Source: an uncultured Bacilli bacterium (lineage in GTDB: Bacteria > Bacillota_I > Bacilli_A > RF39 > UBA660). Taken from it: DNA of 64,000 nucleotides. The notes beneath the pieces are model-generated. The model was not told the origin of the DNA. It searched no databases and saw only the letters and a list, made by a program, of their open reading frames with translations. Positions within the stretch are counted from its first letter, which is position 1, and each line of letters opens with the position of its first letter. A program made the translations under genes and the position numbers. The DNA is taken from the NCBI GenBank assembly GCA_944363715.1, contig CALVUX010000002.1, positions 22,157-86,156 on the forward strand, given 5' to 3'. Of the stretch, positions 1 through 64,000 are shown piece by piece.

Positions 1-309
1 GTTAAAGATAAGTTTGAGAAAAGTGGTATGCATGCAGTTAAAAGTGAAAGAGTAGATGCTCCTATTATTGAAGAGTATCCAATTACTTTAGAATGTAAAG
101 TATCTAAGATATATAATGATGATGAAGGATTTAGAGTAGTTGGTGAAATAGTTAATGTTTTAGCAGATGAGGAAGTACTTGATTCTAATGGTAAAGTTGA
201 TCCTACTAAGTTAAATGCTTTTGTCTTTGATCAATTTCAAAATGGATATTATGCAATAGGAGAAAAAGTAGGGGAAGCTTGGAATAGTGGAAATAAATAT
301 ATGAAGTAG
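1..309 (+). CDS. Flavin reductase-like (FMN-binding split-barrel) protein, C-terminal part; 5' end outside window
   Basis: Frame 1 is open from base 1 to TAG 307-309. The tail PITLECKVSKIY...FRVVGEIVNVLADEEVLD...KLNAFVFDQFQNGYYAIGEKVG resembles the C-terminal half of flavin reductase domain proteins. Confidence 0.6.
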   Translation, partial: VKDKFEKSGMHAVKSERVDAPIIEEYPITLECKVSKIYNDDEGFRVVGEIVNVLADEEVLDSNGKVDPTKLNAFVFDQFQNGYYAIGEKVGEAWNSGNKYMK

Positions 310-328
310 AATATATATTCTCCGATAC

Positions 329-357
329 TTGAAAATAATATATATTTATGATACTAT
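329..357 (+). promoter_or_regulatory. Candidate sigma-A promoter (TTGAAA, 17 nt spacer, TG-extended TACTAT) with no ORF behind it
   Basis: TTGAAA at 329-334, 17-nt spacer, TG at 349-350, TACTAT at 352-357. Downstream there is only structured non-coding sequence. Confidence 0.3.
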
Positions 358-364
358 GAATATG

Positions 365-480
365 TAAAAGAAATTTACATAAACTAAAAAAGAGGAATAC
401 CTAGTTTTGCGTTCTGGGTGTTACCTCTAAAATGGTTAGAAGTAAACACCCTAATTACAAAGTTGTAATAGGGCGTTTTA
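365..480 (+). ncRNA. Candidate small antisense RNA ending in adjacent hairpins plus a T-run
   Basis: Hairpin GGGTGTTAC(416-424)/GTAAACACCC(442-451). Hairpin CCCTAATTACAA(449-460)/TTGTAATAGGG(463-473) followed by CGTTTT. The 3' end abuts the stop codon of the convergent peptide ORF at 481-549. Confidence 0.25.
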
Positions 481-549
481 CTATCTATAAATAATTAAAA
501 GAATTATAATAAGTAATAGTATTACTATTAAAGAATCTTTCTTACTCAT
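481..549 (-). CDS. 22-aa hydrophobic peptide MSKKDSLIVILLLIIILLIIYR (candidate type I toxin)
   Basis: Not in the ORF track because it is too short. ATG at 549-547 is preceded by GAAAGGGGAAATGTTT (RBS GGGG/GGAAA). The peptide has a charged N-terminus plus a single TM-like stretch. The stop TAG is followed by a hairpin. Confidence 0.3.
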   Translation of the reverse strand: MSKKDSLIVILLLIIILLIIYR

Positions 550-792
550 AAACATTTCCCCTTTCTAACCCCCTGAAATCAAGAGATATAGAAAGAGGCA
601 AACACCCATTACTAAGTATTCCTAACAGATATACTACCATATATGATATATATAATCAATCGAACAAGATACATTTTTTAATAGAAAAATTGTTTTATAT
701 ATTTAAATATGATTAGGAGAATAAAAAGTTCTTCTTTTTTTGTTGTCTAGGTATTTCTCCTATGCTATAATTTTGCTTGGAAGAGGTGGATT

Positions 793-1548
793 ATGTTAGA
801 AGTTAAAGACTTAAAGAAGAAATTCGTTAAGTATAATGCTAAACGTAAAAAAGAAGAGTTTTATGCTGATAATGGTATTAGTTTTAAAGCTAAAGATGGA
901 GAAATCATTGGAATATTAGGACCAAATGGGGCAGGAAAGACAACGTTACTTAGAATGATTGCAGGAATCCTTGAACCTACTAGTGGTACTATTTCTTTTG
1001 GAAAATTAGATTATCTTCATAATGAGATAGAAATTAAGAAAAATATTGCCTATCTATCAGGAAATACTAAACTATATAATACTTTATCTTGTTATGAACT
1101 ATTAAAAATGTGTGGAAATATTTATGGAGTAGAGGAAAGTAAATTAGAGGAGAGAATAAAAGAAATATCTAAGAAGTTAAATATGGATAGTTTCATGTAT
1201 AATAGAATTGAAAACTTATCAACAGGACAAACTCAAAGAGTTAATATTGCAAGATGTTTAGTGCACGATCCTAAATATTATATTTTAGATGAAGCGACTA
1301 GTGGACTTGATATTATTTCTAGTCAAATTATTTTAGACTTTATTAAAGAAGAAAAGAAACGTGGGAAGATAATTTTATATTCAACTCACTATATGGAAGA
1401 AGCTGAAAATATTTGTGATAATGTTATTATGATTGATAAAGGTATTGTAATTAAAGAAGGTACTCCTAGTGAAATAAAAAAATCTACTAAAACGACTAAT
1501 TTAAGAGATGCTTTCTTTACTTTAATAGGAGGTGTTTCTAATGAGTAA
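793..1548 (+). CDS. ABC transporter ATP-binding protein (NatA/ABC-2 type)
   Basis: Walker A GPNGAGKTT, signature LSTGQTQR, Walker B YYILDEATSGLD. RBS GAGGTGG lies before the ATG. Confidence 0.9.
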   Translation: MLEVKDLKKKFVKYNAKRKKEEFYADNGISFKAKDGEIIGILGPNGAGKTTLLRMIAGILEPTSGTISFGKLDYLHNEIEIKKNIAYLSGNTKLYNTLSCYELLKMCGNIYGVEESKLEERIKEISKKLNMDSFMYNRIENLSTGQTQRVNIARCLVHDPKYYILDEATSGLDIISSQIILDFIKEEKKRGKIILYSTHYMEEAENICDNVIMIDKGIVIKEGTPSEIKKSTKTTNLRDAFFTLIGGVSNE

Positions 1549-2680
1549 TTTAGGTAATATTTTAAAGAAAGAATTAAGAGAGATGTTTCGTGATAAGAAA
1601 TCTCTTATGATGATGTTAATTATTCCTATTTTAATACCCGCTTTAGTAATAGGAATGTCTGCTTTATTTGAAGCACAAACTAATAAGCCTATAACTGATT
1701 ATAATAAAATAGGTTTTGATTATGAATTAAGTGAGATGGAAAAAGATATTGCAGATAATTTAGATATTAAAGTTATTAGTGGAAGTACTGAAGAGTTAGA
1801 GGATAAGTATAGTAATGGAGAAATAGATTTATATATTACAAAAGATGGTAGTATTTATACTATAAATGGTGAAGATAATGAGACTAGTACTTATGCTACA
1901 AGTTTAATGGATACTTATTTTGCTACTTATAAAGAAGCATTACAAACAAATTATTTAGCTAGTAATAATATAAATCCTACTGATGTTACTTCTATTATTA
2001 CTGTTAATAAAGATATTAAAGAAACAGAAAACTTTTATGGTAATTATATTGTAAATTATGGTTTTCTCTTTATAATTATGGCTATTACTATATCTGCTAC
2101 TTATCCTGCTACTGATACAACAGCAGGTGAAAAAGAAAGAGGAACACTTGAAACATTACTTACTTTTCCAATTAAAAGTAGAGATATAATTATTGGTAAG
2201 TTCTTAAGTGTTTCTTTATCATCAATTATTACTGGTATTGTTAGTTTAATATTAATGTTAATTTCACTTGCATATGCTAATGGTAGTTTTGAAATATATA
2301 AAGATACTAATTTAATGTTATCTACTAGTAGTTTAATCTTTGCAGTATTAGTAATTATTGCATACTCTCTACTAGTTAGTGGCCTTTGTATTGCCATTGC
2401 TAGTAAATCTAAAACTTTTAAAGAAGCTCAAAGTGCTTTAACACCATTAACTTTTATATGTTTCTTTCCAGGTATGATTGCTTTTATGGCTGGAGTTAGT
2501 TCATCACCACTTTTATCATTAGTACCTTTCTTAAACTTTACACTTTTATTCCAAGATATAGTTGTAGGTAATATAGATATTGTTAATATTTTATTAATGA
2601 GTCTATCTACAATTGTTATTATTACATTAGTCTTAGTAGTAATAATTAAACAATATAAGAGTGAAAAAGTATTATTTTAG
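1541..2680 (+). CDS. ABC-2 family permease (NatB-like)
   Basis: ATG 1541 sits 8 nt after AGGAGG and overlaps the upstream stop (ATGAGTAA). One N-terminal TM, a large loop, then about 5 C-terminal TMs, typical of ABC-2 permeases. Confidence 0.75.
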   Translation: MSNLGNILKKELREMFRDKKSLMMMLIIPILIPALVIGMSALFEAQTNKPITDYNKIGFDYELSEMEKDIADNLDIKVISGSTEELEDKYSNGEIDLYITKDGSIYTINGEDNETSTYATSLMDTYFATYKEALQTNYLASNNINPTDVTSIITVNKDIKETENFYGNYIVNYGFLFIIMAITISATYPATDTTAGEKERGTLETLLTFPIKSRDIIIGKFLSVSLSSIITGIVSLILMLISLAYANGSFEIYKDTNLMLSTSSLIFAVLVIIAYSLLVSGLCIAIASKSKTFKEAQSALTPLTFICFFPGMIAFMAGVSSSPLLSLVPFLNFTLLFQDIVVGNIDIVNILLMSLSTIVIITLVLVVIIKQYKSEKVLF

Positions 2681-2684
2681 ACTA

Positions 2685-2731
2685 GTTATCGACCAATTTT
2701 GAATAGCAATATTCCAAAAGTGGTCGATAAC
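2685..2731. repeat. 16-bp inverted repeat (possible bidirectional terminator or protein-binding site)
   Basis: GTTATCGACCAATTTT (2685-2700) and AAAAGTGGTCGATAAC (2716-2731), one mismatch, 15-nt loop, no clear T-run. Confidence 0.4.
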
Positions 2732-2779
2732 CTTGACTATTTACACCATGTAGTATATAATTAATGTAGGTGAAGAACA

Positions 2780-4012
2780 ATGGAAAAATTATATAGAAGA
2801 GAAGATTATTTAAATAAGATTAGAGGCTTTTATGATGATACAATGATTAAAGTAATTACAGGTATTAGAAGATGTGGTAAATCTTATTTATTAAAAACAG
2901 TCATTGAAGAATTAAAAGATAAAGGTATAAAAGATAAAGATATTATTTATATTGAGTTAGATAGAAAAGAATATAAAGATGTTAAAACTCCTACTGAACT
3001 TGAAAAGATTATAGATGATTTTATAGTGGATAATGATTTTAAATATCTCTTTATTGATGAAGTAGAAAATGTTACTGACTTTGAAGCTGTTGTTAATGCT
3101 TATAGAGAAGAAGGTAATTTTTCAATATTTTTAACAGGATCAAACTCATATTTACTTAGTGGAGAGCTTGTAACTAAATTAACTGGAAGATATATTGAGA
3201 TAGAAATGTTACCACTTAACTTTTATGAATATGTTGATATGAAAAAGTTTCTTAATAAAAGTATTAATTCTAATATTTATTTAGAATTTGAAGAGTTTAT
3301 AAGAAATGGTGGTTTTCCAGGTTCATTATATTATGAAAAATATGAAGATAAATTATTATATACTAGAAATGTTATAGGGCAAATTTTTGATAAAGATATT
3401 AAGACACATAAAAAAATAAAAGATAAAGATTTATTTGAAGTAATACAAAATTTTGTTGTAAATAATTTTGGTTCTGTTATTAGTGTAGGTAGTATATATG
3501 ATTATTTAGTAGGACAAAAAATAAATGTTGATAGGAGAACTATTAAAACATATATAGAAATTTTAGAAAATGCTAAGATTATATATTCATGTGATTTATT
3601 TGATATGAAATCAAAAAAAGTATTAGAAGGAGAAAAGAAGTATTATTTAGCAGATTTAAGTATATATTATGCCTTAAATACTAATAATAGAATTAATTAT
3701 GGACCTGTTTTAGAAAATGTACTATTTTCATATTTGAAAACTAAAGGTTATAGTTTAAGTGTAGGTAGAATAGGAAATTTAGAATGTGATTTTATTGCAA
3801 GACGTGGTGTAGATGAGTACTTTTATATTCAAGTTACTAAAAATATAGATGATGAGAAAACTGCTGAAAGAGAATATAAACCATTTTACAAAATAAAGGA
3901 AATGTATCCTAGATATCTATTTATATCAGACTTAGTATTGCAAAGAAATGTTGAAGGTATTAAAAATGTTAATATAGTAGATTTTATTTATAATAAAGAA
4001 GATTTAAAATAG
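2780..4012 (+). CDS. AAA_14 / DUF4143-type ATPase
   Basis: N-terminal YLNKIRGF...ITGIRRCGKSYLL (Walker A) and LFIDEV (Walker B). The C-terminal ECDFI...YIQV segment is typical of the DUF4143 family. Confidence 0.75.
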   Translation: MEKLYRREDYLNKIRGFYDDTMIKVITGIRRCGKSYLLKTVIEELKDKGIKDKDIIYIELDRKEYKDVKTPTELEKIIDDFIVDNDFKYLFIDEVENVTDFEAVVNAYREEGNFSIFLTGSNSYLLSGELVTKLTGRYIEIEMLPLNFYEYVDMKKFLNKSINSNIYLEFEEFIRNGGFPGSLYYEKYEDKLLYTRNVIGQIFDKDIKTHKKIKDKDLFEVIQNFVVNNFGSVISVGSIYDYLVGQKINVDRRTIKTYIEILENAKIIYSCDLFDMKSKKVLEGEKKYYLADLSIYYALNTNNRINYGPVLENVLFSYLKTKGYSLSVGRIGNLECDFIARRGVDEYFYIQVTKNIDDEKTAEREYKPFYKIKEMYPRYLFISDLVLQRNVEGIKNVNIVDFIYNKEDLK

Positions 4013-4191
4013 GGCTTTTAAGAGTTCTATTTTTTATCTATAAGGAAATTGCTTTTTATATGGAAAGTTTCTTAATTTAGGTTTAAATAATTGTTAATTT
4101 AAAGAATATACTTTATAGATATAAGTGTGTTACTTGTTTTGTTATCTTAACACTGATATAATTATTTAAAAGTTATACGAGGAGTTTATTT

Positions 4192-5544
4192 ATGAAAACT
4201 AAAAGAATCTTATTAATACTTTCGATCTTATTTTATTTATTTTCTATTATAATAATTGGAGCCTATTTTTTATTTGATTTAACAAAGACAATAAGCATGA
4301 CAGCAATTCTTAGATTACTATTATTAATTATAAGTTGTATATTTTTATATTTTGGTGGTTTTTATTTATCTAAATATAGAAATGATAATAAACCAATGAA
4401 AGTGAATTTATGGATATTTTTTATTCTATATTTACTTCTATTCTTTACTTTAACATTATTTGATGAATATTTTGGAAGAACAGGCTTTTTTAATATTTCT
4501 TGGTCAAGTGAAACTTTAAATAGTTATTTAAAAGATAGATTTAATATTATCCCTTTTGCAACCATTACAAGTTATATAAATGCTTTTGATAGTTTATATG
4601 ATACTAGTACTATTATGTATAATCTCTTAGGAAATATTGTCGCTTGTATACCTATGGCTTTCTTTTTACCATTACTCTTTAAAAAACAGAATAAGTTTAA
4701 AGTATTTTTAATAACTATTATTTTATTTGTTTTAGGAATTGAACTACTTCAATTTATAACATTATCAGGTAGTTGTGATATTGATGATTTAATTTTAAAT
4801 GTTTCTTTTGCACTCATCATCTATAAAATATTAAAGATACCTTCAGTAAATAAATTGTTAAGAAATATTTTCTTATTAGAGAATAATAAAATAAAAAGAA
4901 GTTCTATTGTTAAAATAGTAATTGCCTTTTTAATAGTTGTAAGTTTAGGAGTAGGATTAGTTTTTTATAGAAGAATACTCTATGATAAAAACCTAGAAGA
5001 ATATGATAATTATTATAATTATAGATTAGAAATAGTAGATGATTCCCTAGATTGTGATGGAGAAAAAGAATTGTTTTTTGAAGATAAATATTATGAATAC
5101 TATTTTAATTGTAAAAAGAGTGATAATGTTTATGCAGTAATTAATGATAGTGAAAAATATTTAGTGAAAGATTTATTAAATGATGATAATACGGATTACT
5201 ATATTACGATTGATAAGATGAAAGATGCTGGCTTAGAATATACAAGAGTAAATAAATATGAAGAAATAAATATTAGTGGGACTGGAGAAATTTATGCCGA
5301 TATTAAAATTGATGATGAAAAACTTGTAAATATAGAAGAAGTAGAAGCTTATTCAGATTATGATATAAATAATCCTACTAGTTCTAAATATAGATTAAAG
5401 TTCTTTATTATACCTAAAGAAGTTGGTGAAACGAATGCTAGTATTAGAATTTTAAATGTTAAAGATGATACATTGAACTTAGAAAAGAAATATAAAATAA
5501 ATGTTTATAAAGATTTAAATGTAATTATTGAGGAGTTAAGTTAG
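4192..5544 (+). CDS. VanZ-like membrane protein with C-terminal extracytoplasmic domain
   Basis: Multi-TM N-terminal half with a VanZ-like motif (NIIPF...GNIVACIPMAFF...CDIDDLILNV), followed by a soluble 200-aa tail. Confidence 0.6.
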   Translation: MKTKRILLILSILFYLFSIIIIGAYFLFDLTKTISMTAILRLLLLIISCIFLYFGGFYLSKYRNDNKPMKVNLWIFFILYLLLFFTLTLFDEYFGRTGFFNISWSSETLNSYLKDRFNIIPFATITSYINAFDSLYDTSTIMYNLLGNIVACIPMAFFLPLLFKKQNKFKVFLITIILFVLGIELLQFITLSGSCDIDDLILNVSFALIIYKILKIPSVNKLLRNIFLLENNKIKRSSIVKIVIAFLIVVSLGVGLVFYRRILYDKNLEEYDNYYNYRLEIVDDSLDCDGEKELFFEDKYYEYYFNCKKSDNVYAVINDSEKYLVKDLLNDDNTDYYITIDKMKDAGLEYTRVNKYEEINISGTGEIYADIKIDDEKLVNIEEVEAYSDYDINNPTSSKYRLKFFIIPKEVGETNASIRILNVKDDTLNLEKKYKINVYKDLNVIIEELS

Positions 5545-5551
5545 AACTATT

Positions 5552-6040
5552 ATGAAAATATATATTATAGGACCAACTGCTTCAGGTAAAACAACTTTAT
5601 CAAAAATATTAAGTAAAAAATATAATATAAAAAGTTATGAACTTGATAAATTAGTTTTTGATGATAATAATAATCATATTAGAAGAGATGATGAAACTAT
5701 TAAGAAAATGTTTAATAATATTTTATCTAAAGATTCCTTTATAATTGAAGATGTTTTAAGAAGTAAATTTATTAAAGGATTAGAAAAATGTGATAAGATA
5801 TATTATATAAACATAAAGAAAAGAGATATTTATAAAAGAGTTATAAGACGGTGGCTTAATCAAAGAAATGGTAAGGAAGAGTATAATTATCCACCAACAT
5901 TATTACAGTTAATAGATATGTTTAGAGTTGTTAATAGTTATTATAAGAAAGAAAAGAAAAAGCTAGATTATATAAATAAATTTAAAGAAAAAGTTATTTA
6001 TTTAGATAAAGATAAATTAAATGAGCTAGAAAATAGATAA
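5552..6040 (+). CDS. P-loop NTPase, adenylate-kinase/topology-modulation (FlaR)-like
   Basis: MKIYIIGPTASGKTTLSKIL P-loop at the extreme N-terminus; 162 aa, a small kinase-like size. Confidence 0.5.
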   Translation: MKIYIIGPTASGKTTLSKILSKKYNIKSYELDKLVFDDNNNHIRRDDETIKKMFNNILSKDSFIIEDVLRSKFIKGLEKCDKIYYINIKKRDIYKRVIRRWLNQRNGKEEYNYPPTLLQLIDMFRVVNSYYKKEKKKLDYINKFKEKVIYLDKDKLNELENR

Positions 6041-6052
6041 GGAGTGAAAGTT

Positions 6053-6529
6053 ATGTCATTAAAAAATGCGAAAGAACATTTAGAAAAATATGGATTAGAT
6101 AGTAAGATAAAAGAATTTGATACATCATCTGCAACAGTGAAGGAAGCATCACTTGCTCTAAATTGCAAAGAAGCTGAAATTGCTAAAACTCTATCATTTT
6201 TAGTAAATAATAAACCTATATTAATAGTAACAGCAGGTAATAGAAAGATAGATAATGCTAAATATAAAAGTAAATTCAATGAGAAAGCTAAAATGATTAA
6301 GGTAGATGAGGTAGAACCTCTTATTGGTCATAAAGTAGGAGGAGTTTGTCCTTTTGGTATAAATGAAGGGGTAGATGTTTATTTAGATATATCTCTAAAA
6401 GACTTCGATACAGTTTATCCTGCTTGTGGTAGTAGTAACAGTGCTGTAAAACTTACTATTAAAGAGTTAGAAGAAGCATCTAATTATAAAGAGTGGATAG
6501 ATGTTTGTAAAATAATAGAAGAAGGTTAA
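6053..6529 (+). CDS. YbaK/EbsC-family aminoacyl-tRNA deacylase
   Basis: KTLSFLV...ILIVTAG...HKVGGVCPFG motifs of the YbaK/ProX editing domain. ATG 6053 lies 8 nt after AAGGAG. Confidence 0.75.
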   Translation: MSLKNAKEHLEKYGLDSKIKEFDTSSATVKEASLALNCKEAEIAKTLSFLVNNKPILIVTAGNRKIDNAKYKSKFNEKAKMIKVDEVEPLIGHKVGGVCPFGINEGVDVYLDISLKDFDTVYPACGSSNSAVKLTIKELEEASNYKEWIDVCKIIEEG

Positions 6530-6534
6530 AGTCT

Positions 6535-7296
6535 ATGAGAAATATTTTATTACTATCTTTTATACTTTTATTAGTAGTTATTTCTTGTAATATTATTGTA
6601 GTAAATGCTAAAGAAACAACTTATAAGAGTCCTATAACTATTTTAAGAGCAGGTGGAGGAAGTAGTAGTAGATCTCATTCAAGCTCTGGTGGTTCTAGTA
6701 GTAGACATTATGGAAGTAGGGGTTATAGTAGTCCTCTTTCTACTATTATTTCTGCTATAATATTTATCATTATAATATTTGCATCTACAATAATCTTATA
6801 TTTTAAAGTACTAAGAGCATCTTTTAATAGTAAAAGATATTTAAGACTATTAGATAATAAAGATATTACTTGGAAGTATAAAACTATTGAAAAAAGAGTA
6901 ATAGAAACTTTTTATATTGTAGAAGAAGCTTGGACTAATAACGATATGGTAAAAGCGAAAGACTATATGGATAAAGATTTATATGAGAACTTTAAGTCTA
7001 AACTTGAGTGGATGGATATTAATAATAGAAGAAATATCTTAAAGAAAATAAGATTAGTTAATCTAAAGCCAGTATCTGTTTATGATGATAAAGATGATAA
7101 TAAAGATTTGATTTGGTTTTACATAAAAGGAAAAATGATAGATTATATTGTTGATACTAAGACAAAGAGTATAGTCAGTGGTACTACTAAAAATAAATCT
7201 TTTGTAGAATTTTGGAAATTTGTTAAAAATGATAACAATGAATGGGTATTAAGTGAAATATTACAGGAAGATGAGAGTAAAAAAATAGGGTTATAA
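6535..7296 (+). CDS. Tim44-like domain membrane protein
   Basis: Signal/TM segment, Gly/Ser/Arg-rich linker, a second TM, then a Tim44-like C-terminal domain (EEAWTNNDM...DLYENFKSKLEWM...RLVNLKPVSV). Confidence 0.65.
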   Translation: MRNILLLSFILLLVVISCNIIVVNAKETTYKSPITILRAGGGSSSRSHSSSGGSSSRHYGSRGYSSPLSTIISAIIFIIIIFASTIILYFKVLRASFNSKRYLRLLDNKDITWKYKTIEKRVIETFYIVEEAWTNNDMVKAKDYMDKDLYENFKSKLEWMDINNRRNILKKIRLVNLKPVSVYDDKDDNKDLIWFYIKGKMIDYIVDTKTKSIVSGTTKNKSFVEFWKFVKNDNNEWVLSEILQEDESKKIGL

Positions 7297-7330
7297 ACTA
7301 AAAAATAGTAGTGTTTTTAACTACTATTTT

Positions 7331-7588
7331 TTAGTCTCCAAACATTTCAAAGATTTCACTCATAAACGATTCTCTTTTTTGTTTTCTAGGTTTTTCTTCA
7401 TAATGTTTTGATTCTTTGTGAGAACTTTCTTTAACTTCTTTATTTATATAAGTATCTTCTTTTTCCATAATTTTTTCAAGTTCTCCACGGTCTAACCAGA
7501 TACCACGGCACTCTGGACAATAATCTATTTCAACACCTTTCTTTTCACTCATTAGTAGAGTAACATCTTTACAAACTGGACATTTCAT
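7331..7588 (-). CDS. TFIIB-type zinc-ribbon protein
   Basis: MKCPVCKD...YCPECRGIWLDRGELEKI, two CxxC pairs. The second ATG (7588) has better spacing to GGAAG. Confidence 0.7.
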   Translation of the reverse strand: MKCPVCKDVTLLMSEKKGVEIDYCPECRGIWLDRGELEKIMEKEDTYINKEVKESSHKESKHYEEKPRKQKRESFMSEIFEMFGD

Positions 7589-7688
7589 AAACATCTTCCT
7601 TTCTTTTTGTTTTATTATAACATTATGTTAAAATGCTAGTAAATAGTAAAATTATACTATATAATTAAATAGTAAAGGCAGTGATAAA

Positions 7689-7976
7689 ATGTTTAAAGTA
7701 GAAGAGAATAGAACTATATATTTAGATGATAAAGGTAATATTTTAGGAGAAGTAGATTATCCTTATATATCTTCTAATGTTGTAGATGTTAATCATACTT
7801 ATGTTGATATAAGTTTAAGAGGACAGGGGATTGCAAATCTACTTTTAACTTATGCTTTTAATTATTTTAAAGAAAATAATATTAAAGTAAAATGTAGTTG
7901 TTCTTATGCTATTAAGTGGATTAATAATCATAAAGAATATTCTGACTTAATTATTGATTTAGTTAATGTTTCATAA
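7689..7976 (+). CDS. Small GNAT-family N-acetyltransferase (YjdJ-like)
   Basis: 95 aa; LRGQGIANLLL...KVKCSCSYA pattern of the single-domain GNAT_acetyltran family. Confidence 0.6.
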   Translation: MFKVEENRTIYLDDKGNILGEVDYPYISSNVVDVNHTYVDISLRGQGIANLLLTYAFNYFKENNIKVKCSCSYAIKWINNHKEYSDLIIDLVNVS

Positions 7977-8018
7977 TTAGCCCATAGTTTTCCCATAATC
8001 TTTCTTTATACTTAAATT

Positions 8019-8276
8019 ATGAAAGGAGGAGATTATATCGTAAATATAAAAGTTATAGGCGCTAATTGTAGTAATGGTATGAAAATATTAAAGAACTTAT
8101 CTAAAGTAGAACGTGAACTTGATATGGAATTTAATATTGAGAAGATAGATTCTACTTATAAGAAGAAGTATAACATAAATGTCATTCCCGCTCTTATGAT
8201 AGAAGATAAGGTCATCTCTACTGGTAATGTTTTAACTGATAGAGAAATAAAAAATTACATTAAAGAGCTTGCATAA
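8019..8276 (+). CDS. Thioredoxin-fold small protein (Thioredoxin_3-like, CxxC degraded to CSNG)
   Basis: IKVIGANCSNGMK...VIPALMIEDKVISTG resembles MTH895-type thioredoxin-like proteins. The start is uncertain because ATG 8019 overlaps the AAAGGAGGAG RBS. Confidence 0.5.
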   Translation: MKGGDYIVNIKVIGANCSNGMKILKNLSKVERELDMEFNIEKIDSTYKKKYNINVIPALMIEDKVISTGNVLTDREIKNYIKELA

Positions 8277-8306
8277 ATGAAAAGGACTCTAGTATTTAGA
8301 GTTCTT

Positions 8307-10736
8307 TTACTTATTAAGAATAGCATCAATAGGTTTAATCTTAGTAATTTTACTTAAAGATATAATGGTAATAATTATAGATATGATAATAGTATAGATA
8401 AACATTAGAATTGGTACTAATGGATGAGTAACTATACCATTAAAGATAAAGCCTCTATTACCAAAGATAGAATTATTTAAGATACCGATAATAATGAACC
8501 AAAGAATAATAGAAACTATATAAGAGATAATACCTACAGTTAAACTCTCATATAAGAATATTCTAATAATATCACCTTTATTAGTACCTAAAGCTCTTAG
8601 TATACCTATTTGTTTTTTAGAGTAATTTATAGATACATAGATAAAGTTAGAGAATAGTAATATTGTAAAGAGAATAAATACTAAAGTAACGATATTTATA
8701 TATTTATTTAGAAAACTGTAGATATAAGCAAGTGAATTTATATCATTGGAGTAGGGCATAGTTATAAATAAAGTTTCTCCTCTTGCCTCTTCTTCGTAAC
8801 TAGGATATTTTCTAAATGTCTTTAAAAGAGATGCTTCATTATCATCATATACTCTAAAAGAGATTAATTCTTTATGAACTGCTTCACTTTTTAGTTCTTC
8901 TAAATAATCTTTACTAATATAATTATCTGTTAGACTAACACCTACAATTTTTAAATCTTTATAATAATTTTTTCCATTATAACTAGTCTCAAAAGGAACA
9001 GTTAAATTATTAGTAGTAATATAATTAGTTATAAACGTACTTAAAAGTTCATTATATTCACCACTATTATTTGCTAAATAAATATCTAACTCTTCTTTAA
9101 AACCATCAACATATTCTTGTAAATAGTTAAGAGAGACTATTACTTCATCACTATTTAAATTGGTAACTTGCGTTATAACATCTCCATTATTGTTATATAC
9201 TTTAATACCACTTATTCCTCCATCTTTTAAAACTTTATCTTCATTTATAATAGCATGGTTTAAAATCGCTTCATCAGTAGTATTAAACTTTAAATCTAAG
9301 TTTTTACCATAAATAGTATAAGCTTTATTAACATAATAATTAGCATAGTCCTGTTGGATTGTTTCATTACTTAAATCTTTATAACGACTGTTATCATCAT
9401 CAACTATACCTACAATAATAACATTATTTAATCCTAAAAGAAGTTCTCTTCTACTATTAACTAAATTATCATAAGAAGTAGGCTTAAAAAGATCACCATT
9501 TATATCTTTAATACCTTTTTCCATAATATTATTGGCAAGATATTTATGAATTACTATTTCATTATTGGCTTTTGGAATAGTACCTATAATATTAGATAGT
9601 AGTCTGTCATCTTTAACTTCTATATAGTTAACAATTGGATTAATAGTATCTTTGGCATCATCACTAACTTCTTCAAAACTTAAGACACTATTATTATCAA
9701 ATATCGAATATATAGGGTTAGCGATTACATTATTTTCTTTTTCATAATCACTAATTATTTCATCAGTCATAGGAAGTTCTTCAATATCATTTAATCTTGG
9801 ATTAATAATATTGACATAACTAATATCATAATAAGTTTCGTTGTTTTCTATTAAGGTATCAGTTGCAAGTATATTTTTATCAAACATACTTGTATTAACT
9901 GATATTCCCATAAATACTAAAGAAATCATTGTTAATATTACTGTAAAGAATAGTTTAACTTTATTACTCTTTAAGGAAGTTAAAGCAAAGTGTAAACACT
10001 CTTTAAAAGGGAGTCTTGATTTAGTTAAAGAGAAAGTATTATCATCTTTTGCTTCAACAGTTAAATCGTTTCTAATAGCATTACCATCTTGTAGTTCTAA
10101 TATTTTATCAGCATAAGTATTAGCATTTTCTAAATCATGAGATACAACAACTACTAATTTTTCTTTACTAATTTCTTTTAATAACTTAAAAGTTTCTAAA
10201 CTAGAATGACTATCTAAATTACCAGTAGGTTCATCTGCAAGTATTACTTTAGGATTTTTTATTAGGGCTCTTGCAATACCAACTCTTTGTTTTTGACCTC
10301 CAGATAACTCATTAATATTTCTATATTCTAATCCCTTAAGGCCAAGACGTTCTAAAAGATTAAGTATTTCTTCTTTATCTACTTTCTTTCTTAATAATTT
10401 TGCAGATAACATAACATTATCAAAGACATTATATTCTTCTAACAAATTAAAATCCTGAAAGATAAAACCAATATAAGTATTTCTATAACTATCATAATCT
10501 TTTTCTCTAAAACTATCTATATCTTTATTATCAATGTAGATCTTGCCACTTGTTTTACTATCAAGTCCTCCTAAAATATTTAAAAGAGTACTCTTACCAC
10601 TACCACTTTTACCAATAATAAATACTAAGCCCTTATTACCTAAATTAATATTAATATCATTTAAGGCTTTGGTAACTTGTCCTTTCTTACTCCGATATTC
10701 CTTACTAACATTATTAAAATTTATCATAATCTTCAC
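8307..10736 (-). CDS. Fused ABC ATPase / FtsX-type permease (MacB-like)
   Basis: N-terminal Walker A GKSGSGKST, LSGGQKQR, Walker B ILADEPTGNLD. Then a TM, a large extracytoplasmic domain and a C-terminal FtsX-like TM bundle. Confidence 0.85.
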   Translation of the reverse strand: MKIMINFNNVSKEYRSKKGQVTKALNDININLGNKGLVFIIGKSGSGKSTLLNILGGLDSKTSGKIYIDNKDIDSFREKDYDSYRNTYIGFIFQDFNLLEEYNVFDNVMLSAKLLRKKVDKEEILNLLERLGLKGLEYRNINELSGGQKQRVGIARALIKNPKVILADEPTGNLDSHSSLETFKLLKEISKEKLVVVVSHDLENANTYADKILELQDGNAIRNDLTVEAKDDNTFSLTKSRLPFKECLHFALTSLKSNKVKLFFTVILTMISLVFMGISVNTSMFDKNILATDTLIENNETYYDISYVNIINPRLNDIEELPMTDEIISDYEKENNVIANPIYSIFDNNSVLSFEEVSDDAKDTINPIVNYIEVKDDRLLSNIIGTIPKANNEIVIHKYLANNIMEKGIKDINGDLFKPTSYDNLVNSRRELLLGLNNVIIVGIVDDDNSRYKDLSNETIQQDYANYYVNKAYTIYGKNLDLKFNTTDEAILNHAIINEDKVLKDGGISGIKVYNNNGDVITQVTNLNSDEVIVSLNYLQEYVDGFKEELDIYLANNSGEYNELLSTFITNYITTNNLTVPFETSYNGKNYYKDLKIVGVSLTDNYISKDYLEELKSEAVHKELISFRVYDDNEASLLKTFRKYPSYEEEARGETLFITMPYSNDINSLAYIYSFLNKYINIVTLVFILFTILLFSNFIYVSINYSKKQIGILRALGTNKGDIIRIFLYESLTVGIISYIVSIILWFIIIGILNNSIFGNRGFIFNGIVTHPLVPILMFIYTIIISIIITIISLSKITKIKPIDAILNK

Positions 10737-10788
10737 CTAGTATAATCATAGCATAGTTTTAGATAAATTACTTTATATAATTTAATTT

Positions 10789-10946
10789 TAGATGTATTAT
10801 ATATAAATAAATGTAAAGGAGGTTAAAATGCCTAAAGTAAGTATAATAGTTCCTGTTTATAATGAAGAAGAATATGTTTCTACTTGTCTTGATAGTCTTA
10901 TTAATCAAACTCTTGATGATATAGAAATAATTTTAATAGATGATAA
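10789..10946 (+). repeat. Copy A of a ~157-nt duplicated promoter/RBS/5'-CDS module (partner 21982-22137)
   Basis: About 97% identity over the first 119 coding nt (4 mismatches) plus the RBS region AATGTAAAGGAGGT. Similarity ends abruptly after GATGATAA. Confidence 0.9.
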
Positions 10947-11820
10947 TTCTACTGATAATAGTTTAAATATTTTGTTAGATTATGCTAAGAAGTATCCTAA
11001 TATAAAAGTTTATCATAATGAAAAGAATATAGGACAAGGTGCATCTAGAAATAGATGATTAAGTCTTGCAACTGGAGAATATATAGGTTTTGTAGATAGT
11101 GATGATTATATTAGAAATACAATGTATGAAGATATGTATAAGTCTGTACTTAACAATAACTATCCAGAACTTGTTACTACTGATATATTATTTGTAAAAG
11201 TTGATGGTTATGCAAATAGAGATTTGGAGTTTCTATCAATAGGAAAAGAAAAGATAATTAATCCTATTCAAGATAGATCTGCTGTTATTTTTGAAAGTCC
11301 CGCTGTTTGTAATAAGATTTTTAGAAGAGATACTTTAAAAGACTTTTATTTTGTAGAAGATTCTTTATTTGAAGATATTCCTTTTAGTTATACTAAATAT
11401 ATGGAAGCATCTAAAGTTGTAACTGTTTCAAGTATTAATTATTTCTATAGAAGAGATATAAATAGAGGAGTATCATCTACAAATTATAGAGAAAATAGTC
11501 ATATAACTGATATATTTAAAGTATTAGATAAACTAGAATCTGATATGAGAAATAGTTCTAGATATGATATGTTTAAAAATGAGATAAAACTTATACAACT
11601 AGCTTATTCTCTTATTAGAGTAGAGGAAGTAAATAATTGGCAAGTAGATATAGATAGGAAGAACTTAGTTAAAGATGAAATGTTTTCTATGATAGAAGAG
11701 GAATATGGTAATTTAGATGATGTTGATATAGCATTATTAGAATCAAAATGCGAAATAAATATAGTAGATGAATATACTAATTATTTGGATAAAGAAAAAG
11801 AAAGGCCAAAGTCTTTATAA
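10828..11820 (+). pseudogene. Family 2 glycosyltransferase interrupted by one in-frame TGA (11056-11058)
   Basis: ORFs 10828-11058 and 11122-11820 share a frame. Reading through gives PKVSIIVPVYNEE...GQGASRNR[TGA]LSLATGEYIGFVDSDDYI, the canonical GT2 motif in which the stop occupies the usual Gly. Confidence 0.8.
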
Positions 11821-12395
11821 TGATTTTGGTCTTTTTATATTAAAATATTTTCTTTTTTCTAGTATTCCTTGGTCTTTTTCCCAGTTAGTTTCTCCAATTA
11901 CAATATCTAAAGAATCATCTTTTAATCCTAAGTCAAAATACGTTTTAATGTCATCTTTTAAGTTTTTTGGATTATCTTTAGCTTTTAAAACAAAATGTTC
12001 TTTTTTCTCTTTAGATGTAACAAGATTACAAATATCTTTTTTAGTACCTATTGCATCAATAGTAATAACTTTATCTTTTATATCTATTAGTTTTATAAGT
12101 TCTGGTATTGTTGCTATTTCATTTGATTTATCATCCACTTTTAATTGGCCTATAGATAGATCAATATCACTTAAAAATGCAGAAACAATATATGGAGTAT
12201 TACCACCGTTAACTTTATCTCTTGTACTTTTAATCATTTTATCATCAATACTTAAATGCATGCCTTTATCTTTAACAATATCCTAGATTAGTAAAATTAG
12301 TATAGTTATTATTATAATATTAACTAATACATGTTTTTTACCTCTAATATCTCTGGGTCTTCTAAAACTTCAAAATTATTAAATAAGCTTTTCAA
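11815..12395 (-). mobile_element. Decayed ISAs1-family (DDE_Tnp_1) transposase remnant
   Basis: N-terminal FEVLEDP/RDIRGKKHVLVNIIIITIL (1-nt deletion frameshift), an in-frame TAG (12283-12285), loss of the central region, then IDDK...GGNTPYIVSAF...KSNEIATIPELIKLIDIKDKVITIDAIGT, typical of ISAs1 transposases. Confidence 0.65.
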
Positions 12396-12561
12396 ATCTC
12401 ACATATCATTATATTATAAGAATACATGATTTTATTTACTTAAAAAATATATTGTACCAATTTTTATATATTATTTTTTAAGCGATTGCCATAACTAAAA
12501 TCAAGTATATTTGAAAATCCATATAACATAAGGTATAATGATTAAAGAAAGAAGGAGTCTT

Positions 12562-13872
12562 ATGAAATATTATTGTATAGGAATAAAAGGAAGCGGAATG
12601 AGTACCCTTGCTCAGATGTTATATGATATGGGCAATGAGGTAACTGGTTATGATGATGCGAAAGATTATAAGTTTACTCAAAAAGGATTAGAAGAACGTG
12701 GTATAAAAATCTTTTATGATAGTAATCATTCTATAGATAAAGATACTGTTGTAACAGCATCTCGTGCTTTTAGTGATGAACATCCTGAAATTAAAAGGAT
12801 TAAGGAGTTAGGCCTTACTTTTAAACCATATAATGAAGTAGTAGGTGAAATAACTAAAGAATTTAACACTATTTCAATTAGTGGTACCCATGGTAAAACA
12901 ACAACTACATCTTTATTAAAGCACTTATTTGAAAATACTACCTGCTGTAATTACTTTATAGGTGATGGCAATGGTCATATTGATATGAAAAACAAATTAT
13001 TAGTAATAGAATCAGATGAATTTAATCGCCACTTTCTTGCTTACCACCCAACAACTGTTATTATTACTTGTATTGAACTTGAGCATACAGAAATCTATAA
13101 AGATTTAGAAGATACTATAAAAACATTTGAAAAGTTTGCCAATAAAGCTAGAAGGGTTATTGCAAATGGTGATGATGAAAATATCAGAAAGATTAACTTT
13201 AATAATGAAGTAATCTTTTATGGTGAAGATAAATCTAATGATTATATTATCAAAAACATAAAATTAGAGACTACTGGTTCAAGTTTTGATTTATATAAAA
13301 AGAATGAGTTCATAGATACCTTTAGCGTTCCTTTATATGGACATCATATGGTTATGAATACAGTAAGTGCGATAATTTGTGCTTTAAATGAAGGTGTTAG
13401 TAAAGATAAAATTAAAGAGTTATTACCAAGTTTTAAAAATGCTAATAGACGTTTTGAAGAAACTATAGTAGGTAATACAATCATAGTAGATGACTATGCT
13501 CATCATCCAACAGAAGTTAAAGTAACTCTTGAAGCGATTAGACAAAAGTATCCTGATAAAAAATTAACAGTAGTATTTCGTCCTAATACTTATTCAAGGA
13601 CATCACGTTTCAAAAATGAATTCGCTGATGCTCTAAAAGTCGCTGACAAAGTATACTTAACCCCAATTAAATGTGATAGAGAAAATCCAAAAGACTATCC
13701 ACCAATTAAATCAGAAGATATAATAGAACTAATACCAGGTAGCGAGTTAGTAGATGATGATACTGTTAATAAAGTAGTAAAAGATAAAGATGGAGTAGTT
13801 GCTTTCATGGGATGTGCTACTGTATCTCATTTGATTGAAAATTTCACAAAAGCATTAGAAAATATTGAATAA
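12562..13872 (+). CDS. murC: UDP-N-acetylmuramate--L-alanine ligase
   Basis: YYCIGIKGSGMS, ISGTHGKTTTTS, DDYAHHPTE motifs. ATG 12562 follows GAAGGAG. Confidence 0.9.
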   Translation: MKYYCIGIKGSGMSTLAQMLYDMGNEVTGYDDAKDYKFTQKGLEERGIKIFYDSNHSIDKDTVVTASRAFSDEHPEIKRIKELGLTFKPYNEVVGEITKEFNTISISGTHGKTTTTSLLKHLFENTTCCNYFIGDGNGHIDMKNKLLVIESDEFNRHFLAYHPTTVIITCIELEHTEIYKDLEDTIKTFEKFANKARRVIANGDDENIRKINFNNEVIFYGEDKSNDYIIKNIKLETTGSSFDLYKKNEFIDTFSVPLYGHHMVMNTVSAIICALNEGVSKDKIKELLPSFKNANRRFEETIVGNTIIVDDYAHHPTEVKVTLEAIRQKYPDKKLTVVFRPNTYSRTSRFKNEFADALKVADKVYLTPIKCDRENPKDYPPIKSEDIIELIPGSELVDDDTVNKVVKDKDGVVAFMGCATVSHLIENFTKALENIE

Positions 13873-13900
13873 TTTAAATTAACTGTGATATACTATAATT

Positions 13901-14091
13901 GTCTAAAGAAAATGATGCGGATGACTTAGTATAAAACCGACTAAAGAGACGATAAGGGAGTATTGATGATTGTCATGTTCGTGTTGAAGACCTTTCCATA
14001 GGTTAGGGATCCTAAGAACTGACTATGTACACCCACCTGTACATAAGTATAGGTTTTATCGTAGATCCAAAACGTTTCTTTGGACTTTTTT
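13901..14091 (+). ncRNA. ssrS: Candidate 6S RNA (SsrS-like), ~190 nt
   Basis: TATAAT at 13894-13899. The 5' GUCUAAAGAAA pairs with the 3' UUUCUUUGGAC (14075-14085), with further matched segments GGAU and AUAAAACC/GGUUUUAU. There is an internal unpaired region with a small hairpin AUGUAC-N8-GUACAU on the 3' side, then a terminal T-run. No convincing ORF. Confidence 0.5.
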
Positions 14092-14228
14092 ATTGCATTT
14101 TTTTAAGAAATAGTGTATAATATAAGAATATTTAAAGGGGGAGGCTATGAATAATAAAAGAGTTTGCAGAAATATTAAGTCAAAGTTCAATAACTAAAGA
14201 GAAAGTAGAAGCTTTAGATAAAAATATA

Positions 14229-14585
14229 ATGCTTATTGAAGATAAAACTAAAAGAAATGAAAGTTTAAGTGCCATTGATTATGTAACCACACTAGAGCTT
14301 ATAAGATATATTGCTAACTTTGGAGTTACTTATGTAGATAATAGAACTAACTTATATAAACTATATAAATTACTGTTAGAAGAAATAGAACCAGCTTTAG
14401 ATGATTTAACTTTAGATTCTCTTTTATTAGTCATTAGTCAATTTAAAACTTTAAATGAATATATAAAAGAGTATAGTAATCATTTAGCAGATGAAAGAAA
14501 AGCAAAAAAAGTTCTAAGGCCTATAAATGAAGAAATGCGAAAAAAAGATAAAACATTTAAAAAAATAATAAAAAGGGGGAATTAG
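14229..14585 (+). CDS. Hypothetical protein (frame open from 14151; possible non-ATG start after GGGGGAGG)
   Basis: ORF track entry. The frame continues upstream as IIKEFAEILSQSSITKEKVEALDKNI, directly 7 nt after a strong RBS at 14135-14144. Confidence 0.5.
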   Translation: MLIEDKTKRNESLSAIDYVTTLELIRYIANFGVTYVDNRTNLYKLYKLLLEEIEPALDDLTLDSLLLVISQFKTLNEYIKEYSNHLADERKAKKVLRPINEEMRKKDKTFKKIIKRGN

Positions 14586-14586
14586 T

Positions 14587-15015
14587 ATGGAATCAAGAGT
14601 AGTAGAACAAATAAAGAAAATAGATGACTATTATGACCATAAGGAACCAGTACCATGTATAGAAGCAGTCAAAACTGTTGAGTTAGTTTCTGATATATCA
14701 ATCGAAAATGAAAAAGCTTTTATTTCACGCATTACAAATTTAACAACTGAGGATACTACTTGTTATGAAATATTACAATTAAGCTACAGAACAATAAGAC
14801 AAGAAAAAGAGGCTCTTCTTAGAAATTTAACCGATGAGAATCTTGCTGTTTTTCTAACTCAATATAAAATAACCCATTCATATCATCAATTCTTGGATAG
14901 TATAGGTGAAGAGGCACTGGATTCTCCACTAATAAATGAAATGAATAGAAGAGTAGTCGATAGTATAGGAAAAAGTGCTAAAGTTTTTAAAAGAAGAAAT
15001 CGTTTAAGTAGGTAA
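14587..15015 (+). CDS. Hypothetical protein, possibly a distant paralog of the preceding ORF
   Basis: Good RBS (AAGGGGGA) and a 1-nt gap after the upstream stop. No recognisable domain. Confidence 0.55.
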   Translation: MESRVVEQIKKIDDYYDHKEPVPCIEAVKTVELVSDISIENEKAFISRITNLTTEDTTCYEILQLSYRTIRQEKEALLRNLTDENLAVFLTQYKITHSYHQFLDSIGEEALDSPLINEMNRRVVDSIGKSAKVFKRRNRLSR

Positions 15016-15041
15016 TTTTTACTTACTTTTTTATTTTTTTG

Positions 15042-15070
15042 TTGACATATGACAACTTGTCACATATAAT
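15042..15070 (+). promoter_or_regulatory. Consensus sigma-A promoter with an embedded TetR-type palindromic operator
   Basis: TTGACA (15042-15047), 17-nt spacer, TATAAT (15065-15070). The spacer contains the palindrome TGACAAcTTGTCA (15051-15063). Confidence 0.7.
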
Positions 15071-15098
15071 GTTATAGTGACTGTTAGGAGGGAGTATA

Positions 15099-15713
15099 AT
15101 GCCTAGTGATACATTCTTGAGATTAAATGATGAAAAGAAGAAAAAACTAATAGATGCTAGCTTTAAAGAGTTTTCTTTGTATAACTTTAATGATGTCTCT
15201 ATTAATAGAATTATTAAAGAAGCTGGTATCTCAAGAGGAAGTTTCTATATGTATTTTGTAGATAAAAAAGACTTATATTTTTATCTCTTAGAACAACATT
15301 TAGAAATACTTATTAATAATATGAAAAATGATTTAATAAAGAATAAAGGAGATCTTTTTAAAATGTTTCAAAATAACATTAAAGAAGAATTTAATTCCTT
15401 TAAAAATAATAATATTAACTTCTTAAAAAAATCTTTAGAAAATGTCACTATTATGGAAGAGTCTAAGAAAACCTTTGGTTTTCGTGATAAGAGACTACTA
15501 AGAGAACTTATTCCTAACATCAATTTAGAATTACTTAATGATAATGCTAAGAAGCATATTGAAGTAATTTTTGCCATTAATATGCACCTATTGATGGTAA
15601 CATTAATTAAGTTGTTAAAAAGTGATAGTCTTGATGAAGAGATACTTAAAGACTATTATGAACAACTAGATATTTTAAAATATGGGTGTGTTAAGAAGGA
15701 GGATTTATGTTAA
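15099..15713 (+). CDS. TetR/AcrR-family transcriptional regulator
   Basis: N-terminal HTH FKEFSLYNFNDVSINRIIKEAGISRGSFYMYF. The stop overlaps the start of the ABC gene. Confidence 0.85.
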   Translation: MPSDTFLRLNDEKKKKLIDASFKEFSLYNFNDVSINRIIKEAGISRGSFYMYFVDKKDLYFYLLEQHLEILINNMKNDLIKNKGDLFKMFQNNIKEEFNSFKNNNINFLKKSLENVTIMEESKKTFGFRDKRLLRELIPNINLELLNDNAKKHIEVIFAINMHLLMVTLIKLLKSDSLDEEILKDYYEQLDILKYGCVKKEDLC

Positions 15714-17914
15714 AAATATTTAGATATTTAAAAGATAATATTTTATCAGTTATTCTAATTATTTTACTACTAATAGTTCAAGCGAACTGTGATTTAACTA
15801 TACCTCAGTATACTTCTAATATTATTAACGTAGGAGTGCAACAAGGAGGTATAGATGAAGTAAATTCTAAAGTAATTAGACAATCTAAATTAGATGAAAT
15901 TTTACTTTTTGTAAGTGATAAAGAAAAAGAAGAGATTTTATCTAATTATGAGTTAGTTACTGAAAAAAGTGATGAACATGACTATGATATCTTAAGTGAA
16001 GAGCCAGTTTATGTCATTAAAGATGAAAGTATTTCTAATAGTGACTTAGAGAAGGCTATCCTTGTAGATTATATGTTAACTAGTAAAGAGAAGGAAGCAC
16101 TTAACATTCAAAATGAAATTAAAAAGGAAATGCCAGAGTCTATGCAAGATATGGCTATAATAGATATCATTAGAATGTTACCTAGTAATGAACTTAATGA
16201 TATGAGAAAATCTATTAATGATCAGTTTTCTGCAATGCCAGATAGCATTATAAGTCAAAGTGCTGTGGCAGCGATAAAATTAGAATATATTGAAGTAGGT
16301 CTTGATACTGATGCTATTCAAACTAATTACATTATAATTACAGGTCTTAAGATGTTAGGACTATCTCTAATAAGTGTAACTTCAACAATACTAACAGTAC
16401 TATTAGGTGCCAGAGTTGGTTCTGGTCTATCTAAACGTGTTAGAAAGAAAGAATTTAAGAAAGTCTTAAACTTTGGTACAGCAGAGTATAAAGAATTAGG
16501 TATATCATCATTAATTACTAGAAGTACTAATGATATTCAACAAGTACAAATGATGATTATTATGACGTTAAGATTATTTATATATGCTCCAATAATTGCA
16601 ATCGGTGCAGTAGGTAAAGTATTTGAAACAGCCCCATCAATGACTTATATTATTTGGTTAGGAATAGTTTGTGTATTAACATTAATATTTACTTTATTTG
16701 CCCTTACTATGCCTAAATTTAAGAGAGTACAAAAATTAATAGATAAATTAAACCAAGTAACGAGAGAAATTATTACAGGTATTCCAGTAATTAGAGCTTT
16801 CTCTAATCAAAAATATGAAGAAGAAAGATTTAGTAAAGCGAATACTAACTTAAAGAAAACAAACCTTTTTGTTAATAGAGTAATGAACTTTATGTTACCA
16901 GGTATGATGTTTATTATGAATGGTATTGTAGTTCTAATTATTTGGATAGGTGCTCATAAAATTGATGAAGGCTTATTGCAAGTTGGAGATATGTTAGCAT
17001 TTATTCAATACTCAATGCAAATAATTATGGCATTCTTAATGATATCAATGTTTTCTATTATGTTACCACGTGCTAATGTTTCTGCTAACCGTATCATGGA
17101 AGTATTAGAAACAGATGTGGAGGTTAAAGATCCTAAAAAACCTAAAACATATAGTAAGAGAATTAAAGGTTTAGTAGAGTTTAAGAATGTTAGTTTCAGA
17201 TATCCTGATAGTGATGAAGATGTTATTACTGATGTAACATTTACAGCAAAACCTGGAACAACAACAGCCTTTATTGGTTCTACTGGTAGTGGTAAAAGTA
17301 CTCTTATTAACTTAATACCAAGACTTTATGATGTTACTAAAGGAGAAATATTAGTTGATGGTATTAATGTTAAAGATGTTTTACAGAAGGATTTACATGA
17401 TAGAATAGGTTATGTTCCACAAAAAGGAATATTATTCTCAGGAACAATAGAATCTAATATTAAATATAGTGATGAAGATATGTCTGATGATAAGATGATA
17501 GAAGCAGCACGTATTGCTCAAGCAGAAGAGTTTATCCTTGCTAAAAAAGATGGATATAAGAGTCCTATTAGTCAAGGAGGTACTAATGTATCTGGAGGAC
17601 AAAAGCAAAGATTATCAATCGCTCGTGCAATCGCTAAAGATCCAGAAATTTATATATTTGATGATAGTTTTTCTGCCCTTGACTTTAAGACTGATTTTGA
17701 ACTTAGAAAAGCTTTACACGAATATGCTAAAAACTCAACTATCTTTATCGTCGCTCAACGTATTAATACTATACTAAAAGCAGATCAAATTGTTGTACTT
17801 GATGAAGGTAAAGTAGTTGGTATTGGAACTCATCACGACTTAATCAAGAACTGTTCAGTTTATCGTGAGATTGCTGAATCACAACTTTCAAAGGAGGAGT
17901 TAGAAAATGCCTAG
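15707..17914 (+). CDS. ABC exporter half-transporter (TMD-NBD), degenerate-site subunit of a heterodimer
   Basis: Walker A GSTGSGKST and VSGGQKQR. Walker B reads IYIFDDSFSALD, with Ser in place of the catalytic Glu. There is a long extracytoplasmic insertion after TM1. Confidence 0.85.
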   Translation: MLKIFRYLKDNILSVILIILLLIVQANCDLTIPQYTSNIINVGVQQGGIDEVNSKVIRQSKLDEILLFVSDKEKEEILSNYELVTEKSDEHDYDILSEEPVYVIKDESISNSDLEKAILVDYMLTSKEKEALNIQNEIKKEMPESMQDMAIIDIIRMLPSNELNDMRKSINDQFSAMPDSIISQSAVAAIKLEYIEVGLDTDAIQTNYIIITGLKMLGLSLISVTSTILTVLLGARVGSGLSKRVRKKEFKKVLNFGTAEYKELGISSLITRSTNDIQQVQMMIIMTLRLFIYAPIIAIGAVGKVFETAPSMTYIIWLGIVCVLTLIFTLFALTMPKFKRVQKLIDKLNQVTREIITGIPVIRAFSNQKYEEERFSKANTNLKKTNLFVNRVMNFMLPGMMFIMNGIVVLIIWIGAHKIDEGLLQVGDMLAFIQYSMQIIMAFLMISMFSIMLPRANVSANRIMEVLETDVEVKDPKKPKTYSKRIKGLVEFKNVSFRYPDSDEDVITDVTFTAKPGTTTAFIGSTGSGKSTLINLIPRLYDVTKGEILVDGINVKDVLQKDLHDRIGYVPQKGILFSGTIESNIKYSDEDMSDDKMIEAARIAQAEEFILAKKDGYKSPISQGGTNVSGGQKQRLSIARAIAKDPEIYIFDDSFSALDFKTDFELRKALHEYAKNSTIFIVAQRINTILKADQIVVLDEGKVVGIGTHHDLIKNCSVYREIAESQLSKEELENA

Positions 17915-19718
17915 AGGAGGAATGGGAGCAGTAGAGAAAGCTAAGGACTTTAAAGGAACTTTAAAGAAATTACTTAAATATTTAGGTACATATAAAATAA
18001 GTTTAGCCTTTGTTATTATCTTTGCTATTAGTAGTGCTGTTTTCTCAATAATTGGACCTAAAATATCAGGACAAGCAACAACTGAAATATTTAATGGATT
18101 ATTAGGTAAAGTAATGGGAACTACTAATGGAATTGATTTTTCTAAAGTAGGAACTATTCTATTAACTTTATTATCTCTATATATAGTCAGTGCAATTTTC
18201 TCTTACCTACAAGCTTTTATTATGAGTGGTGTAAACCAAAAAGTTACCTTTAATTTAAGGGAACAAATATCTCATAAAATGCATAAATTACCACTTTCTT
18301 ATTTTGAAAGTAAAACAACAGGAGAAATATTATCAAGAGTTACTAATGATGTTGATACTTTATCGCAAAGTTTAGATCAATCAATATCACATCTATTAAC
18401 TTCTATTACAACTTTAATTGGTGTAGTAGTTATGATGTTAACAATAAGTCCTCTAATGACTTTAGTAACACTAGTAATAGTACCTATCGCCTTATTTATG
18501 ATGAGTTTTATTATGAAACACTCTCAAAAATACTTTTTAAATCAACAAAAGTATTTAGGTGATATAAATGGTACAATAGAAGAAGCTTATTCTGGTCATA
18601 CTGTTATTAAACTATTTAATGGAGAAGAAAAGACAATAGAAGACTTTAATAAAACTAATGAAAAATTATATAATTCAGCTTGGAGAGCACAATTCTTCTC
18701 AGGAATGATGCATCCAATTATGAACTTTATTGGTAATATTGGTTATGTATTAATATCTATTTTAGGAGGATATTTAGTTATTCAAAATAGAATAGAAGTA
18801 GGTGATATCTTATCATTTACACAGTACATCAGAAACTTTATGAACCCACTTTCACAAATCGCTCAAATAGGTAATATGATTCAATCAATGGTAGCTTCAG
18901 CTGAAAGAGTCTTTGAATTCTTAGAAGAGGAAGAAGAAGTTCCTGAAGTTAAGAAAGTAACTTATGACTTAGACAAAATGGGCAATACAGTTACATTTGA
19001 AGATGTTAAGTTTGGTTATAATAAAAATAAAATTATTATCAATGACTTTAGTGCAAAAATGCATAAAGGACAAAAGATTGCCATTGTTGGACCAACAGGA
19101 GCAGGTAAGACAACTATTGTAAAACTATTAATGCGATTCTATGATGTTAACTCAGGTTCTATTAAAATAGATGGAGTTGATATAAGAGATATGAAACGTG
19201 ATGATTTAAGAAGTCTCTTTGGTATGGTATTACAAGATACATGGCTTTATAGTGATACTATTAAAGAAAATATTCGTTATGGTAATTTAAATGCTAATGA
19301 TGAAGCCGTATATGATGCAGCGATAGCAAGCCACGTTGATCACTTTATTAGAACAATGCCAGAAGGTTATGATATGATTCTAAATGAAGAAAGTGATAAC
19401 GTATCAGCAGGTCAAAAACAATTACTAACAATTGCAAGAGTTATTCTTAAAAATCCAAAAATATTGATTTTGGATGAAGCGACTAGTAGTGTAGACACGA
19501 GAATGGAACAATTGATACAGGAAGCTATGGATAACTTAATGGAAGGAAGAACAAGCTTTGTCATCGCTCATAGACTTTCTACTATTAAAAATGCTAATTT
19601 GATATTAGTAATGAAAGATGGAGATATAGTAGAACAAGGAACACATGATGAATTACTTAAGAAAAATGGTTTCTATGCAGAACTTTATAATTCACAATTT
19701 GAAAGTGTTACAGAATAG
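17907..19718 (+). CDS. ABC exporter half-transporter (TMD-NBD), consensus-site subunit
   Basis: Walker A GPTGAGKTT, VSAGQKQL, Walker B ILILDEATSSVD with the catalytic Glu. It overlaps the upstream gene by 8 nt. Confidence 0.9.
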   Translation: MPRGGMGAVEKAKDFKGTLKKLLKYLGTYKISLAFVIIFAISSAVFSIIGPKISGQATTEIFNGLLGKVMGTTNGIDFSKVGTILLTLLSLYIVSAIFSYLQAFIMSGVNQKVTFNLREQISHKMHKLPLSYFESKTTGEILSRVTNDVDTLSQSLDQSISHLLTSITTLIGVVVMMLTISPLMTLVTLVIVPIALFMMSFIMKHSQKYFLNQQKYLGDINGTIEEAYSGHTVIKLFNGEEKTIEDFNKTNEKLYNSAWRAQFFSGMMHPIMNFIGNIGYVLISILGGYLVIQNRIEVGDILSFTQYIRNFMNPLSQIAQIGNMIQSMVASAERVFEFLEEEEEVPEVKKVTYDLDKMGNTVTFEDVKFGYNKNKIIINDFSAKMHKGQKIAIVGPTGAGKTTIVKLLMRFYDVNSGSIKIDGVDIRDMKRDDLRSLFGMVLQDTWLYSDTIKENIRYGNLNANDEAVYDAAIASHVDHFIRTMPEGYDMILNEESDNVSAGQKQLLTIARVILKNPKILILDEATSSVDTRMEQLIQEAMDNLMEGRTSFVIAHRLSTIKNANLILVMKDGDIVEQGTHDELLKKNGFYAELYNSQFESVTE

Positions 19719-19741
19719 ATGGATTTTTTCCATCTATTTTA
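19715..19741 (+). terminator. Rho-independent terminator after the ABC operon
   Basis: ATAGATGG / CCATCTAT stem, 7-nt loop, followed by TTTTAT. Confidence 0.6.
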
Positions 19742-19752
19742 TCTTATAAAAA

Positions 19753-19794
19753 TTGGCACTCATTATTGACAATTGCTAATTATAGTGCTATTCT
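19753..19794 (+). promoter_or_regulatory. htpG promoter with CIRCE-like operator
   Basis: TTGGCACTC-N9-AATTGCTAA (compare CIRCE TTAGCACTC-N9-GAGTGCTAA) plus a distal AGTGCTA arm. TTGACA at 19766-19771, 17-nt spacer, TATTCT at 19789-19794. Near-identical to the element at 32702-32744. Confidence 0.55.
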
Positions 19795-19818
19795 ACTTAA
19801 TGTAAATAAGAAAGAAGA

Positions 19819-21705
19819 GTGATTAATTTGAAGAAAAAACAATTTAAAGCAGAATCTAAAAAGTTATTAGATTTAATGATTAATTCTATTTATACTAATA
19901 AGGAGATATTCTTAAGAGAGTTAATCTCTAATGCAAGTGATGCTATTGATAAACTTTATTATGAATCACTTACTAATAAAAAGATTAAAGTTAAGAAAAA
20001 AGATTTAGAGATTAGACTTATTCCTGATAAAGACAATCGTACTTTAACTATTGTTGATAATGGTATTGGTATGACAGAAGAAGAACTTGAAAATAATTTA
20101 GGTACTATCGCTAAGAGTGGTTCTCTTTTATTTAAAGAGAAAATGTCTGATGATAAAAATATGGCTATTATAGGACAATTTGGTGTAGGTTTCTATTCTA
20201 GTTTTATGGTTAGTGAAGAAGTAGAAGTTATTAGTAAAGCTTATGATAGTGATAAAGCATATCGTTGGGTATCAAGAGGTGCTGATGGCTACTCTGTCGA
20301 GGAAACTGATTATGAAAATATCGGTACTAAGATTATTCTTCATTTAAAAGAAAATAATGAAGATAATAATTATGATGAATATTTAGAAGATTATACTCTA
20401 GAAAGATTAGTTAAAAAATATTCTGATTATATCTCTTATCCTATAAAGATGGAAGTAGAGACTACTACTAAAAAAGATGATAAAGAAGAAAAGAAAATAG
20501 AAGATAAAACACTAAACAGTATGGTTCCTATTTGGAAGAAAGGGAAGAGTAGTGTAAAAGATGAAGATTATAATTCATTTTATACAGATAAGTTCTATGA
20601 CTATGAAGCACCTTTAAAAGTAATACGTAGTGAAGTAGAAGGAAGATGCTCATATACAACTCTTTTATTTATACCAAGTCATGCTCCATATAATTATTAT
20701 TCTAAAGACTATGAGAAAGGACTTGAACTTTATTCTAAAGGTGTTCTAATCATGGATAAATGTGCTGATCTTTTACCTGATTACTTTAGTTTTGTTAAAG
20801 GTATTGTAGATAGTGAAGATATATCTTTAAATATATCAAGAGAAACACTACAAGATAATTATCAAATTAAATCTATCGCTAAGAGCCTTGAATCTAAGAT
20901 TAAGAAAGAATTAGAAAAGATGCTTAAAAACGATAGAGAAAACTATGAAAAGTTCTTTAAAGATTTTGGTATGCAACTTAAAGTAGGTATCTATGAGTCT
21001 TTCGGTATGGCTAAAGAAACATTACAAGATTTATTACTTTTCTATTCATCTAAAGAGAAGAAAATGGTTACACTTTCAGAATATGTTTCTAAGATGAGTG
21101 ATGATGATAAGACAATTTATTATGCTTGTGGTGAAACTATAGATAAGATAGATTTATTACCACAAGTTGAAAGTGCTAAAGAAAAAGAAATAGATATCTT
21201 ATATTTAACTGATTACTTAGATGAATTTGTCTTTAAAGTAATGATGAACTATAAAGAGAAAAACTTTGTTAATGTGGCAAGTAGTGATGCAAATCTAGAA
21301 AGTGAAGAAGAAAAAGAAGAATTAAAGAAAGTTAACGAAGAATATAAAGATATGTTTACTAAGATGCATGATGCCCTAAATAATGGCGTTAATGAAGTAG
21401 AGTTTACTCATCGTTTAAAAAATCATCCTGTATGCTTAACTAGTAAAGGTGATGTTTCAGTTGAAATGCAAAAAGTAATGGATGCTATGCCAACAGATAC
21501 TGGAGTTAAGGCAAATACTGTTATGGAAATTAATGAAAATCATCCTATTGCAGGTAAGTTAAAATCTTTATATGAAAATAAAGATTATGAGACATTAGAA
21601 AAATATAGTAAAATACTATATGCAGAAGCTAGACTTATAGAAGGAATGAGTTTAGATAATCCAACAGAAATAAGTAATTTAATTAGCGAATTACTAGCTA
21701 ACTAA
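19819..21705 (+). CDS. htpG: Molecular chaperone HtpG (Hsp90)
   Basis: FLRELISNASDAIDKL, DNGIGMT, GQFGVGFYS motifs; 628 aa. The start is GTG 19819 or TTG 19828. Confidence 0.95.
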   Translation: MINLKKKQFKAESKKLLDLMINSIYTNKEIFLRELISNASDAIDKLYYESLTNKKIKVKKKDLEIRLIPDKDNRTLTIVDNGIGMTEEELENNLGTIAKSGSLLFKEKMSDDKNMAIIGQFGVGFYSSFMVSEEVEVISKAYDSDKAYRWVSRGADGYSVEETDYENIGTKIILHLKENNEDNNYDEYLEDYTLERLVKKYSDYISYPIKMEVETTTKKDDKEEKKIEDKTLNSMVPIWKKGKSSVKDEDYNSFYTDKFYDYEAPLKVIRSEVEGRCSYTTLLFIPSHAPYNYYSKDYEKGLELYSKGVLIMDKCADLLPDYFSFVKGIVDSEDISLNISRETLQDNYQIKSIAKSLESKIKKELEKMLKNDRENYEKFFKDFGMQLKVGIYESFGMAKETLQDLLLFYSSKEKKMVTLSEYVSKMSDDDKTIYYACGETIDKIDLLPQVESAKEKEIDILYLTDYLDEFVFKVMMNYKEKNFVNVASSDANLESEEEKEELKKVNEEYKDMFTKMHDALNNGVNEVEFTHRLKNHPVCLTSKGDVSVEMQKVMDAMPTDTGVKANTVMEINENHPIAGKLKSLYENKDYETLEKYSKILYAEARLIEGMSLDNPTEISNLISELLAN

Positions 21706-21792
21706 CTCTATTATGAATAAGTGATAATATTTTTGGAAATAAAAAGAACCATATGTTTAAGAGATTCTATATAAATGAGATATCTCTATGTT

Positions 21793-21825
21793 AAGAAGTA
21801 ATTATAAATTTTTACTTCTTTTTAT
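21793..21825 (+). terminator. Putative terminator downstream of htpG
   Basis: AAGAAGTAA / TTACTTCTT stem followed by TTTAT. Confidence 0.45.
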
Positions 21826-21981
21826 CTATAAGGAAAAATCTATTTAAATAACTTAAAATATTGTAGAAGCTAACATAATAATAAGTTTTCTGTTAGAGTA
21901 TCAATACTATTATCAAATATATTAGTATTACCATATCATAATTTTGGCCATAACGCAGATTCTACTAAACTATTTTAAGTT

Positions 21982-22137
21982 AAGATGTATATATATAAAA
22001 AATGTAAAGGAGGTAAAAATGCCTAAAGTAAGTATAATAGTTCCTATTTATAATGAAGAAGAATATGTTTCTACTTGTCTTCTTAGTCTTATTAATCAAA
22101 CTCTTGATGACATAGAAATAATTTTAATAGATGATAA
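21982..22137 (+). repeat. Copy B of the duplicated GT2 promoter/RBS/5'-CDS module
   Basis: See 10789-10946. Identity stops at GATGATAA (22131-22137). Confidence 0.9.
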
Positions 22138-22603
22138 ATCACAGGAAATGTTTAATAAATATAGAGAATTTAATATGGCTAGTTTAGTTTTAGAAGATTA
22201 TAGTAAGTATCCTCTAAATAATAGAAATACTGATGTGGTTATTATAATGCCAGATTTAATAATTAAAAGAACGGTTACTAAGAGTTTTCATAAGAAAGAG
22301 CGCTTAGATGTTTTAAAGAGATTTTATGAAGCTAATGGTGATTTTTCTTATGTGGATTTAGTTAGTACTTATAACTTAGTAATTGGTATTATTACTAAAG
22401 ATACTATTAGTGCTTATGTAAGTTCTGATATAAATGACTATCAATTAAATGAGTTACTTGCTTTCGTTAAAGAAACTTATGATATTAAAAGTATAAAAGA
22501 TGATTTGATAACAAATGTTAATATTATAAAAGATGGGGAAAGTATTTATATTGGAGAATTAAGTGATGTTAGGAATTTGTTTGCCCATGAAAAAATTAAG
22601 TAG
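22019..22603 (+). CDS. Chimeric ORF: first ~40 codons of the GT2 gene fused to an unrelated unknown protein
   Basis: MPKVSIIVPIYNEEEYVSTCLLSLINQTLDDIEIILIDDK is near-identical to the GT2 N-terminus. The sequence then continues as SQEMFNKYREF... with no GT2 motifs. ATG 22019 follows AAAGGAGG. Confidence 0.6.
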   Translation: MPKVSIIVPIYNEEEYVSTCLLSLINQTLDDIEIILIDDKSQEMFNKYREFNMASLVLEDYSKYPLNNRNTDVVIIMPDLIIKRTVTKSFHKKERLDVLKRFYEANGDFSYVDLVSTYNLVIGIITKDTISAYVSSDINDYQLNELLAFVKETYDIKSIKDDLITNVNIIKDGESIYIGELSDVRNLFAHEKIK

Positions 22604-22639
22604 TTGTAAAATATAAAAAAATAGCTTATAATACACTTA

Positions 22640-22866
22640 AATGCGATTGATATTCAAAGAGTACATATAAAGTATTAACAGAGAGTTAATGGTTGGTGGA
22701 AATTAACAATATGATATATGGAAGGTAGTGAATAGAGCAGGGTTTCTGAAATAATAGTAAGTTACCACGGTATGAGTCCGTTATCAATAATAAGATAGTT
22801 TAATAACTATAAATTAAGGTGGTACAGTGTAGGTTATCTATGCCCTTAAGTTATAGTTATTTTTTA
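22640..22866 (+). promoter_or_regulatory. T-box leader, specifier GUA (Val)
   Basis: UGCGAU start; specifier loop 5' AAGAGUA / 3' GAAGGUAG next to the lower helix UAUUCA/UGAAUA; AG bulge AGAGAG; distal loop GGUUGGUGGAA; T-box AAUUAAGGUGGUAC. The terminator AACTATAAATTAAGG/CCTTAAGTTATAGTT is followed by a T-run. Confidence 0.85.
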
Positions 22867-22882
22867 TTTTAAGGAGGAAGCT

Positions 22883-23332
22883 ATGAAAATAGGAAAAGTC
22901 GTCATTATTCCAGATGAAGAACAAATTTTAAATGATAAATTTGAATTTGATGTTATGGATGAGAAGGGGCATGTCATGGCTTATCAAGAGTTTTCTGATA
23001 AGTATAAATTAGGTTTTAGATTTTCTTTAGATGATTCACAACAGGTATCTTTATCTATTGCATCAATTGGACATTTTACATATAAAACGGAAGATAATGC
23101 TGGTCTTTTAGTATTTTATCTACCACAAGATATTACGGAAAGACAGTTAACATATTTTCAGAATAATTTTTTTGATTTTAGTAAATATAAAATGATAGGT
23201 GCTTATAGTTTAATTGAAGTAGATGATAAGGTTGTTTCTAAAGAAGTCGAAGGACTTAATAATATTAATCAAGAAATGATTAAAAAGTATAATAGTACTA
23301 AAAAGAAGGAGGAGAAAGGTCATGTTAGATAA
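22883..23332 (+). CDS. Hypothetical 149-aa protein, first gene of the T-box/valS transcription unit
   Basis: Strong RBS AAGGAGGAAG. Its end overlaps the valS start by 11 nt. No recognisable domain. Confidence 0.65.
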
Positions 23333-25859
23333 GAAATATAATCATAAAGAAGTAGAGAAAGATAAGTATAATGAATGGGTAAATAAAGGTTATTTTAAAG
23401 GCGATAAAGATAAGAGTAGAGAACCTTTTTGTATCGTAATACCACCACCTAATGTTACTGGTAAATTACATTTAGGTCATGCTTGGGATACAACGCTTCA
23501 AGATATTATTATTAGATATAAGAGAATGTGCGGGTTTGATGCTTTATGGCTTCCAGGAATGGATCATGCTGGTATTGCAACACAAGCGAAAGTTGATAAA
23601 AGATTAAGAGAAATGGGAATTAATCCTCGTGGTATATCTCGCGATGAATGGTTAGAACATGCTTGGAGTTGGAAAGATGAATATGCTACTACTATTCATG
23701 AACAATGGGCTAAACTAGGTCTTAGTCTTGATTATACTAAGGAAAGATTTACTTTAGATGAAGGACTTAGTAAAGCGGTTAGATATGTTTTTGTTAAACT
23801 TTATGAGAAGGGTTTAATTTATAGAGGAGAGAGAATTATTAACTGGGATCCAGTACAAATGACTGCTTTATCAAATGAAGAGGTTATCTATAAGGAAGAT
23901 AAGGGAGCATTTTATCATATTAAGTATTATATAACTGGCACAGATGAATATTTAGATGTTGCAACAACTCGTCCTGAGACTTTATTTGGTGATACTGCAG
24001 TTGCAGTTAATCCAAGTGATGATAGATATAAACATTTAATTGGTAAGACAGTAATTCTTCCTATTGTTAATAAAGAAATACCTATTGTAGGAGATTATCA
24101 TGCTGACCCAGAGTTTGGCTCAGGTATCGTAAAAATAACACCTGCCCACGACCCCAACGACTATGAAGTAGGGATGAGACATAACCTACCTCGTGTTGTT
24201 GTTATGAATTTAGATGCTACTATGAATGAGAATGCCCCTGGTTATGAGGGAATGAGTCGTGAAGAGTGTCGTGAAGAATTAGTAGAAGATTTAAAGAAAC
24301 AAGATTTATTAATTAGTATTGAAGAAATGACCCATAATGTAGGACATAGTGAGAGAAGTGATGCTGTAGTTGAACCAACTCTATCTAAACAATGGTTTGT
24401 TAAGATGAGACCTCTTGCAGATAGAGTGCTTGATAATCAAAAGAATAAAGATACAAAAGTAAACTTTGTTCCAGAACGTTATGAGAAAACAATGAATCAC
24501 TGGATGGAAATTACCTATGACTGGTGTATTTCTAGACAATTATGGTGGGGTCATAGAATCCCTGCTTGGTATAAAGACGATGAAGTTTATGTTGGAATGG
24601 ATGCACCTGATGGTGATGGATGGGTTCAAGATGAAGATGTACTAGATACTTGGTTTTCATCTGCATTATGGCCTTTTTCAACATTAGGATGGCCTGAAGA
24701 GACTGATTTATTTAAGAGATATTATCCTAATAATGTCTTAGTAACTGGTTATGATATTATTCCATTCTGGGTTAATCGTATGACTTTCCAAGGTTTAGAG
24801 TTTACTGGTAAAAGACCATTTAAAGACTGTCTTATCCATGGACTAATTCGTGATAAAGAAGGACGTAAGATGAGTAAGTCTTTAGGTAATGGAGTAGATC
24901 CTATGGATGTTATAGATGAGTATGGTGCAGATAGTTTGAGGTTTTTCTTAACTACCAATACGGCTCCTGGAACAGATTTAAGATATGATGAAGAAAAAGT
25001 TAAATCTACTTGGAACTTTATTAATAAATTATGGAATGCATCTCGTTATGTTTTAATGAATCTTGAAGGTATGAAGACATCAGGATATGATTATCAAAAT
25101 TTAAGTAAAGCTGATAAATGGATTTTAACTTTAAAAAATAATTTAATTAAAGATGTTACTAAAAATATGGATAGTTATGACTTCCATAATGTTGGTAATA
25201 TGTTATATAAGTTTATTTGGGAAGACTTTTGTGATAACTATATTGAGTTAAGTAAAGCGAATATGAACGATACGACTAAGAGTGTTTTACTTGATGTTTT
25301 AACAACAATCCTTAAATTACTTCATCCATTTATGCCTTATGTAACAGAAGAAATTTATTCTATGTTACCATTTAAAGATAGTGAGTCTATTGTAATTAGT
25401 ACTTATCCTAAGTATGATAGTGAAACTGTATTTAATGAGGAAATGGAAGAAATATCTAAAGTTATAGTTGATTTAAGAGAGATAAGAAATTTAAAAGCTA
25501 CTAATAATATTAAAAAAGATGATTTAGTTATGTTTAGTACTAAGAGTGATTTAGCGTATATTTATAAATCACAGTTAAAGATTACTGATGAATTAATAGT
25601 TAAAGAAACTTTAGAAAATTATCAATCTATTAACTATAAATCTAGTTTAATTGATATTACTTATTTCTTTAAAAATGAAGTTAATAAAGAAGAGTTAGAA
25701 GAGAATATTAAGAAGTTAAAAGACTCTATCGAAAGACGTAAGAAGTTACTTAGTAATGAAAACTATGTTAATAAAGCACCTAAGAATATAGTTGACCTTG
25801 ATAGAGAAAAATTAATGGAGGAGGAAGCTAAGCTTAAGTTATTAGAAGAACAATTATAA
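23322..25859 (+). CDS. valS: Valine--tRNA ligase, bacterial type with C-terminal coiled coil
   Basis: [14 protein letters not shown] (HIGH), [12 protein letters not shown] (editing), [22 protein letters not shown], coiled-coil tail. Confidence 0.95.
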
Positions 25860-25869
25860 ATATAAATAC

Positions 25870-26092
25870 AAAGAACAAGAGGAGTAGATTAGTTAGTAGT
25901 TAGTAGAAATGAAAGGTCACTGGCTGAAAGCCTTTCTTAACGAAGAGTAATTGAAGGTAGCTTGGGAGTTTTGTATCTGAAATAATAGTAAGATATAGTG
26001 TATACCTGCATTAAAGGATTAAGGTAGTAGAAATACTATAAATTAAGGTGGTACCACGAGCAATTCGTCCTTTGGATAGTTGCTCGTTTTTT
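25870..26092 (+). promoter_or_regulatory. Second T-box leader, specifier GUA (Val)
   Basis: Lower helix CAAG/CUUG; specifier loop 5' AGGAGUA / 3' GAAGGUAG, identical to leader 1; shared CUGAAAUAAUAGUAAG. T-box AAUUAAGGUGGUACCACG. Terminator ACGAGCAA/TTGCTCGT followed by TTTTTT. Confidence 0.8.
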
Positions 26093-26195
26093 AATTTAGG
26101 GAGATGATAATAAATGAAATATATATTTAAAAGTGATTATGTACGAGTCATTATTCCTTTAACAATAAAATAATAAAAAAGAAAGGATGATAAAA

Positions 26196-28607
26196 ATGTT
26201 AGATAAAAAATATAATGCTTTAGAAAAAGAACAAAAATGGTTAAATTATTGGAAAGAAAATAAAATTTATGAGTTTGTTTCTGATAAAAGGAAAATATAT
26301 TCTATAGATACACCACCTCCAACAGTTAATGGTAAAATTCATATTGGTCATATATTTTCTTATTCACAAGCAGAAATGATTGCAAGATATAAGAGAATAA
26401 GGGGATATAATGTATTTTATCCATTTGGTTTTGATGATAATGGTCTTCCAAGTGAAAGACTAGTTGAAAAAGAACAAGGTAAGAAAGCACATGAAATAGG
26501 TAGAGAAAAGTTTTCAGCTTTATGCTATGAAACTACTGATAAATATGAAAGTGAATTTCAAAATTTATTTTCTCGTCTTGGTGTTAGTACTGATTGGAGT
26601 ATGCACTATAAAACAGTAAGTCCTTCTACTATTAAAATTAGTCAAGCTTCATTTCTTGACTTAATAGTAAAAGGACATTGTTATCATAAAGAAAGCCCTG
26701 CTTTATGGTGTAATGAATGTTTAACTTCAATAGCACAAGCAGAACTTGAAACAAAAACTATAAAAACAACATTTAATTATGTAAATTTTGAAACAGTAGA
26801 GGATGGAGAAAAGTTTACTATTGCAACAACTCGTCCTGAATTATTACCAGCAATTGTAAGTGTTTTTGTAAATCCAAATGATCTAAAACATAAACATTTA
26901 ATTGGTAAAACTGCACATATCCCTGTAATAGATGTAGAAGTACCAATAATCTCTGATGAAAAAGTTGCAATAGATAAAGGAACAGGTATTGTTATGTGTT
27001 GCACTTTTGGAGATCAGACAGACATTGAATGGTGGAAAAAATACAATTTACCTTTAAAATATATTTTTACTGATGATGGAAGAATAATAGATTCTATTCC
27101 TAATTATGGAGGAATGAAAATAAAGGAAGCAAGAAAAAAGATTGTTGAAGATTTACAAGATGCAGGTTATATAGTAAAAATAGAAGAGTTAGAACATGAA
27201 GTGCAAACTCATGAGCGATGTGGTAGAGAAGTAGAATATACTGTAATGAATCAATGGTTTATTGATATTATGAATCATAAAGAAGATTTTTTAAGAATTG
27301 GTAAGGAAATCAATTGGTATCCATCACATATGCATAATAGATATGAAGAATGGGTAAATAATATTGCATGGGATTGGTGTATATCTCGTCAAAGATATTT
27401 TGGAGTTCCATTTCCAGTATGGTATTGTAAAGATTGTGGTGAGCCAATATTTGCTAAAAAGGAACAATTACCAGTTAATCCTCTTACTGATAAACCATTA
27501 GAACAAGAGTGTCCTAAATGTGGATGTAAGGAATTTGTTCCAGAATCTGATGTAATGGATACATGGGCAACCTCATCAGTAACACCTCTAATAAATATGA
27601 AATATGGCGAAAAAGATAATTATGAAGATATTTTAAAACCAATGAGTTTAAGGGCTAACGCTTCAGATATAATTAGAACATGGGATTTTTATACTATTGT
27701 TAAGTGTTTTTATCATTTTGGTATAAGACCATGGGATAATATTATGATTTCAGGTTTTGCAATGGCTAATAAAGGAGAGAAAATTAGTAAAAGTAAAGGA
27801 AACTCTAAAGTAGAACCATTAGATTTGATTAATAAATATTCGGCAGATGTAATTAGATATTGGGCTGCTTCTGGAAGACTTGGAACTGATATAACATTTA
27901 ACGAAGAAACTTTATTACGAGGTAAGAAGTTAGTTAATAAAATTTGGAATGTTTCTAAGTTCATAGAAATGCATTTACAGGACTATGAAGATAAAGAGTT
28001 TAATGATTTTGAATATGTTGATAAATGGATATTAGGTAATTTCATGAAAATGGAAAAAGAATATATTAAATATTTAGATAATTATGAAATCGGTTTAGGA
28101 TTAAATATATTAGAAAAATTCTTTTGGAATTTCTGTGATAATTATATAGAGATAGTCAAGCATAGATTATATAGACCGGAAGAGTTTGGAGAAAAGGCAA
28201 GATATTCAGGACAAAAAACAGTTTATATGATTTTATATAAGTTATTACAAGACTTTAGTGTGTTTTTTCCTTATATAACTGAAGAAATATATCAAGAAAT
28301 TTATCATGATAATAAATCAATTCATTTAACGGAAATAAAACAATTTGATTATTCATTTGATAAAGAAGTAACTAATGGAGATTTAATGTGTGAAATAATT
28401 AGTGCAGTTAGAGGTGAAAAGTCTAATAATAATTTATCATTGAAAACACCAGTAAAAGAATTGAATGTAGATTGTTCAAGTTATATTAAAGAAGCGATAG
28501 AAAATTCAATAAAAGATTTTAAGGCAACATTATTTATAGATAATTTAACTATAAATGAAATAGATAATAATTATATAATTAATAAAATAGAACTTGATAC
28601 TGAGTAG
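26196..28607 (+). CDS. Second valine--tRNA ligase, archaeal/actinobacterial-like short type
   Basis: MLDKKYN..., TPPPTVNGKIHIGHIF (HIGH), ATTRPELLPA, WDWCISRQRYFGVPFPVWYC, a CPKCGC zinc knuckle, KISKSKGN. No coiled-coil tail. The start is probably ATG 26196 (the ORF opens at 26187). Confidence 0.8.
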   Translation: MLDKKYNALEKEQKWLNYWKENKIYEFVSDKRKIYSIDTPPPTVNGKIHIGHIFSYSQAEMIARYKRIRGYNVFYPFGFDDNGLPSERLVEKEQGKKAHEIGREKFSALCYETTDKYESEFQNLFSRLGVSTDWSMHYKTVSPSTIKISQASFLDLIVKGHCYHKESPALWCNECLTSIAQAELETKTIKTTFNYVNFETVEDGEKFTIATTRPELLPAIVSVFVNPNDLKHKHLIGKTAHIPVIDVEVPIISDEKVAIDKGTGIVMCCTFGDQTDIEWWKKYNLPLKYIFTDDGRIIDSIPNYGGMKIKEARKKIVEDLQDAGYIVKIEELEHEVQTHERCGREVEYTVMNQWFIDIMNHKEDFLRIGKEINWYPSHMHNRYEEWVNNIAWDWCISRQRYFGVPFPVWYCKDCGEPIFAKKEQLPVNPLTDKPLEQECPKCGCKEFVPESDVMDTWATSSVTPLINMKYGEKDNYEDILKPMSLRANASDIIRTWDFYTIVKCFYHFGIRPWDNIMISGFAMANKGEKISKSKGNSKVEPLDLINKYSADVIRYWAASGRLGTDITFNEETLLRGKKLVNKIWNVSKFIEMHLQDYEDKEFNDFEYVDKWILGNFMKMEKEYIKYLDNYEIGLGLNILEKFFWNFCDNYIEIVKHRLYRPEEFGEKARYSGQKTVYMILYKLLQDFSVFFPYITEEIYQEIYHDNKSIHLTEIKQFDYSFDKEVTNGDLMCEIISAVRGEKSNNNLSLKTPVKELNVDCSSYIKEAIENSIKDFKATLFIDNLTINEIDNNYIINKIELDTE

Positions 28608-28799
28608 GATTATTTGTGGTGACATTTATGATGACTTTTATAGTGACAGCTAATATATAATATGTTGGAAAATTAGAAGAACAATTATAGGTTCTTCTTT
28701 TATATATATGATTTAGATAAAATTGTCGAAAAAATTTTTTTCCTATATCTTTACTTAAATAAGCTGTAATGATAAAATTCTAGTATAGGAGGATAGATT

Positions 28800-29396
28800 A
28801 TGAAAAAAAATGGGAAAATAATTATTATTGTAGTAGGTATTATTATTGTAGTCGCTTTACTTATTTTAATTTATTTTAAAACTGCATTTATTAGTGAAAA
28901 CGAAGTAAAAGATATAGTTGCAGATAATATGAGTGTAAGTAGTAGTGATTTATACTTTGAAAGTATTGATTTTGAAATGGATAAGAGTGTCTATGAAGTA
29001 GAAGTTTATTATCAAAATAGAGATTATGAATATAAAATAGATGCTAAGGATGGAAAGATTATTTATACTGATTTTAATACTACTGATAGTATAACTAATG
29101 ATAATAGTAGTAATAACAATAATAGCAACAATAATTCTAATACTAATGGTTCTAGTAATAATGGAAATAATGCAACTACTGCAAGTATACCTCTTGATGA
29201 AGCGAAAAATATTGCACTTACTCATGCTAACTTAACTGAAGATGCTGTGCAGTTTTTAAGAACAGAGCAAGAGTATGATGATGGTGTTCTTGTTTATGAA
29301 ATTGATTTTACTCATGGTGACTATGAATATGACTATAAAATAAATGCTAATACTGGAGAGGTAGTTAGTTACGATAGAGATAGTATATATGATTAA
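28800..29396 (+). CDS. Membrane-anchored protein with two PepSY domains and an Asn-rich linker
   Basis: N-terminal TM; YEVEVYYQNRDYEYKIDAKDGKIIY and VYEIDFTHGDYEYDYKINANTGEVVS PepSY-like repeats. Confidence 0.7.
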   Translation: MKKNGKIIIIVVGIIIVVALLILIYFKTAFISENEVKDIVADNMSVSSSDLYFESIDFEMDKSVYEVEVYYQNRDYEYKIDAKDGKIIYTDFNTTDSITNDNSSNNNNSNNNSNTNGSSNNGNNATTASIPLDEAKNIALTHANLTEDAVQFLRTEQEYDDGVLVYEIDFTHGDYEYDYKINANTGEVVSYDRDSIYD

Positions 29397-29438
29397 TTTT
29401 TAGCCATAATAGAAATAGATAGGAGAATGTGATTATAT

Positions 29439-30890
29439 ATGAAAAATATTTCTATTTGGCAAGATACTGTTAATGATAGTGATAAGTATGATGTATTAAA
29501 GGAAAATATAGATGTTGATATTTTAATAATTGGTGGAGGTATTACAGGATGTAGTACCTTTTATCAGTTTAAAGATGATAATAGAAAAATAGCTTTAGTT
29601 GAAAAGAATAGAATAGGTAGTGGAGCATCTAGTAGAAGTAGTGCTAAAATAACTTTTTTACAGGAAGATATTTATACTAAGCTTAATAATATCTTTGGAA
29701 GAGATAAAGCTTATCTTTATTATAGAGGAGAGAAGGAAGCTTTAAAGATAGCTAGTAAATTGATAGAAAAAGAGAATATTGATTGTGATTTGAAGAAAAG
29801 TAAGTCTTATTTATATACATTAGATTCTTCTAATATTAAGAAAATAGAAAAAGAAAAGGAATTACTTTCGTCTTTTGGAGAGAAGACTACTTCTATTAAG
29901 AAATTGCCTAATGGAATGAAAGTAGAATCAGGTTTTTATGTTAATGATACATATATTTTTCATCCTTTAAAATTTATAAAAGAAATAGTTAAAAAATCTA
30001 TTAGTCTTAATCATAGAGTTTATGAAAATACTAAGATAATTAAAATAGAAAAAGATGGAGATTCTTTTAAATGTTATACTGAAAGTAATATTATAAAGAC
30101 TAAAAAAATCGTCCTAGCTCTTCATTATCCTTACTTTTTATTACCTTATTTAATGCCTTTAAAGTGTTATTTAGAAAAGTCTTTCTTAGTGTGTTCAAGT
30201 GTTAATAATAGTTATGATTTTAATGCTATTAATATAGAGAAACCTTTAAAATCTATGAGGTATTATAATGATTATTTATTAACAGTCTCATCATCTGCTA
30301 ATCTTGCTTTTGCATCTAATAGTAAAAAGATGGTTAGTGATTTAGAGAATAATACTAATATTACTAATTATGATTACGTATGGAGTAATTATGATTTAAT
30401 GACTTTAGATCATCTTCCTTTAATAGGTTTTATTGATGATAATTTAATACTATCTACTGGTTATAATACTTGGGGTAACTCTAATGGTATTCTTGCAAGT
30501 ACGATAATAAAAGACTTAATTGATAATAAATATAATATTTATAAAGAGTTATTTGATCCTAGAAGATGTTTTAATAAACAGAAGTTAATTAATTATCCAA
30601 TAAATATCTTTAGTAATTTTTATAGTTTTATAGATAGTAAGGTTAATAAAAATAAATCTTTTTATAATGGAAATCCTAAATTTACAAGAATAGATGGTAG
30701 GGCTATTGCAATTTATAAAGATGATAGAGGTAAGGAACATATTGTCTATAATAAGTGTCCTCATTTAGGATGTGGTTTGGTATTTAATGAAGTAGAGAAG
30801 ACTTGGGATTGTCCTTGTCATGGTTCTAGATTTGATTTAGATGGTAAATGTATTATGGGACCAAGTAACTATGATATTAGTTATAAATAG
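29439..30890 (+). CDS. FAD-dependent oxidoreductase with C-terminal Rieske [2Fe-2S] domain
   Basis: DILIIGGGITGCS dinucleotide-binding motif. C-terminal CPHLGC...CPCHGSRF Rieske motifs. Confidence 0.8.
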   Translation: MKNISIWQDTVNDSDKYDVLKENIDVDILIIGGGITGCSTFYQFKDDNRKIALVEKNRIGSGASSRSSAKITFLQEDIYTKLNNIFGRDKAYLYYRGEKEALKIASKLIEKENIDCDLKKSKSYLYTLDSSNIKKIEKEKELLSSFGEKTTSIKKLPNGMKVESGFYVNDTYIFHPLKFIKEIVKKSISLNHRVYENTKIIKIEKDGDSFKCYTESNIIKTKKIVLALHYPYFLLPYLMPLKCYLEKSFLVCSSVNNSYDFNAINIEKPLKSMRYYNDYLLTVSSSANLAFASNSKKMVSDLENNTNITNYDYVWSNYDLMTLDHLPLIGFIDDNLILSTGYNTWGNSNGILASTIIKDLIDNKYNIYKELFDPRRCFNKQKLINYPINIFSNFYSFIDSKVNKNKSFYNGNPKFTRIDGRAIAIYKDDRGKEHIVYNKCPHLGCGLVFNEVEKTWDCPCHGSRFDLDGKCIMGPSNYDISYK

Positions 30891-30944
30891 TTGTTTTCCT
30901 AAAAAATATTTTATGATATACTTAAAATGTAAGGAATGGTAGTT

Positions 30945-31877
30945 ATGGATGATAAAATAATTAGAAAAAGCAAAGTTAGTATATTAAAAAGTTATGGTGA
31001 AAATTTTACAGAAAAAGAATATATTACTAATCCCGCTATTGGAAGGGAAGAAGAGATTAAACAATTAGTTTTAATATTACTTACTCCTGAGAAGTCTGCT
31101 ATTTTAACAGGTAAACCTGGTGTTGGTAAAACTGCTATTGTTGAAGGTCTTGCTTATCGGATTCAGTTAGGTAATGTTCCTGATGCTTTAAAAGGGTATC
31201 AGATTATTAAAGTTAATACTTCTGCTTTACTTGGAACAGATCCTGATACAGGTGAGAGTAAAATACAAATACTTTTAGATGAGTTAAAAGAATATACTAA
31301 CTTAATATTATTTATTGATGAGATTCATACATTAATGGGAAGTAAGGGTGAGTCTCTTGACTTTGCTAATATGTTTAAGCCAGGACTTGATAGAGGAGAT
31401 ATTAAAGTTATTGGAGCGACTACTACTGAAGAGTATGAAAGATATATTTTAAGGGATAAAGCTTTTGTTAGACGTTTTCAAAAGGTAGAAGTGTTAGAAC
31501 CTACAAGAGAGCAGACTGTTGCTATTTGTATGGGTACACTTCCTAAAATAGAGAAGAAAACAGGTGCTAAGTTGATGTATGATCCTTATGTTAAACAAAA
31601 GATTATGGCTTTTTTAACAGATCTTACTAGTGAATATAGAAGAATATATGAAATAGGGTCAAGATATCCTGATGTAACTCTAACTATTTTACAACAAGCT
31701 TTTTCTTATGCTATTTATAATAATAGGAAAGAGGTAAATATCTTTGATATAGAAAAAGCGATTGAAAATACTAAAAATGTATATCCTGATGTTATTAAAA
31801 AAGAGCTTCCTAGATTTAAGGAAGAGTTTAAGAATGAGATAGCGGATGGATTAGATAGAGGACTTGCTCATGCTTAA
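30945..31877 (+). CDS. Stand-alone ClpA/ClpB NBD1-like AAA+ ATPase (no N-domain, no NBD2)
   Basis: NPAIGREEEIKQLVLIL...LTGKPGVGKTAIVEGLAYRI...LFIDEIHTLMG...IGATTTEEY...FVRRFQKVEV is collinear with Clp/Hsp100 D1 and ends after the small subdomain. The ORF opens at 30936. Confidence 0.7.
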   Translation: MDDKIIRKSKVSILKSYGENFTEKEYITNPAIGREEEIKQLVLILLTPEKSAILTGKPGVGKTAIVEGLAYRIQLGNVPDALKGYQIIKVNTSALLGTDPDTGESKIQILLDELKEYTNLILFIDEIHTLMGSKGESLDFANMFKPGLDRGDIKVIGATTTEEYERYILRDKAFVRRFQKVEVLEPTREQTVAICMGTLPKIEKKTGAKLMYDPYVKQKIMAFLTDLTSEYRRIYEIGSRYPDVTLTILQQAFSYAIYNNRKEVNIFDIEKAIENTKNVYPDVIKKELPRFKEEFKNEIADGLDRGLAHA

Positions 31878-32268
31878 AAAAATAGCTTATTATCTAAGAT
31901 TAATTTCTATAGTTTTATTTGTTATATTTGTCTGTTTGCTATTAAATGTAGTATTTGACTGTGGAGCCTTTGGAATATCTTTTCTTGTTATGTGTAGTTT
32001 GTTTGTTTTAATTAATATATTTACAGTACTTAGTAGAAAAGATATCTATAAAGAATTAGTTAGTTATAATTTAATTTCTTTTGCATTAACATTTTATTTA
32101 GGAATAATAGTAGTTAAATTATATACAGATTATAGGGCCCATAGTTTAATGTATACACTAAATTATGATTACTTTAAGACTAATTTTATTATTATAGATT
32201 TAGTAATATTAGGAATTATTTTAAATACTTTATTTATCTATTTTTGGGATATAAAAAAAGACCAGTAA
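31870..32268 (+). CDS. Small 4-TM membrane protein translationally coupled to the Clp-D1-like ATPase
   Basis: ATG 31870 overlaps the upstream stop (ATGCTTAA), with AGAGGA 8 nt upstream. Four hydrophobic segments. Confidence 0.6.
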   Translation: MLKKIAYYLRLISIVLFVIFVCLLLNVVFDCGAFGISFLVMCSLFVLINIFTVLSRKDIYKELVSYNLISFALTFYLGIIVVKLYTDYRAHSLMYTLNYDYFKTNFIIIDLVILGIILNTLFIYFWDIKKDQ

Positions 32269-32281
32269 CTTGGCCTTTTAA

Positions 32282-32671
32282 TTATTTTATATCAATAAGT
32301 CTTTTATTTTCATTTTCATCAATTTTTGGAATAGAAATACTTAATGTACCATTATCGAATTTAGCTTCAATAGCATCTTCTTTAATATCTCCTAGATAGA
32401 AGCTTCTAGAGTATTTACCATAAACTCTTTCACGACGTAGATATTTTTTATCTTCATCTTTATCTTCAGTATTTTCAGATTTCTCAGCAGTTATAACTAA
32501 GTTTCCTTTGTTACATTCTACTTTAATTTCTTCTTTCTTAAAGCCAGGTAAATCCATCTCTACATGATATGTATTATCTTTTTCATAGATATCACAGTTC
32601 ATCATCTTACTTCCTTCATTTCCAAATAATTGATCAAATGCGTTATCAAAATAAAATCTTGTTGGTAACAT
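32282..32671 (-). CDS. Hsp20/alpha-crystallin small heat-shock protein
   Basis: DIYEKDNTYHVEMDLPGFKKEEIKV...RRERVYGKYSRSFYL...NGTLSISIPK alpha-crystallin domain. Confidence 0.9.
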   Translation of the reverse strand: MLPTRFYFDNAFDQLFGNEGSKMMNCDIYEKDNTYHVEMDLPGFKKEEIKVECNKGNLVITAEKSENTEDKDEDKKYLRRERVYGKYSRSFYLGDIKEDAIEAKFDNGTLSISIPKIDENENKRLIDIK

Positions 32672-32701
32672 ATATTATCACTTTCCTTTCCTTACAATTA
32701 T

Positions 32702-32744
32702 GTTATAGCACTATTTTTAGCAGTTGTCAATAGTGAGTGCTAAT
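32702..32744 (-). promoter_or_regulatory. hsp20 promoter with CIRCE-like operator (twin of 19753-19794)
   Basis: On the minus strand: TTAGCACTC-N9-AACTGCTAA plus the distal arm AGTGCTA. TTGACA (32730-32725), 17-nt spacer, TATAAC (32707-32702). Confidence 0.55.
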
Positions 32745-32843
32745 TATTTTTATTATTTACATGATTTTATTTTTTATACATGATTTTTTAAAAATGCTTG
32801 CATAATTGCAAGATTTATGATTAAATAAGAATGTATTTGAAAT

Positions 32844-32920
32844 GGCGGTATTGGTGAAGTGGTTAACACGCTGGTTTGTGGCACCAGTATGCAAGGGTTC
32901 GATTCCCTTATACCGCCCCA
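32844..32920 (+). tRNA. tRNA-His (anticodon GTG) with encoded G-1 and CCA
   Basis: 8-bp acceptor GGCGGTAT/ATACCGCC (G-1:C73 is the His identity element), anticodon arm CTGGT-TTGTGGC-ACCAG, T arm AAGGG-TTCGATT-CCCTT, 3' CCA. Confidence 0.9.
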
Positions 32921-33102
32921 GAATGGAAAAAAGTCGAATAGACTTAAAGATATAGTCGATTCTTAGGAGTCGATTTTTTTGTTTGTTAGAATTGGTAATA
33001 TTTGGTAATTACTAACCATTTCATTCTAAAGTGTGAATAGTTACTTGTATTTAAAGTTATGTTTATGCTATATTAGTTTTATATAGATATGGAGGTGTAA
33101 GT

Positions 33103-33894
33103 ATGCCAGTACATTTTGATTCAATTATGAAAAATGAAGAAAAAGAAAATAGTGTTTTTTTAGGTATAGTGAAAAAAGACTTGGATAATCCGAGCGATGT
33201 CTTTATAAATGGGACTAAAGAAATAATAATTATTACAAAAGATATATTTAATAAAGATGATATGGAAATAATTGGTAAAGAAGTAATAACAACTAAATTA
33301 TCTCACGAGGATGAGTGCTTTGAAATATTAGATGTAGATTTAACATTATTTAATGAAAATAAAATTACTTTAGAGTTTGATTCAAAATTAGAAGAATCTA
33401 GTGATTCTAACGAATATTATGATGTTCATACAATAGATAATGATGTACATTTTCAAATAGAAACAGTTAATAGATATAAAGTAGAAGATAAAGATATTGT
33501 TAATACTAAAAAAGATGTTTATTTATCAGTATTTCCTTTTGTACTATCTATATTTAATACTATGAAAGAAGTGAATAAAGCGTTAGGTATTCTTAAACCT
33601 ATAAAAGTTAAAGATTTAGATTTAGATGTAACAGGTTATAGCGAAGAATTTGTTGGCTGTGGAGATGTTTTTGTAGGACATATTAGTTCAGTTATTGTTG
33701 GTAGAGTAGTATCTTTTTCTTCTGTTAATGCTGTAATAGGAGAAGAAGAAGTTTCTTTTACAATAATAAAAGTTAAAACAGCTTTAGGTATAATACCAGT
33801 AGCAGCATCTAAAGATGTTTTTGATCTTTCTAATTTGAAAAAGGATAAACTAATTGTTATGATAGCGAATGTTAAGGCAGATTTTGAGAAATAA
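33103..33894 (+). CDS. Hypothetical protein (first ORF of the tRNA-His island)
   Basis: Good RBS GGAGG; 263 aa; no recognisable motif. Confidence 0.55.
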   Translation: MPVHFDSIMKNEEKENSVFLGIVKKDLDNPSDVFINGTKEIIIITKDIFNKDDMEIIGKEVITTKLSHEDECFEILDVDLTLFNENKITLEFDSKLEESSDSNEYYDVHTIDNDVHFQIETVNRYKVEDKDIVNTKKDVYLSVFPFVLSIFNTMKEVNKALGILKPIKVKDLDLDVTGYSEEFVGCGDVFVGHISSVIVGRVVSFSSVNAVIGEEEVSFTIIKVKTALGIIPVAASKDVFDLSNLKKDKLIVMIANVKADFEK

Positions 33895-33915
33895 TTTATA
33901 TGAGAGTGTGTTAGT

Positions 33916-34119
33916 ATTAGTGAAAGTGATTTAGATTCTAGTATAAATCAATATAATGAGATAAATAATTCTAAAAGTTATACTAAACAATTAGAGTTGG
34001 ATATGGCTATTAGATTACAAGAAATAGATGAGTTAAAACCTTCTAAATATAGATAAAAGATTAAAGATAAAAATAGTAATTTAAATCCTGAAGATTTAAT
34101 TATAAAAAAATTATTTTAG
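33916..34119 (+). pseudogene. Ghost fic gene: N-terminal ~45 codons joined to the last ~20 codons
   Basis: ISESDLDSSINQYNEINNSKSYTKQLELDMAIRLQEIDELKPSKYR* followed by ...KNSNLNPEDLIIKKLF* aligns with the Fic N-terminus (MSEKDLDSSMNPYQ...QLQWDMAIGLQQVDNLKPSKY) and C-terminus (NNNLHSEDLIVKELF*) at 36747-37583. ATG is mutated to ATT. Confidence 0.7.
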
Positions 34120-34155
34120 CTATAAATATGAAAAAGAAATATTATTTGAAAACTG

Positions 34156-35370
34156 GTGATGGTAGTGGAAAGTAAGAATAACTTAATGGATAACAAAATT
34201 AGTTATAAATACATTTTAAATAAAATATTTACAGGTTCTTTTTTAGACCATAATCTTGGGCATGAAATTATTAATTTTATAAAAATGGACAATAATAACA
34301 GATATATTTATGTAAATCCATATGGGGAAAGATCTGAACAAGCTGCTAAATATACAGAATATGTGCTTCATATAATGGGAATAGTTTACAAAAACAAGAG
34401 ATATTATGAACTAACTGCAATATCAAGAGTATCAAGAGATTATGTTGGTTATAAAAAAAATAATAAAGAAGAAAAAAGTGAGTTAAAATACAGAAAGTTT
34501 TCTATAAGAAAAATTTTTAACACAAATAATAATGATAGTCGTAGTCATTTATGTACTTTTAAAGCATCTAGTTTTTATAAACCTAAAAAAAGGATTTTAT
34601 TTTTAGTAAATGAGAAAAGACCTAAAATAGTAAATGAAAGTAAAGACATTATTATTGTTAAATTAACCTGTAATCCTCAACATAGTAGAGCATATTCAAG
34701 AGAAAAAGATGTTAAGTTTTTAGATGAGATTATAAATAAATATTTAATTGAAAATAACGATATTGAAATTTGGGATAACTATGAAGAAGAACTATGTTTT
34801 TCATTAATAAGTGATAGAACTAAACTAGAAAATTCTACATCTAATCAAATAGCATATTTTTTTAACAGAGATAAAAAGTTACTTAATAAATTTGTGAAAG
34901 AATTTTTGAAACTAAAAGTAGATGATAATTTTAAAATCATTAGAGAAAAAGAAAATATTGATTTATTACTTGAAGGAGATAATAATGTAATTGTTATTGA
35001 AAACAAAATAGATTCAGGCATTAATGGTAATCAATTAGTAATGTATGAAAAATATATAAAAAATAAGTATGAGAAAAAAGATAAATATTTCTATATTTTA
35101 GAGCCACACTACAGTTCAATAACTGAAGAAGAGAAAAATAAAAATGGTGGAGAACACTATAAAATTTTATATTATGAAGAATTATATAAAGTCTTTAAGA
35201 ATGCTAAATATAGACCTGCTTGTAAAGAAACCGAATATGGTAACTTTTTATTTAAAGAATTTATATATACAATAGAATATATACAAATGTCTAAAACATT
35301 ACAACAAGAGAAAATTGCATATATAAGGTTAAAACAAAGAATAAGTGAATTGGAGGCAAATAGTGAATAG
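34156..35370 (+). CDS. Unknown N-terminal domain fused to a PD-(D/E)XK (PDDEXK_4-like) nuclease module
   Basis: C-terminal NIDLLLEGDNNVIVIENKIDSGINGNQLVMYEKYI matches the D...E-x-K nuclease core followed by QL..Y. The N-terminal ~260 aa are unassigned. Confidence 0.55.
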   Translation: MMVVESKNNLMDNKISYKYILNKIFTGSFLDHNLGHEIINFIKMDNNNRYIYVNPYGERSEQAAKYTEYVLHIMGIVYKNKRYYELTAISRVSRDYVGYKKNNKEEKSELKYRKFSIRKIFNTNNNDSRSHLCTFKASSFYKPKKRILFLVNEKRPKIVNESKDIIIVKLTCNPQHSRAYSREKDVKFLDEIINKYLIENNDIEIWDNYEEELCFSLISDRTKLENSTSNQIAYFFNRDKKLLNKFVKEFLKLKVDDNFKIIREKENIDLLLEGDNNVIVIENKIDSGINGNQLVMYEKYIKNKYEKKDKYFYILEPHYSSITEEEKNKNGGEHYKILYYEELYKVFKNAKYRPACKETEYGNFLFKEFIYTIEYIQMSKTLQQEKIAYIRLKQRISELEANSE

Positions 35371-35422
35371 TATATTTGAGATAAAAAACTGCTCATTTGT
35401 TGAGTAAAATGTTGATGTTATA

Positions 35423-35920
35423 GTGAACGCTGCAAATAGAAATTTAATATCAGGTGGAGGAATATGTGGTGCTATCTATAAAAAGGCAGGATATTCTAAT
35501 TTGAATGAAGTATGTAGAAAAATTAAAACACCATTAAAAGATGGTGATGCTGTACTTACTCCTGCGTTTGATATTAAGAATGCCAAATATATAATCCATG
35601 CTGTTGGTCCTAATTTTAGGTATACTCCTAATGCTTTTAATGAATTGTTTAATGCCTATTATAATTCATTATTATTAGTAAAAGATAATAATCTTCATAG
35701 TATTGCTTTTCCTTTAATTAGCGCAGGAATTCACGGAGGACATTTAGAAAATCCTGCTGCAGTATCAACAAAACAATGTATTATGGCTTATAACAAATTT
35801 GTTGAAAGCTTTCCAAGTTATAATATTCATCTAATATTATGTGCTTATACTAAAGAAGAATTTGATAGTGCAAATAAAATAAAAAGTAATGAAAAAATAT
35901 TAAAAGCAAAAAGTATCTAA
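35423..35920 (+). CDS. Macro domain protein (ADP-ribose binding/hydrolase); N-terminal strand cut off by an in-frame TAA
   Basis: VNAANRNLISGGGICGAIYKKAG, HAVGPNF, IAFPLISAGIHGG. An upstream in-frame GTG at 35363 (after GGAGG) gives NSIFEIKNCSFVE[TAA 35405-35407]NVDVIVNAAN. Confidence 0.65.
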   Translation: MNAANRNLISGGGICGAIYKKAGYSNLNEVCRKIKTPLKDGDAVLTPAFDIKNAKYIIHAVGPNFRYTPNAFNELFNAYYNSLLLVKDNNLHSIAFPLISAGIHGGHLENPAAVSTKQCIMAYNKFVESFPSYNIHLILCAYTKEEFDSANKIKSNEKILKAKSI

Positions 35921-36395
35921 TGAACAAAATAAACTATAATAAAATAACTATTGATGAATTTTTAAAACTTGATGAAAATAATTTAATGTTAGCCACGAAT
36001 CCTGGAAGAATGGGGGATGAGGATGGCTCATATTTTATTATGAAAGATAATGATAAGTTTGTAGCTTACAGAATAAGTGGCTGGATGTATGGACAAAAAG
36101 AGCCGGATTCTGTTTCATATGATATGATGTGTTCTCATTTCTCTAAATGGAAAGAAGCGTGGGAAAATGCTGCTAAAAAGACTATAATGGTAAATATAAG
36201 TTTGTATATATGGGGTTTGGTAATGGATTATGCATAGATAAAAGAATTTATGAAGATTTTAATAACCTTCTTGAACTTGTTGTATCTCAAAATTCCAGGT
36301 ATAAAAGTGAAGGGAAAATACCAGCTTTATACTATAATTCTTGGGAAAAAGCTTTATTATTATATATAAATGAAAAGAATATAGAACTTATATAA
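35920..36395 (+). pseudogene. Unknown ~158-aa protein split by a frameshift in an A5 run (36175-36179)
   Basis: ORF 35920-36237 and ORF 36210-36395 overlap. The second frame is open from 36177 and reads KDYNGKYKFVYMGFGNGLCIDKR, continuing naturally from ...KEAWENAAKK. Confidence 0.55.
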
Positions 36396-36407
36396 AGGTG
36401 ATAGGAA

Positions 36408-36722
36408 ATGAAATGTCCAATTTGTAACGAAAAATTAGTTCAAATAATATATGGTATGCCAACTAAAGAAGCATTTGAAAAAGCTGAAAAGAAAGAAATA
36501 TACTTAGGAGGTTGTGAAGTTTTTATAGGATTAGAACAGCCGATATATCACTGCTATAACTGTAATAATAACTTTTATAAGGATTTAGTAAATTATGAAA
36601 AAATAAATGATAGTAAGCAAGATAATATTGAATTACCATCTTTTATAAATGAAAATATTCAACTGAAAAATAACATAATAAAAATAATAATTATAGAAAA
36701 TACGGATAATATGGTACAATGA
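36408..36722 (+). CDS. Small zinc-ribbon protein
   Basis: MKCPICNE...HCYNCNN, two CxxC pairs. RBS AAAGGTGA. TGA stop. Confidence 0.55.
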   Translation: MKCPICNEKLVQIIYGMPTKEAFEKAEKKEIYLGGCEVFIGLEQPIYHCYNCNNNFYKDLVNYEKINDSKQDNIELPSFINENIQLKNNIIKIIIIENTDNMVQ

Positions 36723-36746
36723 TATAGAAATGTTAGGTGAAGTTAT

Positions 36747-37583
36747 ATGAGTGAAAAAGATTTAGATTCTAGTATGAATCCATATCAAGAAGAACAAAAA
36801 CCTAAAGGTTATATAAAACAGTTACAATGGGATATGGCGATAGGATTACAACAGGTAGATAATTTAAAACCATCTAAATATCTTGAACAGGTTAGTGAAA
36901 AAAATATTTTAGGTGAATTAACAATCAAAGAAGTAGAACAAAGTTTAAGAGAATATTACATCACAAAAGAAAAACAAAAAGATATTAATCATAATGAATT
37001 AGAATGTGACTTTGTATCTATGAGAATTGTAGAGTTACTAAATCAAGATAATTTCGAATTATCAGTAGATTATCTAAAGTATATTCATAAATATTTATTT
37101 CAAGATGTTTATGAATTTGCAGGAGAGTTTAGAAAAATAGATTTTTCTAAACATGAAAAAATATTAAATAATGATTCAGTTGCTTATGGAAACTGCAAAA
37201 CATTAAATGAATCATTAGAATATGATATTAGTTTAGAAAAAGAAAAGAATTATAAAGATATGTCCATTGTAGAAGTGATTAAAAATATTACTGATTTTAC
37301 ATCTAGTATATGGCAAGTACATCCCTTTAAAGAAGGTAACACAAGAACAACAGCAATATTTATAGAAAAATATTTAGCTAGTTTAGGATACAATGTAGAT
37401 AATTCATTATTTAAGGATAAATCAGTATATTTTAGAAATGCATTAGTTAGAAGTAATTATTTTAATAACTATTTAAATATAAAAGAAGATAAAACTTATT
37501 TAATTAAGTTTTATGAGAATCTACTACTGGGTAAAAATAATAATTTACATTCAGAAGATTTAATTGTGAAAGAATTGTTTTAG
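36747..37583 (+). CDS. Fic/DOC family protein with non-canonical active-site motif HPFKEGNTRTTA
   Basis: The Fic motif HxFx(D/E)GNGRxxR is present as HPFKEGNTRTTA at ~37321-37356; 278 aa. Confidence 0.8.
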   Translation: MSEKDLDSSMNPYQEEQKPKGYIKQLQWDMAIGLQQVDNLKPSKYLEQVSEKNILGELTIKEVEQSLREYYITKEKQKDINHNELECDFVSMRIVELLNQDNFELSVDYLKYIHKYLFQDVYEFAGEFRKIDFSKHEKILNNDSVAYGNCKTLNESLEYDISLEKEKNYKDMSIVEVIKNITDFTSSIWQVHPFKEGNTRTTAIFIEKYLASLGYNVDNSLFKDKSVYFRNALVRSNYFNNYLNIKEDKTYLIKFYENLLLGKNNNLHSEDLIVKELF

Positions 37584-37592
37584 GAGGATACT

Positions 37593-37910
37593 ATGCAAGA
37601 GTTAACAAAAAAAATTAAAGAGTTTAATGAAGAACGTGACTGGGATCAATTTCATAGTCCTGAAAATTTGGCAAAATCAATATCAATAGAAGCAGGAGAA
37701 TTATTGGAATGTTTTCAATGGAATTCTAATTATGATATTGAAGAAGTAAAATCCGAATTGGCAGATGTGATTAACTATGCATTATTGCTGGCTGATAAAT
37801 TAGGAGTAAATCCTGAGAAAATTGTTTTGGATAAAATGAAAATTACAGAAAAAAAATATCCAGTAGAAAAAGCTAAAGGAGTAAGTACAAAATATACAAA
37901 GTTAAAATAA
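37593..37910 (+). CDS. MazG-like nucleoside triphosphate pyrophosphohydrolase
   Basis: RDWDQFHSPENLAKSISIEAGELLECFQW...ELADVINYALLLADKLG, the all-alpha MazG EExxE...D signature; 105 aa. Confidence 0.8.
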   Translation: MQELTKKIKEFNEERDWDQFHSPENLAKSISIEAGELLECFQWNSNYDIEEVKSELADVINYALLLADKLGVNPEKIVLDKMKITEKKYPVEKAKGVSTKYTKLK

Positions 37911-37938
37911 GTTTTTAATATAGTAAGGAGTATGTAAA

Positions 37939-39816
37939 ATGTTAGTGTATGAGGGAATAAAATCAGGATTTATTAATGATGTCAACTTAAATCTTATTGT
38001 AAATAAAATTTATGAAAAATATCAAAAATATTTTGGAAGAACAAGTGATTCTCAATTAAACTCATGGAAAAATTCTATGCAATATATGCGAGGCATATTA
38101 GATGATAGTGAAATACCAGACAATGCAGGAGTAGCTATTGAATTTAATATTCCGACGACATCTAAAAGAATAGACTTTATTCTATCTGGTAGAGATAGAA
38201 ATAAAAAAGATTCTGTTATTATTATAGAATTAAAGCAATGGGAAAAATGTGATGCAGTAGAAGGAAAAGACGGAATTGTTTCTACTTTTACTGGGCATGC
38301 AATAAGAGAAGTTACACATCCGTCATATCAAGCTATGAGCTATGCTAATTTAATTAAAGACTTTAATGAAACAGTACAGTTAGAAGATATAGGCTTATAT
38401 CCTTGTGCTTTCCTACATAACTATGTATTAAGTGAAGATGATCCAATTTGCAGTAGTCAATATCAAGAATACATAAAAGAAGCTCCAATGTTTGGAGCAA
38501 ATGACTTCATGAAGTTGAGAAGCTTTATAAAAAGATATATTCTTGAGGGTGATGATAGAGAAACTTTATATAAAATTGAAAATGGAAAAATAAGACCATC
38601 CAAAAGACTACAAGACTCACTTACTAAAATGTTACAAGGCAATAAAGAGTTCAACATGATTGATGAACAAAAGGTAATCTATGAAGATGCTATTAGAATG
38701 GCCATAGATACTTTATCAGCAAATGATAAAAATGTATTGGTCGTACAAGGAGGACCAGGTACCGGAAAATCAGTTTTAGCAATTAATTTATTGGTTGAAC
38801 TTACTAACAGAAATATGACTTGTTTCTATGTAACTAAGAATGTAGCACCAAGGGCAGTCTTTAGGGATAAATTAAAAGGATCATTTAAAATGACATATAT
38901 TAATAATTTATTTCAAGGATCAGGACAGTTCACAGAAGCCGAGAGCAATGAAGTTGATTGTTTGATTGTAGATGAAGCACATAGATTAAATGCAAAATCT
39001 GGAATGTTCCAAAACTTAGGAGAAAATCAAATTAAAGAGATTATCAATGCTTCCAATTTTTCAATATTCTTTATTGATGAAGATCAAAAAGTTACACTAA
39101 AAGATATTGGCTCAGTAGATGAAATAAAGAAATATGCTAAAGAATTAAATGCAGGAATAAAAATTGTGGAGTTAGAAAGTCAATTTAGATGTAATGGATC
39201 CGATGGATATCTTGCTTGGTTAGACAATGTTTTAGATATAAGAAAAACTGCAAACTTCGATGGTATGGACTTTGACTATGATTTTAGAGTAGTAGATAAT
39301 CCTAATGAGTTAAGAAAATTAATAGAAGGAAAAAACAAAATCAATAATAAGTCAAGATTAGTTGCTGGATATTGTTGGGATTGGATTAGTAGTGGTAAAA
39401 ATGACTCTAATGTTCATGATATAGTTATTCCAGAATACAATTTTGAAATGAGTTGGAATTTAGGAAATTCACAAACATGGGCAATTGATCCTATGTCTGT
39501 AAATGAAGTGGGATGTATCCACACATGTCAAGGGTTAGAATTTGACTATGTAGGAGTAATAATAGGTGAGGATATTAGATATGAAAATGGAAAAATTATT
39601 ACAGATTATACAAAAAGAGCGAAAACAGACCAATCATTAAAAGGCATCAATAAAATTGCCAAAGAACAGGGTCAAGAAGTAGCAAATGAAATAGCAGATA
39701 AAATAATAAAAAATACATATAGAACTTTAATGACAAGGGGAATGAAAGGGTGCTATGTATATTGTATAGACAAAAAAATACAACAATATTTAAAAAATAA
39801 AATTAGAATAAATTAA
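37939..39816 (+). CDS. DUF2075-type (Schlafen group-3-like) SF1 helicase/ATPase with N-terminal PD-(D/E)XK-like module
   Basis: RIDFILSG...VIIIELKQWE (D...ExK), Walker A VVQGGPGTGKSVLA, Walker B CLIVDEAHRL, C-terminal IHTCQGLEFDYVGVIIG. Confidence 0.8.
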   Translation: MLVYEGIKSGFINDVNLNLIVNKIYEKYQKYFGRTSDSQLNSWKNSMQYMRGILDDSEIPDNAGVAIEFNIPTTSKRIDFILSGRDRNKKDSVIIIELKQWEKCDAVEGKDGIVSTFTGHAIREVTHPSYQAMSYANLIKDFNETVQLEDIGLYPCAFLHNYVLSEDDPICSSQYQEYIKEAPMFGANDFMKLRSFIKRYILEGDDRETLYKIENGKIRPSKRLQDSLTKMLQGNKEFNMIDEQKVIYEDAIRMAIDTLSANDKNVLVVQGGPGTGKSVLAINLLVELTNRNMTCFYVTKNVAPRAVFRDKLKGSFKMTYINNLFQGSGQFTEAESNEVDCLIVDEAHRLNAKSGMFQNLGENQIKEIINASNFSIFFIDEDQKVTLKDIGSVDEIKKYAKELNAGIKIVELESQFRCNGSDGYLAWLDNVLDIRKTANFDGMDFDYDFRVVDNPNELRKLIEGKNKINNKSRLVAGYCWDWISSGKNDSNVHDIVIPEYNFEMSWNLGNSQTWAIDPMSVNEVGCIHTCQGLEFDYVGVIIGEDIRYENGKIITDYTKRAKTDQSLKGINKIAKEQGQEVANEIADKIIKNTYRTLMTRGMKGCYVYCIDKKIQQYLKNKIRIN

Positions 39817-40045
39817 CATAACAAAAATTTGAGATTTTCTCCAACTAGATTAAATATACATTACACAATCGTGTTTCCTTGACAAAAAGGAAAGTTTATT
39901 TGAAGTACTCAATTGGACTGTGATATATAACTTTATTAAATATGATTTTATTGCCGTTACAATAAGAAAATAGCTTTTTTTGCAGATAAAGGAGGCAAGC
40001 TTTTACACGCTGTGAAGATATTGCAAAATTTATTAAATAATTAAA

Positions 40046-40074
40046 AAAGTAGTGAGATTCAAACTCACTACTTT
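40046..40074. terminator. Bidirectional terminator between convergent genes
   Basis: AAAGTAGTGAG / CTCACTACTTT stem with a 7-nt loop, an A-run upstream and T-rich sequence downstream. Confidence 0.6.
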
Positions 40075-40087
40075 ACTTTAATTTTTT

Positions 40088-40312
40088 CTATCCTCGTGGT
40101 GGATAGGGATCGTTACCATAGGAATTACTGCCTTGAATTTTTCCGTTTAATCCGTGAATAATAAGTTCGCTTTGTTGATTTTGTGCAATTCTCTTTCCTA
40201 CTTTAATAGCTTGTTCTTTTGTAGAAAGTATATAGCTAGGTTTAGAATTTCCGGCCCCTAATACATTCCATCCGCCGTTCGGATTATGAGTAATATGGTA
40301 ATTTTTACCCAT
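40088..40312 (-). CDS. DUF2188 family small protein
   Basis: MGKNYHITHNPNGGWNVLGAGNSKPS...TKEQAIKVGKRIA...LIIHGLNGKIQ...YGNDPYPPRG. ATG 40312 follows AAAGGAGGA. Confidence 0.7.
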   Translation of the reverse strand: MGKNYHITHNPNGGWNVLGAGNSKPSYILSTKEQAIKVGKRIAQNQQSELIIHGLNGKIQGSNSYGNDPYPPRG

Positions 40313-40501
40313 AAATATATATCCTCCTTTATCTGCCAAAACTAAAAATTGCTTTTTAGAAAAAGAATGTGATATAATTATGTTGCGGAGAATAACCATA
40401 TCACTTGGCTATTTTCTTTTTTTGTCTTAAGACAATACTATTTTAACATCAAGAGCGGAGCAAAGTCAATATAAAAAAGTTAAAAAAGTTTTCTAAAACA
40501 C

Positions 40502-40530
40502 TTTACTTTGTCCCAGAAAAACACTAAAAT
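40502..40530 (+). promoter_or_regulatory. Possible promoter of the ATPase-protease-AlbA_2 cassette
   Basis: TTTACT (40502-40507), 17-nt spacer, TAAAAT (40525-40530), 17 nt before ATG 40548. Confidence 0.3.
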
Positions 40531-40547
40531 AATAGTAGGTGATAAAT

Positions 40548-41588
40548 ATGAAAAAAATTGATGTTATTAACTTAATCAAATACTATTCAGAAAAGAATGA
40601 TTATGCTTTTAGAAATGAAGCATACAAAATTGCACATGATTTTGACAAAGAAGGAGATATACAACTTGCAGAATATATTATGGCCTTGTTATCAGATACT
40701 AATACATTTGTTCCGCAGTCTTATGATTATTTATCTACTTTTTTTGAAAAAGTAGAAATTACAAATTCTTCTTTACCATTGCCAGAAGTAATTAAAAATG
40801 ATATTTTGGGTATAATTAATGCAATTGGACATAATGTTGGTATTAATAAGTTTCTATTTGAGGGGCTACCGGGGACTGGAAAAACAGAAAGTGTAAAACA
40901 GATTGCAAGAATATTAAATAGAGAATTATATATATCTAACTTTGATGCAATTATTGATAGCAAATTAGGTCAAACTTCTAAAAATATTTCTAAAGCATTT
41001 AATGAAATTAATAAATTACCACACCCAGAAAAAATAATAATTTTATTTGATGAAATAGATGCATTAGCCATGGATAGAATGAATAATAATGATTTGCGAG
41101 AGATGGGGAGAGCTACTTCCACTTTGCTAAAAGAACTTGATAAGTTAAATGAAAATATTGTTTTAATTGCTACTACTAATCTATTTGAATCATTTGATAA
41201 GGCATTAATTAGAAGGTTTGATGCGGTAATTAATTTTAACAGATATAAAAAAGAGGATTTAATTGATGTGGCAGAATCCATTTTAAATGAATATTTGGAA
41301 AAAATAACATGGGCTGCCAAAGATATAAAATTATTTAGAAAAATAGTTGGTTTAATGAACCCATTGATTTACCCTGGAGATTTGAAAAACATAATTAAAA
41401 CTTCATTAGCATTCAGCAACCCATCCAATCAATATGATTATTTAATTAGATTATATGAAGCGATTACATCGAAAAAAATTAATGGTAATATTAAAATACT
41501 GCAAGAGCAGAAATTTACCGTTAGAGAAATAGAACATTTAACTGGAATTTCAAAAAGTCAAGTTTCTAGGGGGCTAAATAATGAATAA
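40548..41588 (+). CDS. Classical AAA ATPase with C-terminal helix-turn-helix (IetA-like)
   Basis: Walker A GLPGTGKTE (~40862-40888), Walker B IIILFDEIDAL, sensor-1 IATTN, Arg finger ALIRRFD. C-terminal FTVREIEHLTGISKSQVSRGL is HTH-like. Confidence 0.8.
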   Translation: MKKIDVINLIKYYSEKNDYAFRNEAYKIAHDFDKEGDIQLAEYIMALLSDTNTFVPQSYDYLSTFFEKVEITNSSLPLPEVIKNDILGIINAIGHNVGINKFLFEGLPGTGKTESVKQIARILNRELYISNFDAIIDSKLGQTSKNISKAFNEINKLPHPEKIIILFDEIDALAMDRMNNNDLREMGRATSTLLKELDKLNENIVLIATTNLFESFDKALIRRFDAVINFNRYKKEDLIDVAESILNEYLEKITWAAKDIKLFRKIVGLMNPLIYPGDLKNIIKTSLAFSNPSNQYDYLIRLYEAITSKKINGNIKILQEQKFTVREIEHLTGISKSQVSRGLNNE

Positions 41589-43818
41589 TTTGATACAATT
41601 AAAGGGTACATTAAATGAAAGGAAAAGTTTTAGCACTCCAGGTCGTTCAACCTTTTCTAAAGGACAATCAACAACATCTAAACATTTAGAATTTTTAAAG
41701 AATAACCTTGAAATGTTATATAGTAAATGGAGTGGAGATAGTAGAATTAATGGAGCATTAGTAAGTGTGTTTTATAATCGAACAGTACCTAAAAGCAAAA
41801 GAATTAAAACATTATTATCTAAAGGCTCTGAACCATCTAATTTATCAATTAAAGGAGCTAGATTTTCGAACGATGGACAAGAAAAACATATTATAACACA
41901 TTTTATAAGTTGTGATACTATTAAAATAAATATAAAAAAGCTAGATAAGTGTATTAAAGTGTTAAATACTTGCTTTAATGGAGAGATAGATAATAATAAG
42001 CTTAAAGAGGTAGACAAGTATAAGTCATTTATAGAAAACAATGAATTAACAATATCTACTTTTATAAATGTTGTGACAGATGCTTGTAACGTGGAAAAAT
42101 TTGATATATTAAATAATACTACAGGGGTTGATATTGACACTAACGATATAATCAGTTTATATGATATAGGAGTCCCGTTAGATGTGTTAATGGAACAATT
42201 GGGATTAACGGATGATGATTATGTAAAAATTTATGATAATAATTTTAGATTCAAAAATACATTTGCAATAAATAAGTTTAAAAAGCAAGTACCATATCTT
42301 ATTTCTATGTCTGTTGCTGATTTAGCACAATATGATTACAATAGTTTCTTTGGACCACAATTAACCTCCGAAATAATAACAATACCTAAACCAAATCAAG
42401 AACCAGTTGTCGGAGTTATAGATACTTTATTTGATGAAAATGTTTACTTTAAAGATTGGGTAAATTATAAAGATTTAGTTGATAAAGATCTCCCAAGAGA
42501 ATCTTGTGATTATGAGCATGGAACAGCAGTTACTTCTATAATAGTAGATGGACCGTCAATGAATCCACAATATGATGATGGATGTGGTCGCTTTCGTGTC
42601 AGACATTTCGGTGTGGCAATTCATGGAAAAAATAGTTCTTTAACAATAATGAGAAATATAGAAGAGATTATTAAGGAAAATCCGGATATTCATGTATGGA
42701 ATTTATCATTAGGTTCATCTTTAGAAATTAATGAGAATTTTATTTCACCAGAAGCAGCATTGTTAGATCGTTTACAAAGTGAGAATAATATTATATTTGT
42801 AATATCAGGAACAAATGATAAAAATGCTACAAAAAGTAAGAAAATTGGTGCGCCAGCCGATTCAATAAATGGTATTGTAGTAAATTCATTAGATTTTCAA
42901 GGTGAAATACCAAGCTATGCTAGAAAAGGTAAGGTTTTGTCTTTCTTTAATAAGCCGGATATATGCTATTTAGGTGGGGATGACAACAAAGGATTTGTTA
43001 CTTGCGTAGGAACGGGAGAAAAACCTGGAATTGGTACATCATTTGCAGCTCCGTGGATTGCTAGAAAAATGGCTTACTTAATTGATATTCTAGGATTGAC
43101 TAGAGAAACGGCAAAAGCTATCCTTATTGATTCTGCAACATCTTGGCAAAAGATTGATAATGATAAAACTGATTTCATTGGCTTTGGTCAAGTTCCAATT
43201 AATATTAATGATATTATACATTCTAAAGATGACGAAATTAAGTTCTATATTGAAGGAACATCAAATATGTATGATACCTATACCCATAATATACCAGTTC
43301 CTATTTATAAAGATAAATATCCATTTATTGCAAAAGCAACATTATGTTACTTTCCAAGATGTTCAAGAAATCAGGGAGTAGATTATACAAATACCGAATT
43401 GGATGTATATTTTGGGAGAATTGATAATAAAGGGAAAATTAAATCAATTAATGAAAATGCTCAATCCGAAGGAGAAACTACGGGAATCAAAGAACAGGAG
43501 GCTAGAAAAAATTATAGGAAATGGGATAACGTTAAACATATTACTCAAATATTAAAACCTAATATACGTCCTAAACAAAAATATGATAATACTATGTGGG
43601 GGCTAAGTATTAAATCTAAAGAACGATTAGAAAAAAGAGATGGTGAAGGAATAAAATTTGGCATAGTCATTACACTAAAAGAAATTAATGGAACTAATAG
43701 AATTTCAGAATTTATTAATCAATGTTCTTTGCGTGGATGGTTAGTAAATGAAATTAATGTAGAAAATAGAGTAGATATTTATAATGTTGCGCAAGAAGAA
43801 ATACAGTTTGAAAAGTAA
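41581..43818 (+). CDS. S8 subtilisin-family serine peptidase with unknown N- and C-terminal domains (IetS-like)
   Basis: Overlaps the ATPase gene by 8 nt (ATGAATAA). Triad: Asp281 VGVIDT (42421-42423), His313 HGTAVTS (42517-42519), Ser487 GTSFAAPW (43039-43041). Oxyanion Asn in WNLSLGS. No signal peptide. Confidence 0.85.
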   Translation: MNNLIQLKGTLNERKSFSTPGRSTFSKGQSTTSKHLEFLKNNLEMLYSKWSGDSRINGALVSVFYNRTVPKSKRIKTLLSKGSEPSNLSIKGARFSNDGQEKHIITHFISCDTIKINIKKLDKCIKVLNTCFNGEIDNNKLKEVDKYKSFIENNELTISTFINVVTDACNVEKFDILNNTTGVDIDTNDIISLYDIGVPLDVLMEQLGLTDDDYVKIYDNNFRFKNTFAINKFKKQVPYLISMSVADLAQYDYNSFFGPQLTSEIITIPKPNQEPVVGVIDTLFDENVYFKDWVNYKDLVDKDLPRESCDYEHGTAVTSIIVDGPSMNPQYDDGCGRFRVRHFGVAIHGKNSSLTIMRNIEEIIKENPDIHVWNLSLGSSLEINENFISPEAALLDRLQSENNIIFVISGTNDKNATKSKKIGAPADSINGIVVNSLDFQGEIPSYARKGKVLSFFNKPDICYLGGDDNKGFVTCVGTGEKPGIGTSFAAPWIARKMAYLIDILGLTRETAKAILIDSATSWQKIDNDKTDFIGFGQVPININDIIHSKDDEIKFYIEGTSNMYDTYTHNIPVPIYKDKYPFIAKATLCYFPRCSRNQGVDYTNTELDVYFGRIDNKGKIKSINENAQSEGETTGIKEQEARKNYRKWDNVKHITQILKPNIRPKQKYDNTMWGLSIKSKERLEKRDGEGIKFGIVITLKEINGTNRISEFINQCSLRGWLVNEINVENRVDIYNVAQEEIQFEK

Positions 43819-43820
43819 TC

Positions 43821-45326
43821 ATGTTAAATATTGATAAAAATGGAAGGAAAAATATGGATAATGATTTAATGTTAAAATATATAGAAAATGAATATGAAAA
43901 TGAATTTTTAGATTTTAAACTTAAACCATATAATTGGCAATCACAAAATGCTAAATCTGATTTTTTAACCGATGTTATAAGTTTAGCAAATTCCTCATCG
44001 GAAGGGGATAAATATATAATTTTAGGGGTGAAAGTTAAAAATAATGGTACTCGTGAAATAAAAGGAATTAATTCAAATGATTTAGTAGATAGTGCTGAAT
44101 ATCAACAACTTGTAACAGAAAACATTGAGCCAACTATAAGTATAGAACTAAAAATAGTTACTAATTCTCAAGGCTTAAATTTTGGAATAATAAGAATTTT
44201 TAATTGTAATAATAGACCATATTTGTTAAAGAAAAAATATGAAAATTTAGAATCGGGCTTTATTAAAGTACGAAAAGGAAGTAGAAATTCAAATGTTTCA
44301 AGATATATATTAGACGAAATATATAATTCAAAAAATCCAAAAAAAGAATCTGTGTTTAAAATTTCTGGTTTAATGGACGGAAAAACTACTGATGTTGTAA
44401 AAGTGGTTAAATATGATTTTTTTCCAAACATGGAAACACGAAAAAATAAATTAATAAATATTTTTAACAAAGTAAATAAATTTAAAATTGATGATATAGT
44501 TGACCAAGAAGAAACGAAATTCAATTTGACTGATGAGAAAAAGAGTTTTTATTCTGCATTTCTTCCGACAGCATTAAAAATAGAAGAGTCAGTACAAAAA
44601 CAGATAGAATCATTTGCCAAAGTATTTAAATTAAAGATATCAAATACGTTTTTTGATCTGGGAAATCTAGTCTCTCAATTAAATGGAATGAAATCAAATT
44701 CGATTTTAGGAATTGTCCCCGAATATAAAATAAGTGGGAGTAAAAAGTCTAAAGAAAAATATGATTTAATAGAAGAATTAAATGAAAAAATAATGTCTAC
44801 AATTTCATGGCTAAAATTTTTAGAAGAAACAGAAAAATTTGGCTTTATTGAATTGGCAATTACTGAAATTGGCAATATATCAGATGAAGAAATAGAGGTT
44901 AGTATTAAGATACCTAAATCTAATTATGTTAGTGAAGATGCCTTTCCAGAACCAGCAGATGATATAATTGCAGAACTAAACGAGAAATACACAGAAAAAA
45001 TGTTTAAACCGTATTATTTGGAAGATATTTCTGACTTTAGAGGGACACCGTCTTCTCCAAGTTATAGCAATATATCATCTATTTCAGGATTGGTAAAAAA
45101 TGATAATGAAATATTTGATGGACCATATAATTATATTGATTATGATGTGAATTATAACAATGAATTTGCTATATTGAGTTTTACAATTAAGAATATAAAA
45201 GAAAAAGAAACTATGATATTTCCCGGGAAAATTTTGATAAGAGGAGAAGTTAATCAACTTAAATATTCAATAATTAGTAAGAATTTAAAAACAAAAGTGA
45301 CGGGAACAATAAATGTTGGAAAATAA
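43821..45326 (+). CDS. AlbA_2 / Schlafen-core-like domain protein with unknown 330-aa C-terminal region
   Basis: Starts 2 nt after the protease stop (alternative ATG at 43854 after GGAAGGA). ENEFLDFKL...FLTDVISLANSSSEGDKYIILGV...GIIRIFNCNNRPYLLKK...GFIKVRKGSRN follows the AlbA_2 (PF04326-type) pattern. Confidence 0.65.
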   Translation: MLNIDKNGRKNMDNDLMLKYIENEYENEFLDFKLKPYNWQSQNAKSDFLTDVISLANSSSEGDKYIILGVKVKNNGTREIKGINSNDLVDSAEYQQLVTENIEPTISIELKIVTNSQGLNFGIIRIFNCNNRPYLLKKKYENLESGFIKVRKGSRNSNVSRYILDEIYNSKNPKKESVFKISGLMDGKTTDVVKVVKYDFFPNMETRKNKLINIFNKVNKFKIDDIVDQEETKFNLTDEKKSFYSAFLPTALKIEESVQKQIESFAKVFKLKISNTFFDLGNLVSQLNGMKSNSILGIVPEYKISGSKKSKEKYDLIEELNEKIMSTISWLKFLEETEKFGFIELAITEIGNISDEEIEVSIKIPKSNYVSEDAFPEPADDIIAELNEKYTEKMFKPYYLEDISDFRGTPSSPSYSNISSISGLVKNDNEIFDGPYNYIDYDVNYNNEFAILSFTIKNIKEKETMIFPGKILIRGEVNQLKYSIISKNLKTKVTGTINVGK

Positions 45327-45670
45327 TAAAACAACTTGCAATCCTCCTCAAACAGAGCTAACATACACTACAAGGAATCGATTTTTATCTAATTATTTTA
45401 AAAGATGATACCCATCGCCCACTAATACAAGAGTCGAATTTTGTATGTAAACAAAGCTAGATTATAGTAATAAAATAAAAAAAATAACAAAAAAATTACT
45501 TTCTAGAGTAATTTTTATTATAATAATAACAGGATTGCTTTTTTGGTAACAACTAAAAATCCATAAAATCTAACTATACAAACATTAGAGCATATGATAA
45601 AATAATAACCATAAAATGAGATGTATATGGATAGTTTTTAAGTATTATGGGAAACTATTACAGAAACTAA

Positions 45671-46093
45671 ATATTTATCTTTGAAAATCCATCTATCTTA
45701 AACTATTTAAAAGATAAAGATTTAGATATTTCTATTATCATCACATCAGGTATTCCTAATCTTGCTTTTTATAAACTATTAGAAAATATTAATAGAAATA
45801 CAACTCTTTATTATAATGGAGATTATGATAAAGAAGGATTGTTAATAGCAGATAAACTAAATAATAAATATAGTAATATCAAATTATTTCTTTATGATAG
45901 AAAAAGTTATCTAAATACTAAAGCTAGTGTTAGTATTAGTAATAATAGACTTCATAAATTAGAACTTGTTAAGTCAAAAGAGTTACAAGAAGTTAAGAGA
46001 TTACTACTTGAAAATAAAAAGTGTGGTTATCAAGAAAATAACTTGCTATCTATAGAAGAATTTATTAAGGATGTGATAAATAGTGAAAACTAA
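45671..46093 (+). pseudogene. 5'-truncated DUF2399/TIGR02679-like Toprim C-terminal domain fragment
   Basis: The frame is open from 45671 with no ATG: IFIFENPSILNYL...IIITSGIPNLAFYKLL...LYYNGDYDKEGLLIADKL...CGYQENNL. It matches the ENP...GxP...Y(H/N)GD(F/Y)D...G...EE pattern of JetD/DUF2399 C-termini. The ~250-aa N-terminal part is missing. Confidence 0.5.
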
Positions 46094-46889
46094 TATTAAA
46101 TTAATAGATAAATGTGTAGAAGATTTTAATGATGTTATTAAAGAAAGAGGAACTTATTATTATAAAGAAAGAAAAGTTAAAAGCATAGTAAAAAACAAAT
46201 CTATTTACTATGCTAAAGTAAAAGGAAGTTATAATAAAAACTATTATGTTAAAATCTATGATAACTTTTTTGTAAATTATGAATGTAGTTGTCCTTGTGA
46301 ATTTCCTTGTAAACATATATATGCTACATTATTAGGTATAGATGAGAAAAAATATAGAAATGTATATTTAAAGAAAAATATTCCTGATATTAATAATAAT
46401 ATAAGTATGCAATGTTTATTAAGAAAGATTCCTAGTAAAGAATTAAAAAAATATCTTATAGATAATACTTTTCTAGAAAATGTAAATTTAAACATAGATA
46501 TGTTAAAAAGCGATTTTTTTAAGTATTTAAGGAAGAACTCTTATTTATATTATTATAATAATCTTTATAATACTTGTATTATAAATTTTGATGTAAAAGA
46601 ATTATTAGATAAATATCTTACAGAACTTATTAATTATATTTGTATAGAAGATTATCAAACTAGCTTTAATATTATAAAAGCTACAATAGAAGCATTATTT
46701 AAGACTAATTATATAAATAAATTAGCAAGGTTTAATGATTTGTTATTAGACTTAGAGTTTTATTTAAAAATTATTTATAGGAGTTATAATACTGATATAA
46801 TAGATAAATGGTTTGAGGTATTAGAAAAAAATAATTATTATAATAATATTTATTTAAAAAACATAATAATAGATGTAAAAACTAAATAG
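46083..46889 (+). CDS. SWIM zinc-finger protein
   Basis: YECSCPCEFPCKHIYATLL (CxCxnCxH SWIM). The GTG start overlaps the preceding fragment by 11 nt. Confidence 0.65.
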   Translation: MKTNIKLIDKCVEDFNDVIKERGTYYYKERKVKSIVKNKSIYYAKVKGSYNKNYYVKIYDNFFVNYECSCPCEFPCKHIYATLLGIDEKKYRNVYLKKNIPDINNNISMQCLLRKIPSKELKKYLIDNTFLENVNLNIDMLKSDFFKYLRKNSYLYYYNNLYNTCIINFDVKELLDKYLTELINYICIEDYQTSFNIIKATIEALFKTNYINKLARFNDLLLDLEFYLKIIYRSYNTDIIDKWFEVLEKNNYYNNIYLKNIIIDVKTK

Positions 46890-46925
46890 TTACTTAATTT
46901 ATATTTAAGCTTATAATAAATAGAG

Positions 46926-47957
46926 GTGAAATTTGTGAAATTATATACAAATGAAATAGTGTTTAGAGGTCATCCTGATAAAGTGTGTGATCAAATTAGT
47001 GATGCTTTACTTGATGCTTATTTAAAAGAAGATAAACAGTCTAGATGTGGTATAGAAGTAGTAGGAGGTAAAGGTAAAATCTTTATTACAGGAGAAGTTA
47101 CTAGTAAAGCTAGTGTTGATGTAGAAAACATTGTTAAAAGAGTTCTAACTGATGTAGGATATGACTCTAATTATGAAATAATTAATAATTTAGGATGTCA
47201 AAGTCCTGATATTGCCATGGGTACTAATGATTTAGTAGGTGGAGCAGGAGATCAAGGTATGATGTTTGGTTATGCTTGTAATGATACTAAAGAATTTCTT
47301 CCTACTGCTATGGTAATATTACAAAGATTTAGTAAATGGTATGATGAGGAAAGACTAAAGTGTTCTTATTTTAAAAGTGATGGTAAAGCAGAGATAACAG
47401 GTTATTATGATGATAATATGAAGTTAAAGAAAATTAAATACTTTACTATCTCTTATCAAAATGATGAGACTCATCGTGATTATACAGATAATTTAATAAA
47501 AGAGGTATGTATAAATATATGTAAAGATTATGAGATAGAAATAGAAGAATTTTTAATTAATCCAACAGGTAAATTTGAAATAGGAGGATTTGTAGGAGAT
47601 GCTGGTCTTACTGGAAGAAAAATAGTTGTTGATTCATATCAATCTTTTGCAAGAGTAGGTGGTGGTGCTTTTTCAGGAAAAGATCCTACTAAAGTAGATA
47701 GAAGTGCTGCCTATAAAGCAAGAGAAATTGCTAAAACTTATCTAAAAAAATATAATTTATCTTGGTGTGAAGTTGTTATTAGTTATGCTATAGGAAAAGT
47801 AGAGCCGTTATCTATTTATATAACTAGTGATAAAGGTGATATAGAAGTAGATAATAAATTATATAGAGAATGTAGTCCTAAAAACATCATTAAAGATTTG
47901 AATTTATTAAACATATGTTATGAAGAGAAAGCTAGATTTGGACATTTCCAAGACTAG
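46926..47957 (+). CDS. metK: S-adenosylmethionine synthetase, short form (343 aa)
   Basis: GHPDKVCDQISDALLD, GEVTS, GAGDQGMMFGYA, SDGKAEIT, GGGAFSGKDPTKVDRSAAY. The start is GTG 46926 or 46935. Confidence 0.85.
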   Translation: MKFVKLYTNEIVFRGHPDKVCDQISDALLDAYLKEDKQSRCGIEVVGGKGKIFITGEVTSKASVDVENIVKRVLTDVGYDSNYEIINNLGCQSPDIAMGTNDLVGGAGDQGMMFGYACNDTKEFLPTAMVILQRFSKWYDEERLKCSYFKSDGKAEITGYYDDNMKLKKIKYFTISYQNDETHRDYTDNLIKEVCINICKDYEIEIEEFLINPTGKFEIGGFVGDAGLTGRKIVVDSYQSFARVGGGAFSGKDPTKVDRSAAYKAREIAKTYLKKYNLSWCEVVISYAIGKVEPLSIYITSDKGDIEVDNKLYRECSPKNIIKDLNLLNICYEEKARFGHFQD

Positions 47958-48062
47958 TTTTTCTTTAACTATAAAATGGAAATAATTGGTAAAATATAGA
48001 TATTTATGACACTTTGCTTTTAAATACATTAATGATATTATAACTAGCACGGAGTTGATTAT

Positions 48063-49051
48063 ATGTCTAAAATAGAAGATGATATAACAAAAGCAGAGTA
48101 TTTAATAGATAATCCAGCTTTTTATAGGAAGAAAGATGATATTTTTGATATGATTTATCCTTTTACAACAGAAAATATAAATGGGATGTTTAGTTATTTT
48201 AATTTTAAAAATAAAGATTGTCTTAGCGTTCTAGGATCATCTAATCAAGTTTTTGATATGTATTTAAGAGGAGCTAAGAGTGTTACTTCTTTTGATATTA
48301 ATCCTCTAACTAAATATCTATTTTATCTAAAAAGAGCAGCTCTTGATGCTAATTTAACTAAAGAAGAATATCTAGACTATTTTTGTCAACGTGGTATTGA
48401 TGACTATACTATTTTTGATGATGACTCCATAAGACCTTTTGATATAAAGATTTTTGATAAAATAGTGCCTTATCTAAAAGGAAATAGTTATAAGTTTTGG
48501 ACTAGTTTATATGATAAGTATAGTTTTTCTACTATTAGAGATACTACAAGATTATTTACTATTGATGAATATTTTAGAGATATTTTAGAAAATATGAAGA
48601 TAACTTTGATAAACTTAAAGAAATATCTAAAAACATTAAGATAACTTTTATAAACAAAGATATTAAAAAATTAGTATTAAATAAAAAATATGACATAATG
48701 TATTTTTCTAATATAGTTCAATATGCTTCTTCTTTATTTTATCAAGATACAATATGTAAAACTGGTCATTTACAAAGAAAGTTCCCACTAGAAACTTTTA
48801 GAAACTACATAATGTCTTTTAAAGATAATCTTAATGATAATGGAATTATTATTATAGGTTACATATATACAATACTTGATGAGTGGGATTCTATTGGAAT
48901 ATTTAATAAGGAAATAAGAGATGAAGTGTTTCCTTTAGATAAATTTGACTATTATTATTTTAAGTCTATTGATTATTATGAAAGTTCTTATACTAATATA
49001 GATTCTAAAAAGGAAAAAGATGCTTGCTTAGTTTATAAGAAAGTTAGTTAG
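48063..49051 (+). pseudogene. DUF3419/BtaA-like SAM-dependent enzyme split by a 1-nt frameshift in an A-run (48589-48592)
   Basis: ORF 48063-48644 (CLSVLGSSNQVFDMYLRGAKSVTSFDINP...YLKRAA) and ORF 48698-49051 (YDIMYFSNIVQY). The second frame is open from 48578 and reads KYEDNFDKLKEISKNIKITFINKDIKKLVLNKKYDIMYFSNI. Confidence 0.6.
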
Positions 49052-49104
49052 CATCTTTTCTAATTTTATAAAATCTTATATAATATATATCGAGGAGTAA
49101 CAAG

Positions 49105-49410
49105 ATGAAATATGTAATGATAGAAGTAGCTTTTAATAATTATGAAGAAATTAATTTAACAAAGGAAAAACTTTTAAAAGAAAAGTTAGTTGCAAGTTTA
49201 CAAGTAATAGTTAGTGATAGTACTTGGAATTATAAAGAAGAACTAGAAAGTGATAAAGAATATTTAGTTTTTATGAAGACTAAAGAGTCTTTAATTAAAG
49301 AAGTTTATGATGTTGTTAAAACTGTTCATAGTTATGAAGTATTTGAGTTTGCAGTATTTCCTTTAACTAGTCCAAGTAATGATTATTTAAAGTGTACAAA
49401 TGGAAACTAA
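49105..49410 (+). CDS. CutA1-like divalent-cation tolerance protein
   Basis: ~100 aa; KLVASLQVI...STWNYKEEL...LVFMKTKES...VHSYEVFEF pattern. Confidence 0.45.
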   Translation: MKYVMIEVAFNNYEEINLTKEKLLKEKLVASLQVIVSDSTWNYKEELESDKEYLVFMKTKESLIKEVYDVVKTVHSYEVFEFAVFPLTSPSNDYLKCTNGN

Positions 49411-49472
49411 GTAATTTTCTCTTGACTTAGAGTAAAGTCTAAGTGATAAGATTATTTCAGGAGGAAAAGATT

Positions 49473-50360
49473 ATGGAAAAATCAAAAGTATATTTTATTA
49501 AGGATATAACTCCTGAAAATATTATTAAAGTTTATAATGCAGTTGGAAAGAAATTGGAAGGAAATGTTGCCGTTAAAATGCATTCAGGAGAGAAAGGAAA
49601 TAAGAATTATTTAAGACCAGAGTTTGTTAAAGATGTTATCAACTATGTAAACGGTACAGTAGTAGAGTGTAATACTGCTTATGAAGGAGCAAGAAACTCT
49701 ACTGAAAAACATCGTGAGTTAATTAAAGAACATGAATGGGATAAATATTTTCCTTTTGACTTATTAGATGCTGAAGGACCTGATATGGAACTTAATATTC
49801 CAAATGGTAAAGTATTAAAGAAAAACTATGTAGGAAAAGACTTAGCGAAATATGATTCTCTACTTGTTTTATCTCATTTTAAGGGACATGCTATGGGAGG
49901 ATATGGTGGAGCATTAAAACAATTATCTATTGGTTGTGCTTCAAGTGCTGGTAAAACTTTAATTCATACAGCAGGTGTGACAGATAATCAAAAAGAATTA
50001 TTTAATAATTTACCAGAACAAGATAGATTCTTAGAAGCAATGGCAGATGCTGCTAGTAGTGTAGTAGATTATTTTAAAGGTAATATCGTTTACATTAATG
50101 TTATGAAAAATATTTCTATTGACTGTGATTGTGATGGTAATGCTTCAGCTCCTTGTATGCAAGATATCGGAATACTTGCATCACTTGATCCAGTAGCAAT
50201 TGACCAAGCTTGTTTAGATTTAGTTTATAATTCAAATGATCCAGGTAGAGATAAATTAATAGAGAGAATTGAATCACGTCACGGTGTTCATACTATAGAA
50301 GCAGCCTATGATTTAGGTATAGGTAACCGTGAATATGAACTTATTGATTTAGATAAATAG
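49473..50360 (+). CDS. DUF362 domain protein
   Basis: KVYFIKDITPE...VAVKMHSGEKGN...VVECNTAY...SHFKGHAMGGYGGALKQLSIGC...DCDCDG. ATG 49473 follows CAGGAGGA. Confidence 0.7.
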   Translation: MEKSKVYFIKDITPENIIKVYNAVGKKLEGNVAVKMHSGEKGNKNYLRPEFVKDVINYVNGTVVECNTAYEGARNSTEKHRELIKEHEWDKYFPFDLLDAEGPDMELNIPNGKVLKKNYVGKDLAKYDSLLVLSHFKGHAMGGYGGALKQLSIGCASSAGKTLIHTAGVTDNQKELFNNLPEQDRFLEAMADAASSVVDYFKGNIVYINVMKNISIDCDCDGNASAPCMQDIGILASLDPVAIDQACLDLVYNSNDPGRDKLIERIESRHGVHTIEAAYDLGIGNREYELIDLDK

Positions 50361-50362
50361 TA

Positions 50363-50407
50363 AAAAAACATAGACTTGACTGTATGTCAAATAAATCTAT
50401 GTTTTTT
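50363..50407. terminator. Bidirectional terminator between convergent DUF362 and sortase genes
   Basis: AAAAACATAGA ... TCTATGTTTTT with an inner TTGAC/GTCAA pairing. Confidence 0.6.
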
Positions 50408-51170
50408 ATTTGCTAAAAATTAATTTACCATGAACTACCATCCTATCATTAGAACCACTACAAGTAGATAGAGTAATTATCTTATCATCAGAGTTTAACT
50501 CTATATTAAAATTATAAGTACTTCTAGTCTTTAAAGTATTTAAAAACTCTAAATATTCATTATCATCTTTAAAAGTTGTTTTTAAATAATAACTTTCATT
50601 ACTAGTTATATAAGTACTAAATACTTCAAAGACATAATTGTTATTTTCTGTAGTTAAATAAATATAATGATTAGTACTTTCTTGATAAGACTTATTTAAA
50701 AGGTTCTTTAAAGTCCCAAACATTGTACCTGTTAATCTGTTATGACCATAAATAATAGTATTATTATCTAAATTGTTAATATTATTCCTATAATCCAAGA
50801 AAATCCAACCTTCTTGGTTTTTATTTTTGTTAAAAGAATGATTTAAGTAATACTCATTATTATTAGACTTAACAACAGGGTAATTTATATTAGTAGATTC
50901 TACTTTTAAATAAGCGACAGTGTCGGAGTTAATATTCTTTAAATTATTTAAGTCTAAATCCATTGTTTCTATGTTTTTATTATCATTAATATCAGAGTTA
51001 ATTTCATCTTCTTTAATATCAATATTATTATCTATTACTTCTAGCATATCTAATGTTTCTTTTTTATCATTATTCCGCTCTAACATAAAATAAACTGCAT
51101 ATAAATTTAAAACTATGATTATTACAATAATAAATCCTAGAATAACTCTTTTCCCTTTTTTCTTTCTCAT
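50406..51170 (-). CDS. srtB: Class B sortase
   Basis: N-terminal TM anchor, AYLKVESTNINYPVV, IIYGHNRLTGTMFG, ITLSTCSG catalytic Cys motif. Confidence 0.8.
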   Translation of the reverse strand: MRKKKGKRVILGFIIVIIIVLNLYAVYFMLERNNDKKETLDMLEVIDNNIDIKEDEINSDINDNKNIETMDLDLNNLKNINSDTVAYLKVESTNINYPVVKSNNNEYYLNHSFNKNKNQEGWIFLDYRNNINNLDNNTIIYGHNRLTGTMFGTLKNLLNKSYQESTNHYIYLTTENNNYVFEVFSTYITSNESYYLKTTFKDDNEYLEFLNTLKTRSTYNFNIELNSDDKIITLSTCSGSNDRMVVHGKLIFSK

Positions 51171-51278
51171 AAAATCACCTATGAACTACTTATTATAATG
51201 CAATTTTAGAAATTTGCAATAAATTTGGAGTAAATTTTCAATTTTTAAGATAAAAGTTACTCGAAAATAAAAAAAGTG

Positions 51279-51307
51279 TTGACTTTAAGTAATCAAATAA
51301 TTAGAAT
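51279..51307 (+). promoter_or_regulatory. Putative promoter of the adhesin gene
   Basis: TTGACT (51279-51284), 17-nt spacer, TAGAAT (51302-51307). Confidence 0.45.
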
Positions 51308-51339
51308 AAGAAGCAATCTTTTAGAAAGGAAGAAGTGAG

Positions 51340-54300
51340 ATGAAAAGAAAAAGAGGCAGAGTAATAGCACAAAAAATTAGTTATGCTTTTTTAGCTATTA
51401 TGACTTTCTTTAGTCAAGCAAATTTTTCTTATATGGTTTATGCTTTAGCAGATGATGTTAACTATGATACAATCTCTGTTGCAGATGCTAATACATCTAA
51501 CATTGAAGATTTATATGATAATTCTGAATCTGATGATGGTATGATTATGACTGATAAAAGTGTTGATCATGTTGAAGAAGATTTGTTTGATATTACACTA
51601 TCAGCTTTAGGACAAGCTTTTGAAACTACAAAGACTGTTGCAACTAATAAAAAACTTGATGTTGTTTTTGTCCTAGATGTTTCTGGTAGTATGGATGATG
51701 GTGATCGTTATATAAGTATGGTTAATGCTGTTAATACAGCGATTGGTACTATTATGCGAGCAAATGATGAGAATAGAGTCGGGGTTGTAACTTTTAGTGA
51801 TTCTAGTGATACATTACTTTCTCTTGATTCTTACAGTACAACTAATCAAAATAATAAAAATGATTATTTGACATATGCTGAAGGTTTTCCATTTATATTG
51901 CCACCTTCTATATCAACATCAAACAATTTAAGAGATAGTAATAATGGAAGAGTAAATGAAAGTACTTATATTTATGGAGGTACTTATACCCAAAGTGGTA
52001 TGGCAAGAGGTGCTAATCTCTTAATAAACAATACTGATACTGAAGATAGAGTCCCTGTAATTATCTTATTATCAGATGGTGAACCTACTTATGGTACTAC
52101 AAATTATAGTAATGTAGGTAATTCTAATTTAGGTAGTGGGGGAAGCACAACTGGTCAAATTGGTTATAATACAATCTTAACTGGTAATAGTTATAAAAAT
52201 AAAGTAGAAACAAGATATGGTGAAGATTGTATGTATTATACAATTGGACTTGACGTTACTTCTAATTTTGGAAAGACAGTTTTAAATCCAACTACTGAAA
52301 ACGTTAATAATTTAAGCTATTCAGGAAATGAAGAAAGCTTAAGAAATTATCTAAATAGTCATGATGGTGATTATAATTATGTAGATAAAGCTTATTCTGG
52401 TGCTATGACTAGTGAAGAGTTAAATTCTATTTTCGAAGACATTGCATCAGAAATAATTAAAGGAACATCTAGCCCTGTTGGTGATGGTGATACAAGAGCC
52501 TTAACATTTTCTGATACTTTAGGAAATGGAATGGAAGTTAAGAGTACTCCTATCATAACTTATAATGGACAAACTTATGGTTATACAGATACTTATGAAG
52601 AAACTAATTATACTGCATATATTTATAATCATAGTGTCACAAATAGTGAGGGAAAGACTGTTAATTTATCTGACTTACAAGTTAGGGTTTATCATAATAG
52701 TGACGGAACAGAAACAGTATCTTTTGTAATACCTAAGAATTTATTCCCATTTATTATAAGAGATAAAGAAAACAATGTTAGTCCTATTAGATTAACAACA
52801 AGAGTAGGTCTTAGTGATGAAGCGATAGAAAATTCCAAGACAAAAGATGTATTTTATACAAATAACTTTGCAGATTCTAAAACAACAGCAACATTCTCTC
52901 CTGTAAAAGATAATCCATATTATTATGAAAATATTTCATATAATGAAGATGGAACAATTGCAAGTAGTACACCTAAATATCAAAATAGAAATTTACCTAA
53001 AGATGAAAATGTAACTAATACAAATCCTAATTATTATGATACAACATTTAATAAAGAAACAGGAGTTGTTACAACTGTTCTTGGTAATAATGGTAAAGTA
53101 GTTTTAGATGATCCAGATGAAGTAACATCTAAGACTGTTACTAAAGTATGGGATGATTCTAATAATCAAGATGGTATTAGACTAGATTCTATTGAAGTAG
53201 AGTTACTTGCAAATGGAAAAGAAACAGGTAATAAAGTAAATTTAAGTGAAGAAAACAATTGGACTTATGAATTCACTAATTTACCTAAATATACTGACAA
53301 TAAAGAAATTAACTATACAGTTAAAGAAATAACTAAAGTAGATGGTTATACAACTACTTATAGTGATGATGGACTTACTATTACTAATACGCACGAGGTA
53401 GAAAAGACAACTCGTAGTGTTACTAAAGTATGGAAAGATAATAACGATCAAGATGGTTTAAGACCAGATAGTATCACTGTCGCTTTATCTAAAGATGGAG
53501 TAAGAACTGGTGATACAGCCATATTAAATGAATCTAATGATTGGTCATATACTTTTACTAACTTAGATAAATATAGTAATGGTAAAGAGATTAACTATAC
53601 AATAGATGAAGTAGATGTACCAGAAGGCTATAGTAAAGATATTACTATAAACGATGATGGTTCTACTACTATTTCTAATACTCATACAACTGATAGAGTT
53701 ACAAAGACTGCTATTAAGGTATGGAATGATAAAAATAATCAAGATGGTATAAGACCAGATTCTGTTGTAGTTAGACTTTATGCTAATGGAGAAGCGACTA
53801 ATTATACTGCTACTTTAAGTGAATCTAATAACTGGCGTCATAACTTTACTGATCTTGAGAAAAATGAAAATGGTAAAGAAATAGTATATACAGTTAAAGA
53901 AGAAACTAAAGTAGATGGTTATACAACTACATATAGTAAAGATGGTCTAACTATTACTAATTCTCATACTCCAGAAGTAAGAAGTATTACAGTAGATAAA
54001 GTTTGGGATGATGCTAATAATCAAGATGGCAAAAGACCAGAATCAATTTTAGTTACTTTATATGCTAATGGAGAAGAGAAAACAACTGAAAAGTTAACTG
54101 CAGATAGTTGGTCATATACATTTGAAAATTTACCAAAATATGAAAATGGTAAAGAAATAACTTATACAGTAAGTGAAAGTACAGTTGATGGTTATACTTT
54201 AACTAGTAATGAAATGGTTGGAGATACTATAACTCTAACAAATTCATATACACCAGAAGTAACTTCTAAAACAGTTAATAAAGTATGGGAAGATAATAAT

Positions 54301-56145
54301 AACCAAGATGGTATTAGACCAGAATCAGTTACTATAGGTTTATATAATGGTGATAAATTAGTAAAAACAGTAGAATTAAATGCATCTAATGACTGGACTT
54401 ATGATTTTACTAATCTACCTAAATATGAAAATGGTAAAGAAATAGTATATATTGCAAAAGAAGAAAATGTACCTGATGGTTATGAAGTAAGTTATAGTGA
54501 TGACACTTATACAATTACTAATACTCATAATACTTATACAACTAAGAAAACAGTTACTAAGATATGGAAAGATGAAAACAATATAGAAGGATTTAGACCT
54601 AATAGTATTACTGTAGAATTACTTGATAATAATAATGAAGTAGTAGATGATGCTATATTAAGTGAATCTAATAACTGGACTCATACATTTACAAACTTAA
54701 GTCTTAATGAAGATGGTAAAGAAATTAAATATACTGTTAGAGAAAAAGAAGTTCCAGAAGGTTATACTGTTAGTTATGATCAAGATAATCTAACTATTAC
54801 TAATACAAGAGAAGTTACAAAAACAAAAAAGACTATTACTAAAGTTTGGAAGGATAATGATAACCAAGATGGTATTAGACCAGATTCAGTTAATGTAACA
54901 CTTTATGCTAATGGTGATATTGTAAATACTTATACTTTAACTAAAGATAAAAATTATACTTTAACAGTATCTGACTTACAAGAATATGCTAATGGTGAGT
55001 TAATTAACTATACAATAGAAGAAGAGACAGTTACAGGTTATACTGCAAGTTATAATCAAGAAACTTTAACAGTTACTAATACTCATACTCCAGAAGTAAG
55101 AAGTATTAATATAACTAAGGAGTGGAAAGATGCTAATAACCAAGATGGTATGAGACCTGGTTCTGTTACAATCTATTTACTAGCAGATGGTAAACCTCTA
55201 GATTATGATATAACTTTAAGTGATGCTAATAACTGGACAGAAACTATTGAGAATTTACCAGTATATGAAAATGGTGAAAGAATAACTTATACAGTAAAAG
55301 AAGAGAATGTAGCAAACGGTTATACTGTATCCTATAAATATAATGGTAATGACTTTGTAGTTACTAATACTCATGAAGTAGAAAAGACTAGTGTCACTGC
55401 TGAAAAAATCTGGAACGATATGAATAATAAAGATGGTTTAAGAAGTGATGAAATTCTTGTTAATTTATTAGCAAATGGAGAGCATTATCAAACTATTAGA
55501 TTAAATACTGCTAATGGCTTTAAAACAACTATTGATAATTTAAATAAATACTTAAATGGAAACTTAATTAATTACACCTTAGAAGAAATAAGTAAGATAG
55601 ATGGTTATGAAACTACTTATAGTTCTGATACCTTTACAATTGTTAATAATCATAGAATTCTTACTGTTACAAAGACTGTAGATAAAACTACTGTAAATCC
55701 TGGTGATACATTAACTTATACAATTACTGTTTCTAATGATGGTGATGTAGAAGCTAATGATATAGTACTTGTAGATAATTTAGATACTAACTTAGAGTTT
55801 ATCTCTAGTGAAGGTGGTGTCTATAATCCATCTACTCATACTGTAATATATAAAATTGATGCACTAAATCCAAATGAAAAGAAAATATTTACTTTAGTTA
55901 CTAGAGTAAAAGATGATGTAACTAGTGGTACTGCTATTAATAATACTGCTTTAGTCTTAGGTAATGATAATGATGAAGAAGTTCCATCTAACGAAGTTAC
56001 TACAACAGTTGTGGAACCACCAAAAGATGAAGTTGTAGAAATAGTAAATCCAGAAACATCAGATAATATTAATATCATTTATTTAACAGCATTAGTTGAT
56101 ATGTTGCTACTTGGATTCTTTGTAAGAAGAAAAAGAGAAAATTAA
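51340..56145 (+). CDS. Cell-wall-anchored adhesin: signal peptide, vWA domain, 9 CnaB-type repeats, DUF11 domain, NPETS sorting signal
   Basis: MIDAS VVFVLDVSGSMDD. Nine VTKVW(D/K)DxNNQDG(I/L)RP...NY(T)V.E units. TVNPGDTLTYTITVSNDGDVEA. C-terminal VNPETSD plus a hydrophobic segment plus RRKREN. Confidence 0.9.
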   Translation: MKRKRGRVIAQKISYAFLAIMTFFSQANFSYMVYALADDVNYDTISVADANTSNIEDLYDNSESDDGMIMTDKSVDHVEEDLFDITLSALGQAFETTKTVATNKKLDVVFVLDVSGSMDDGDRYISMVNAVNTAIGTIMRANDENRVGVVTFSDSSDTLLSLDSYSTTNQNNKNDYLTYAEGFPFILPPSISTSNNLRDSNNGRVNESTYIYGGTYTQSGMARGANLLINNTDTEDRVPVIILLSDGEPTYGTTNYSNVGNSNLGSGGSTTGQIGYNTILTGNSYKNKVETRYGEDCMYYTIGLDVTSNFGKTVLNPTTENVNNLSYSGNEESLRNYLNSHDGDYNYVDKAYSGAMTSEELNSIFEDIASEIIKGTSSPVGDGDTRALTFSDTLGNGMEVKSTPIITYNGQTYGYTDTYEETNYTAYIYNHSVTNSEGKTVNLSDLQVRVYHNSDGTETVSFVIPKNLFPFIIRDKENNVSPIRLTTRVGLSDEAIENSKTKDVFYTNNFADSKTTATFSPVKDNPYYYENISYNEDGTIASSTPKYQNRNLPKDENVTNTNPNYYDTTFNKETGVVTTVLGNNGKVVLDDPDEVTSKTVTKVWDDSNNQDGIRLDSIEVELLANGKETGNKVNLSEENNWTYEFTNLPKYTDNKEINYTVKEITKVDGYTTTYSDDGLTITNTHEVEKTTRSVTKVWKDNNDQDGLRPDSITVALSKDGVRTGDTAILNESNDWSYTFTNLDKYSNGKEINYTIDEVDVPEGYSKDITINDDGSTTISNTHTTDRVTKTAIKVWNDKNNQDGIRPDSVVVRLYANGEATNYTATLSESNNWRHNFTDLEKNENGKEIVYTVKEETKVDGYTTTYSKDGLTITNSHTPEVRSITVDKVWDDANNQDGKRPESILVTLYANGEEKTTEKLTADSWSYTFENLPKYENGKEITYTVSESTVDGYTLTSNEMVGDTITLTNSYTPEVTSKTVNKVWEDNNNQDGIRPESVTIGLYNGDKLVKTVELNASNDWTYDFTNLPKYENGKEIVYIAKEENVPDGYEVSYSDDTYTITNTHNTYTTKKTVTKIWKDENNIEGFRPNSITVELLDNNNEVVDDAILSESNNWTHTFTNLSLNEDGKEIKYTVREKEVPEGYTVSYDQDNLTITNTREVTKTKKTITKVWKDNDNQDGIRPDSVNVTLYANGDIVNTYTLTKDKNYTLTVSDLQEYANGELINYTIEEETVTGYTASYNQETLTVTNTHTPEVRSINITKEWKDANNQDGMRPGSVTIYLLADGKPLDYDITLSDANNWTETIENLPVYENGERITYTVKEENVANGYTVSYKYNGNDFVVTNTHEVEKTSVTAEKIWNDMNNKDGLRSDEILVNLLANGEHYQTIRLNTANGFKTTIDNLNKYLNGNLINYTLEEISKIDGYETTYSSDTFTIVNNHRILTVTKTVDKTTVNPGDTLTYTITVSNDGDVEANDIVLVDNLDTNLEFISSEGGVYNPSTHTVIYKIDALNPNEKKIFTLVTRVKDDVTSGTAINNTALVLGNDNDEEVPSNEVTTTVVEPPKDEVVEIVNPETSDNINIIYLTALVDMLLLGFFVRRKREN
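53121..55655 (+). repeat. Nine tandem ~280-290-nt coding repeats (CnaB/isopeptide-type domains)
   Basis: Recurrent AAAGTATGGGA(T/A)GAT...AATCAAGATGGTATTAGACCAGA blocks at ~53147, 53428, 53719, 54001, 54285, 54563, 54844, 55123 and 55408. Confidence 0.85.
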
Positions 56146-56150
56146 AATAT

Positions 56151-56190
56151 AAAGATGTTTAAAAGATTGTTCTTTTGAACATCTTTTTTC
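56151..56190 (+). terminator. Terminator after the adhesin gene
   Basis: AAAGATGTT / AACATCTTT stem followed by TTTC. Confidence 0.55.
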
Positions 56191-56272
56191 TTTAGAAACA
56201 TTTGATTTTTAGATGATTTTTTCTAACATATATGATATAGTAATACATGATGTGAAAGGCAGTGGTGTTTCT

Positions 56273-59200
56273 ATGACTGATGAGTTATTAAGATATGTTA
56301 AACAAAGTGATTTAGATAAAGGAATAAATTATGATAATAGAAAGGTTAGATATGTTGGTAGTTATCAGGATTTAGGTTATACTACTAATCGTTTTATTGT
56401 GTCTTCTGAACATACATTAAAATCATATATAGTAACAGTAGAAGTTGATAGTGATGATAAAGAAATATCAGATATAACTTGTACTTGTCCTCAATTTACT
56501 TTAACAGACTCATGTAAACATGTCGCTGCAGTACTTACTAAATTTCAAGGAGAATATTTTTTATTTGATGAAAAAGAACATAATAACATTCTTGCTTCTG
56601 TTTTACTAAATGAATTAAAGAGAACTTCTCTTGATAAAAACATTGTTAAAAAAGAAGCAAGAGTTGTTCCTTATTTAAAATTTGAATCATACTATAATTA
56701 TTATAGTTACTATGATAATGAAGCTTATGAATTAAGATTTAAAGTAGGTGCTAATAAGCTTTATATGTTAGGTAATAAAGTTAGTACATTTATAGATAGA
56801 TATCGTAATGGGGGACAAGTTAAGTTTGGTAAAGAATTTGTATTTAGTAATAGAGAATACTATTTTAATAATAAAAGTAAAAGACTTATAGACTTTATAG
56901 AACTAGCATATTCTAGACAATATCGTTATGATGCTTATTTATTTCCTACTAAATCAGTTTTAGATGATTTGTTTTCAATAGTAGATAGTATTTATGTAGA
57001 AGAACATGGTATTGATAAAGAATTATCTGTTGTAAATCATTTGCCTTTTACTTTTAAGATAGTTAAAGAAAATAATTGCCATACTTTAAAGATAGATTAT
57101 GATTTAACTAAATTAAGGAAATTATCTAATGATTATAGTTACTTAATAGATAAAAATGGTATTTATAGATTGAATGAAAAAGAAACTATACTTGCTAGAA
57201 ACATCATAGAAGAACAAGTAGATAGTTTGACTTTTTCTGATAAGAACTTTAAAGACTTTAAAGATTATGTAATTCCTAGTATTAAAGATAAAGTAGAACT
57301 TGATAAGTCTGTAGACGATGTAGTTATAGTTAAAACTCCTTCTGTTAAGTTATATTTTGATATATTAGAATTATATATAGAGTGTAAAATTGTCTTTACT
57401 TATGGAGATATAGAAGTAAATTATCTGGATAAAGAAGATAGTAATGTTATTAGAGATAAAGATTATGAGAGAAGTGTATTTTTAGATATTACTAAATATG
57501 GTTTTGATAGTGAATTAAGGCTTTATGATATAGATGAAGTAGGAGAGTTCTTAGAAAATGGGATAGATGAGTTAACTGATACTTATGAAGTATTTACTAG
57601 TGAAAAGTTGAAGAATACAAGTCTAATTAAGAAAGTAAAAGGTTCTACATCTTTTAGTATAGGACAAGATAATATCTTAAATTATGAATTTAAACTTGAT
57701 AATGTAAGTCCTAGTGAGTTGGATGATATCTTTTTAAATCTAAAGAATAAAAAGAAGTACTATAGATTAAAAAGTGGTGATATATTAGATTTATTAGATC
57801 CATCTATTAAAGAGTTAGAAGAATTAAAAGAAGATTTAGATTTAGATGAAGAGAAGGGTGAAATACCTAAGTTTAGAGCATTGTATCTAGATAGTTTAAG
57901 AAGTAAAAATAGATTTATTAAGACTAATAACTTGTTTGATTCATTTGTTAAGAACTTTAAAGAATATAAAGATGTCCCAGTTAAGTTTAGTAAAGCTGAA
58001 GATAAACTACTTAGACCTTATCAAAAAGATGGTGTTAAATGGCTTTATAACCTATATAAGTGTGGTTTAGGTGGTATACTTGCTGATGAGATGGGACTTG
58101 GTAAGAGTTTACAGACTATCATTTTTATTCGAAGAGTATTAGAAGAAGATAGTAATGCTAAAATATTAATAGTTTGTCCTACCGCTTTAGTTTATAACTG
58201 GGATAATGAGTTTAAAAAGTTTAGTGATGATATTAAAAGAAGTATTTTTGTAGGATTAAAGAAAGAAAGACATAAGAAGTTAGGTTGGTATGAAGGTAAT
58301 GTTTATATTACTAGTTATGGACTTTTAAGAGAGGATTTAGATATCTATAAAGATATGAACTTTAAAGTTATGATTATAGATGAAGCCCAAAATATTAAGA
58401 ATCCAACTGCTATGTTAACTAAAGCGGTTAAGAGTATTAATAGTGAAGTTAAACTTGCTTTGACAGGAACTCCTATTGAAAACTCTATTCTAGAGTTATG
58501 GAGTATCTTTGATTATATAATGCCAGGTTTTCTTGCTAATAAATCTAAATTTAGTGAGAAATATAAAATAGGTGAAGACTTTGATGATGATACTAATCTA
58601 ACATTAAGTAAGCTTAGAAGAGAGGTTAAACCATTCATATTGAGACGTAAGAAAAATGAAGTACTTAAAGATTTACCTGATAAGTTAGAGAATAATATTT
58701 ATATAGATTTAAGTGATGAAGAAAAGAAAATATATGCTGCTTTAGTTAAAGAAACTAAAGAAGAGATGGAAGAGTTAGTAAGTGAAGGCTTTACTAAGAA
58801 TAAGATGCAGATACTTACACTTTTAACTAGACTTAGACAAGTATGTATAGATCCAAAGATAATCTTTGATAACTTTAATAAAACTTCATCTAAGATAGAG
58901 CATTTAACAGATGTAGTTAAGGAAGCAGTGACTAATGGACATAAAATACTTTTGTTTACTAGTTTTAGAACTGCTTTAAATATAGTAAAAGATAATCTTA
59001 CTAAAGAAGGTATAACAAGTTACGTTATAGATGGTTCTGTTAGTAGTAAGAAACGTCAAGAATTAGTAGATAAGTTTAATACTGATGATACAAATATCTT
59101 CTTAATTATGTTAAAAAGTGGTGGTACAGGACTTAATCTTACTAGTGCTGATATTGTAATACATTTAGATTTATGGTGGAATCCTCAAGCAGAGAATCAA

Positions 59201-59416
59201 GCGACAGATAGAGCCCATAGAATAGGTCAAAAAAATACAGTTGAAGTTATTAAACTAATTACCAAAGGTACTATTGAAGAAAAGATACTTGATTTACAAG
59301 CTAAAAAGAAGATACTAAGTGATAAGTTAATAGAAAATGATGGTGATGAGTATAAGAGTTTCCAAAACTTATCTGTTGATGATATTAGAGAATTATTAAA
59401 ATTTAATAATGAATAG
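56273..59416 (+). CDS. SNF2-family helicase with N-terminal SWIM zinc finger (YwqA/RapA-like)
   Basis: SWIM ITCTCPQFTLTDSCKHV; SNF2 motifs LADEMGLGKSLQ, IIDEAQNIKN, LTGTPIEN, helicase-C TGLNLTSADIVIHLDLWWNP...QATDRAHRIGQ. The ORF opens at 56213. Confidence 0.85.
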   Translation: MTDELLRYVKQSDLDKGINYDNRKVRYVGSYQDLGYTTNRFIVSSEHTLKSYIVTVEVDSDDKEISDITCTCPQFTLTDSCKHVAAVLTKFQGEYFLFDEKEHNNILASVLLNELKRTSLDKNIVKKEARVVPYLKFESYYNYYSYYDNEAYELRFKVGANKLYMLGNKVSTFIDRYRNGGQVKFGKEFVFSNREYYFNNKSKRLIDFIELAYSRQYRYDAYLFPTKSVLDDLFSIVDSIYVEEHGIDKELSVVNHLPFTFKIVKENNCHTLKIDYDLTKLRKLSNDYSYLIDKNGIYRLNEKETILARNIIEEQVDSLTFSDKNFKDFKDYVIPSIKDKVELDKSVDDVVIVKTPSVKLYFDILELYIECKIVFTYGDIEVNYLDKEDSNVIRDKDYERSVFLDITKYGFDSELRLYDIDEVGEFLENGIDELTDTYEVFTSEKLKNTSLIKKVKGSTSFSIGQDNILNYEFKLDNVSPSELDDIFLNLKNKKKYYRLKSGDILDLLDPSIKELEELKEDLDLDEEKGEIPKFRALYLDSLRSKNRFIKTNNLFDSFVKNFKEYKDVPVKFSKAEDKLLRPYQKDGVKWLYNLYKCGLGGILADEMGLGKSLQTIIFIRRVLEEDSNAKILIVCPTALVYNWDNEFKKFSDDIKRSIFVGLKKERHKKLGWYEGNVYITSYGLLREDLDIYKDMNFKVMIIDEAQNIKNPTAMLTKAVKSINSEVKLALTGTPIENSILELWSIFDYIMPGFLANKSKFSEKYKIGEDFDDDTNLTLSKLRREVKPFILRRKKNEVLKDLPDKLENNIYIDLSDEEKKIYAALVKETKEEMEELVSEGFTKNKMQILTLLTRLRQVCIDPKIIFDNFNKTSSKIEHLTDVVKEAVTNGHKILLFTSFRTALNIVKDNLTKEGITSYVIDGSVSSKKRQELVDKFNTDDTNIFLIMLKSGGTGLNLTSADIVIHLDLWWNPQAENQATDRAHRIGQKNTVEVIKLITKGTIEEKILDLQAKKKILSDKLIENDGDEYKSFQNLSVDDIRELLKFNNE

Positions 59417-59427
59417 GAAGGGTAGTT

Positions 59428-59883
59428 ATGATAAGAATTTGTTTTGTGTGCCAAGGTAATATTTGTAGAAGTACTATGGCAGAGTATGTATTTAAAGATT
59501 TAGTGAGAAAAGAAGGATTAGAAAAAGAATTTTTAATAGAGTCACGTGGTGTTATTGCAGATGTTGGTAGTGATATACATCCTGGTACTAAGAAAATGTT
59601 AGATTTGCATAATATTCCATATAGTAAACATGTGTCAACACAGTTAGAAAAAAATGATTATGAAAAGTTTGATTACTTTATAGGTATGGATAATTATAAT
59701 GTTATATCTATGAAGAAGATATTTGGTACTGGTAAGAAAGTGTATAAACTATTAGACTTTACTAAAAATGATGAAGGGATAGATGATCCTTGGTATACAC
59801 ATAATTTTAAGGCTACTTATGATGATGTAGATAAAGGCTGTAGAGCATTACTTAAATTTATAATTAAAAGTAAACTTTTTTAA
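59428..59883 (+). CDS. Low-molecular-weight protein-tyrosine phosphatase
   Basis: ICFVCQGNICRSTMAE (CX5R P-loop), DDPW. Confidence 0.85.
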   Translation: MIRICFVCQGNICRSTMAEYVFKDLVRKEGLEKEFLIESRGVIADVGSDIHPGTKKMLDLHNIPYSKHVSTQLEKNDYEKFDYFIGMDNYNVISMKKIFGTGKKVYKLLDFTKNDEGIDDPWYTHNFKATYDDVDKGCRALLKFIIKSKLF

Positions 59884-59986
59884 CTTCCTTTTTTAAATTA
59901 ATTAAGTTATAATTTTAATAGGAAGTGTTAATAATAAGATTATAAAAAGTTAACATTTTTATAGTCTTTTTTTAAGGAGGTTTATT

Positions 59987-60700
59987 ATGACAGCACATAT
60001 TGAAAGTAAAAAAGAAGATATCGCCGAAGTGGTTCTTATGCCAGGAGATCCATTACGTGCAAAATATATTGCCGAGAATTTCTTAACTGATTATAAATTA
60101 GTTAATAAAGTTAGAAATATGTTTGGCTATACTGGTTATTATAAAGGAAAAAGAGTAACAGTCTTTGCATCAGGTATGGGTATTCCTAGTATTGGAATAT
60201 ATTCTTATGAATTATATAAATTCTATGATGTAAAGAAAATAATTCGTATTGGTACTAGTGGCTCTTTTAATAAGAATATTAAAGTCCTAGATGTTGTTTT
60301 ATCTAGTGGAGCATACTGCAAGACTTATTTCCCTAAGTTATTAGATGGTAATAATATAGATTTTATTAAATCAAGTGAGTCTTTAAACGAAAAAATTAAA
60401 ACAGTTGCTACTAATAAGAATATTCCTTTAAAAGTTGGTAAGACTATTACTAGTGATGTGTTTGATTTATACAGTAGTTCCCTTGATGAGTTTAAATCTA
60501 ATTTCCCTGATGATGATTTCTTATCAGTGGAAATGGAAGCTTTTGGACTATTTTATATTGCAAATAAATTTGGAAGAGAAGCATCATGTTTAATGACTGT
60601 TGTAGATTCTTTTTATGATGAAAAAAGTCTAACTAGTGAAGAGAGGGAAAAGTCACTAAATGAAATGATTACAATTGCATTAGAATCAGTGCTTATATAG
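59987..60700 (+). CDS. deoD: Purine nucleoside phosphorylase, DeoD type
   Basis: HIESKKEDIAEVVLMPGDPLRAKYIAE, GMGIPS, VEMEA motifs. Confidence 0.9.
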   Translation: MTAHIESKKEDIAEVVLMPGDPLRAKYIAENFLTDYKLVNKVRNMFGYTGYYKGKRVTVFASGMGIPSIGIYSYELYKFYDVKKIIRIGTSGSFNKNIKVLDVVLSSGAYCKTYFPKLLDGNNIDFIKSSESLNEKIKTVATNKNIPLKVGKTITSDVFDLYSSSLDEFKSNFPDDDFLSVEMEAFGLFYIANKFGREASCLMTVVDSFYDEKSLTSEEREKSLNEMITIALESVLI

Positions 60701-60716
60701 AAAGGTAAGGTGTAGT

Positions 60717-61988
60717 ATGAATTATGTAAAGAAAGAAATGGGTGCCTATAATCTTCATATAATTAAAACTAATCTTTATAAGACTATTACTGTTAAGATA
60801 TTTTTTAGAGAAAAAGCTTTAAAAGAAAATATTACGAAACGTAATTTTTTAAGCCGTATTATGATGCTTGGTAGTAATGATTACAAAACTAAAGTAGAAC
60901 TTACGAAAGCTGAACAAGACTTATATGCTGCTAATATCTCTGGTACTAATAGAAGAATAGGTAATTATCTAGATACAGGTATTAGTCTAAAAGTATTACA
61001 TGATAAATATACTGAAGAAGGTAACTTTGAGAAGAGTTTAGATTTATTAGATTCTTTAATCTTTAATCCTAAAGTTACTAATAAAGCTTTTGATGAGATA
61101 GACTTTAATACTGTTTATGAAGAATATAAAGCAGATCTTAATAGTTTAGTTGAAAATAAAATGACTTACGCTTTAATCAAAGGATTAGAAGCGACAGATA
61201 GTAAAAGTGTTATAAGTTATAGAGGTATTGGTTATCTAGAAGACTTAGAGAAAATTACTAAAAAAAATTTATATGATTATTATTTAGAAATGATAAAACA
61301 TAACTTTGTTGATATCTTTGTTTTAGGAGATGTAGATGAAGATTATATTACAAATGTTATAAGAGAAAAGTTTAAGATAAATACCTTTAAAAAACAACCT
61401 ATAAAAGCTTTAGTAGATGATATGAAAACTTCTAGAACAAAAATAGTTAAAGAAAAAGTATCAGCAGAACAAGATAACCTAATAATAACATTATCTCTTA
61501 ATAACTTAACAGACTATGAAAGAAATTATCCGCTTTCTTTATATAATGCTATACTTGGTGGAGGTTCAGAATCTTTATTGTTTACAGAGATTAGAGAAAA
61601 AAACTCCCTTGCTTATTATGTAAGTAGTACTCCTAATAAATTAGATAATTTAATTATTATTAGAGGTGGTATTACTAAAGATAAGAGTATTGATGCCGTT
61701 AATATTGTAAAAAAGATTTTAAAAGACTTAGAAGCAGGTAAAATAGATGATGATAGAATCGAAAAAGCGAAAGAATACTATACTAGTGCGATTGATGATA
61801 TAATAGAAAGTCCTTTTCAAATTATAGAAAGTTACTATATGATAGAATTACTTGGAGTAGATGATATTGAAACTAAACGTAAGAAAATGTTAAAAGTAAC
61901 TAAAGATGAAATCATCGCTGTTGCTAAAAAAGTTAAAATAAATACTGTTTATATTCTAGAAGGAAGTGATGATAATGGAGAAAATTGA
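60717..61988 (+). CDS. M16-family peptidase-like protein lacking the HxxEH zinc motif (YmfF-like)
   Basis: Insulinase-like length and C-terminal LFTEIREKNSLAYYV motif, with no HxxEH. TGA stop. Confidence 0.7.
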   Translation: MNYVKKEMGAYNLHIIKTNLYKTITVKIFFREKALKENITKRNFLSRIMMLGSNDYKTKVELTKAEQDLYAANISGTNRRIGNYLDTGISLKVLHDKYTEEGNFEKSLDLLDSLIFNPKVTNKAFDEIDFNTVYEEYKADLNSLVENKMTYALIKGLEATDSKSVISYRGIGYLEDLEKITKKNLYDYYLEMIKHNFVDIFVLGDVDEDYITNVIREKFKINTFKKQPIKALVDDMKTSRTKIVKEKVSAEQDNLIITLSLNNLTDYERNYPLSLYNAILGGGSESLLFTEIREKNSLAYYVSSTPNKLDNLIIIRGGITKDKSIDAVNIVKKILKDLEAGKIDDDRIEKAKEYYTSAIDDIIESPFQIIESYYMIELLGVDDIETKRKKMLKVTKDEIIAVAKKVKINTVYILEGSDDNGEN

Positions 61989-63279
61989 ACTAAAAAATGT
62001 AGATAAAACTATCTATAGAGAAGTCTTAGATAATGGTTTAGAAATTATTATTATTCCTAATGATAAAATTAGTAAGAAAAAGAACTATTACTTTAGTTAT
62101 GTTACTTATTATGGTGCCTCTATTAATGAGTTTGTACCTAAAGGTATGAGTAAAATGACTTCTTTTCCTAGTGGTATCGCTCATTTCCTAGAACATAAAA
62201 TGTTTGAAAGTAAAGATGGTATAAAGCCTTTTGATTTCTATGCTAAAACAGGTAGTTATGTTAATGCTTTTACTAGTTATAAAAATACTTGTTATGTTGT
62301 AACTGGTAATAAGAAGATGAAAGAAAACTTAGAATATTTATTAACATTTGTTAATAGTCCATACTTTACAGATGAAAATGTAAAAAAAGAACAAGGAATA
62401 ATATGTGAAGAAGCAGCGATGAATGATGATAGTCCTGATTATCTTGCTTATAAAACTATAAATAAGAATCTTTATAAAATATCTCCTTATAATACACCTA
62501 TACTTGGTACTATTAAGAGTATAAAAGAGATTACTAAAGATGATTTATATAAATGTTATAATACTTTCTATCGTCCTAGTAATATGTTTTTAGTAGTAGG
62601 AGGGGCGGTAGATCCTGATGAAGTTGTAAAGATTACTACTAGTGCATTAGCAAGATTCAATTTAGAACGTGATGATACTATTAAGATAAAACATTATAAA
62701 GAACCAGTTAAAGTAGTTAAAGACTATGAAGAGATAAAAAAAGATGTAAAAGTAGAAAAACTTGCTATTGGATTTAAAATGGATAAAGCTAAGTTTCCTA
62801 TTAAAAATAAAGTTACTTTAGACTTATATCTTAATATGTTAGTATCTTTATGTTTTGGAGCAAGTTCAGATTTTAGAGAAATGATAAGAAAAAGACATTT
62901 AGTTAGTAGAAGTGGCTATTATTTTCAAGATGTAGGTAATGTTATTACTTTTATGATAGAAGCAGATGTTTTAAACTGTCCAGTTTATTTAAAAGAGTTA
63001 GAAAACTATCTTAATAATTTAAATGTTTTAGAAGAAGACTTAGAAAGAATAAAAAAAGTATGGATATCTAGTGAAGTAATTAAAAGTGATTATGCTGATA
63101 GTATTGTAGATACTGTAGTAGATGATTTAATTAACTATCATAAGGTTATTACTAACTATGTAGAGCTTATTAAGAATATGAATATTGCAACAATGAGAGA
63201 GGTTATTAATAGTTTAGATTTTAGTAATAAAGCGATTGTTAGAGTAGTTAATGAAAATAATCCTTTACAAAATGATTAG
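61975..63279 (+). CDS. M16-family zinc peptidase (YmfH-like)
   Basis: GIAHFLEHKMFE (HxxEH). Overlaps the upstream gene. ATG 61975 lies 8 nt after AGGAAG. Confidence 0.8.
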   Translation: MEKIELKNVDKTIYREVLDNGLEIIIIPNDKISKKKNYYFSYVTYYGASINEFVPKGMSKMTSFPSGIAHFLEHKMFESKDGIKPFDFYAKTGSYVNAFTSYKNTCYVVTGNKKMKENLEYLLTFVNSPYFTDENVKKEQGIICEEAAMNDDSPDYLAYKTINKNLYKISPYNTPILGTIKSIKEITKDDLYKCYNTFYRPSNMFLVVGGAVDPDEVVKITTSALARFNLERDDTIKIKHYKEPVKVVKDYEEIKKDVKVEKLAIGFKMDKAKFPIKNKVTLDLYLNMLVSLCFGASSDFREMIRKRHLVSRSGYYFQDVGNVITFMIEADVLNCPVYLKELENYLNNLNVLEEDLERIKKVWISSEVIKSDYADSIVDTVVDDLINYHKVITNYVELIKNMNIATMREVINSLDFSNKAIVRVVNENNPLQND

Positions 63280-63364
63280 GTCTATGATATAATTGAAGAC
63301 GTCAAAAAATGTTCCGCTAATCATTTGGTTATGAGCATTGGTTATAGGTAAAGGAGGATCTTAT

Positions 63365-63709
63365 ATGAACGTAATTGACAAAATTAATGACAAACAAATT
63401 AATAAGAATATTCCTGAGTTTAGAGTTGGAGATACTGTTCGTGTTGACGTTAAGATTATCGAAGGTAAACGTGAAAGAATCCAAGCTTTTGAAGGAATTG
63501 TAATCGCTCGTCGTGGTGGAAGTGTTAGTGAAACATTTACAGTTCGTAAAATGAGTAGTGGTGTAGGTGTTGAAAGAACATTCCCAATCCATTCACCTAA
63601 GATTGCTAAAATTACAGTCTTAAGACATGGTAAAGTAAGACGTGCCAAACTAAACTTCTTAAGAGGAAGAGTAGGTCAATATCGTATTAAAGAAAGAGGA
63701 CAACAATAG
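63365..63709 (+). CDS. rplS: 50S ribosomal protein L19
   Basis: [36 protein letters not shown]...FTVRK...[16 protein letters not shown] follows AAAGGAGGA. Confidence 0.95.
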
Positions 63710-63776
63710 TTCCTCTTTTTTCTTTTCTTAATATTAATTTAGATGTATAATATTAATGTATTAGAAAGGATTAAAT

Positions 63777-64000
63777 ATGAAAGAGAAGATAAAACCATTT
63801 TTGCCATATATAATTATTATTGCAGTTGTCTTATTTATAAAAGCTTTTATAGTAACACCTATTAAAGTAAATGGAGAGTCTATGTATCCAACATTAGAAG
63901 AAAGTGACATAATGATTTTAAATAAGACAGCTTATTACTTTAATAAACCTGAAAGATTTGATATAGTTGTTGTTAATATGCCTAATGAATATTTAATCAA
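63777..64000 (+). CDS. lepB: Signal peptidase I, N-terminal part (3' end outside window)
   Basis: MKEKIKPFLPYIIIIAVVLFIKAFIVTPIKVNGESMYPTLEESDIMILNK...RFDIVVV. Contains the SM(Y/E)PTL catalytic-Ser box. The ORF runs off the window. Confidence 0.8.
   Translation, partial: MKEKIKPFLPYIIIIAVVLFIKAFIVTPIKVNGESMYPTLEESDIMILNKTAYYFNKPERFDIVVVNMPNEYLI

Follow-up and report, generated by a model that had tools for sequence, protein, structure and literature searches.

A tandem pair of valyl-tRNA synthetase genes, one of bacterial and one of archaeal type, each behind a T-box leader in a chicken-gut Bacilli bacterium

In the genome of a chicken-gut bacterium, the resident valyl-tRNA synthetase (ValRS) gene, valS1, is followed directly by a second valS gene of archaeal type, valS2, preceded by a T-box leader of its own. 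The segment that contains the second gene (25859-28672) is best read as a horizontally acquired valS2 expression module at the 3' end of valS1, where an integration hot spot lies; we give this reading a probability of roughly 0.78. Synthetase genes are textbook cases of essential and supposedly immobile informational genes, and their replacement is usually inferred from ancient trees. The locus and its relatives indicate that essential genes can move: genomes with the native gene only, with both genes intact, with a truncated native gene and with the foreign gene only are all seen in living gut bacteria, and the vehicles and insertion sites can be resolved to the nucleotide.

The analysis concerns a stretch of 64,000 nt, here called the window (GCA_944363715.1, contig CALVUX010000002.1, forward strand, 22,157 to 86,156), from a metagenome-assembled genome of 39 contigs with an estimated contamination of 4%. 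Positions are numbered within the window, and codes beginning with G or L denote the relatives compared, G000 being the genome of the window itself.

Organization of the locus

On the plus strand the order is T-box1, ORF149, valS1, T-box2, uORF, valS2 and the native terminator, with PepSY, FAD/Rieske oxidoreductase and Clp-like genes as neighbours.

22604-22632, plus strand: promoter-like site, TTGTAA and TATAAT separated by 17 nt (consensus scan, 10/12 matches)
22637-22870, plus strand: T-box1 leader and terminator (RF00230, 98.4 bits; fold of 22783-22880)
22883-23332, plus strand: ORF149, a 149-aa ORF, first gene behind T-box1 (ORF list)
23322-25859, plus strand: valS1, resident bacterial-type ValRS, 845 aa (NF004349, 1111 bits)
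24117-24143, plus strand: valS1 codons 266-274 (G-S-G-I-V-K-I-T-P), uncut (attL/attR junction alignment)
25842-25858, plus strand: left copy of a 17-nt direct repeat, formed by the last valS1 codons (exact repeat search)
25862-26092, plus strand: T-box2 leader and terminator (RF00230, 106.2 bits; fold; leader clustering)
26114-26173, plus strand: uORF of 19 codons, past the T-box2 terminator and ahead of valS2 (compared with L058 and L066)
26196-28607, plus strand: valS2, acquired archaeal-type ValRS, 803 aa (NF009687, 999 bits)
28608-28672, plus strand: AlbA_2-like cassette remnant, promoter/operator region (local alignment to the G019 cassette; cassette survey)
28673-28702, plus strand: right copy of the 17-nt repeat (28673-28689) with the native valS1 terminator and T-run (terminator scan; fold)

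Two of these details had escaped the initial annotation, namely the presence of ORF149 between T-box1 and valS1, and the start of T-box2 only 2 nt past the valS1 stop codon. The stop codon of ORF149 overlaps the start of valS1, and homologues of this ORF are found upstream of valS1 in relatives; it has no match in Pfam or NCBIfam. The start of the uORF peptide is conserved at two other valS2 loci (L058, L066).

Two synthetases of different lineage

The view that the two genes encode ValRS of different lineage is confirmed by their model scores. The first enzyme is recognized by the bacterial valS model (NF004349 / TIGR00422, cut-off 704), its translation shows the HIGH and KMSKS motifs, the coiled-coil arm Val_tRNA-synt_C (PF10458) occupies residues 789-845, and its identity to the valS1 of sister species without valS2 is 95-96%. 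The second enzyme exceeds the equivalog cut-off (738) of NF009687/PRK13208, which describes the short archaeal-type valS, and, as had been proposed, it is without the C-terminal arm. The occurrence of archaeal-type ValRS in bacteria is already known, and NF009687 exists for it. Of 14 control genomes, 4 pass with NF009687 and 10 with the bacterial model, counts that are available as totals and fit the 4 archaea and 10 bacteria listed. The initial placement of valS2 nearer to ValRS than to IleRS or LeuRS likewise stands, as its score falls to 408 bits on the ileS model and below 205 bits on leuS models, and its best solved match is the Thermus ValRS 1GAX (E 3e-94), with IleRS behind (8e-68). The start at 26196, also given in the initial annotation, is preferred over the ORF finder's 26187 on account of a ribosome-binding site 7-8 nt upstream of 26196.

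T-box leaders specific for tRNA-Val

Both leaders score above the RF00230 gathering score of 93 bits and cover model positions 1-219, with cmscan matches that span 22637-22850 in T-box1 and 25862-26075 in T-box2. In each of them a GUA specifier (22725-22727 and 25957-25959, respectively) lies within GAA-G-GUA-G, so that the S-turn GAA is present, the codon sits beside the lower helix and is followed by a purine, and the codon is that of valine; the 3' sides of both specifier loops read GAAGGUAG. The UGGU bulge is found at 22820-22823 in T-box1 and at 26049-26052 in T-box2. The layout GAA-N-codon-purine is shared by the genome's other T-boxes, for example GAA-C-AUG-G ahead of metS, and in valS2-linked leaders elsewhere the N position is G, A or U and GUA is invariant. 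The genome has a single tRNA-Val(UAC), with discriminator A73 and the 3' end ACCA, and both of its tRNA-Gly have U73. The GUA frame and the pairing of UGGU with the A73-containing end thus fit both leaders to tRNA-Val(UAC), in agreement with their first description as Val (GUA) T-boxes, and both would bind the uncharged form of this tRNA. A GGU (Gly) specifier was also considered and rejected, because of the GAA-N-codon frame, the variation of N while GUA stays fixed, and a UGGU bulge that suits A73 and not U73.

The predicted folds of both leaders show mutually exclusive antiterminator and terminator structures with a U-run. In T-box1 (fold of 22783-22880, -21.9 kcal/mol, z -3.1; U-run at about 22860-22870) the terminator recruits the 3' strand of Stem III to prolong the outer helix, an unusual arrangement that is also found in the Phe T-box on C7. 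In T-box2 (-22.3 kcal/mol, z -3.5) the terminator stem at 26056-26087, with its U-run at 26087-26092, takes up the 5' strand that the upper helix of the antiterminator requires. By sequence T-box2 groups with the valS2-linked leaders of other genomes and apart from T-box1, which indicates that the leader arrived together with valS2.

Insertion at the 3' end of valS1

The insertion formed by T-box2 and valS2 is 2.8 kb long and extends from about 25859 to 28672; it lies at the final codon of valS1 and begins right after the last sense codon, at the first base of the T-box2 leader. It splits the terminator hairpin of valS1, and the original 3' end and terminator of that gene have been displaced to a position downstream of valS2. 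At the left copy of the direct repeat the 3' half of the native hairpin is missing and no fold is obtained (0 kcal/mol); on the right the hairpin is complete (28675-28698, -10.4 kcal/mol) and now ends the valS2 transcript. The right repeat and hairpin correspond in sequence to the end of valS1 at the empty site of G030, where the PepSY gene follows 80 bp further on. The direct repeat is exact over 17 nt in the window and over 21 nt in the sister species G008, and the empty site is preserved in four relatives (G015, G021, G030, G032). Repeats derived from the end of the target gene, together with an empty site in relatives, are what is expected of a cassette at a gene 3' end.

Other cassettes occupy the same nucleotide in further sister species, including G006, G022 and G028, and one of them has left a trace in the window itself: the AlbA_2-like remnant retains three GTGAC-type repeats, its ORF having been deleted here, and the full cassette fills the site in sister species. 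Part of the 17-nt repeat pre-existed as the end of the AlbA_2-like cassette, so the repeat is not simply a duplication produced by the arrival of valS2. A tyrosine integrase is present at this site in G017 only, and no recombinase is found between 25859 and 28800 of the window; how the module was inserted is thus deduced from the repeats and the relatives. In the sequencing runs compared, no read or contig joins across the insert.

Mobility of valS2 within the family

The valS2 type is found in 78 of the 401 genomes of this small-genome gut Bacilli family, with a patchy distribution within genera. It forms one tight lineage (79-97% identical), in hosts whose valS1 differ by up to 58%, and valS2 identity does not track valS1 identity. 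The valS2 genes of L115 and L117 show 0 differences over 2379 nt, against a dS of 1.76 between their valS1 fragments, and in L063 and L065 the corresponding dS values are 0.02 and 1.6. valS2 thus moves between species independently of its host, and this, with the empty sites in sister species, bears out the earlier suggestion that the second synthetase was horizontally acquired.

The landing site is always the resident valS, which valS2 enters either as a T-box module or carried, without a promoter, by a large-serine-recombinase element. The latter cuts valS1 near codon 270 and leaves valS2 coupled to the N-terminal fragment and the host T-box; in G013, G464 and G465 the cut and the coupling are accompanied by the recombinase directly ahead of the valS1 C-terminal fragment. 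When attL and attR of G012, G013, G464, G465, L063, L065 and L115 are aligned with the window sequence, valS1 codons 266-274 prove to be the intact counterpart of the cut site. This element is absent from the window, where valS1 is whole, and no serine recombinase of the source genome exceeds 35% identity to the recombinase of the element. No published description of a valS-swapping element of this kind was found in the literature.

Several arrangements coexist among the relatives. L050 and G461/G462 again show the order resident valS, T-box, valS2, with different resident genes, and in some relatives ORF149, valS2 and valS1 follow one another under one T-box. Searches of G027 (92% complete), G012 and G463 yielded no intact valS1, so valS2 appears to be their sole ValRS. 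At L060, valS2 adjoins a fused nitroreductase-YcaO azoline-forming enzyme. Among these relatives the foreign valS2 is gradually replacing the native valS1; after arrival of valS2 the native gene would decay over time, and the source genome and G008 would stand at the stage with both genes still intact and constrained.

Transcription of the tandem genes

The promoter-like site just upstream of T-box1 is, by consensus match alone, the only good candidate promoter for the unit. The 2-nt gap between the valS1 stop codon and T-box2 leaves no room for a promoter belonging to T-box2, and a consensus scan of the plus strand from 25418 to 26187 found none; this result draws on the scan and on comparison with two relatives, and in so AT-rich a genome the valS1 3' end could hide a weak promoter. 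In these relatives (L058, L066) a TTGAC(A/T)-17 nt-TA(TA/CT)AT promoter precedes the homologous leader, which in the window directly adjoins the valS1 coding sequence. As the insert is without a promoter, the valS2 transcript most likely comes through from valS1. The initial annotation is thereby upheld in placing each valS behind its own T-box, though not in treating T-box2 as an independent transcription unit, since the promoter of the relatives is missing.

Expression of valS2 therefore probably depends on read-through from valS1, under the control of two consecutive T-boxes. A transcript started at 22604-22632 would run through T-box1, ORF149, valS1, T-box2 and valS2 to the terminator at 28675-28698, and valS2 output would need two serial read-through decisions, first at T-box1 and then at T-box2. 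Such gating would be expected to keep valS2 low when valine is plentiful and to induce it steeply upon failure of charging.

Retention of both genes

Comparison of G000 with G008 gives omega values of 0.077 for valS1 and 0.105 for valS2 (the valS1 values lie at 0.06-0.08), and both genes are under purifying selection. The dS of valS2 (0.18) is half that of valS1 (0.36), and the cassette may accordingly have been exchanged between the two species after their split. Purifying selection over a dS of 0.2-0.4 argues that the two-gene state is maintained and not merely transitional.

One possible, if less probable, explanation of this retention is that valS1 serves as the housekeeping enzyme and valS2 as an emergency isoform made only under severe valine or tRNA-Val charging stress, by analogy with thrS/thrZ and tyrS/tyrZ of Bacillus subtilis; a role under stress had been raised in the initial annotation too. 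It is in keeping with the position of the promoterless T-box2 in series after T-box1 and valS1, with purifying selection on both genes in two species, and with the recurrence of the same order in L050 and G461/G462; however, valS2 is elsewhere apparently the sole enzyme or co-transcribed under one T-box, so a stress role is not intrinsic to it. This proposal overlaps with the acquired-module reading and differs from it only in giving an adaptive reason for retention.

We regard it as unlikely that the sweep of valS2 was driven by selection and not only by selfish vehicles, for example as an escape from some hypothetical ValRS-directed toxin or antibiotic of the gut community; if it was, the intact valS1 with a doubly gated valS2 would be a lasting arrangement of two synthetases, not a transitional stage. 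The more specific idea that valS2 has been kept and spread through insensitivity to a natural ValRS inhibitor of gut communities, in the manner of mupA/ileS2, is improbable. Strong selection could explain a near-uniform lineage (79-97%) over such divergent hosts, both genes have been kept under constraint, and the azoline-forming fusion next to valS2 at L060 might be seen in the same light. The resistance role raised in the initial annotation nevertheless finds no footing in the window, which contains no biosynthetic cluster and no inhibitor gene cluster linked to valS2, and valS2 falls far under the NCBIfam resistance-IleRS models (about 200 bits on the MupA/MupB exception models, against a cut-off of 1900). 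Moreover, the elements that integrate at valS account for the spread, and in several genomes valS2 is the only intact ValRS found and hence has a housekeeping role there. We know of no ValRS-specific natural product.

Activity of valS2 and integrity of the assembly

We infer that valS1 and valS2 both encode working ValRS. A drift of valS2 to some other task, be it another tRNA or amino acid or an editing-deficient state, might be suspected from its identity to valS1 of only about 30% and from the sequence TTRPELL, in which leucine stands where the bacterial editing motif TTRPET has threonine, yet it is very improbable. In the archaeal-type family TTRPE is normally continued by L or M (99/109 representatives of more than 700 aa), and alignment to the Thermus ValRS reveals HIGH (H-I-G-H), K-I-S-K-S and the editing-site R and two D. 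In addition, the protein stands above an equivalog cut-off, a Val-specific T-box is conserved ahead of it in many genomes, and it appears to be the sole ValRS of some relatives. From sequence, valS2 appears to be a true ValRS, charging being supported indirectly by the apparent sole-ValRS state of G027, G012 and G463.

That the tandem is an artefact of assembly or binning, fusing valS genes from two organisms, might be feared of a 39-contig genome with 4% estimated contamination from a habitat where valS2-like genes are frequent, but is scarcely credible, as contigs of two other chicken-gut studies (24521-26695 and 25650-26447) together span valS1, T-box2 and valS2, with 97-98% identity across both junctions. 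Layout and junction sequence are shared by G008, synteny with the sister species holds on both flanks, and repeats and empty site agree to the single nucleotide.

Implications and relation to known systems

The system lends itself to the study of how a foreign synthetase is wired into its host, by bringing its own T-box or borrowing that of the host, and of the response curve under two serial T-boxes. It also raises the possibility that mobile elements may exploit an essential gene as their integration site if they bring a replacement for it. For annotation, it follows that genomes of the family may hold one, two or three ValRS genes that differ in type, together with truncated valS fragments, which are not assembly errors.

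Xenologous displacement in situ and transfer of aminoacyl-tRNA synthetase genes have reportedly been treated by Omelchenko and colleagues (in Genome Biol, 2003), by Wolf and colleagues (1999) and by Woese and colleagues (2000). As in such displacement, the locus of an essential gene is here taken over by a distant homologue with the same function. The classical cases are inferred from ancient, completed events, whereas at valS all stages coexist in close relatives and the vehicles are visible.

Integration of SXT/R391 at prfC, or of dusA-specific elements, cuts a gene that the element itself then repairs or re-expresses (PMC8409611). The valS element of the relatives similarly enters a housekeeping gene and keeps its function alive, but it supplies a whole enzyme of unrelated type, where these elements give only a promoter and a few N-terminal codons; in the window, by contrast, valS1 is uncut and the module lies behind it.

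At fda of Streptococcus thermophilus, ICESt1, ICESt3, CIME elements and decayed remnants accrete at the 3' end of the gene. The array at valS1 is alike in that repeats of the target 3' end bound successive cargo, integrases are often lost and an empty site exists in relatives. It differs in that the array of the window is without an integrase and its cargo includes an essential-function gene with its own riboswitch.

With the plasmid-borne mupA/ileS2 and mupB, valS2 shares the status of a second, divergent and horizontally acquired class-I synthetase, although it has no known inhibitor and appears to be the only ValRS in some hosts. In Bacillus subtilis, T-box-controlled second synthetases are known from thrS/thrZ and tyrS/tyrZ, through work of the Putzer, Grunberg-Manago and Henkin laboratories. 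There, as here, two synthetases of one specificity lie behind cognate T-boxes, the second being turned on when charging is insufficient. Those pairs, however, are unlinked bacterial paralogues, whereas valS2 is an archaeal-type xenologue placed 2 nt behind valS1, promoterless, with two T-boxes in series on what is probably one transcript, and mobile between species.

The tandem ValRS genes and their leaders

The locus carries two valyl-tRNA synthetase (ValRS) genes in tandem, with the following parts (all coordinates without a prefix are those of the window):

22637-22850, T-box1 leader, complete, 98.4 bits by cmscan, above the Rfam gathering score
22883-23332, ORF149 (149 aa, no Pfam or NCBIfam hit), after T-box1; its stop codon overlaps the valS1 start
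23322-25859, valS1, 845 aa, NF004349 at 1111 bits (cut-off 704), with a C-terminal coiled-coil arm
25862-26075, T-box2 leader, complete, 106.2 bits by cmscan, above the Rfam gathering score
26196-28607, valS2, 803 aa, NF009687 at 999 bits (cut-off 738), without the C-terminal arm

T-box2 begins 2 nt past the valS1 stop codon and is followed by valS2. The initial annotation had proposed a tandem pair of ValRS genes of different type behind two T-boxes, and this was confirmed by the cmscan search (RF00230 type), by the ORFs and by the family scores. The predicted product of valS1 is a bacterial-type ValRS, and that of valS2 is, on its profile match, unambiguously a short archaeal-type ValRS. The suggestion that the second enzyme is a ValRS rather than an IleRS also held, as the solved structure closest to it is Thermus ValRS, far ahead of every IleRS. 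ORF149 is conserved in many relatives, where it opens the valS1 T-box operon (e.g. L047:2920-3792); it is doubled in tandem in the sister species G008, and in some genomes valS2 is placed exactly between ORF149 and valS1.

The specifier loop is the same in both leaders, GAAGGUAG, and can be read as GGU or GUA. A GGU (Gly) specifier was ruled out and GUA is assigned as the predicted specifier codon of both leaders because of three lines of evidence. The other T-boxes of G000, the genome under study, have GAA, one free base, the codon and then a purine, as in GAA-C-AUG-G before a MetRS gene; in the leaders of valS2 homologues elsewhere GUA never changes, though the free base can be G, A or U; and the T-box bulge of both leaders is UGGU, which pairs with ACCA and thus matches the A73 of the sole tRNA-Val of G000 (anticodon UAC) but not the U73 of both tRNA-Gly. 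The earlier proposal that both leaders are wired to tRNA-Val therefore stands. In folding, each leader showed a terminator that competes with an antiterminator and is followed by a U-run. The T-box1 terminator (22783-22870) is unusual in that it lengthens the outer antiterminator helix via the 3' strand of Stem III, with no inner-helix competition, and a Phe T-box elsewhere in the genome (G000:C7:4057-4261) has nearly the same 3' half as T-box1. T-box2 falls among the valS2-linked leaders of other genomes, apart from T-box1, so valS2 came in together with its leader.

Insertion at the 3' end of valS1

The last 17 nt of valS1 (25842-25858) occur again at 28673-28689. In the sister species G030 valS1 ends in the same sequence, which there makes up the loop and the 5' half of a terminator hairpin, with the PepSY gene 80 bp further on; the PepSY gene of the window begins at 28800. 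Of the two repeat copies in the window, only the right one still has the entire hairpin with its T-run; the left one lacks the hairpin's 3' half and gives no fold. The left junction is identical in G008. This arrangement indicates that T-box2-valS2 was inserted where valS1 ends. Surveyed across the genus, this nucleotide proved to be a hot spot:

Occupants of the valS1 3' end in sister species
Empty site: G015, G021, G030, G032
AlbA_2-like gene, its last seven codons being the repeated valS1 end: G016, G019, G034
394-aa membrane protein and AlbA_2-like gene, with three repeat copies: G006, G022, G028
Tyrosine integrase and sigma-like (sigma-70-like) gene: G017

The AlbA_2-like cassette gene is 446 aa long and is preceded by three 12-nt GTGAC repeats, and G028 also has a TnpB-like ORF at the hot spot. 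Cassettes occupy the gap between valS1 and the PepSY gene at five related loci (L135, L137, L139, L140, L150) and at L041:5946-8668.

The view of the 17-nt repeat as a plain target duplication from the arrival of valS2 was revised, as the 65 nt from the valS2 stop to the right repeat are a leftover promoter/operator of an AlbA_2-like cassette; the right copy and these 65 nt belong to an older cassette whose ORF was deleted. No recombinase that could have placed valS2 was found in the window, two other loci with a resident valS, a T-box and valS2 (L050, L048) lacked any repeat of at least 12 nt, and two DNA runs yielded no contig joined across the insert as an empty site. The array is interpreted as integrative cargo that accreted at the end of valS1 and decayed.

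Transcript layout and regulation

At two related loci (L058, L066) a canonical -35/-10 pair lies upstream of the homologous leader; in G000 and G008 the homology starts at the first Stem I bases, with valS1 coding sequence directly upstream. The one good site in the promoter scan lies ahead of T-box1 (22604-22632), with nothing listed around T-box2, so the initial description of the second leader as an independent unit needs correction. Because the valS1 terminator is split, the simplest reading would be a single transcript that runs through T-box1, ORF149, valS1, T-box2, a 19-codon uORF and valS2 to the old terminator. Output of valS2 would then need two tRNA-Val-dependent read-through events, such that the two T-boxes may gate valS2 in series. 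With 90-97% identity, RNA-seq contigs from two libraries (X17, X18) match parts of T-box1, ORF149, valS1, the 3' end of T-box2, and valS2; they may stem from relatives or DNA, and none covers 25815-26036 or crosses the valS1/T-box2 junction. Located downstream of the T-box2 terminator and ahead of valS2, the uORF (26114-26173) has a good ribosome-binding site. The first 12 residues of its peptide, M-K-Y/F-I-F-K-x-D-Y-V-R-V, are kept in L058 and are more substituted in L066 (M-N-I-I-Y-K-N-D-Y-G-R-V).

Distribution and mobility of valS2

Five of 37 genomes in the genus sample (36 sister species and G000) have valS2, as do 78 of 401 in a draw from the family, where presence is mixed within genera. 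Relatives are encoded by at least 583 species genomes, the best 80 of which are 79-96% identical and stem from uncultured Bacilli living in the gut of chickens, rabbits, humans and ruminants; the nearest cluster representative outside valS2's own 50% cluster is only 50% identical. With G000 as reference, the identity of valS2 is unrelated to that of valS1 in the same genome: at L063 the valS1 fragment is 97% and valS2 82% identical, and at L050 the values are 64% and 87%. Between L115 and L117, 2379 nt of valS2 are identical while the host valS1 fragments have a dS of 1.76, and between L063 and L065 dS is 0.02 for valS2 against 1.6 for the valS1 fragments. These comparisons show that valS2 is mobile. 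The earlier suggestion of horizontal acquisition was borne out.

At the loci compared valS2 is always at the resident valS, in several layouts:

Layouts of valS2 at the resident valS
valS2 alone behind a T-box: most loci
First ~274 valS1 codons, then valS2 at once: ten loci
ORF149, valS2 and valS1 under one T-box: L080, L088, L111
Resident valS, T-box, valS2: G000, G008, L050; behind a second archaeal-type paralogue in G461 and G462

The paralogue in the last two genomes (L130, L132) is about 830 aa long, 50% identical to valS2 and directly upstream of it; G462 has a bacterial-type valS1 on another contig too and thus three ValRS genes.

In three relatives with a cut valS1 (G013, G464, G465) the missing C-fragment is on another contig, begins at the same codon and is immediately preceded by a 548-aa large serine recombinase. 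Identity among these recombinases is 67-100%, while the valS1 fragments of their hosts share only 42-63% with valS1 of G000. The junctions have in common an imperfect 21-nt repeat, within the codons for G-x-G-x-V-K-I-T-P, with the inverted arms typical of a serine-integrase attP. Downstream of valS2 the element carries an HTH_36 replication-type protein, Xre regulators, a PemK toxin and SpaA or thioester adhesins. As omega of the valS1 N-fragments is 0.06-0.11 though dS is saturated, these must have diverged while the gene was still intact, and the integrations were therefore recent and independent. Decayed forms of the element occur at L060, L107 and L069; at L060 the sole gene between valS2 and the valS1 C-fragment encodes a fused nitroreductase-YcaO protein of 714 aa (L060:13044-15188). 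In the window the target codons (24117-24143) are intact, and the search of G000 for a relative of the recombinase gave only homologues of 23-35% identity.

Function of the two genes

Between G000 and G008 omega is 0.077 for valS1 (dS 0.36) and 0.105 for valS2 (dS 0.18), comparable to valS1 of species without valS2 (0.06-0.08) and to neighbouring genes. valS2 retains HIGH, KISKS and the editing-site arginine and aspartates. A deficiency in editing was ruled out, since archaeal-type enzymes as a rule have TTRPELL where bacterial ones have TTRPETL. Both genes thus look functional. In G027 (92% complete), G012 and G463 valS2 appears to be the sole ValRS, because no intact valS1 was found there. 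A role of the second enzyme in resistance, as offered in the initial annotation, was unsupported. In G027 a group II intron (RF02005, 88.7 bits; L022:1143-1394) and a reverse-transcriptase ORF (L022:2-796) lie directly behind valS2.

Other observations in the genome

On the minus strand of another contig (G000:C7:67892-71570) there is a tandem of two MetRS paralogues (544 and 559 aa, 44% identity) with a Met (AUG) T-box between them (C7:69576-69811), possibly a further doubled synthetase in G000. A further MetRS-like gene, which contains one in-frame TAA, lies on a 3-kb contig (G000:C38:1472-3083) whose end holds a partial T-box; it may be a pseudogene, or stem from contamination or from a strain variant. 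ARAGORN called a tRNA with anticodon CUA, labelled Pyl, at G000:C13:38585-38660 in this 1.4-Mb genome, which may act as an amber suppressor or point to recoding.

Comparison with known systems

The locus is a variant on known kinds of system. In Bacillus, thrZ and tyrZ are second synthetase genes under T-box control. Regulation at the G000 locus is predicted to work alike; the difference is that here the second gene is a xenologue and is placed in series. The evolutionary process at work is xenologous displacement in situ, reportedly described by Omelchenko et al. in 2003, and it is caught in progress here. What the locus preserves is an intermediate stage, apparently a stable one, in the replacement of an essential synthetase. 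Literature searches gave no description of a dual ValRS locus like this or of a valS-integrating element. SXT, which integrates at prfC, and the elements specific for dusA restore expression of the gene that they interrupt (PMC8409611). The recombinase element of the relatives resembles them, but differs in that it brings a whole enzyme of another type.

Follow-up and report, generated by a model that had tools for sequence, protein, structure and literature searches.

IetAS is described in published work as a protease toxin paired with an ATPase antitoxin; it was first reported as a plasmid-stabilising toxin-antitoxin system, such systems protect against phage, and defence requires the protease (PMC13069673). 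Synergy between IetAS and unrelated systems, such as Zorya II, has been measured. In a derivative termed ietHAS, the pair is accompanied by a required third gene, which encodes the SNF2 helicase IetH (NAR 2026, PMC13069673). Prokaryotic Schlafen (pSlfn) proteins carry the family motif Ex4(E/D)xK together with a SAFAN box. One of these, RorSlfn5 (pSlfn5), is encoded by one gene and joins a Schlafen tRNase to an Ig-like sensor of phage proteins (Taboada et al., Nat Microbiol 2026, PMC13056530), and its nuclease-dead mutations affect E15 and D20. (Note that the corresponding nuclease residues of CbCash are E17/D22.)

In the window (the whole 64,000-nucleotide stretch of DNA analysed here) an ATPase gene, a subtilase gene and a Schlafen-like gene follow one another, and an earlier note had taken them for a single extended defence system. 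The three co-oriented open reading frames are present at the coordinates given there. The first, ietA (40548..41588, +), encodes a 346-aa classic-clade AAA+ ATPase (PF00004, 1.8e-25) in which Walker A (GLPGTGKT, residues 106-113, with K112), Walker B (FDEID, residues 167-171, with D168/E169), sensor-1 and the Arg finger are intact, just as had been claimed; the motif residues also include ATTN (208-211) and RRFD (222-225). The second, ietS (41581..43818, +), encodes a 745-aa S8 subtilase (PF00082, 1.9e-28) with the complete D281, H313 and S487 triad. Consistent with the prediction that this protease is cytoplasmic and made without a signal peptide, its N-terminus is hydrophilic and contains no hydrophobic stretch. 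The two genes overlap by 8 nt (ATGAATAA), as reported before, and ietS is preceded by an AGGGGG ribosome-binding site.

The suspicion that the ATPase and the protease are of IetAS type was borne out by searches with Pfam and PADLOC profiles, which found PF00004, PF00082 and PF04326 and called IetA, IetS and, on the N-terminal domain of gene 3, PDC-S50. In particular, the PADLOC IetA model (PDLC02196) matches gene 1 with an E-value of 1.6e-43 (residues 5-345 to positions 6-370 of 374) and the IetS model (PDLC02197) matches gene 2 with an E-value of 1.4e-62 (residues 262-732 to positions 245-748 of 749). Among NCBIfam models the top matches are IteA_antiphage (4.7e-34; 118.1 bits, under the equivalog cut-off of 510) and IteS_antiphage (4.6e-45; 154.1 bits, under the cut-off of 900). 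We therefore assign genes 1 and 2, on the strength of their sequences, to a canonical but diverged IetA/IetS pair. Because the scores lie far below the NCBIfam equivalog cut-offs, the pair is best regarded as a diverged clade of the family and not as an orthologue of the tested IteA/IteS. (The solved structures nearest to IetA are AFG2/Cdc48/p97, that is, generic AAA+ relatives only, and the solved-structure search for IetS found none.)

Two features that had been considered out of the ordinary are normal for the family. The C-terminal tail of IetA (about residues 315-345) does resemble a helix-turn-helix, in that it gives weak matches, all of them below threshold in Pfam (the best, HTH_5, has E = 0.0043 and 17.3 bits versus a cut-off of 22). 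The tail is not unusual, however: the alignment of gene 1 with the NCBIfam IteA model extends to the model's final position, and every one of the other 26 IetA relatives can be aligned as far as residues 341-346. Similarly, the C-terminal 200 or so residues of IetS, previously listed as of unknown nature, belong to the canonical IetS model, as the PADLOC alignment over residues 262-732 indicates; the N-terminal 260 residues lie outside the alignment to the best IetS models.

The window pair thus resembles published IetAS in having two overlapping genes in the same order, intact Walker A/B and Asp/His/Ser residues, a predicted cytoplasmic protease, and both C-terminal regions within the family models. 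It differs in belonging to a diverged low-GC Gram-positive clade, far under the NCBIfam cut-offs, that usually has a divergent DUF2188 gene before the pair; this clade could be used for mechanistic work. IetS has more than 7,600 homologues. We compared the window with 26 other IetAS loci (42-87% IetS identity, the closest at 87%, 71%, 70% and 68%), which represent about 17 lineages at <80% IetS identity and include three complete plasmids; the set is mostly metagenomic and is a sample of tens of loci, not a census. IetA lies directly upstream of IetS in 26/26 of them. The close coupling of the two genes recurs in other loci, where they overlap by 8 nt or 1 nt or are 4 nt apart.

Gene 3 (43854..45326, +) encodes a 490-aa protein with a Slfn/AlbA_2 domain (about residues 1-160) followed by a C-terminal region of about 330 residues. 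The AlbA_2, or Schlafen-core, fold proposed earlier for its N-terminal part held up: PF04326 (SLFN_AlbA_2) matches at 6.6e-11 with 43.2 bits versus a gathering threshold of 25.3, and Foldseek agrees, with matches to 7ksp (the AlbA_2 domain of SAMD9), 2kyy and 7eg0 (SLFN12). The nuclease motif, E15-x4-D20-x-K22, reads ENEFLDFK and the Schlafen box reads SLANS, and E15, D20, K22, N46 and S47 are invariant among 27-29 gene-3 homologues, the two motifs as wholes being invariant or close to it. In AF2 models of the protein (pLDDT 83.8 and 88.4) the C-terminal region has long helices beside beta-sandwich elements, and Foldseek finds it to resemble Ig-like domains, those of integrin ectodomains and the MG domains of complement (probability 1.0, E = 1e-4 to 1e-3), although the TMq of these matches is low, at 0.13-0.18 over about 170 columns.

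From its sequence and modelled fold, gene 3 is predicted to be a stand-alone pSlfn nuclease built like RorSlfn5, a published defence protein that is encoded by one gene. Judged against the published description of RorSlfn5, it has E15 and D20 at identical positions, its C-terminal region finds the same types of structural match (integrin and complement MG, albeit at low TM) that were likewise reported for the RorSlfn5 sensor (PMC13056530), and it stands as a single gene, in defence islands, with a swappable sensor. Unlike RorSlfn5, which we estimate at roughly 380 aa from the reported 261-kDa hexamer, gene 3 encodes about 490 aa, it has the larger C-terminal region of the two, in which helical and beta-sandwich parts are combined, and its host is a low-GC gut bacterium; because of that host, its trigger must certainly be different. 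Another likeness is to the PADLOC single-gene candidate PDC-S50, on which the literature yielded nothing in our search: the N-terminal Slfn domain of gene 3 matches it (1.1e-18), but only residues 15-159 align, to positions 7-150 of the 387-position model, and the C-terminal part shows no sequence relationship to it. The gene-3 C-terminal region is fused to a different, PDC-S60-type N-terminal domain (3.4e-30) at comparison loci L030 and L031, and the Slfn domain is joined to other C-termini at L027-L029, which is how sensors and effectors would behave if they were interchangeable modules. Gene 3 represents a new family, of about 30 clusters, among the predicted Schlafen defence proteins. Its large C-terminal predicted sensor, which is found on a second type of effector domain as well, would widen the range of sensors so far reported for pSlfn. 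(The gene-3 profile had no significant match among PDB sequences, and gene 3 had no match in the phage collection.)

Translational coupling of gene 3 to ietS across a 2-nt gap, as had been asserted, hinges on an ATG at 43821. All but one of 26 full-length gene-3 homologues start at the residue that corresponds to the ATG at 43854 (the exception has an extension of its own), this ATG is served by a GGAAGGA ribosome-binding site, and DNA homology to comparison locus L009 is found only from 43849. The start of gene 3 is therefore at 43854 and the real spacer (43819..43853), which holds the GGAAGGA site, is 35 nt long.

This spacer is the junction of two independently inherited modules. At comparison locus L055, an IetAS locus 87% identical to ours, DNA homology to the window ends with the ietS stop codon at 43818; at L009, which carries a 93%-identical gene-3 cassette, homology begins at 43849, such that the cassette includes just 5 nt of upstream DNA of its own. 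On the other side, the cassette has a conserved 94-nt 3' tail (45327..45420, +) that ends ...AAAAGATGA(n3)CATCGCCC and shows no significant RNA fold (z = -0.72); past 45420 four genomic contexts diverge (breakpoints in L009, L033 and L013). The locus is a clean natural case of defence-island modularity, with boundaries at 43818/43849 and 45420 that are defined to the base pair.

The distribution of the genes tells the same story. The earlier note had proposed that gene 3 is a fixed component and that the AlbA_2 protein is activated or destroyed by the protease; conserved linkage of this kind was not found, an outcome that the note itself had listed as counting against the proposal, and breakpoints lie within the spacer. 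Outside the identical island no relative of gene 3 has IetA or IetS nearby. The relatives examined (89%, 65%, 59%, 50%, 40% and 29-33% identity) often adjoin recombinases, and about ten other gene-3 lineages, at 29-89% identity, sit in unrelated contexts with neither IetA nor IetS and with no conserved partner gene. (When the flanking open reading frames of 16 loci were clustered in search of such a partner, recombinases alone recurred; the genes of about 170-200 aa found upstream at L004, L007, L009 and L010 are mutually unrelated.) Conversely, tblastn and a domain HMM detected a Slfn domain near 0/26 of the other IetAS loci. In the closest lineages the slot after ietS is occupied variously by a TM-like protein, a KAP NTPase, a NUDIX protein or an unknown protein, and L048 and L056 retain the MazG-DUF2075...IetA-IetS arrangement at about 71-75% nucleotide identity in the absence of gene 3. 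Co-occurrence of gene 3 and IetAS therefore fails in both directions.

We consider it highly probable that the locus consists of two autonomous defence modules, each of an already-described kind, that adjoin each other within a modular island and that it is not a new three-gene system; the trio is an ordinary defence-island juxtaposition. The first module (about 40077-43818) would be an IetAS toxin-antitoxin-like defence pair in which IetS, a cytoplasmic subtilase, is the toxic effector and IetA, translationally coupled to IetS, restrains the protease, a hold that would end upon infection or when the element is lost. These roles, and the requirement for the protease, are carried over by analogy from other published IetAS systems. 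The IetAS pair of this clade appears usually to travel with the small divergent DUF2188 gene. The second module (43849-45420) would be a single-gene defence protein of the RorSlfn5 type, functionally independent of IetAS, whose Slfn domain, with its Ex4DxK metal-dependent nuclease site, would serve as effector and whose C-terminal 330 or so residues, with their putative Ig-like parts, would serve as sensor. By analogy with RorSlfn5, cleavage of tRNA triggered by a phage protein is the most likely activity, binding of that protein freeing the nuclease.

An alternative to a defence role for the first module is that IetAS here acts mainly as an addiction module that stabilises a mobile island or plasmid through post-segregational killing and does not sense phage, a view that we regard as possible though distinctly less probable. 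The original description of IetAS as a plasmid-stabilising system (PMC13069673) fits this view, as do the relatives found on 64 plasmid records, some of which adjoin ParB on C. perfringens plasmids, and the fact that a block from 36728 to 45420 is common to two different genomic backgrounds at 97.6% identity. The pair sits, however, among defence-type genes (Fic/PDC-S72, an Nhi-like helicase, DUF2188/PDC-S16 and pSlfn, with GmrSD in a sister island), and protection from phage is documented for published IetAS systems; the two roles are compatible.

The small DUF2188 gene (40088..40312, -) encodes 74 aa when read from M30 of a 103-aa open reading frame (PF09954, 1.6e-19; PADLOC PDC-S16, 1.8e-31), which is how it is called at L013-L016. 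It occupies an identical position upstream of IetAS at L055, L056 and L059, and DNA homology of the latter two loci to the window starts at 40077. According to tblastn, it is found in IetAS loci of the closest metagenomic relatives only, with none in those of reference genomes; a DUF3892 gene is the upstream counterpart in another IetAS clade. The linkage of DUF2188 to this IetAS clade is more consistent than that of gene 3. Between the DUF2188 gene and ietA lies a divergent intergenic region of 235 nt (40313..40547), where the promoters are presumed to reside and where IetA has its AGGTGA ribosome-binding site (about 40537-40542). Promoter-like hexamers occur in it (e.g., 40502-40530 on the + strand and 40469-40440 on the - strand) at chance-level frequency; in the region as a whole there were 52 promoter-like matches versus 48.3 in shuffles, which is not above chance. 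It is conceivable, if rather improbable, that DUF2188(-)/IetA/IetS is the true extended unit and that the position after ietS is a slot for swapped, promoterless single-gene cassettes expressed by read-through, among which could be pSlfn, KAP NTPase, TM and NUDIX proteins. DUF2188 in this clade, or DUF3892 in the other, could then be a regulator or accessory of IetAS, and IetAS would serve to express and stabilise a variable cargo. The recurrent upstream gene is, in any case, a small testable lead.

Since no upstream DNA comes with the gene-3 cassette, gene 3 is probably transcribed by read-through from the IetAS operon; likewise, the modules are probably co-transcribed because they are only 35 nt apart and no terminator was found between ietS and gene 3. 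A further reading goes beyond the preferred one of two independent modules in supposing local cooperation, namely that the promoterless gene 3 rides on the IetAS operon and that the two act in a complementary or synergistic way with no physical or biochemical coupling. We think this improbable. The 5 nt of own upstream DNA, the position of gene-3 relatives elsewhere, 13-44 nt behind unrelated co-oriented genes, and the synergy measured for IetAS with Zorya II are consistent with it, and some functional interplay within one island may occur; against it, the 3' end of ietS could contain an internal promoter, as promoter-like hexamers occur throughout this AT-rich DNA.

It is very doubtful that gene 3 is a nucleic-acid-binding regulator and not a nuclease, as many AlbA_2 proteins annotated as "ATP-binding protein" or bearing an HTH are. 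Plasmid tblastn matches to gene 3, which cover the N-terminal domain only, do carry the annotation "ATP-binding protein", and the top structural match of this domain, 7ksp, is the DNA-bound SAMD9 domain; yet Ex4DxK and the Schlafen box show little or no variation within the gene-3 family, the Pfam domain search found neither an HTH nor a GHKL domain in gene 3, and its contexts are defence islands and mobile elements.

Like ietHAS, the window has a helicase near ietA, an SF1 DUF2075/SLFN-g3, Nhi-like enzyme (37939-39816) encoded about 730 nt upstream. IetH is SNF2/DrmD-like and encoded in the same operon, whereas a gene on the opposite strand lies between the window helicase and ietA; no SNF2 gene adjoins the window IetAS, and gene 3 is not a helicase. 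(A DUF2075 helicase is also found near IetAS at L048 and L056 and is missing from most IetAS loci.) An obligate three-gene system, in which IetA senses and IetS activates or destroys the AlbA_2 protein as sensor or effector, would have provided a candidate substrate or effector for IetAS. Despite the co-orientation of the genes across a short spacer free of terminators, the presence of all three in every 100%-identical copy (L013-L016 and L033) and the precedent of ietHAS as an IetAS derivative with an added gene (PMC13069673), this reading is already largely refuted by distribution and is the least credible of those considered, given that the trio does not recur outside the identical island, that close relatives of each module occur alone with breakpoints inside the spacer, that the two families differ in size more than 100-fold (>7,600 matches versus about 30 clusters), and that an architecture of the gene-3 type works as a single gene (PMC13056530).

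An Rfam scan of 39800-46200 returned no match to an RNA family. Alternative genetic code 4, considered with regard to a matching contig labelled Mycoplasmatota, proved irrelevant, as none of the three genes is interrupted under table 11 and each has TAA as its stop codon. Finally, the hairpin reported downstream of gene 3 exists, but at 45491..45516 (+) and not at 45505-45530. Its AT-rich stem is 11 bp long, it folds at -7.6 kcal/mol (z = -3.19), and it was not called by the terminator scan; it is possibly a weak terminator. This hairpin is part of the backbone downstream of the cassette slot and is also found after the extra GmrSD cassette at L013.

Three co-oriented open reading frames lie on the plus strand of the AT-rich window (G+C ~27%), and Pfam assigns to them, each above its gathering score, the domains that had been read from the sequence: an AAA ATPase (gene 1, 40548-41588; PF00004, 1.8e-25), an S8 subtilase (gene 2, 41581-43818; PF00082, 1.9e-28) and SLFN_AlbA_2 (gene 3, an ORF at 43821-45326 whose start we revise to 43854; PF04326, 6.6e-11). 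The initial description was largely correct. In particular, every motif named in the first two genes was found (Walker A at residues 106-113, Walker B at 167-171, ATTN at 208-211 and RRFD at 222-225 in gene 1; D281, H313 and S487 as catalytic residues in gene 2), and the 8-nt overlap between genes 1 and 2 (ATGAATAA) is real, with an AGGGGG ribosome-binding site 5' of it. Genes 2 and 3, thought to lie 2 nt apart, are separated by a 35-nt spacer; all full-length gene-3 homologues (~490 aa) start at the position that the ATG at 43854 specifies, one of them with an N-terminal extension of its own, a GGAAGGA ribosome-binding site precedes that ATG, and DNA homology to an independent copy starts at 43849, which together place the start of gene 3 at 43854. 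The hairpin reported 3' of gene 3 is present, at 45491-45516 rather than where it had been placed, with an 11-bp stem in which almost every pair is A-T (-7.6 kcal/mol, z = -3.2). Promoter-like hexamers showed no excess over shuffled sequence.

The suggestion that the ATPase and protease resemble IetAS, a published two-gene ATPase-protease pair, held up well: the PADLOC IetA model covers residues 5-345 of gene 1 (1.6e-43) and the IetS model covers residues 262-732 of gene 2 (1.4e-62). Moreover, the top matches among NCBIfam models were the IteA and IteS anti-phage models, with scores far under the equivalog cut-offs. Genes 1 and 2 (ietA and ietS) are an IetAS pair from a diverged clade of the known family. 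Two features that the earlier note called unusual or unknown belong to the family. The HTH-like tail of gene 1, for which all Pfam HTH matches were sub-threshold, is part of both IetA models and is kept in every IetA relative examined, and is a feature of the IetA family rather than an unusual addition; in the same way, the IetS model takes in the last 200 aa of gene 2. More than 7,600 IetS homologues are detectable, and relatives occur on 64 plasmid records, including those of C. perfringens, Carnobacterium, Macrococcoides and Agrobacterium. We found no solved structure for IetA or IetS; the nearest solved relatives of the IetA ATPase module are the classic-clade unfoldases AFG2, Cdc48 and p97. 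In IetAS the subtilase is the toxic effector and is restrained by the AAA+ ATPase, which cells carrying the protease need for viability (PMC13069673). Going by this literature, the IetS encoded in the window would be a toxic effector held back by IetA, and infection or loss of the element would release its proteolysis.

Gene 3 has the hallmarks of a different kind of defence protein. Active Schlafen nucleases are defined by an Ex4(E/D)xK nuclease motif together with a Schlafen box, and in the alignment of the gene-3 family E15, D20, K22, N46 and S47 are invariant (ENEFLDFK ... SLANS); these residues are that motif and that box. (Note that the nuclease-dead mutants are E15A/D20A in RorSlfn5 (PMC13056530) and E17Q/D22N in CbCash.) The AlphaFold2 model of the N-domain (pLDDT 88.4) matches the AlbA_2 effector domain of SAMD9 (7ksp), a bacterial AlbA_2 domain (2kyy) and SLFN12, and the match to PADLOC PDC-S50 is limited to this domain. 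For the C-terminal region, the full-length model (pLDDT 83.8) gives matches to integrin ectodomains and to MG domains of complement, at E ~1e-4 but with low TM-scores. This combination of a Slfn N-domain with integrin- and complement-like C-terminal matches is reminiscent of RorSlfn5, which provides defence as a single gene: its C-terminal domain is Ig-like, resembles integrin ectodomains and complement C5, binds a phage tail assembly chaperone and switches on tRNA cleavage (Taboada et al., PMC13056530). By analogy with RorSlfn5, CbCash and SLFN-pAgo, the putative C-terminal sensor of gene 3 would bind a phage protein, whereupon the Slfn domain would cleave tRNAs in a metal-dependent manner and so shut down translation.

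The modular make-up of the family is visible in its relatives. At two metagenomic loci (L030 554-2056 and L031 6242-7756) the gene-3 C-terminal region (residues ~203-488, 25-30% identity) is joined to a different N-terminal domain, one with a match to PADLOC PDC-S60 (3.4e-30) and sub-threshold similarity to DUF4062, and at L027-L029 the Slfn domain is joined to other C-termini. That the C-terminal region occurs on another N-domain means that the putative sensor is common to different effector types.

The earlier note had proposed that the three genes form a new, extended ATPase-protease-Schlafen system. We examined co-occurrence in both directions, first from the relatives of gene 3, a small family of ~30 clusters, and then from those of IetS. 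The closest relative (P0002, at locus L009; 89% identity) lies 3' of a GmrSD gene and a 195-aa gene, P0003 (65%) lies 3' of DUF2726 and DUF2441 genes, P0004 (59%) lies 3' of a serine recombinase gene, P0009 (50%) has an unrelated context, P0025 (40%) adjoins an integrase gene, and metagenomic lineages with 29-33% identity again have unrelated contexts. Neither tblastn nor phmmer found IetA or IetS near these relatives (29-89% identity), and no other partner gene was common to their contexts; gene 3 and IetAS occur together only in 100%-identical copies, that is, in the same island. From the side of IetS we compared 18 reference-genome loci (46-64% identity), three complete plasmids and the closest metagenomic relatives (87%, 71%, 70% and 68% identity). 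Full-length IetA was found directly 5' of IetS in all 26 loci, which represent ~17 lineages at <80% IetS identity, and none of the 26 contained a relative of gene 3 or, by domain HMM, a Slfn domain. Co-occurrence is thus absent both ways outside the identical island. Gene 3 is not part of the IetAS system, and the proposed three-gene system is not supported; rather, the region is a diverged IetAS member beside a bacterial Schlafen defence protein that is new to this recently characterised group. Of residual value are the sharp boundaries between the modules, the new sensor domain and the lead offered by DUF2188/DUF3892.

DNA comparisons locate the junction between the two modules. The match to an 87%-identical IetAS locus (L055) covers 40249-43818 and ends exactly at the ietS stop codon, and the match to L009 (93% identical) covers only 43849-45420, namely gene 3 with 5 nt 5' and 94 nt 3' of it; this puts the junction within the 35-nt spacer. 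On the right, four contexts part after ~45420 (GATGAnnnCATCGCCC), and this cassette end is common to all (tail region at 45327-45466 of the window, L009 9473-9567, L013 8116-10242 and L033 ~10746-10840). The conserved 94-nt tail ends AAAAGATGA(n3)CATCGCCC at ~45420; it neither folds significantly nor matches an Rfam family. (L013 has an insertion, between the equivalents of window positions 45438 and 45466, that encodes a 609-aa GmrSD protein; the GmrSD gene upstream of gene 3 at L009 is of the same family.) Two further loci, L048 and L056, keep the order from MazG and DUF2075 to IetA and IetS at ~71-75% nucleotide identity without gene 3, so gene 3 was added to an older arrangement. Moreover, directly after ietS (window 43818-43853, L055 3570-3582, L056 7370-7402, L058 8229-8406 and L059 8226-8711), five related IetAS lineages have five different genes: the prokaryotic Schlafen gene (pSlfn, gene 3) in the window, a TM-like protein 12 nt from the stop in L055, a KAP NTPase at 31 nt in L056, a NUDIX protein at 176 nt in L058 and an unknown protein at 485 nt in L059. 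Three of the five start within 12-35 nt of the stop, and the position just 3' of ietS behaves like a cassette slot. Because the cassette brings no upstream DNA, read-through from ietAS probably accounts for the transcription of gene 3, which amounts to expression in common with ietAS and a separate mechanism.

A small gene on the other side of the pair is more closely linked to it. A DUF2188 gene (40088-40312, minus strand; PADLOC PDC-S16) diverges from ietA across a 235-nt intergenic region, and DNA homology begins at 40077, just past it. Divergent DUF2188 genes lie 150-450 nt 5' of IetA in four of the five lineages of this clade (L056 3643-3867, L059 4505-4738 and L055 2-64 in the relatives), and DUF3892 occupies the same position in another IetAS clade (L040, L042, L044, L045, L051, L046 and L035); elsewhere other small genes (for an HNH or a Cys-rich protein) or none are found upstream of ietA. 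IetAS is thus linked more strongly to DUF2188 than to gene 3, though not universally. Both families have been tied to defence previously, and the small divergent gene may serve IetAS, as regulator or accessory, or may simply hitch-hike in the defence island.

The pair lies in a defence island that probably spans ~31 kb to ~45.4 kb and includes genes for an AAA/TniB-like ATPase (30936-31877), a PDDEXK_4 nuclease (34156-35370), a Macro domain protein (35423-35920), Fic (36747-37583; PADLOC PDC-S72), a MazG-like protein (37593-37910; no PADLOC match) and a DUF2075/SLFN-g3-type helicase (37939-39816; PADLOC AbiO, Nhi and PDC-S41-like). From Fic to gene 3, an 8.7-kb block (36728-45420) with its left breakpoint ~20 nt 5' of the Fic start codon is 97.6% identical to part of L033 (CASEIJ010000049.1), a MAG contig labelled uncultured Mycoplasmatota; nothing beyond this block is shared and the flanks differ, so the island moves between genomes. 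The MazG-like gene followed by that for DUF2075 (a 'Schlafen group 3 helicase') recurs in two other lineages at ~71-73% nucleotide identity (L048 ~1917-4750; L056 1137-3356, with the helicase divided between two ORFs). The N-terminal IDF...ELK motif of the helicase resembles a PD-(D/E)xK nuclease, and on that reading the protein would be Nhi- or AbiO-like. (By coincidence, the island thus encodes AlbA_2 and the group-3 helicase, the two halves of a eukaryotic Schlafen, in separate genes on either side of IetAS.)

Further downstream, a sortase (50406-51170) and a 1601-aa Cna_B/VWA surface protein (51340-56145) suggest that the host is a low-GC Gram-positive bacterium with a cell wall. The SNF2 helicase encoded at 56213-59416 (1067 aa, with SNF2_assoc and SWIM domains) is not an ietH-type partner, as it lies ~11 kb downstream and is not adjacent to IetAS. 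Just 3' of the hairpin, 45640-46093 holds short broken reading frames with no Pfam match (for example, an 84-aa ORF at 45839-46093, upstream of which the text reads NGDYDKEGLLIADKLNN) that run into a SWIM zinc-finger gene (46083-46889), and this stretch may be a decayed gene remnant. The SWIM gene is followed by one for a short (343-aa) MetK-like S-adenosylmethionine synthetase (46926-47957) and, up to 49051, by two small ORFs, of which one matches DUF3419 (methyltransferase-like); the location is unusual for a SAM synthetase, and 46083-49051 could be another island module.
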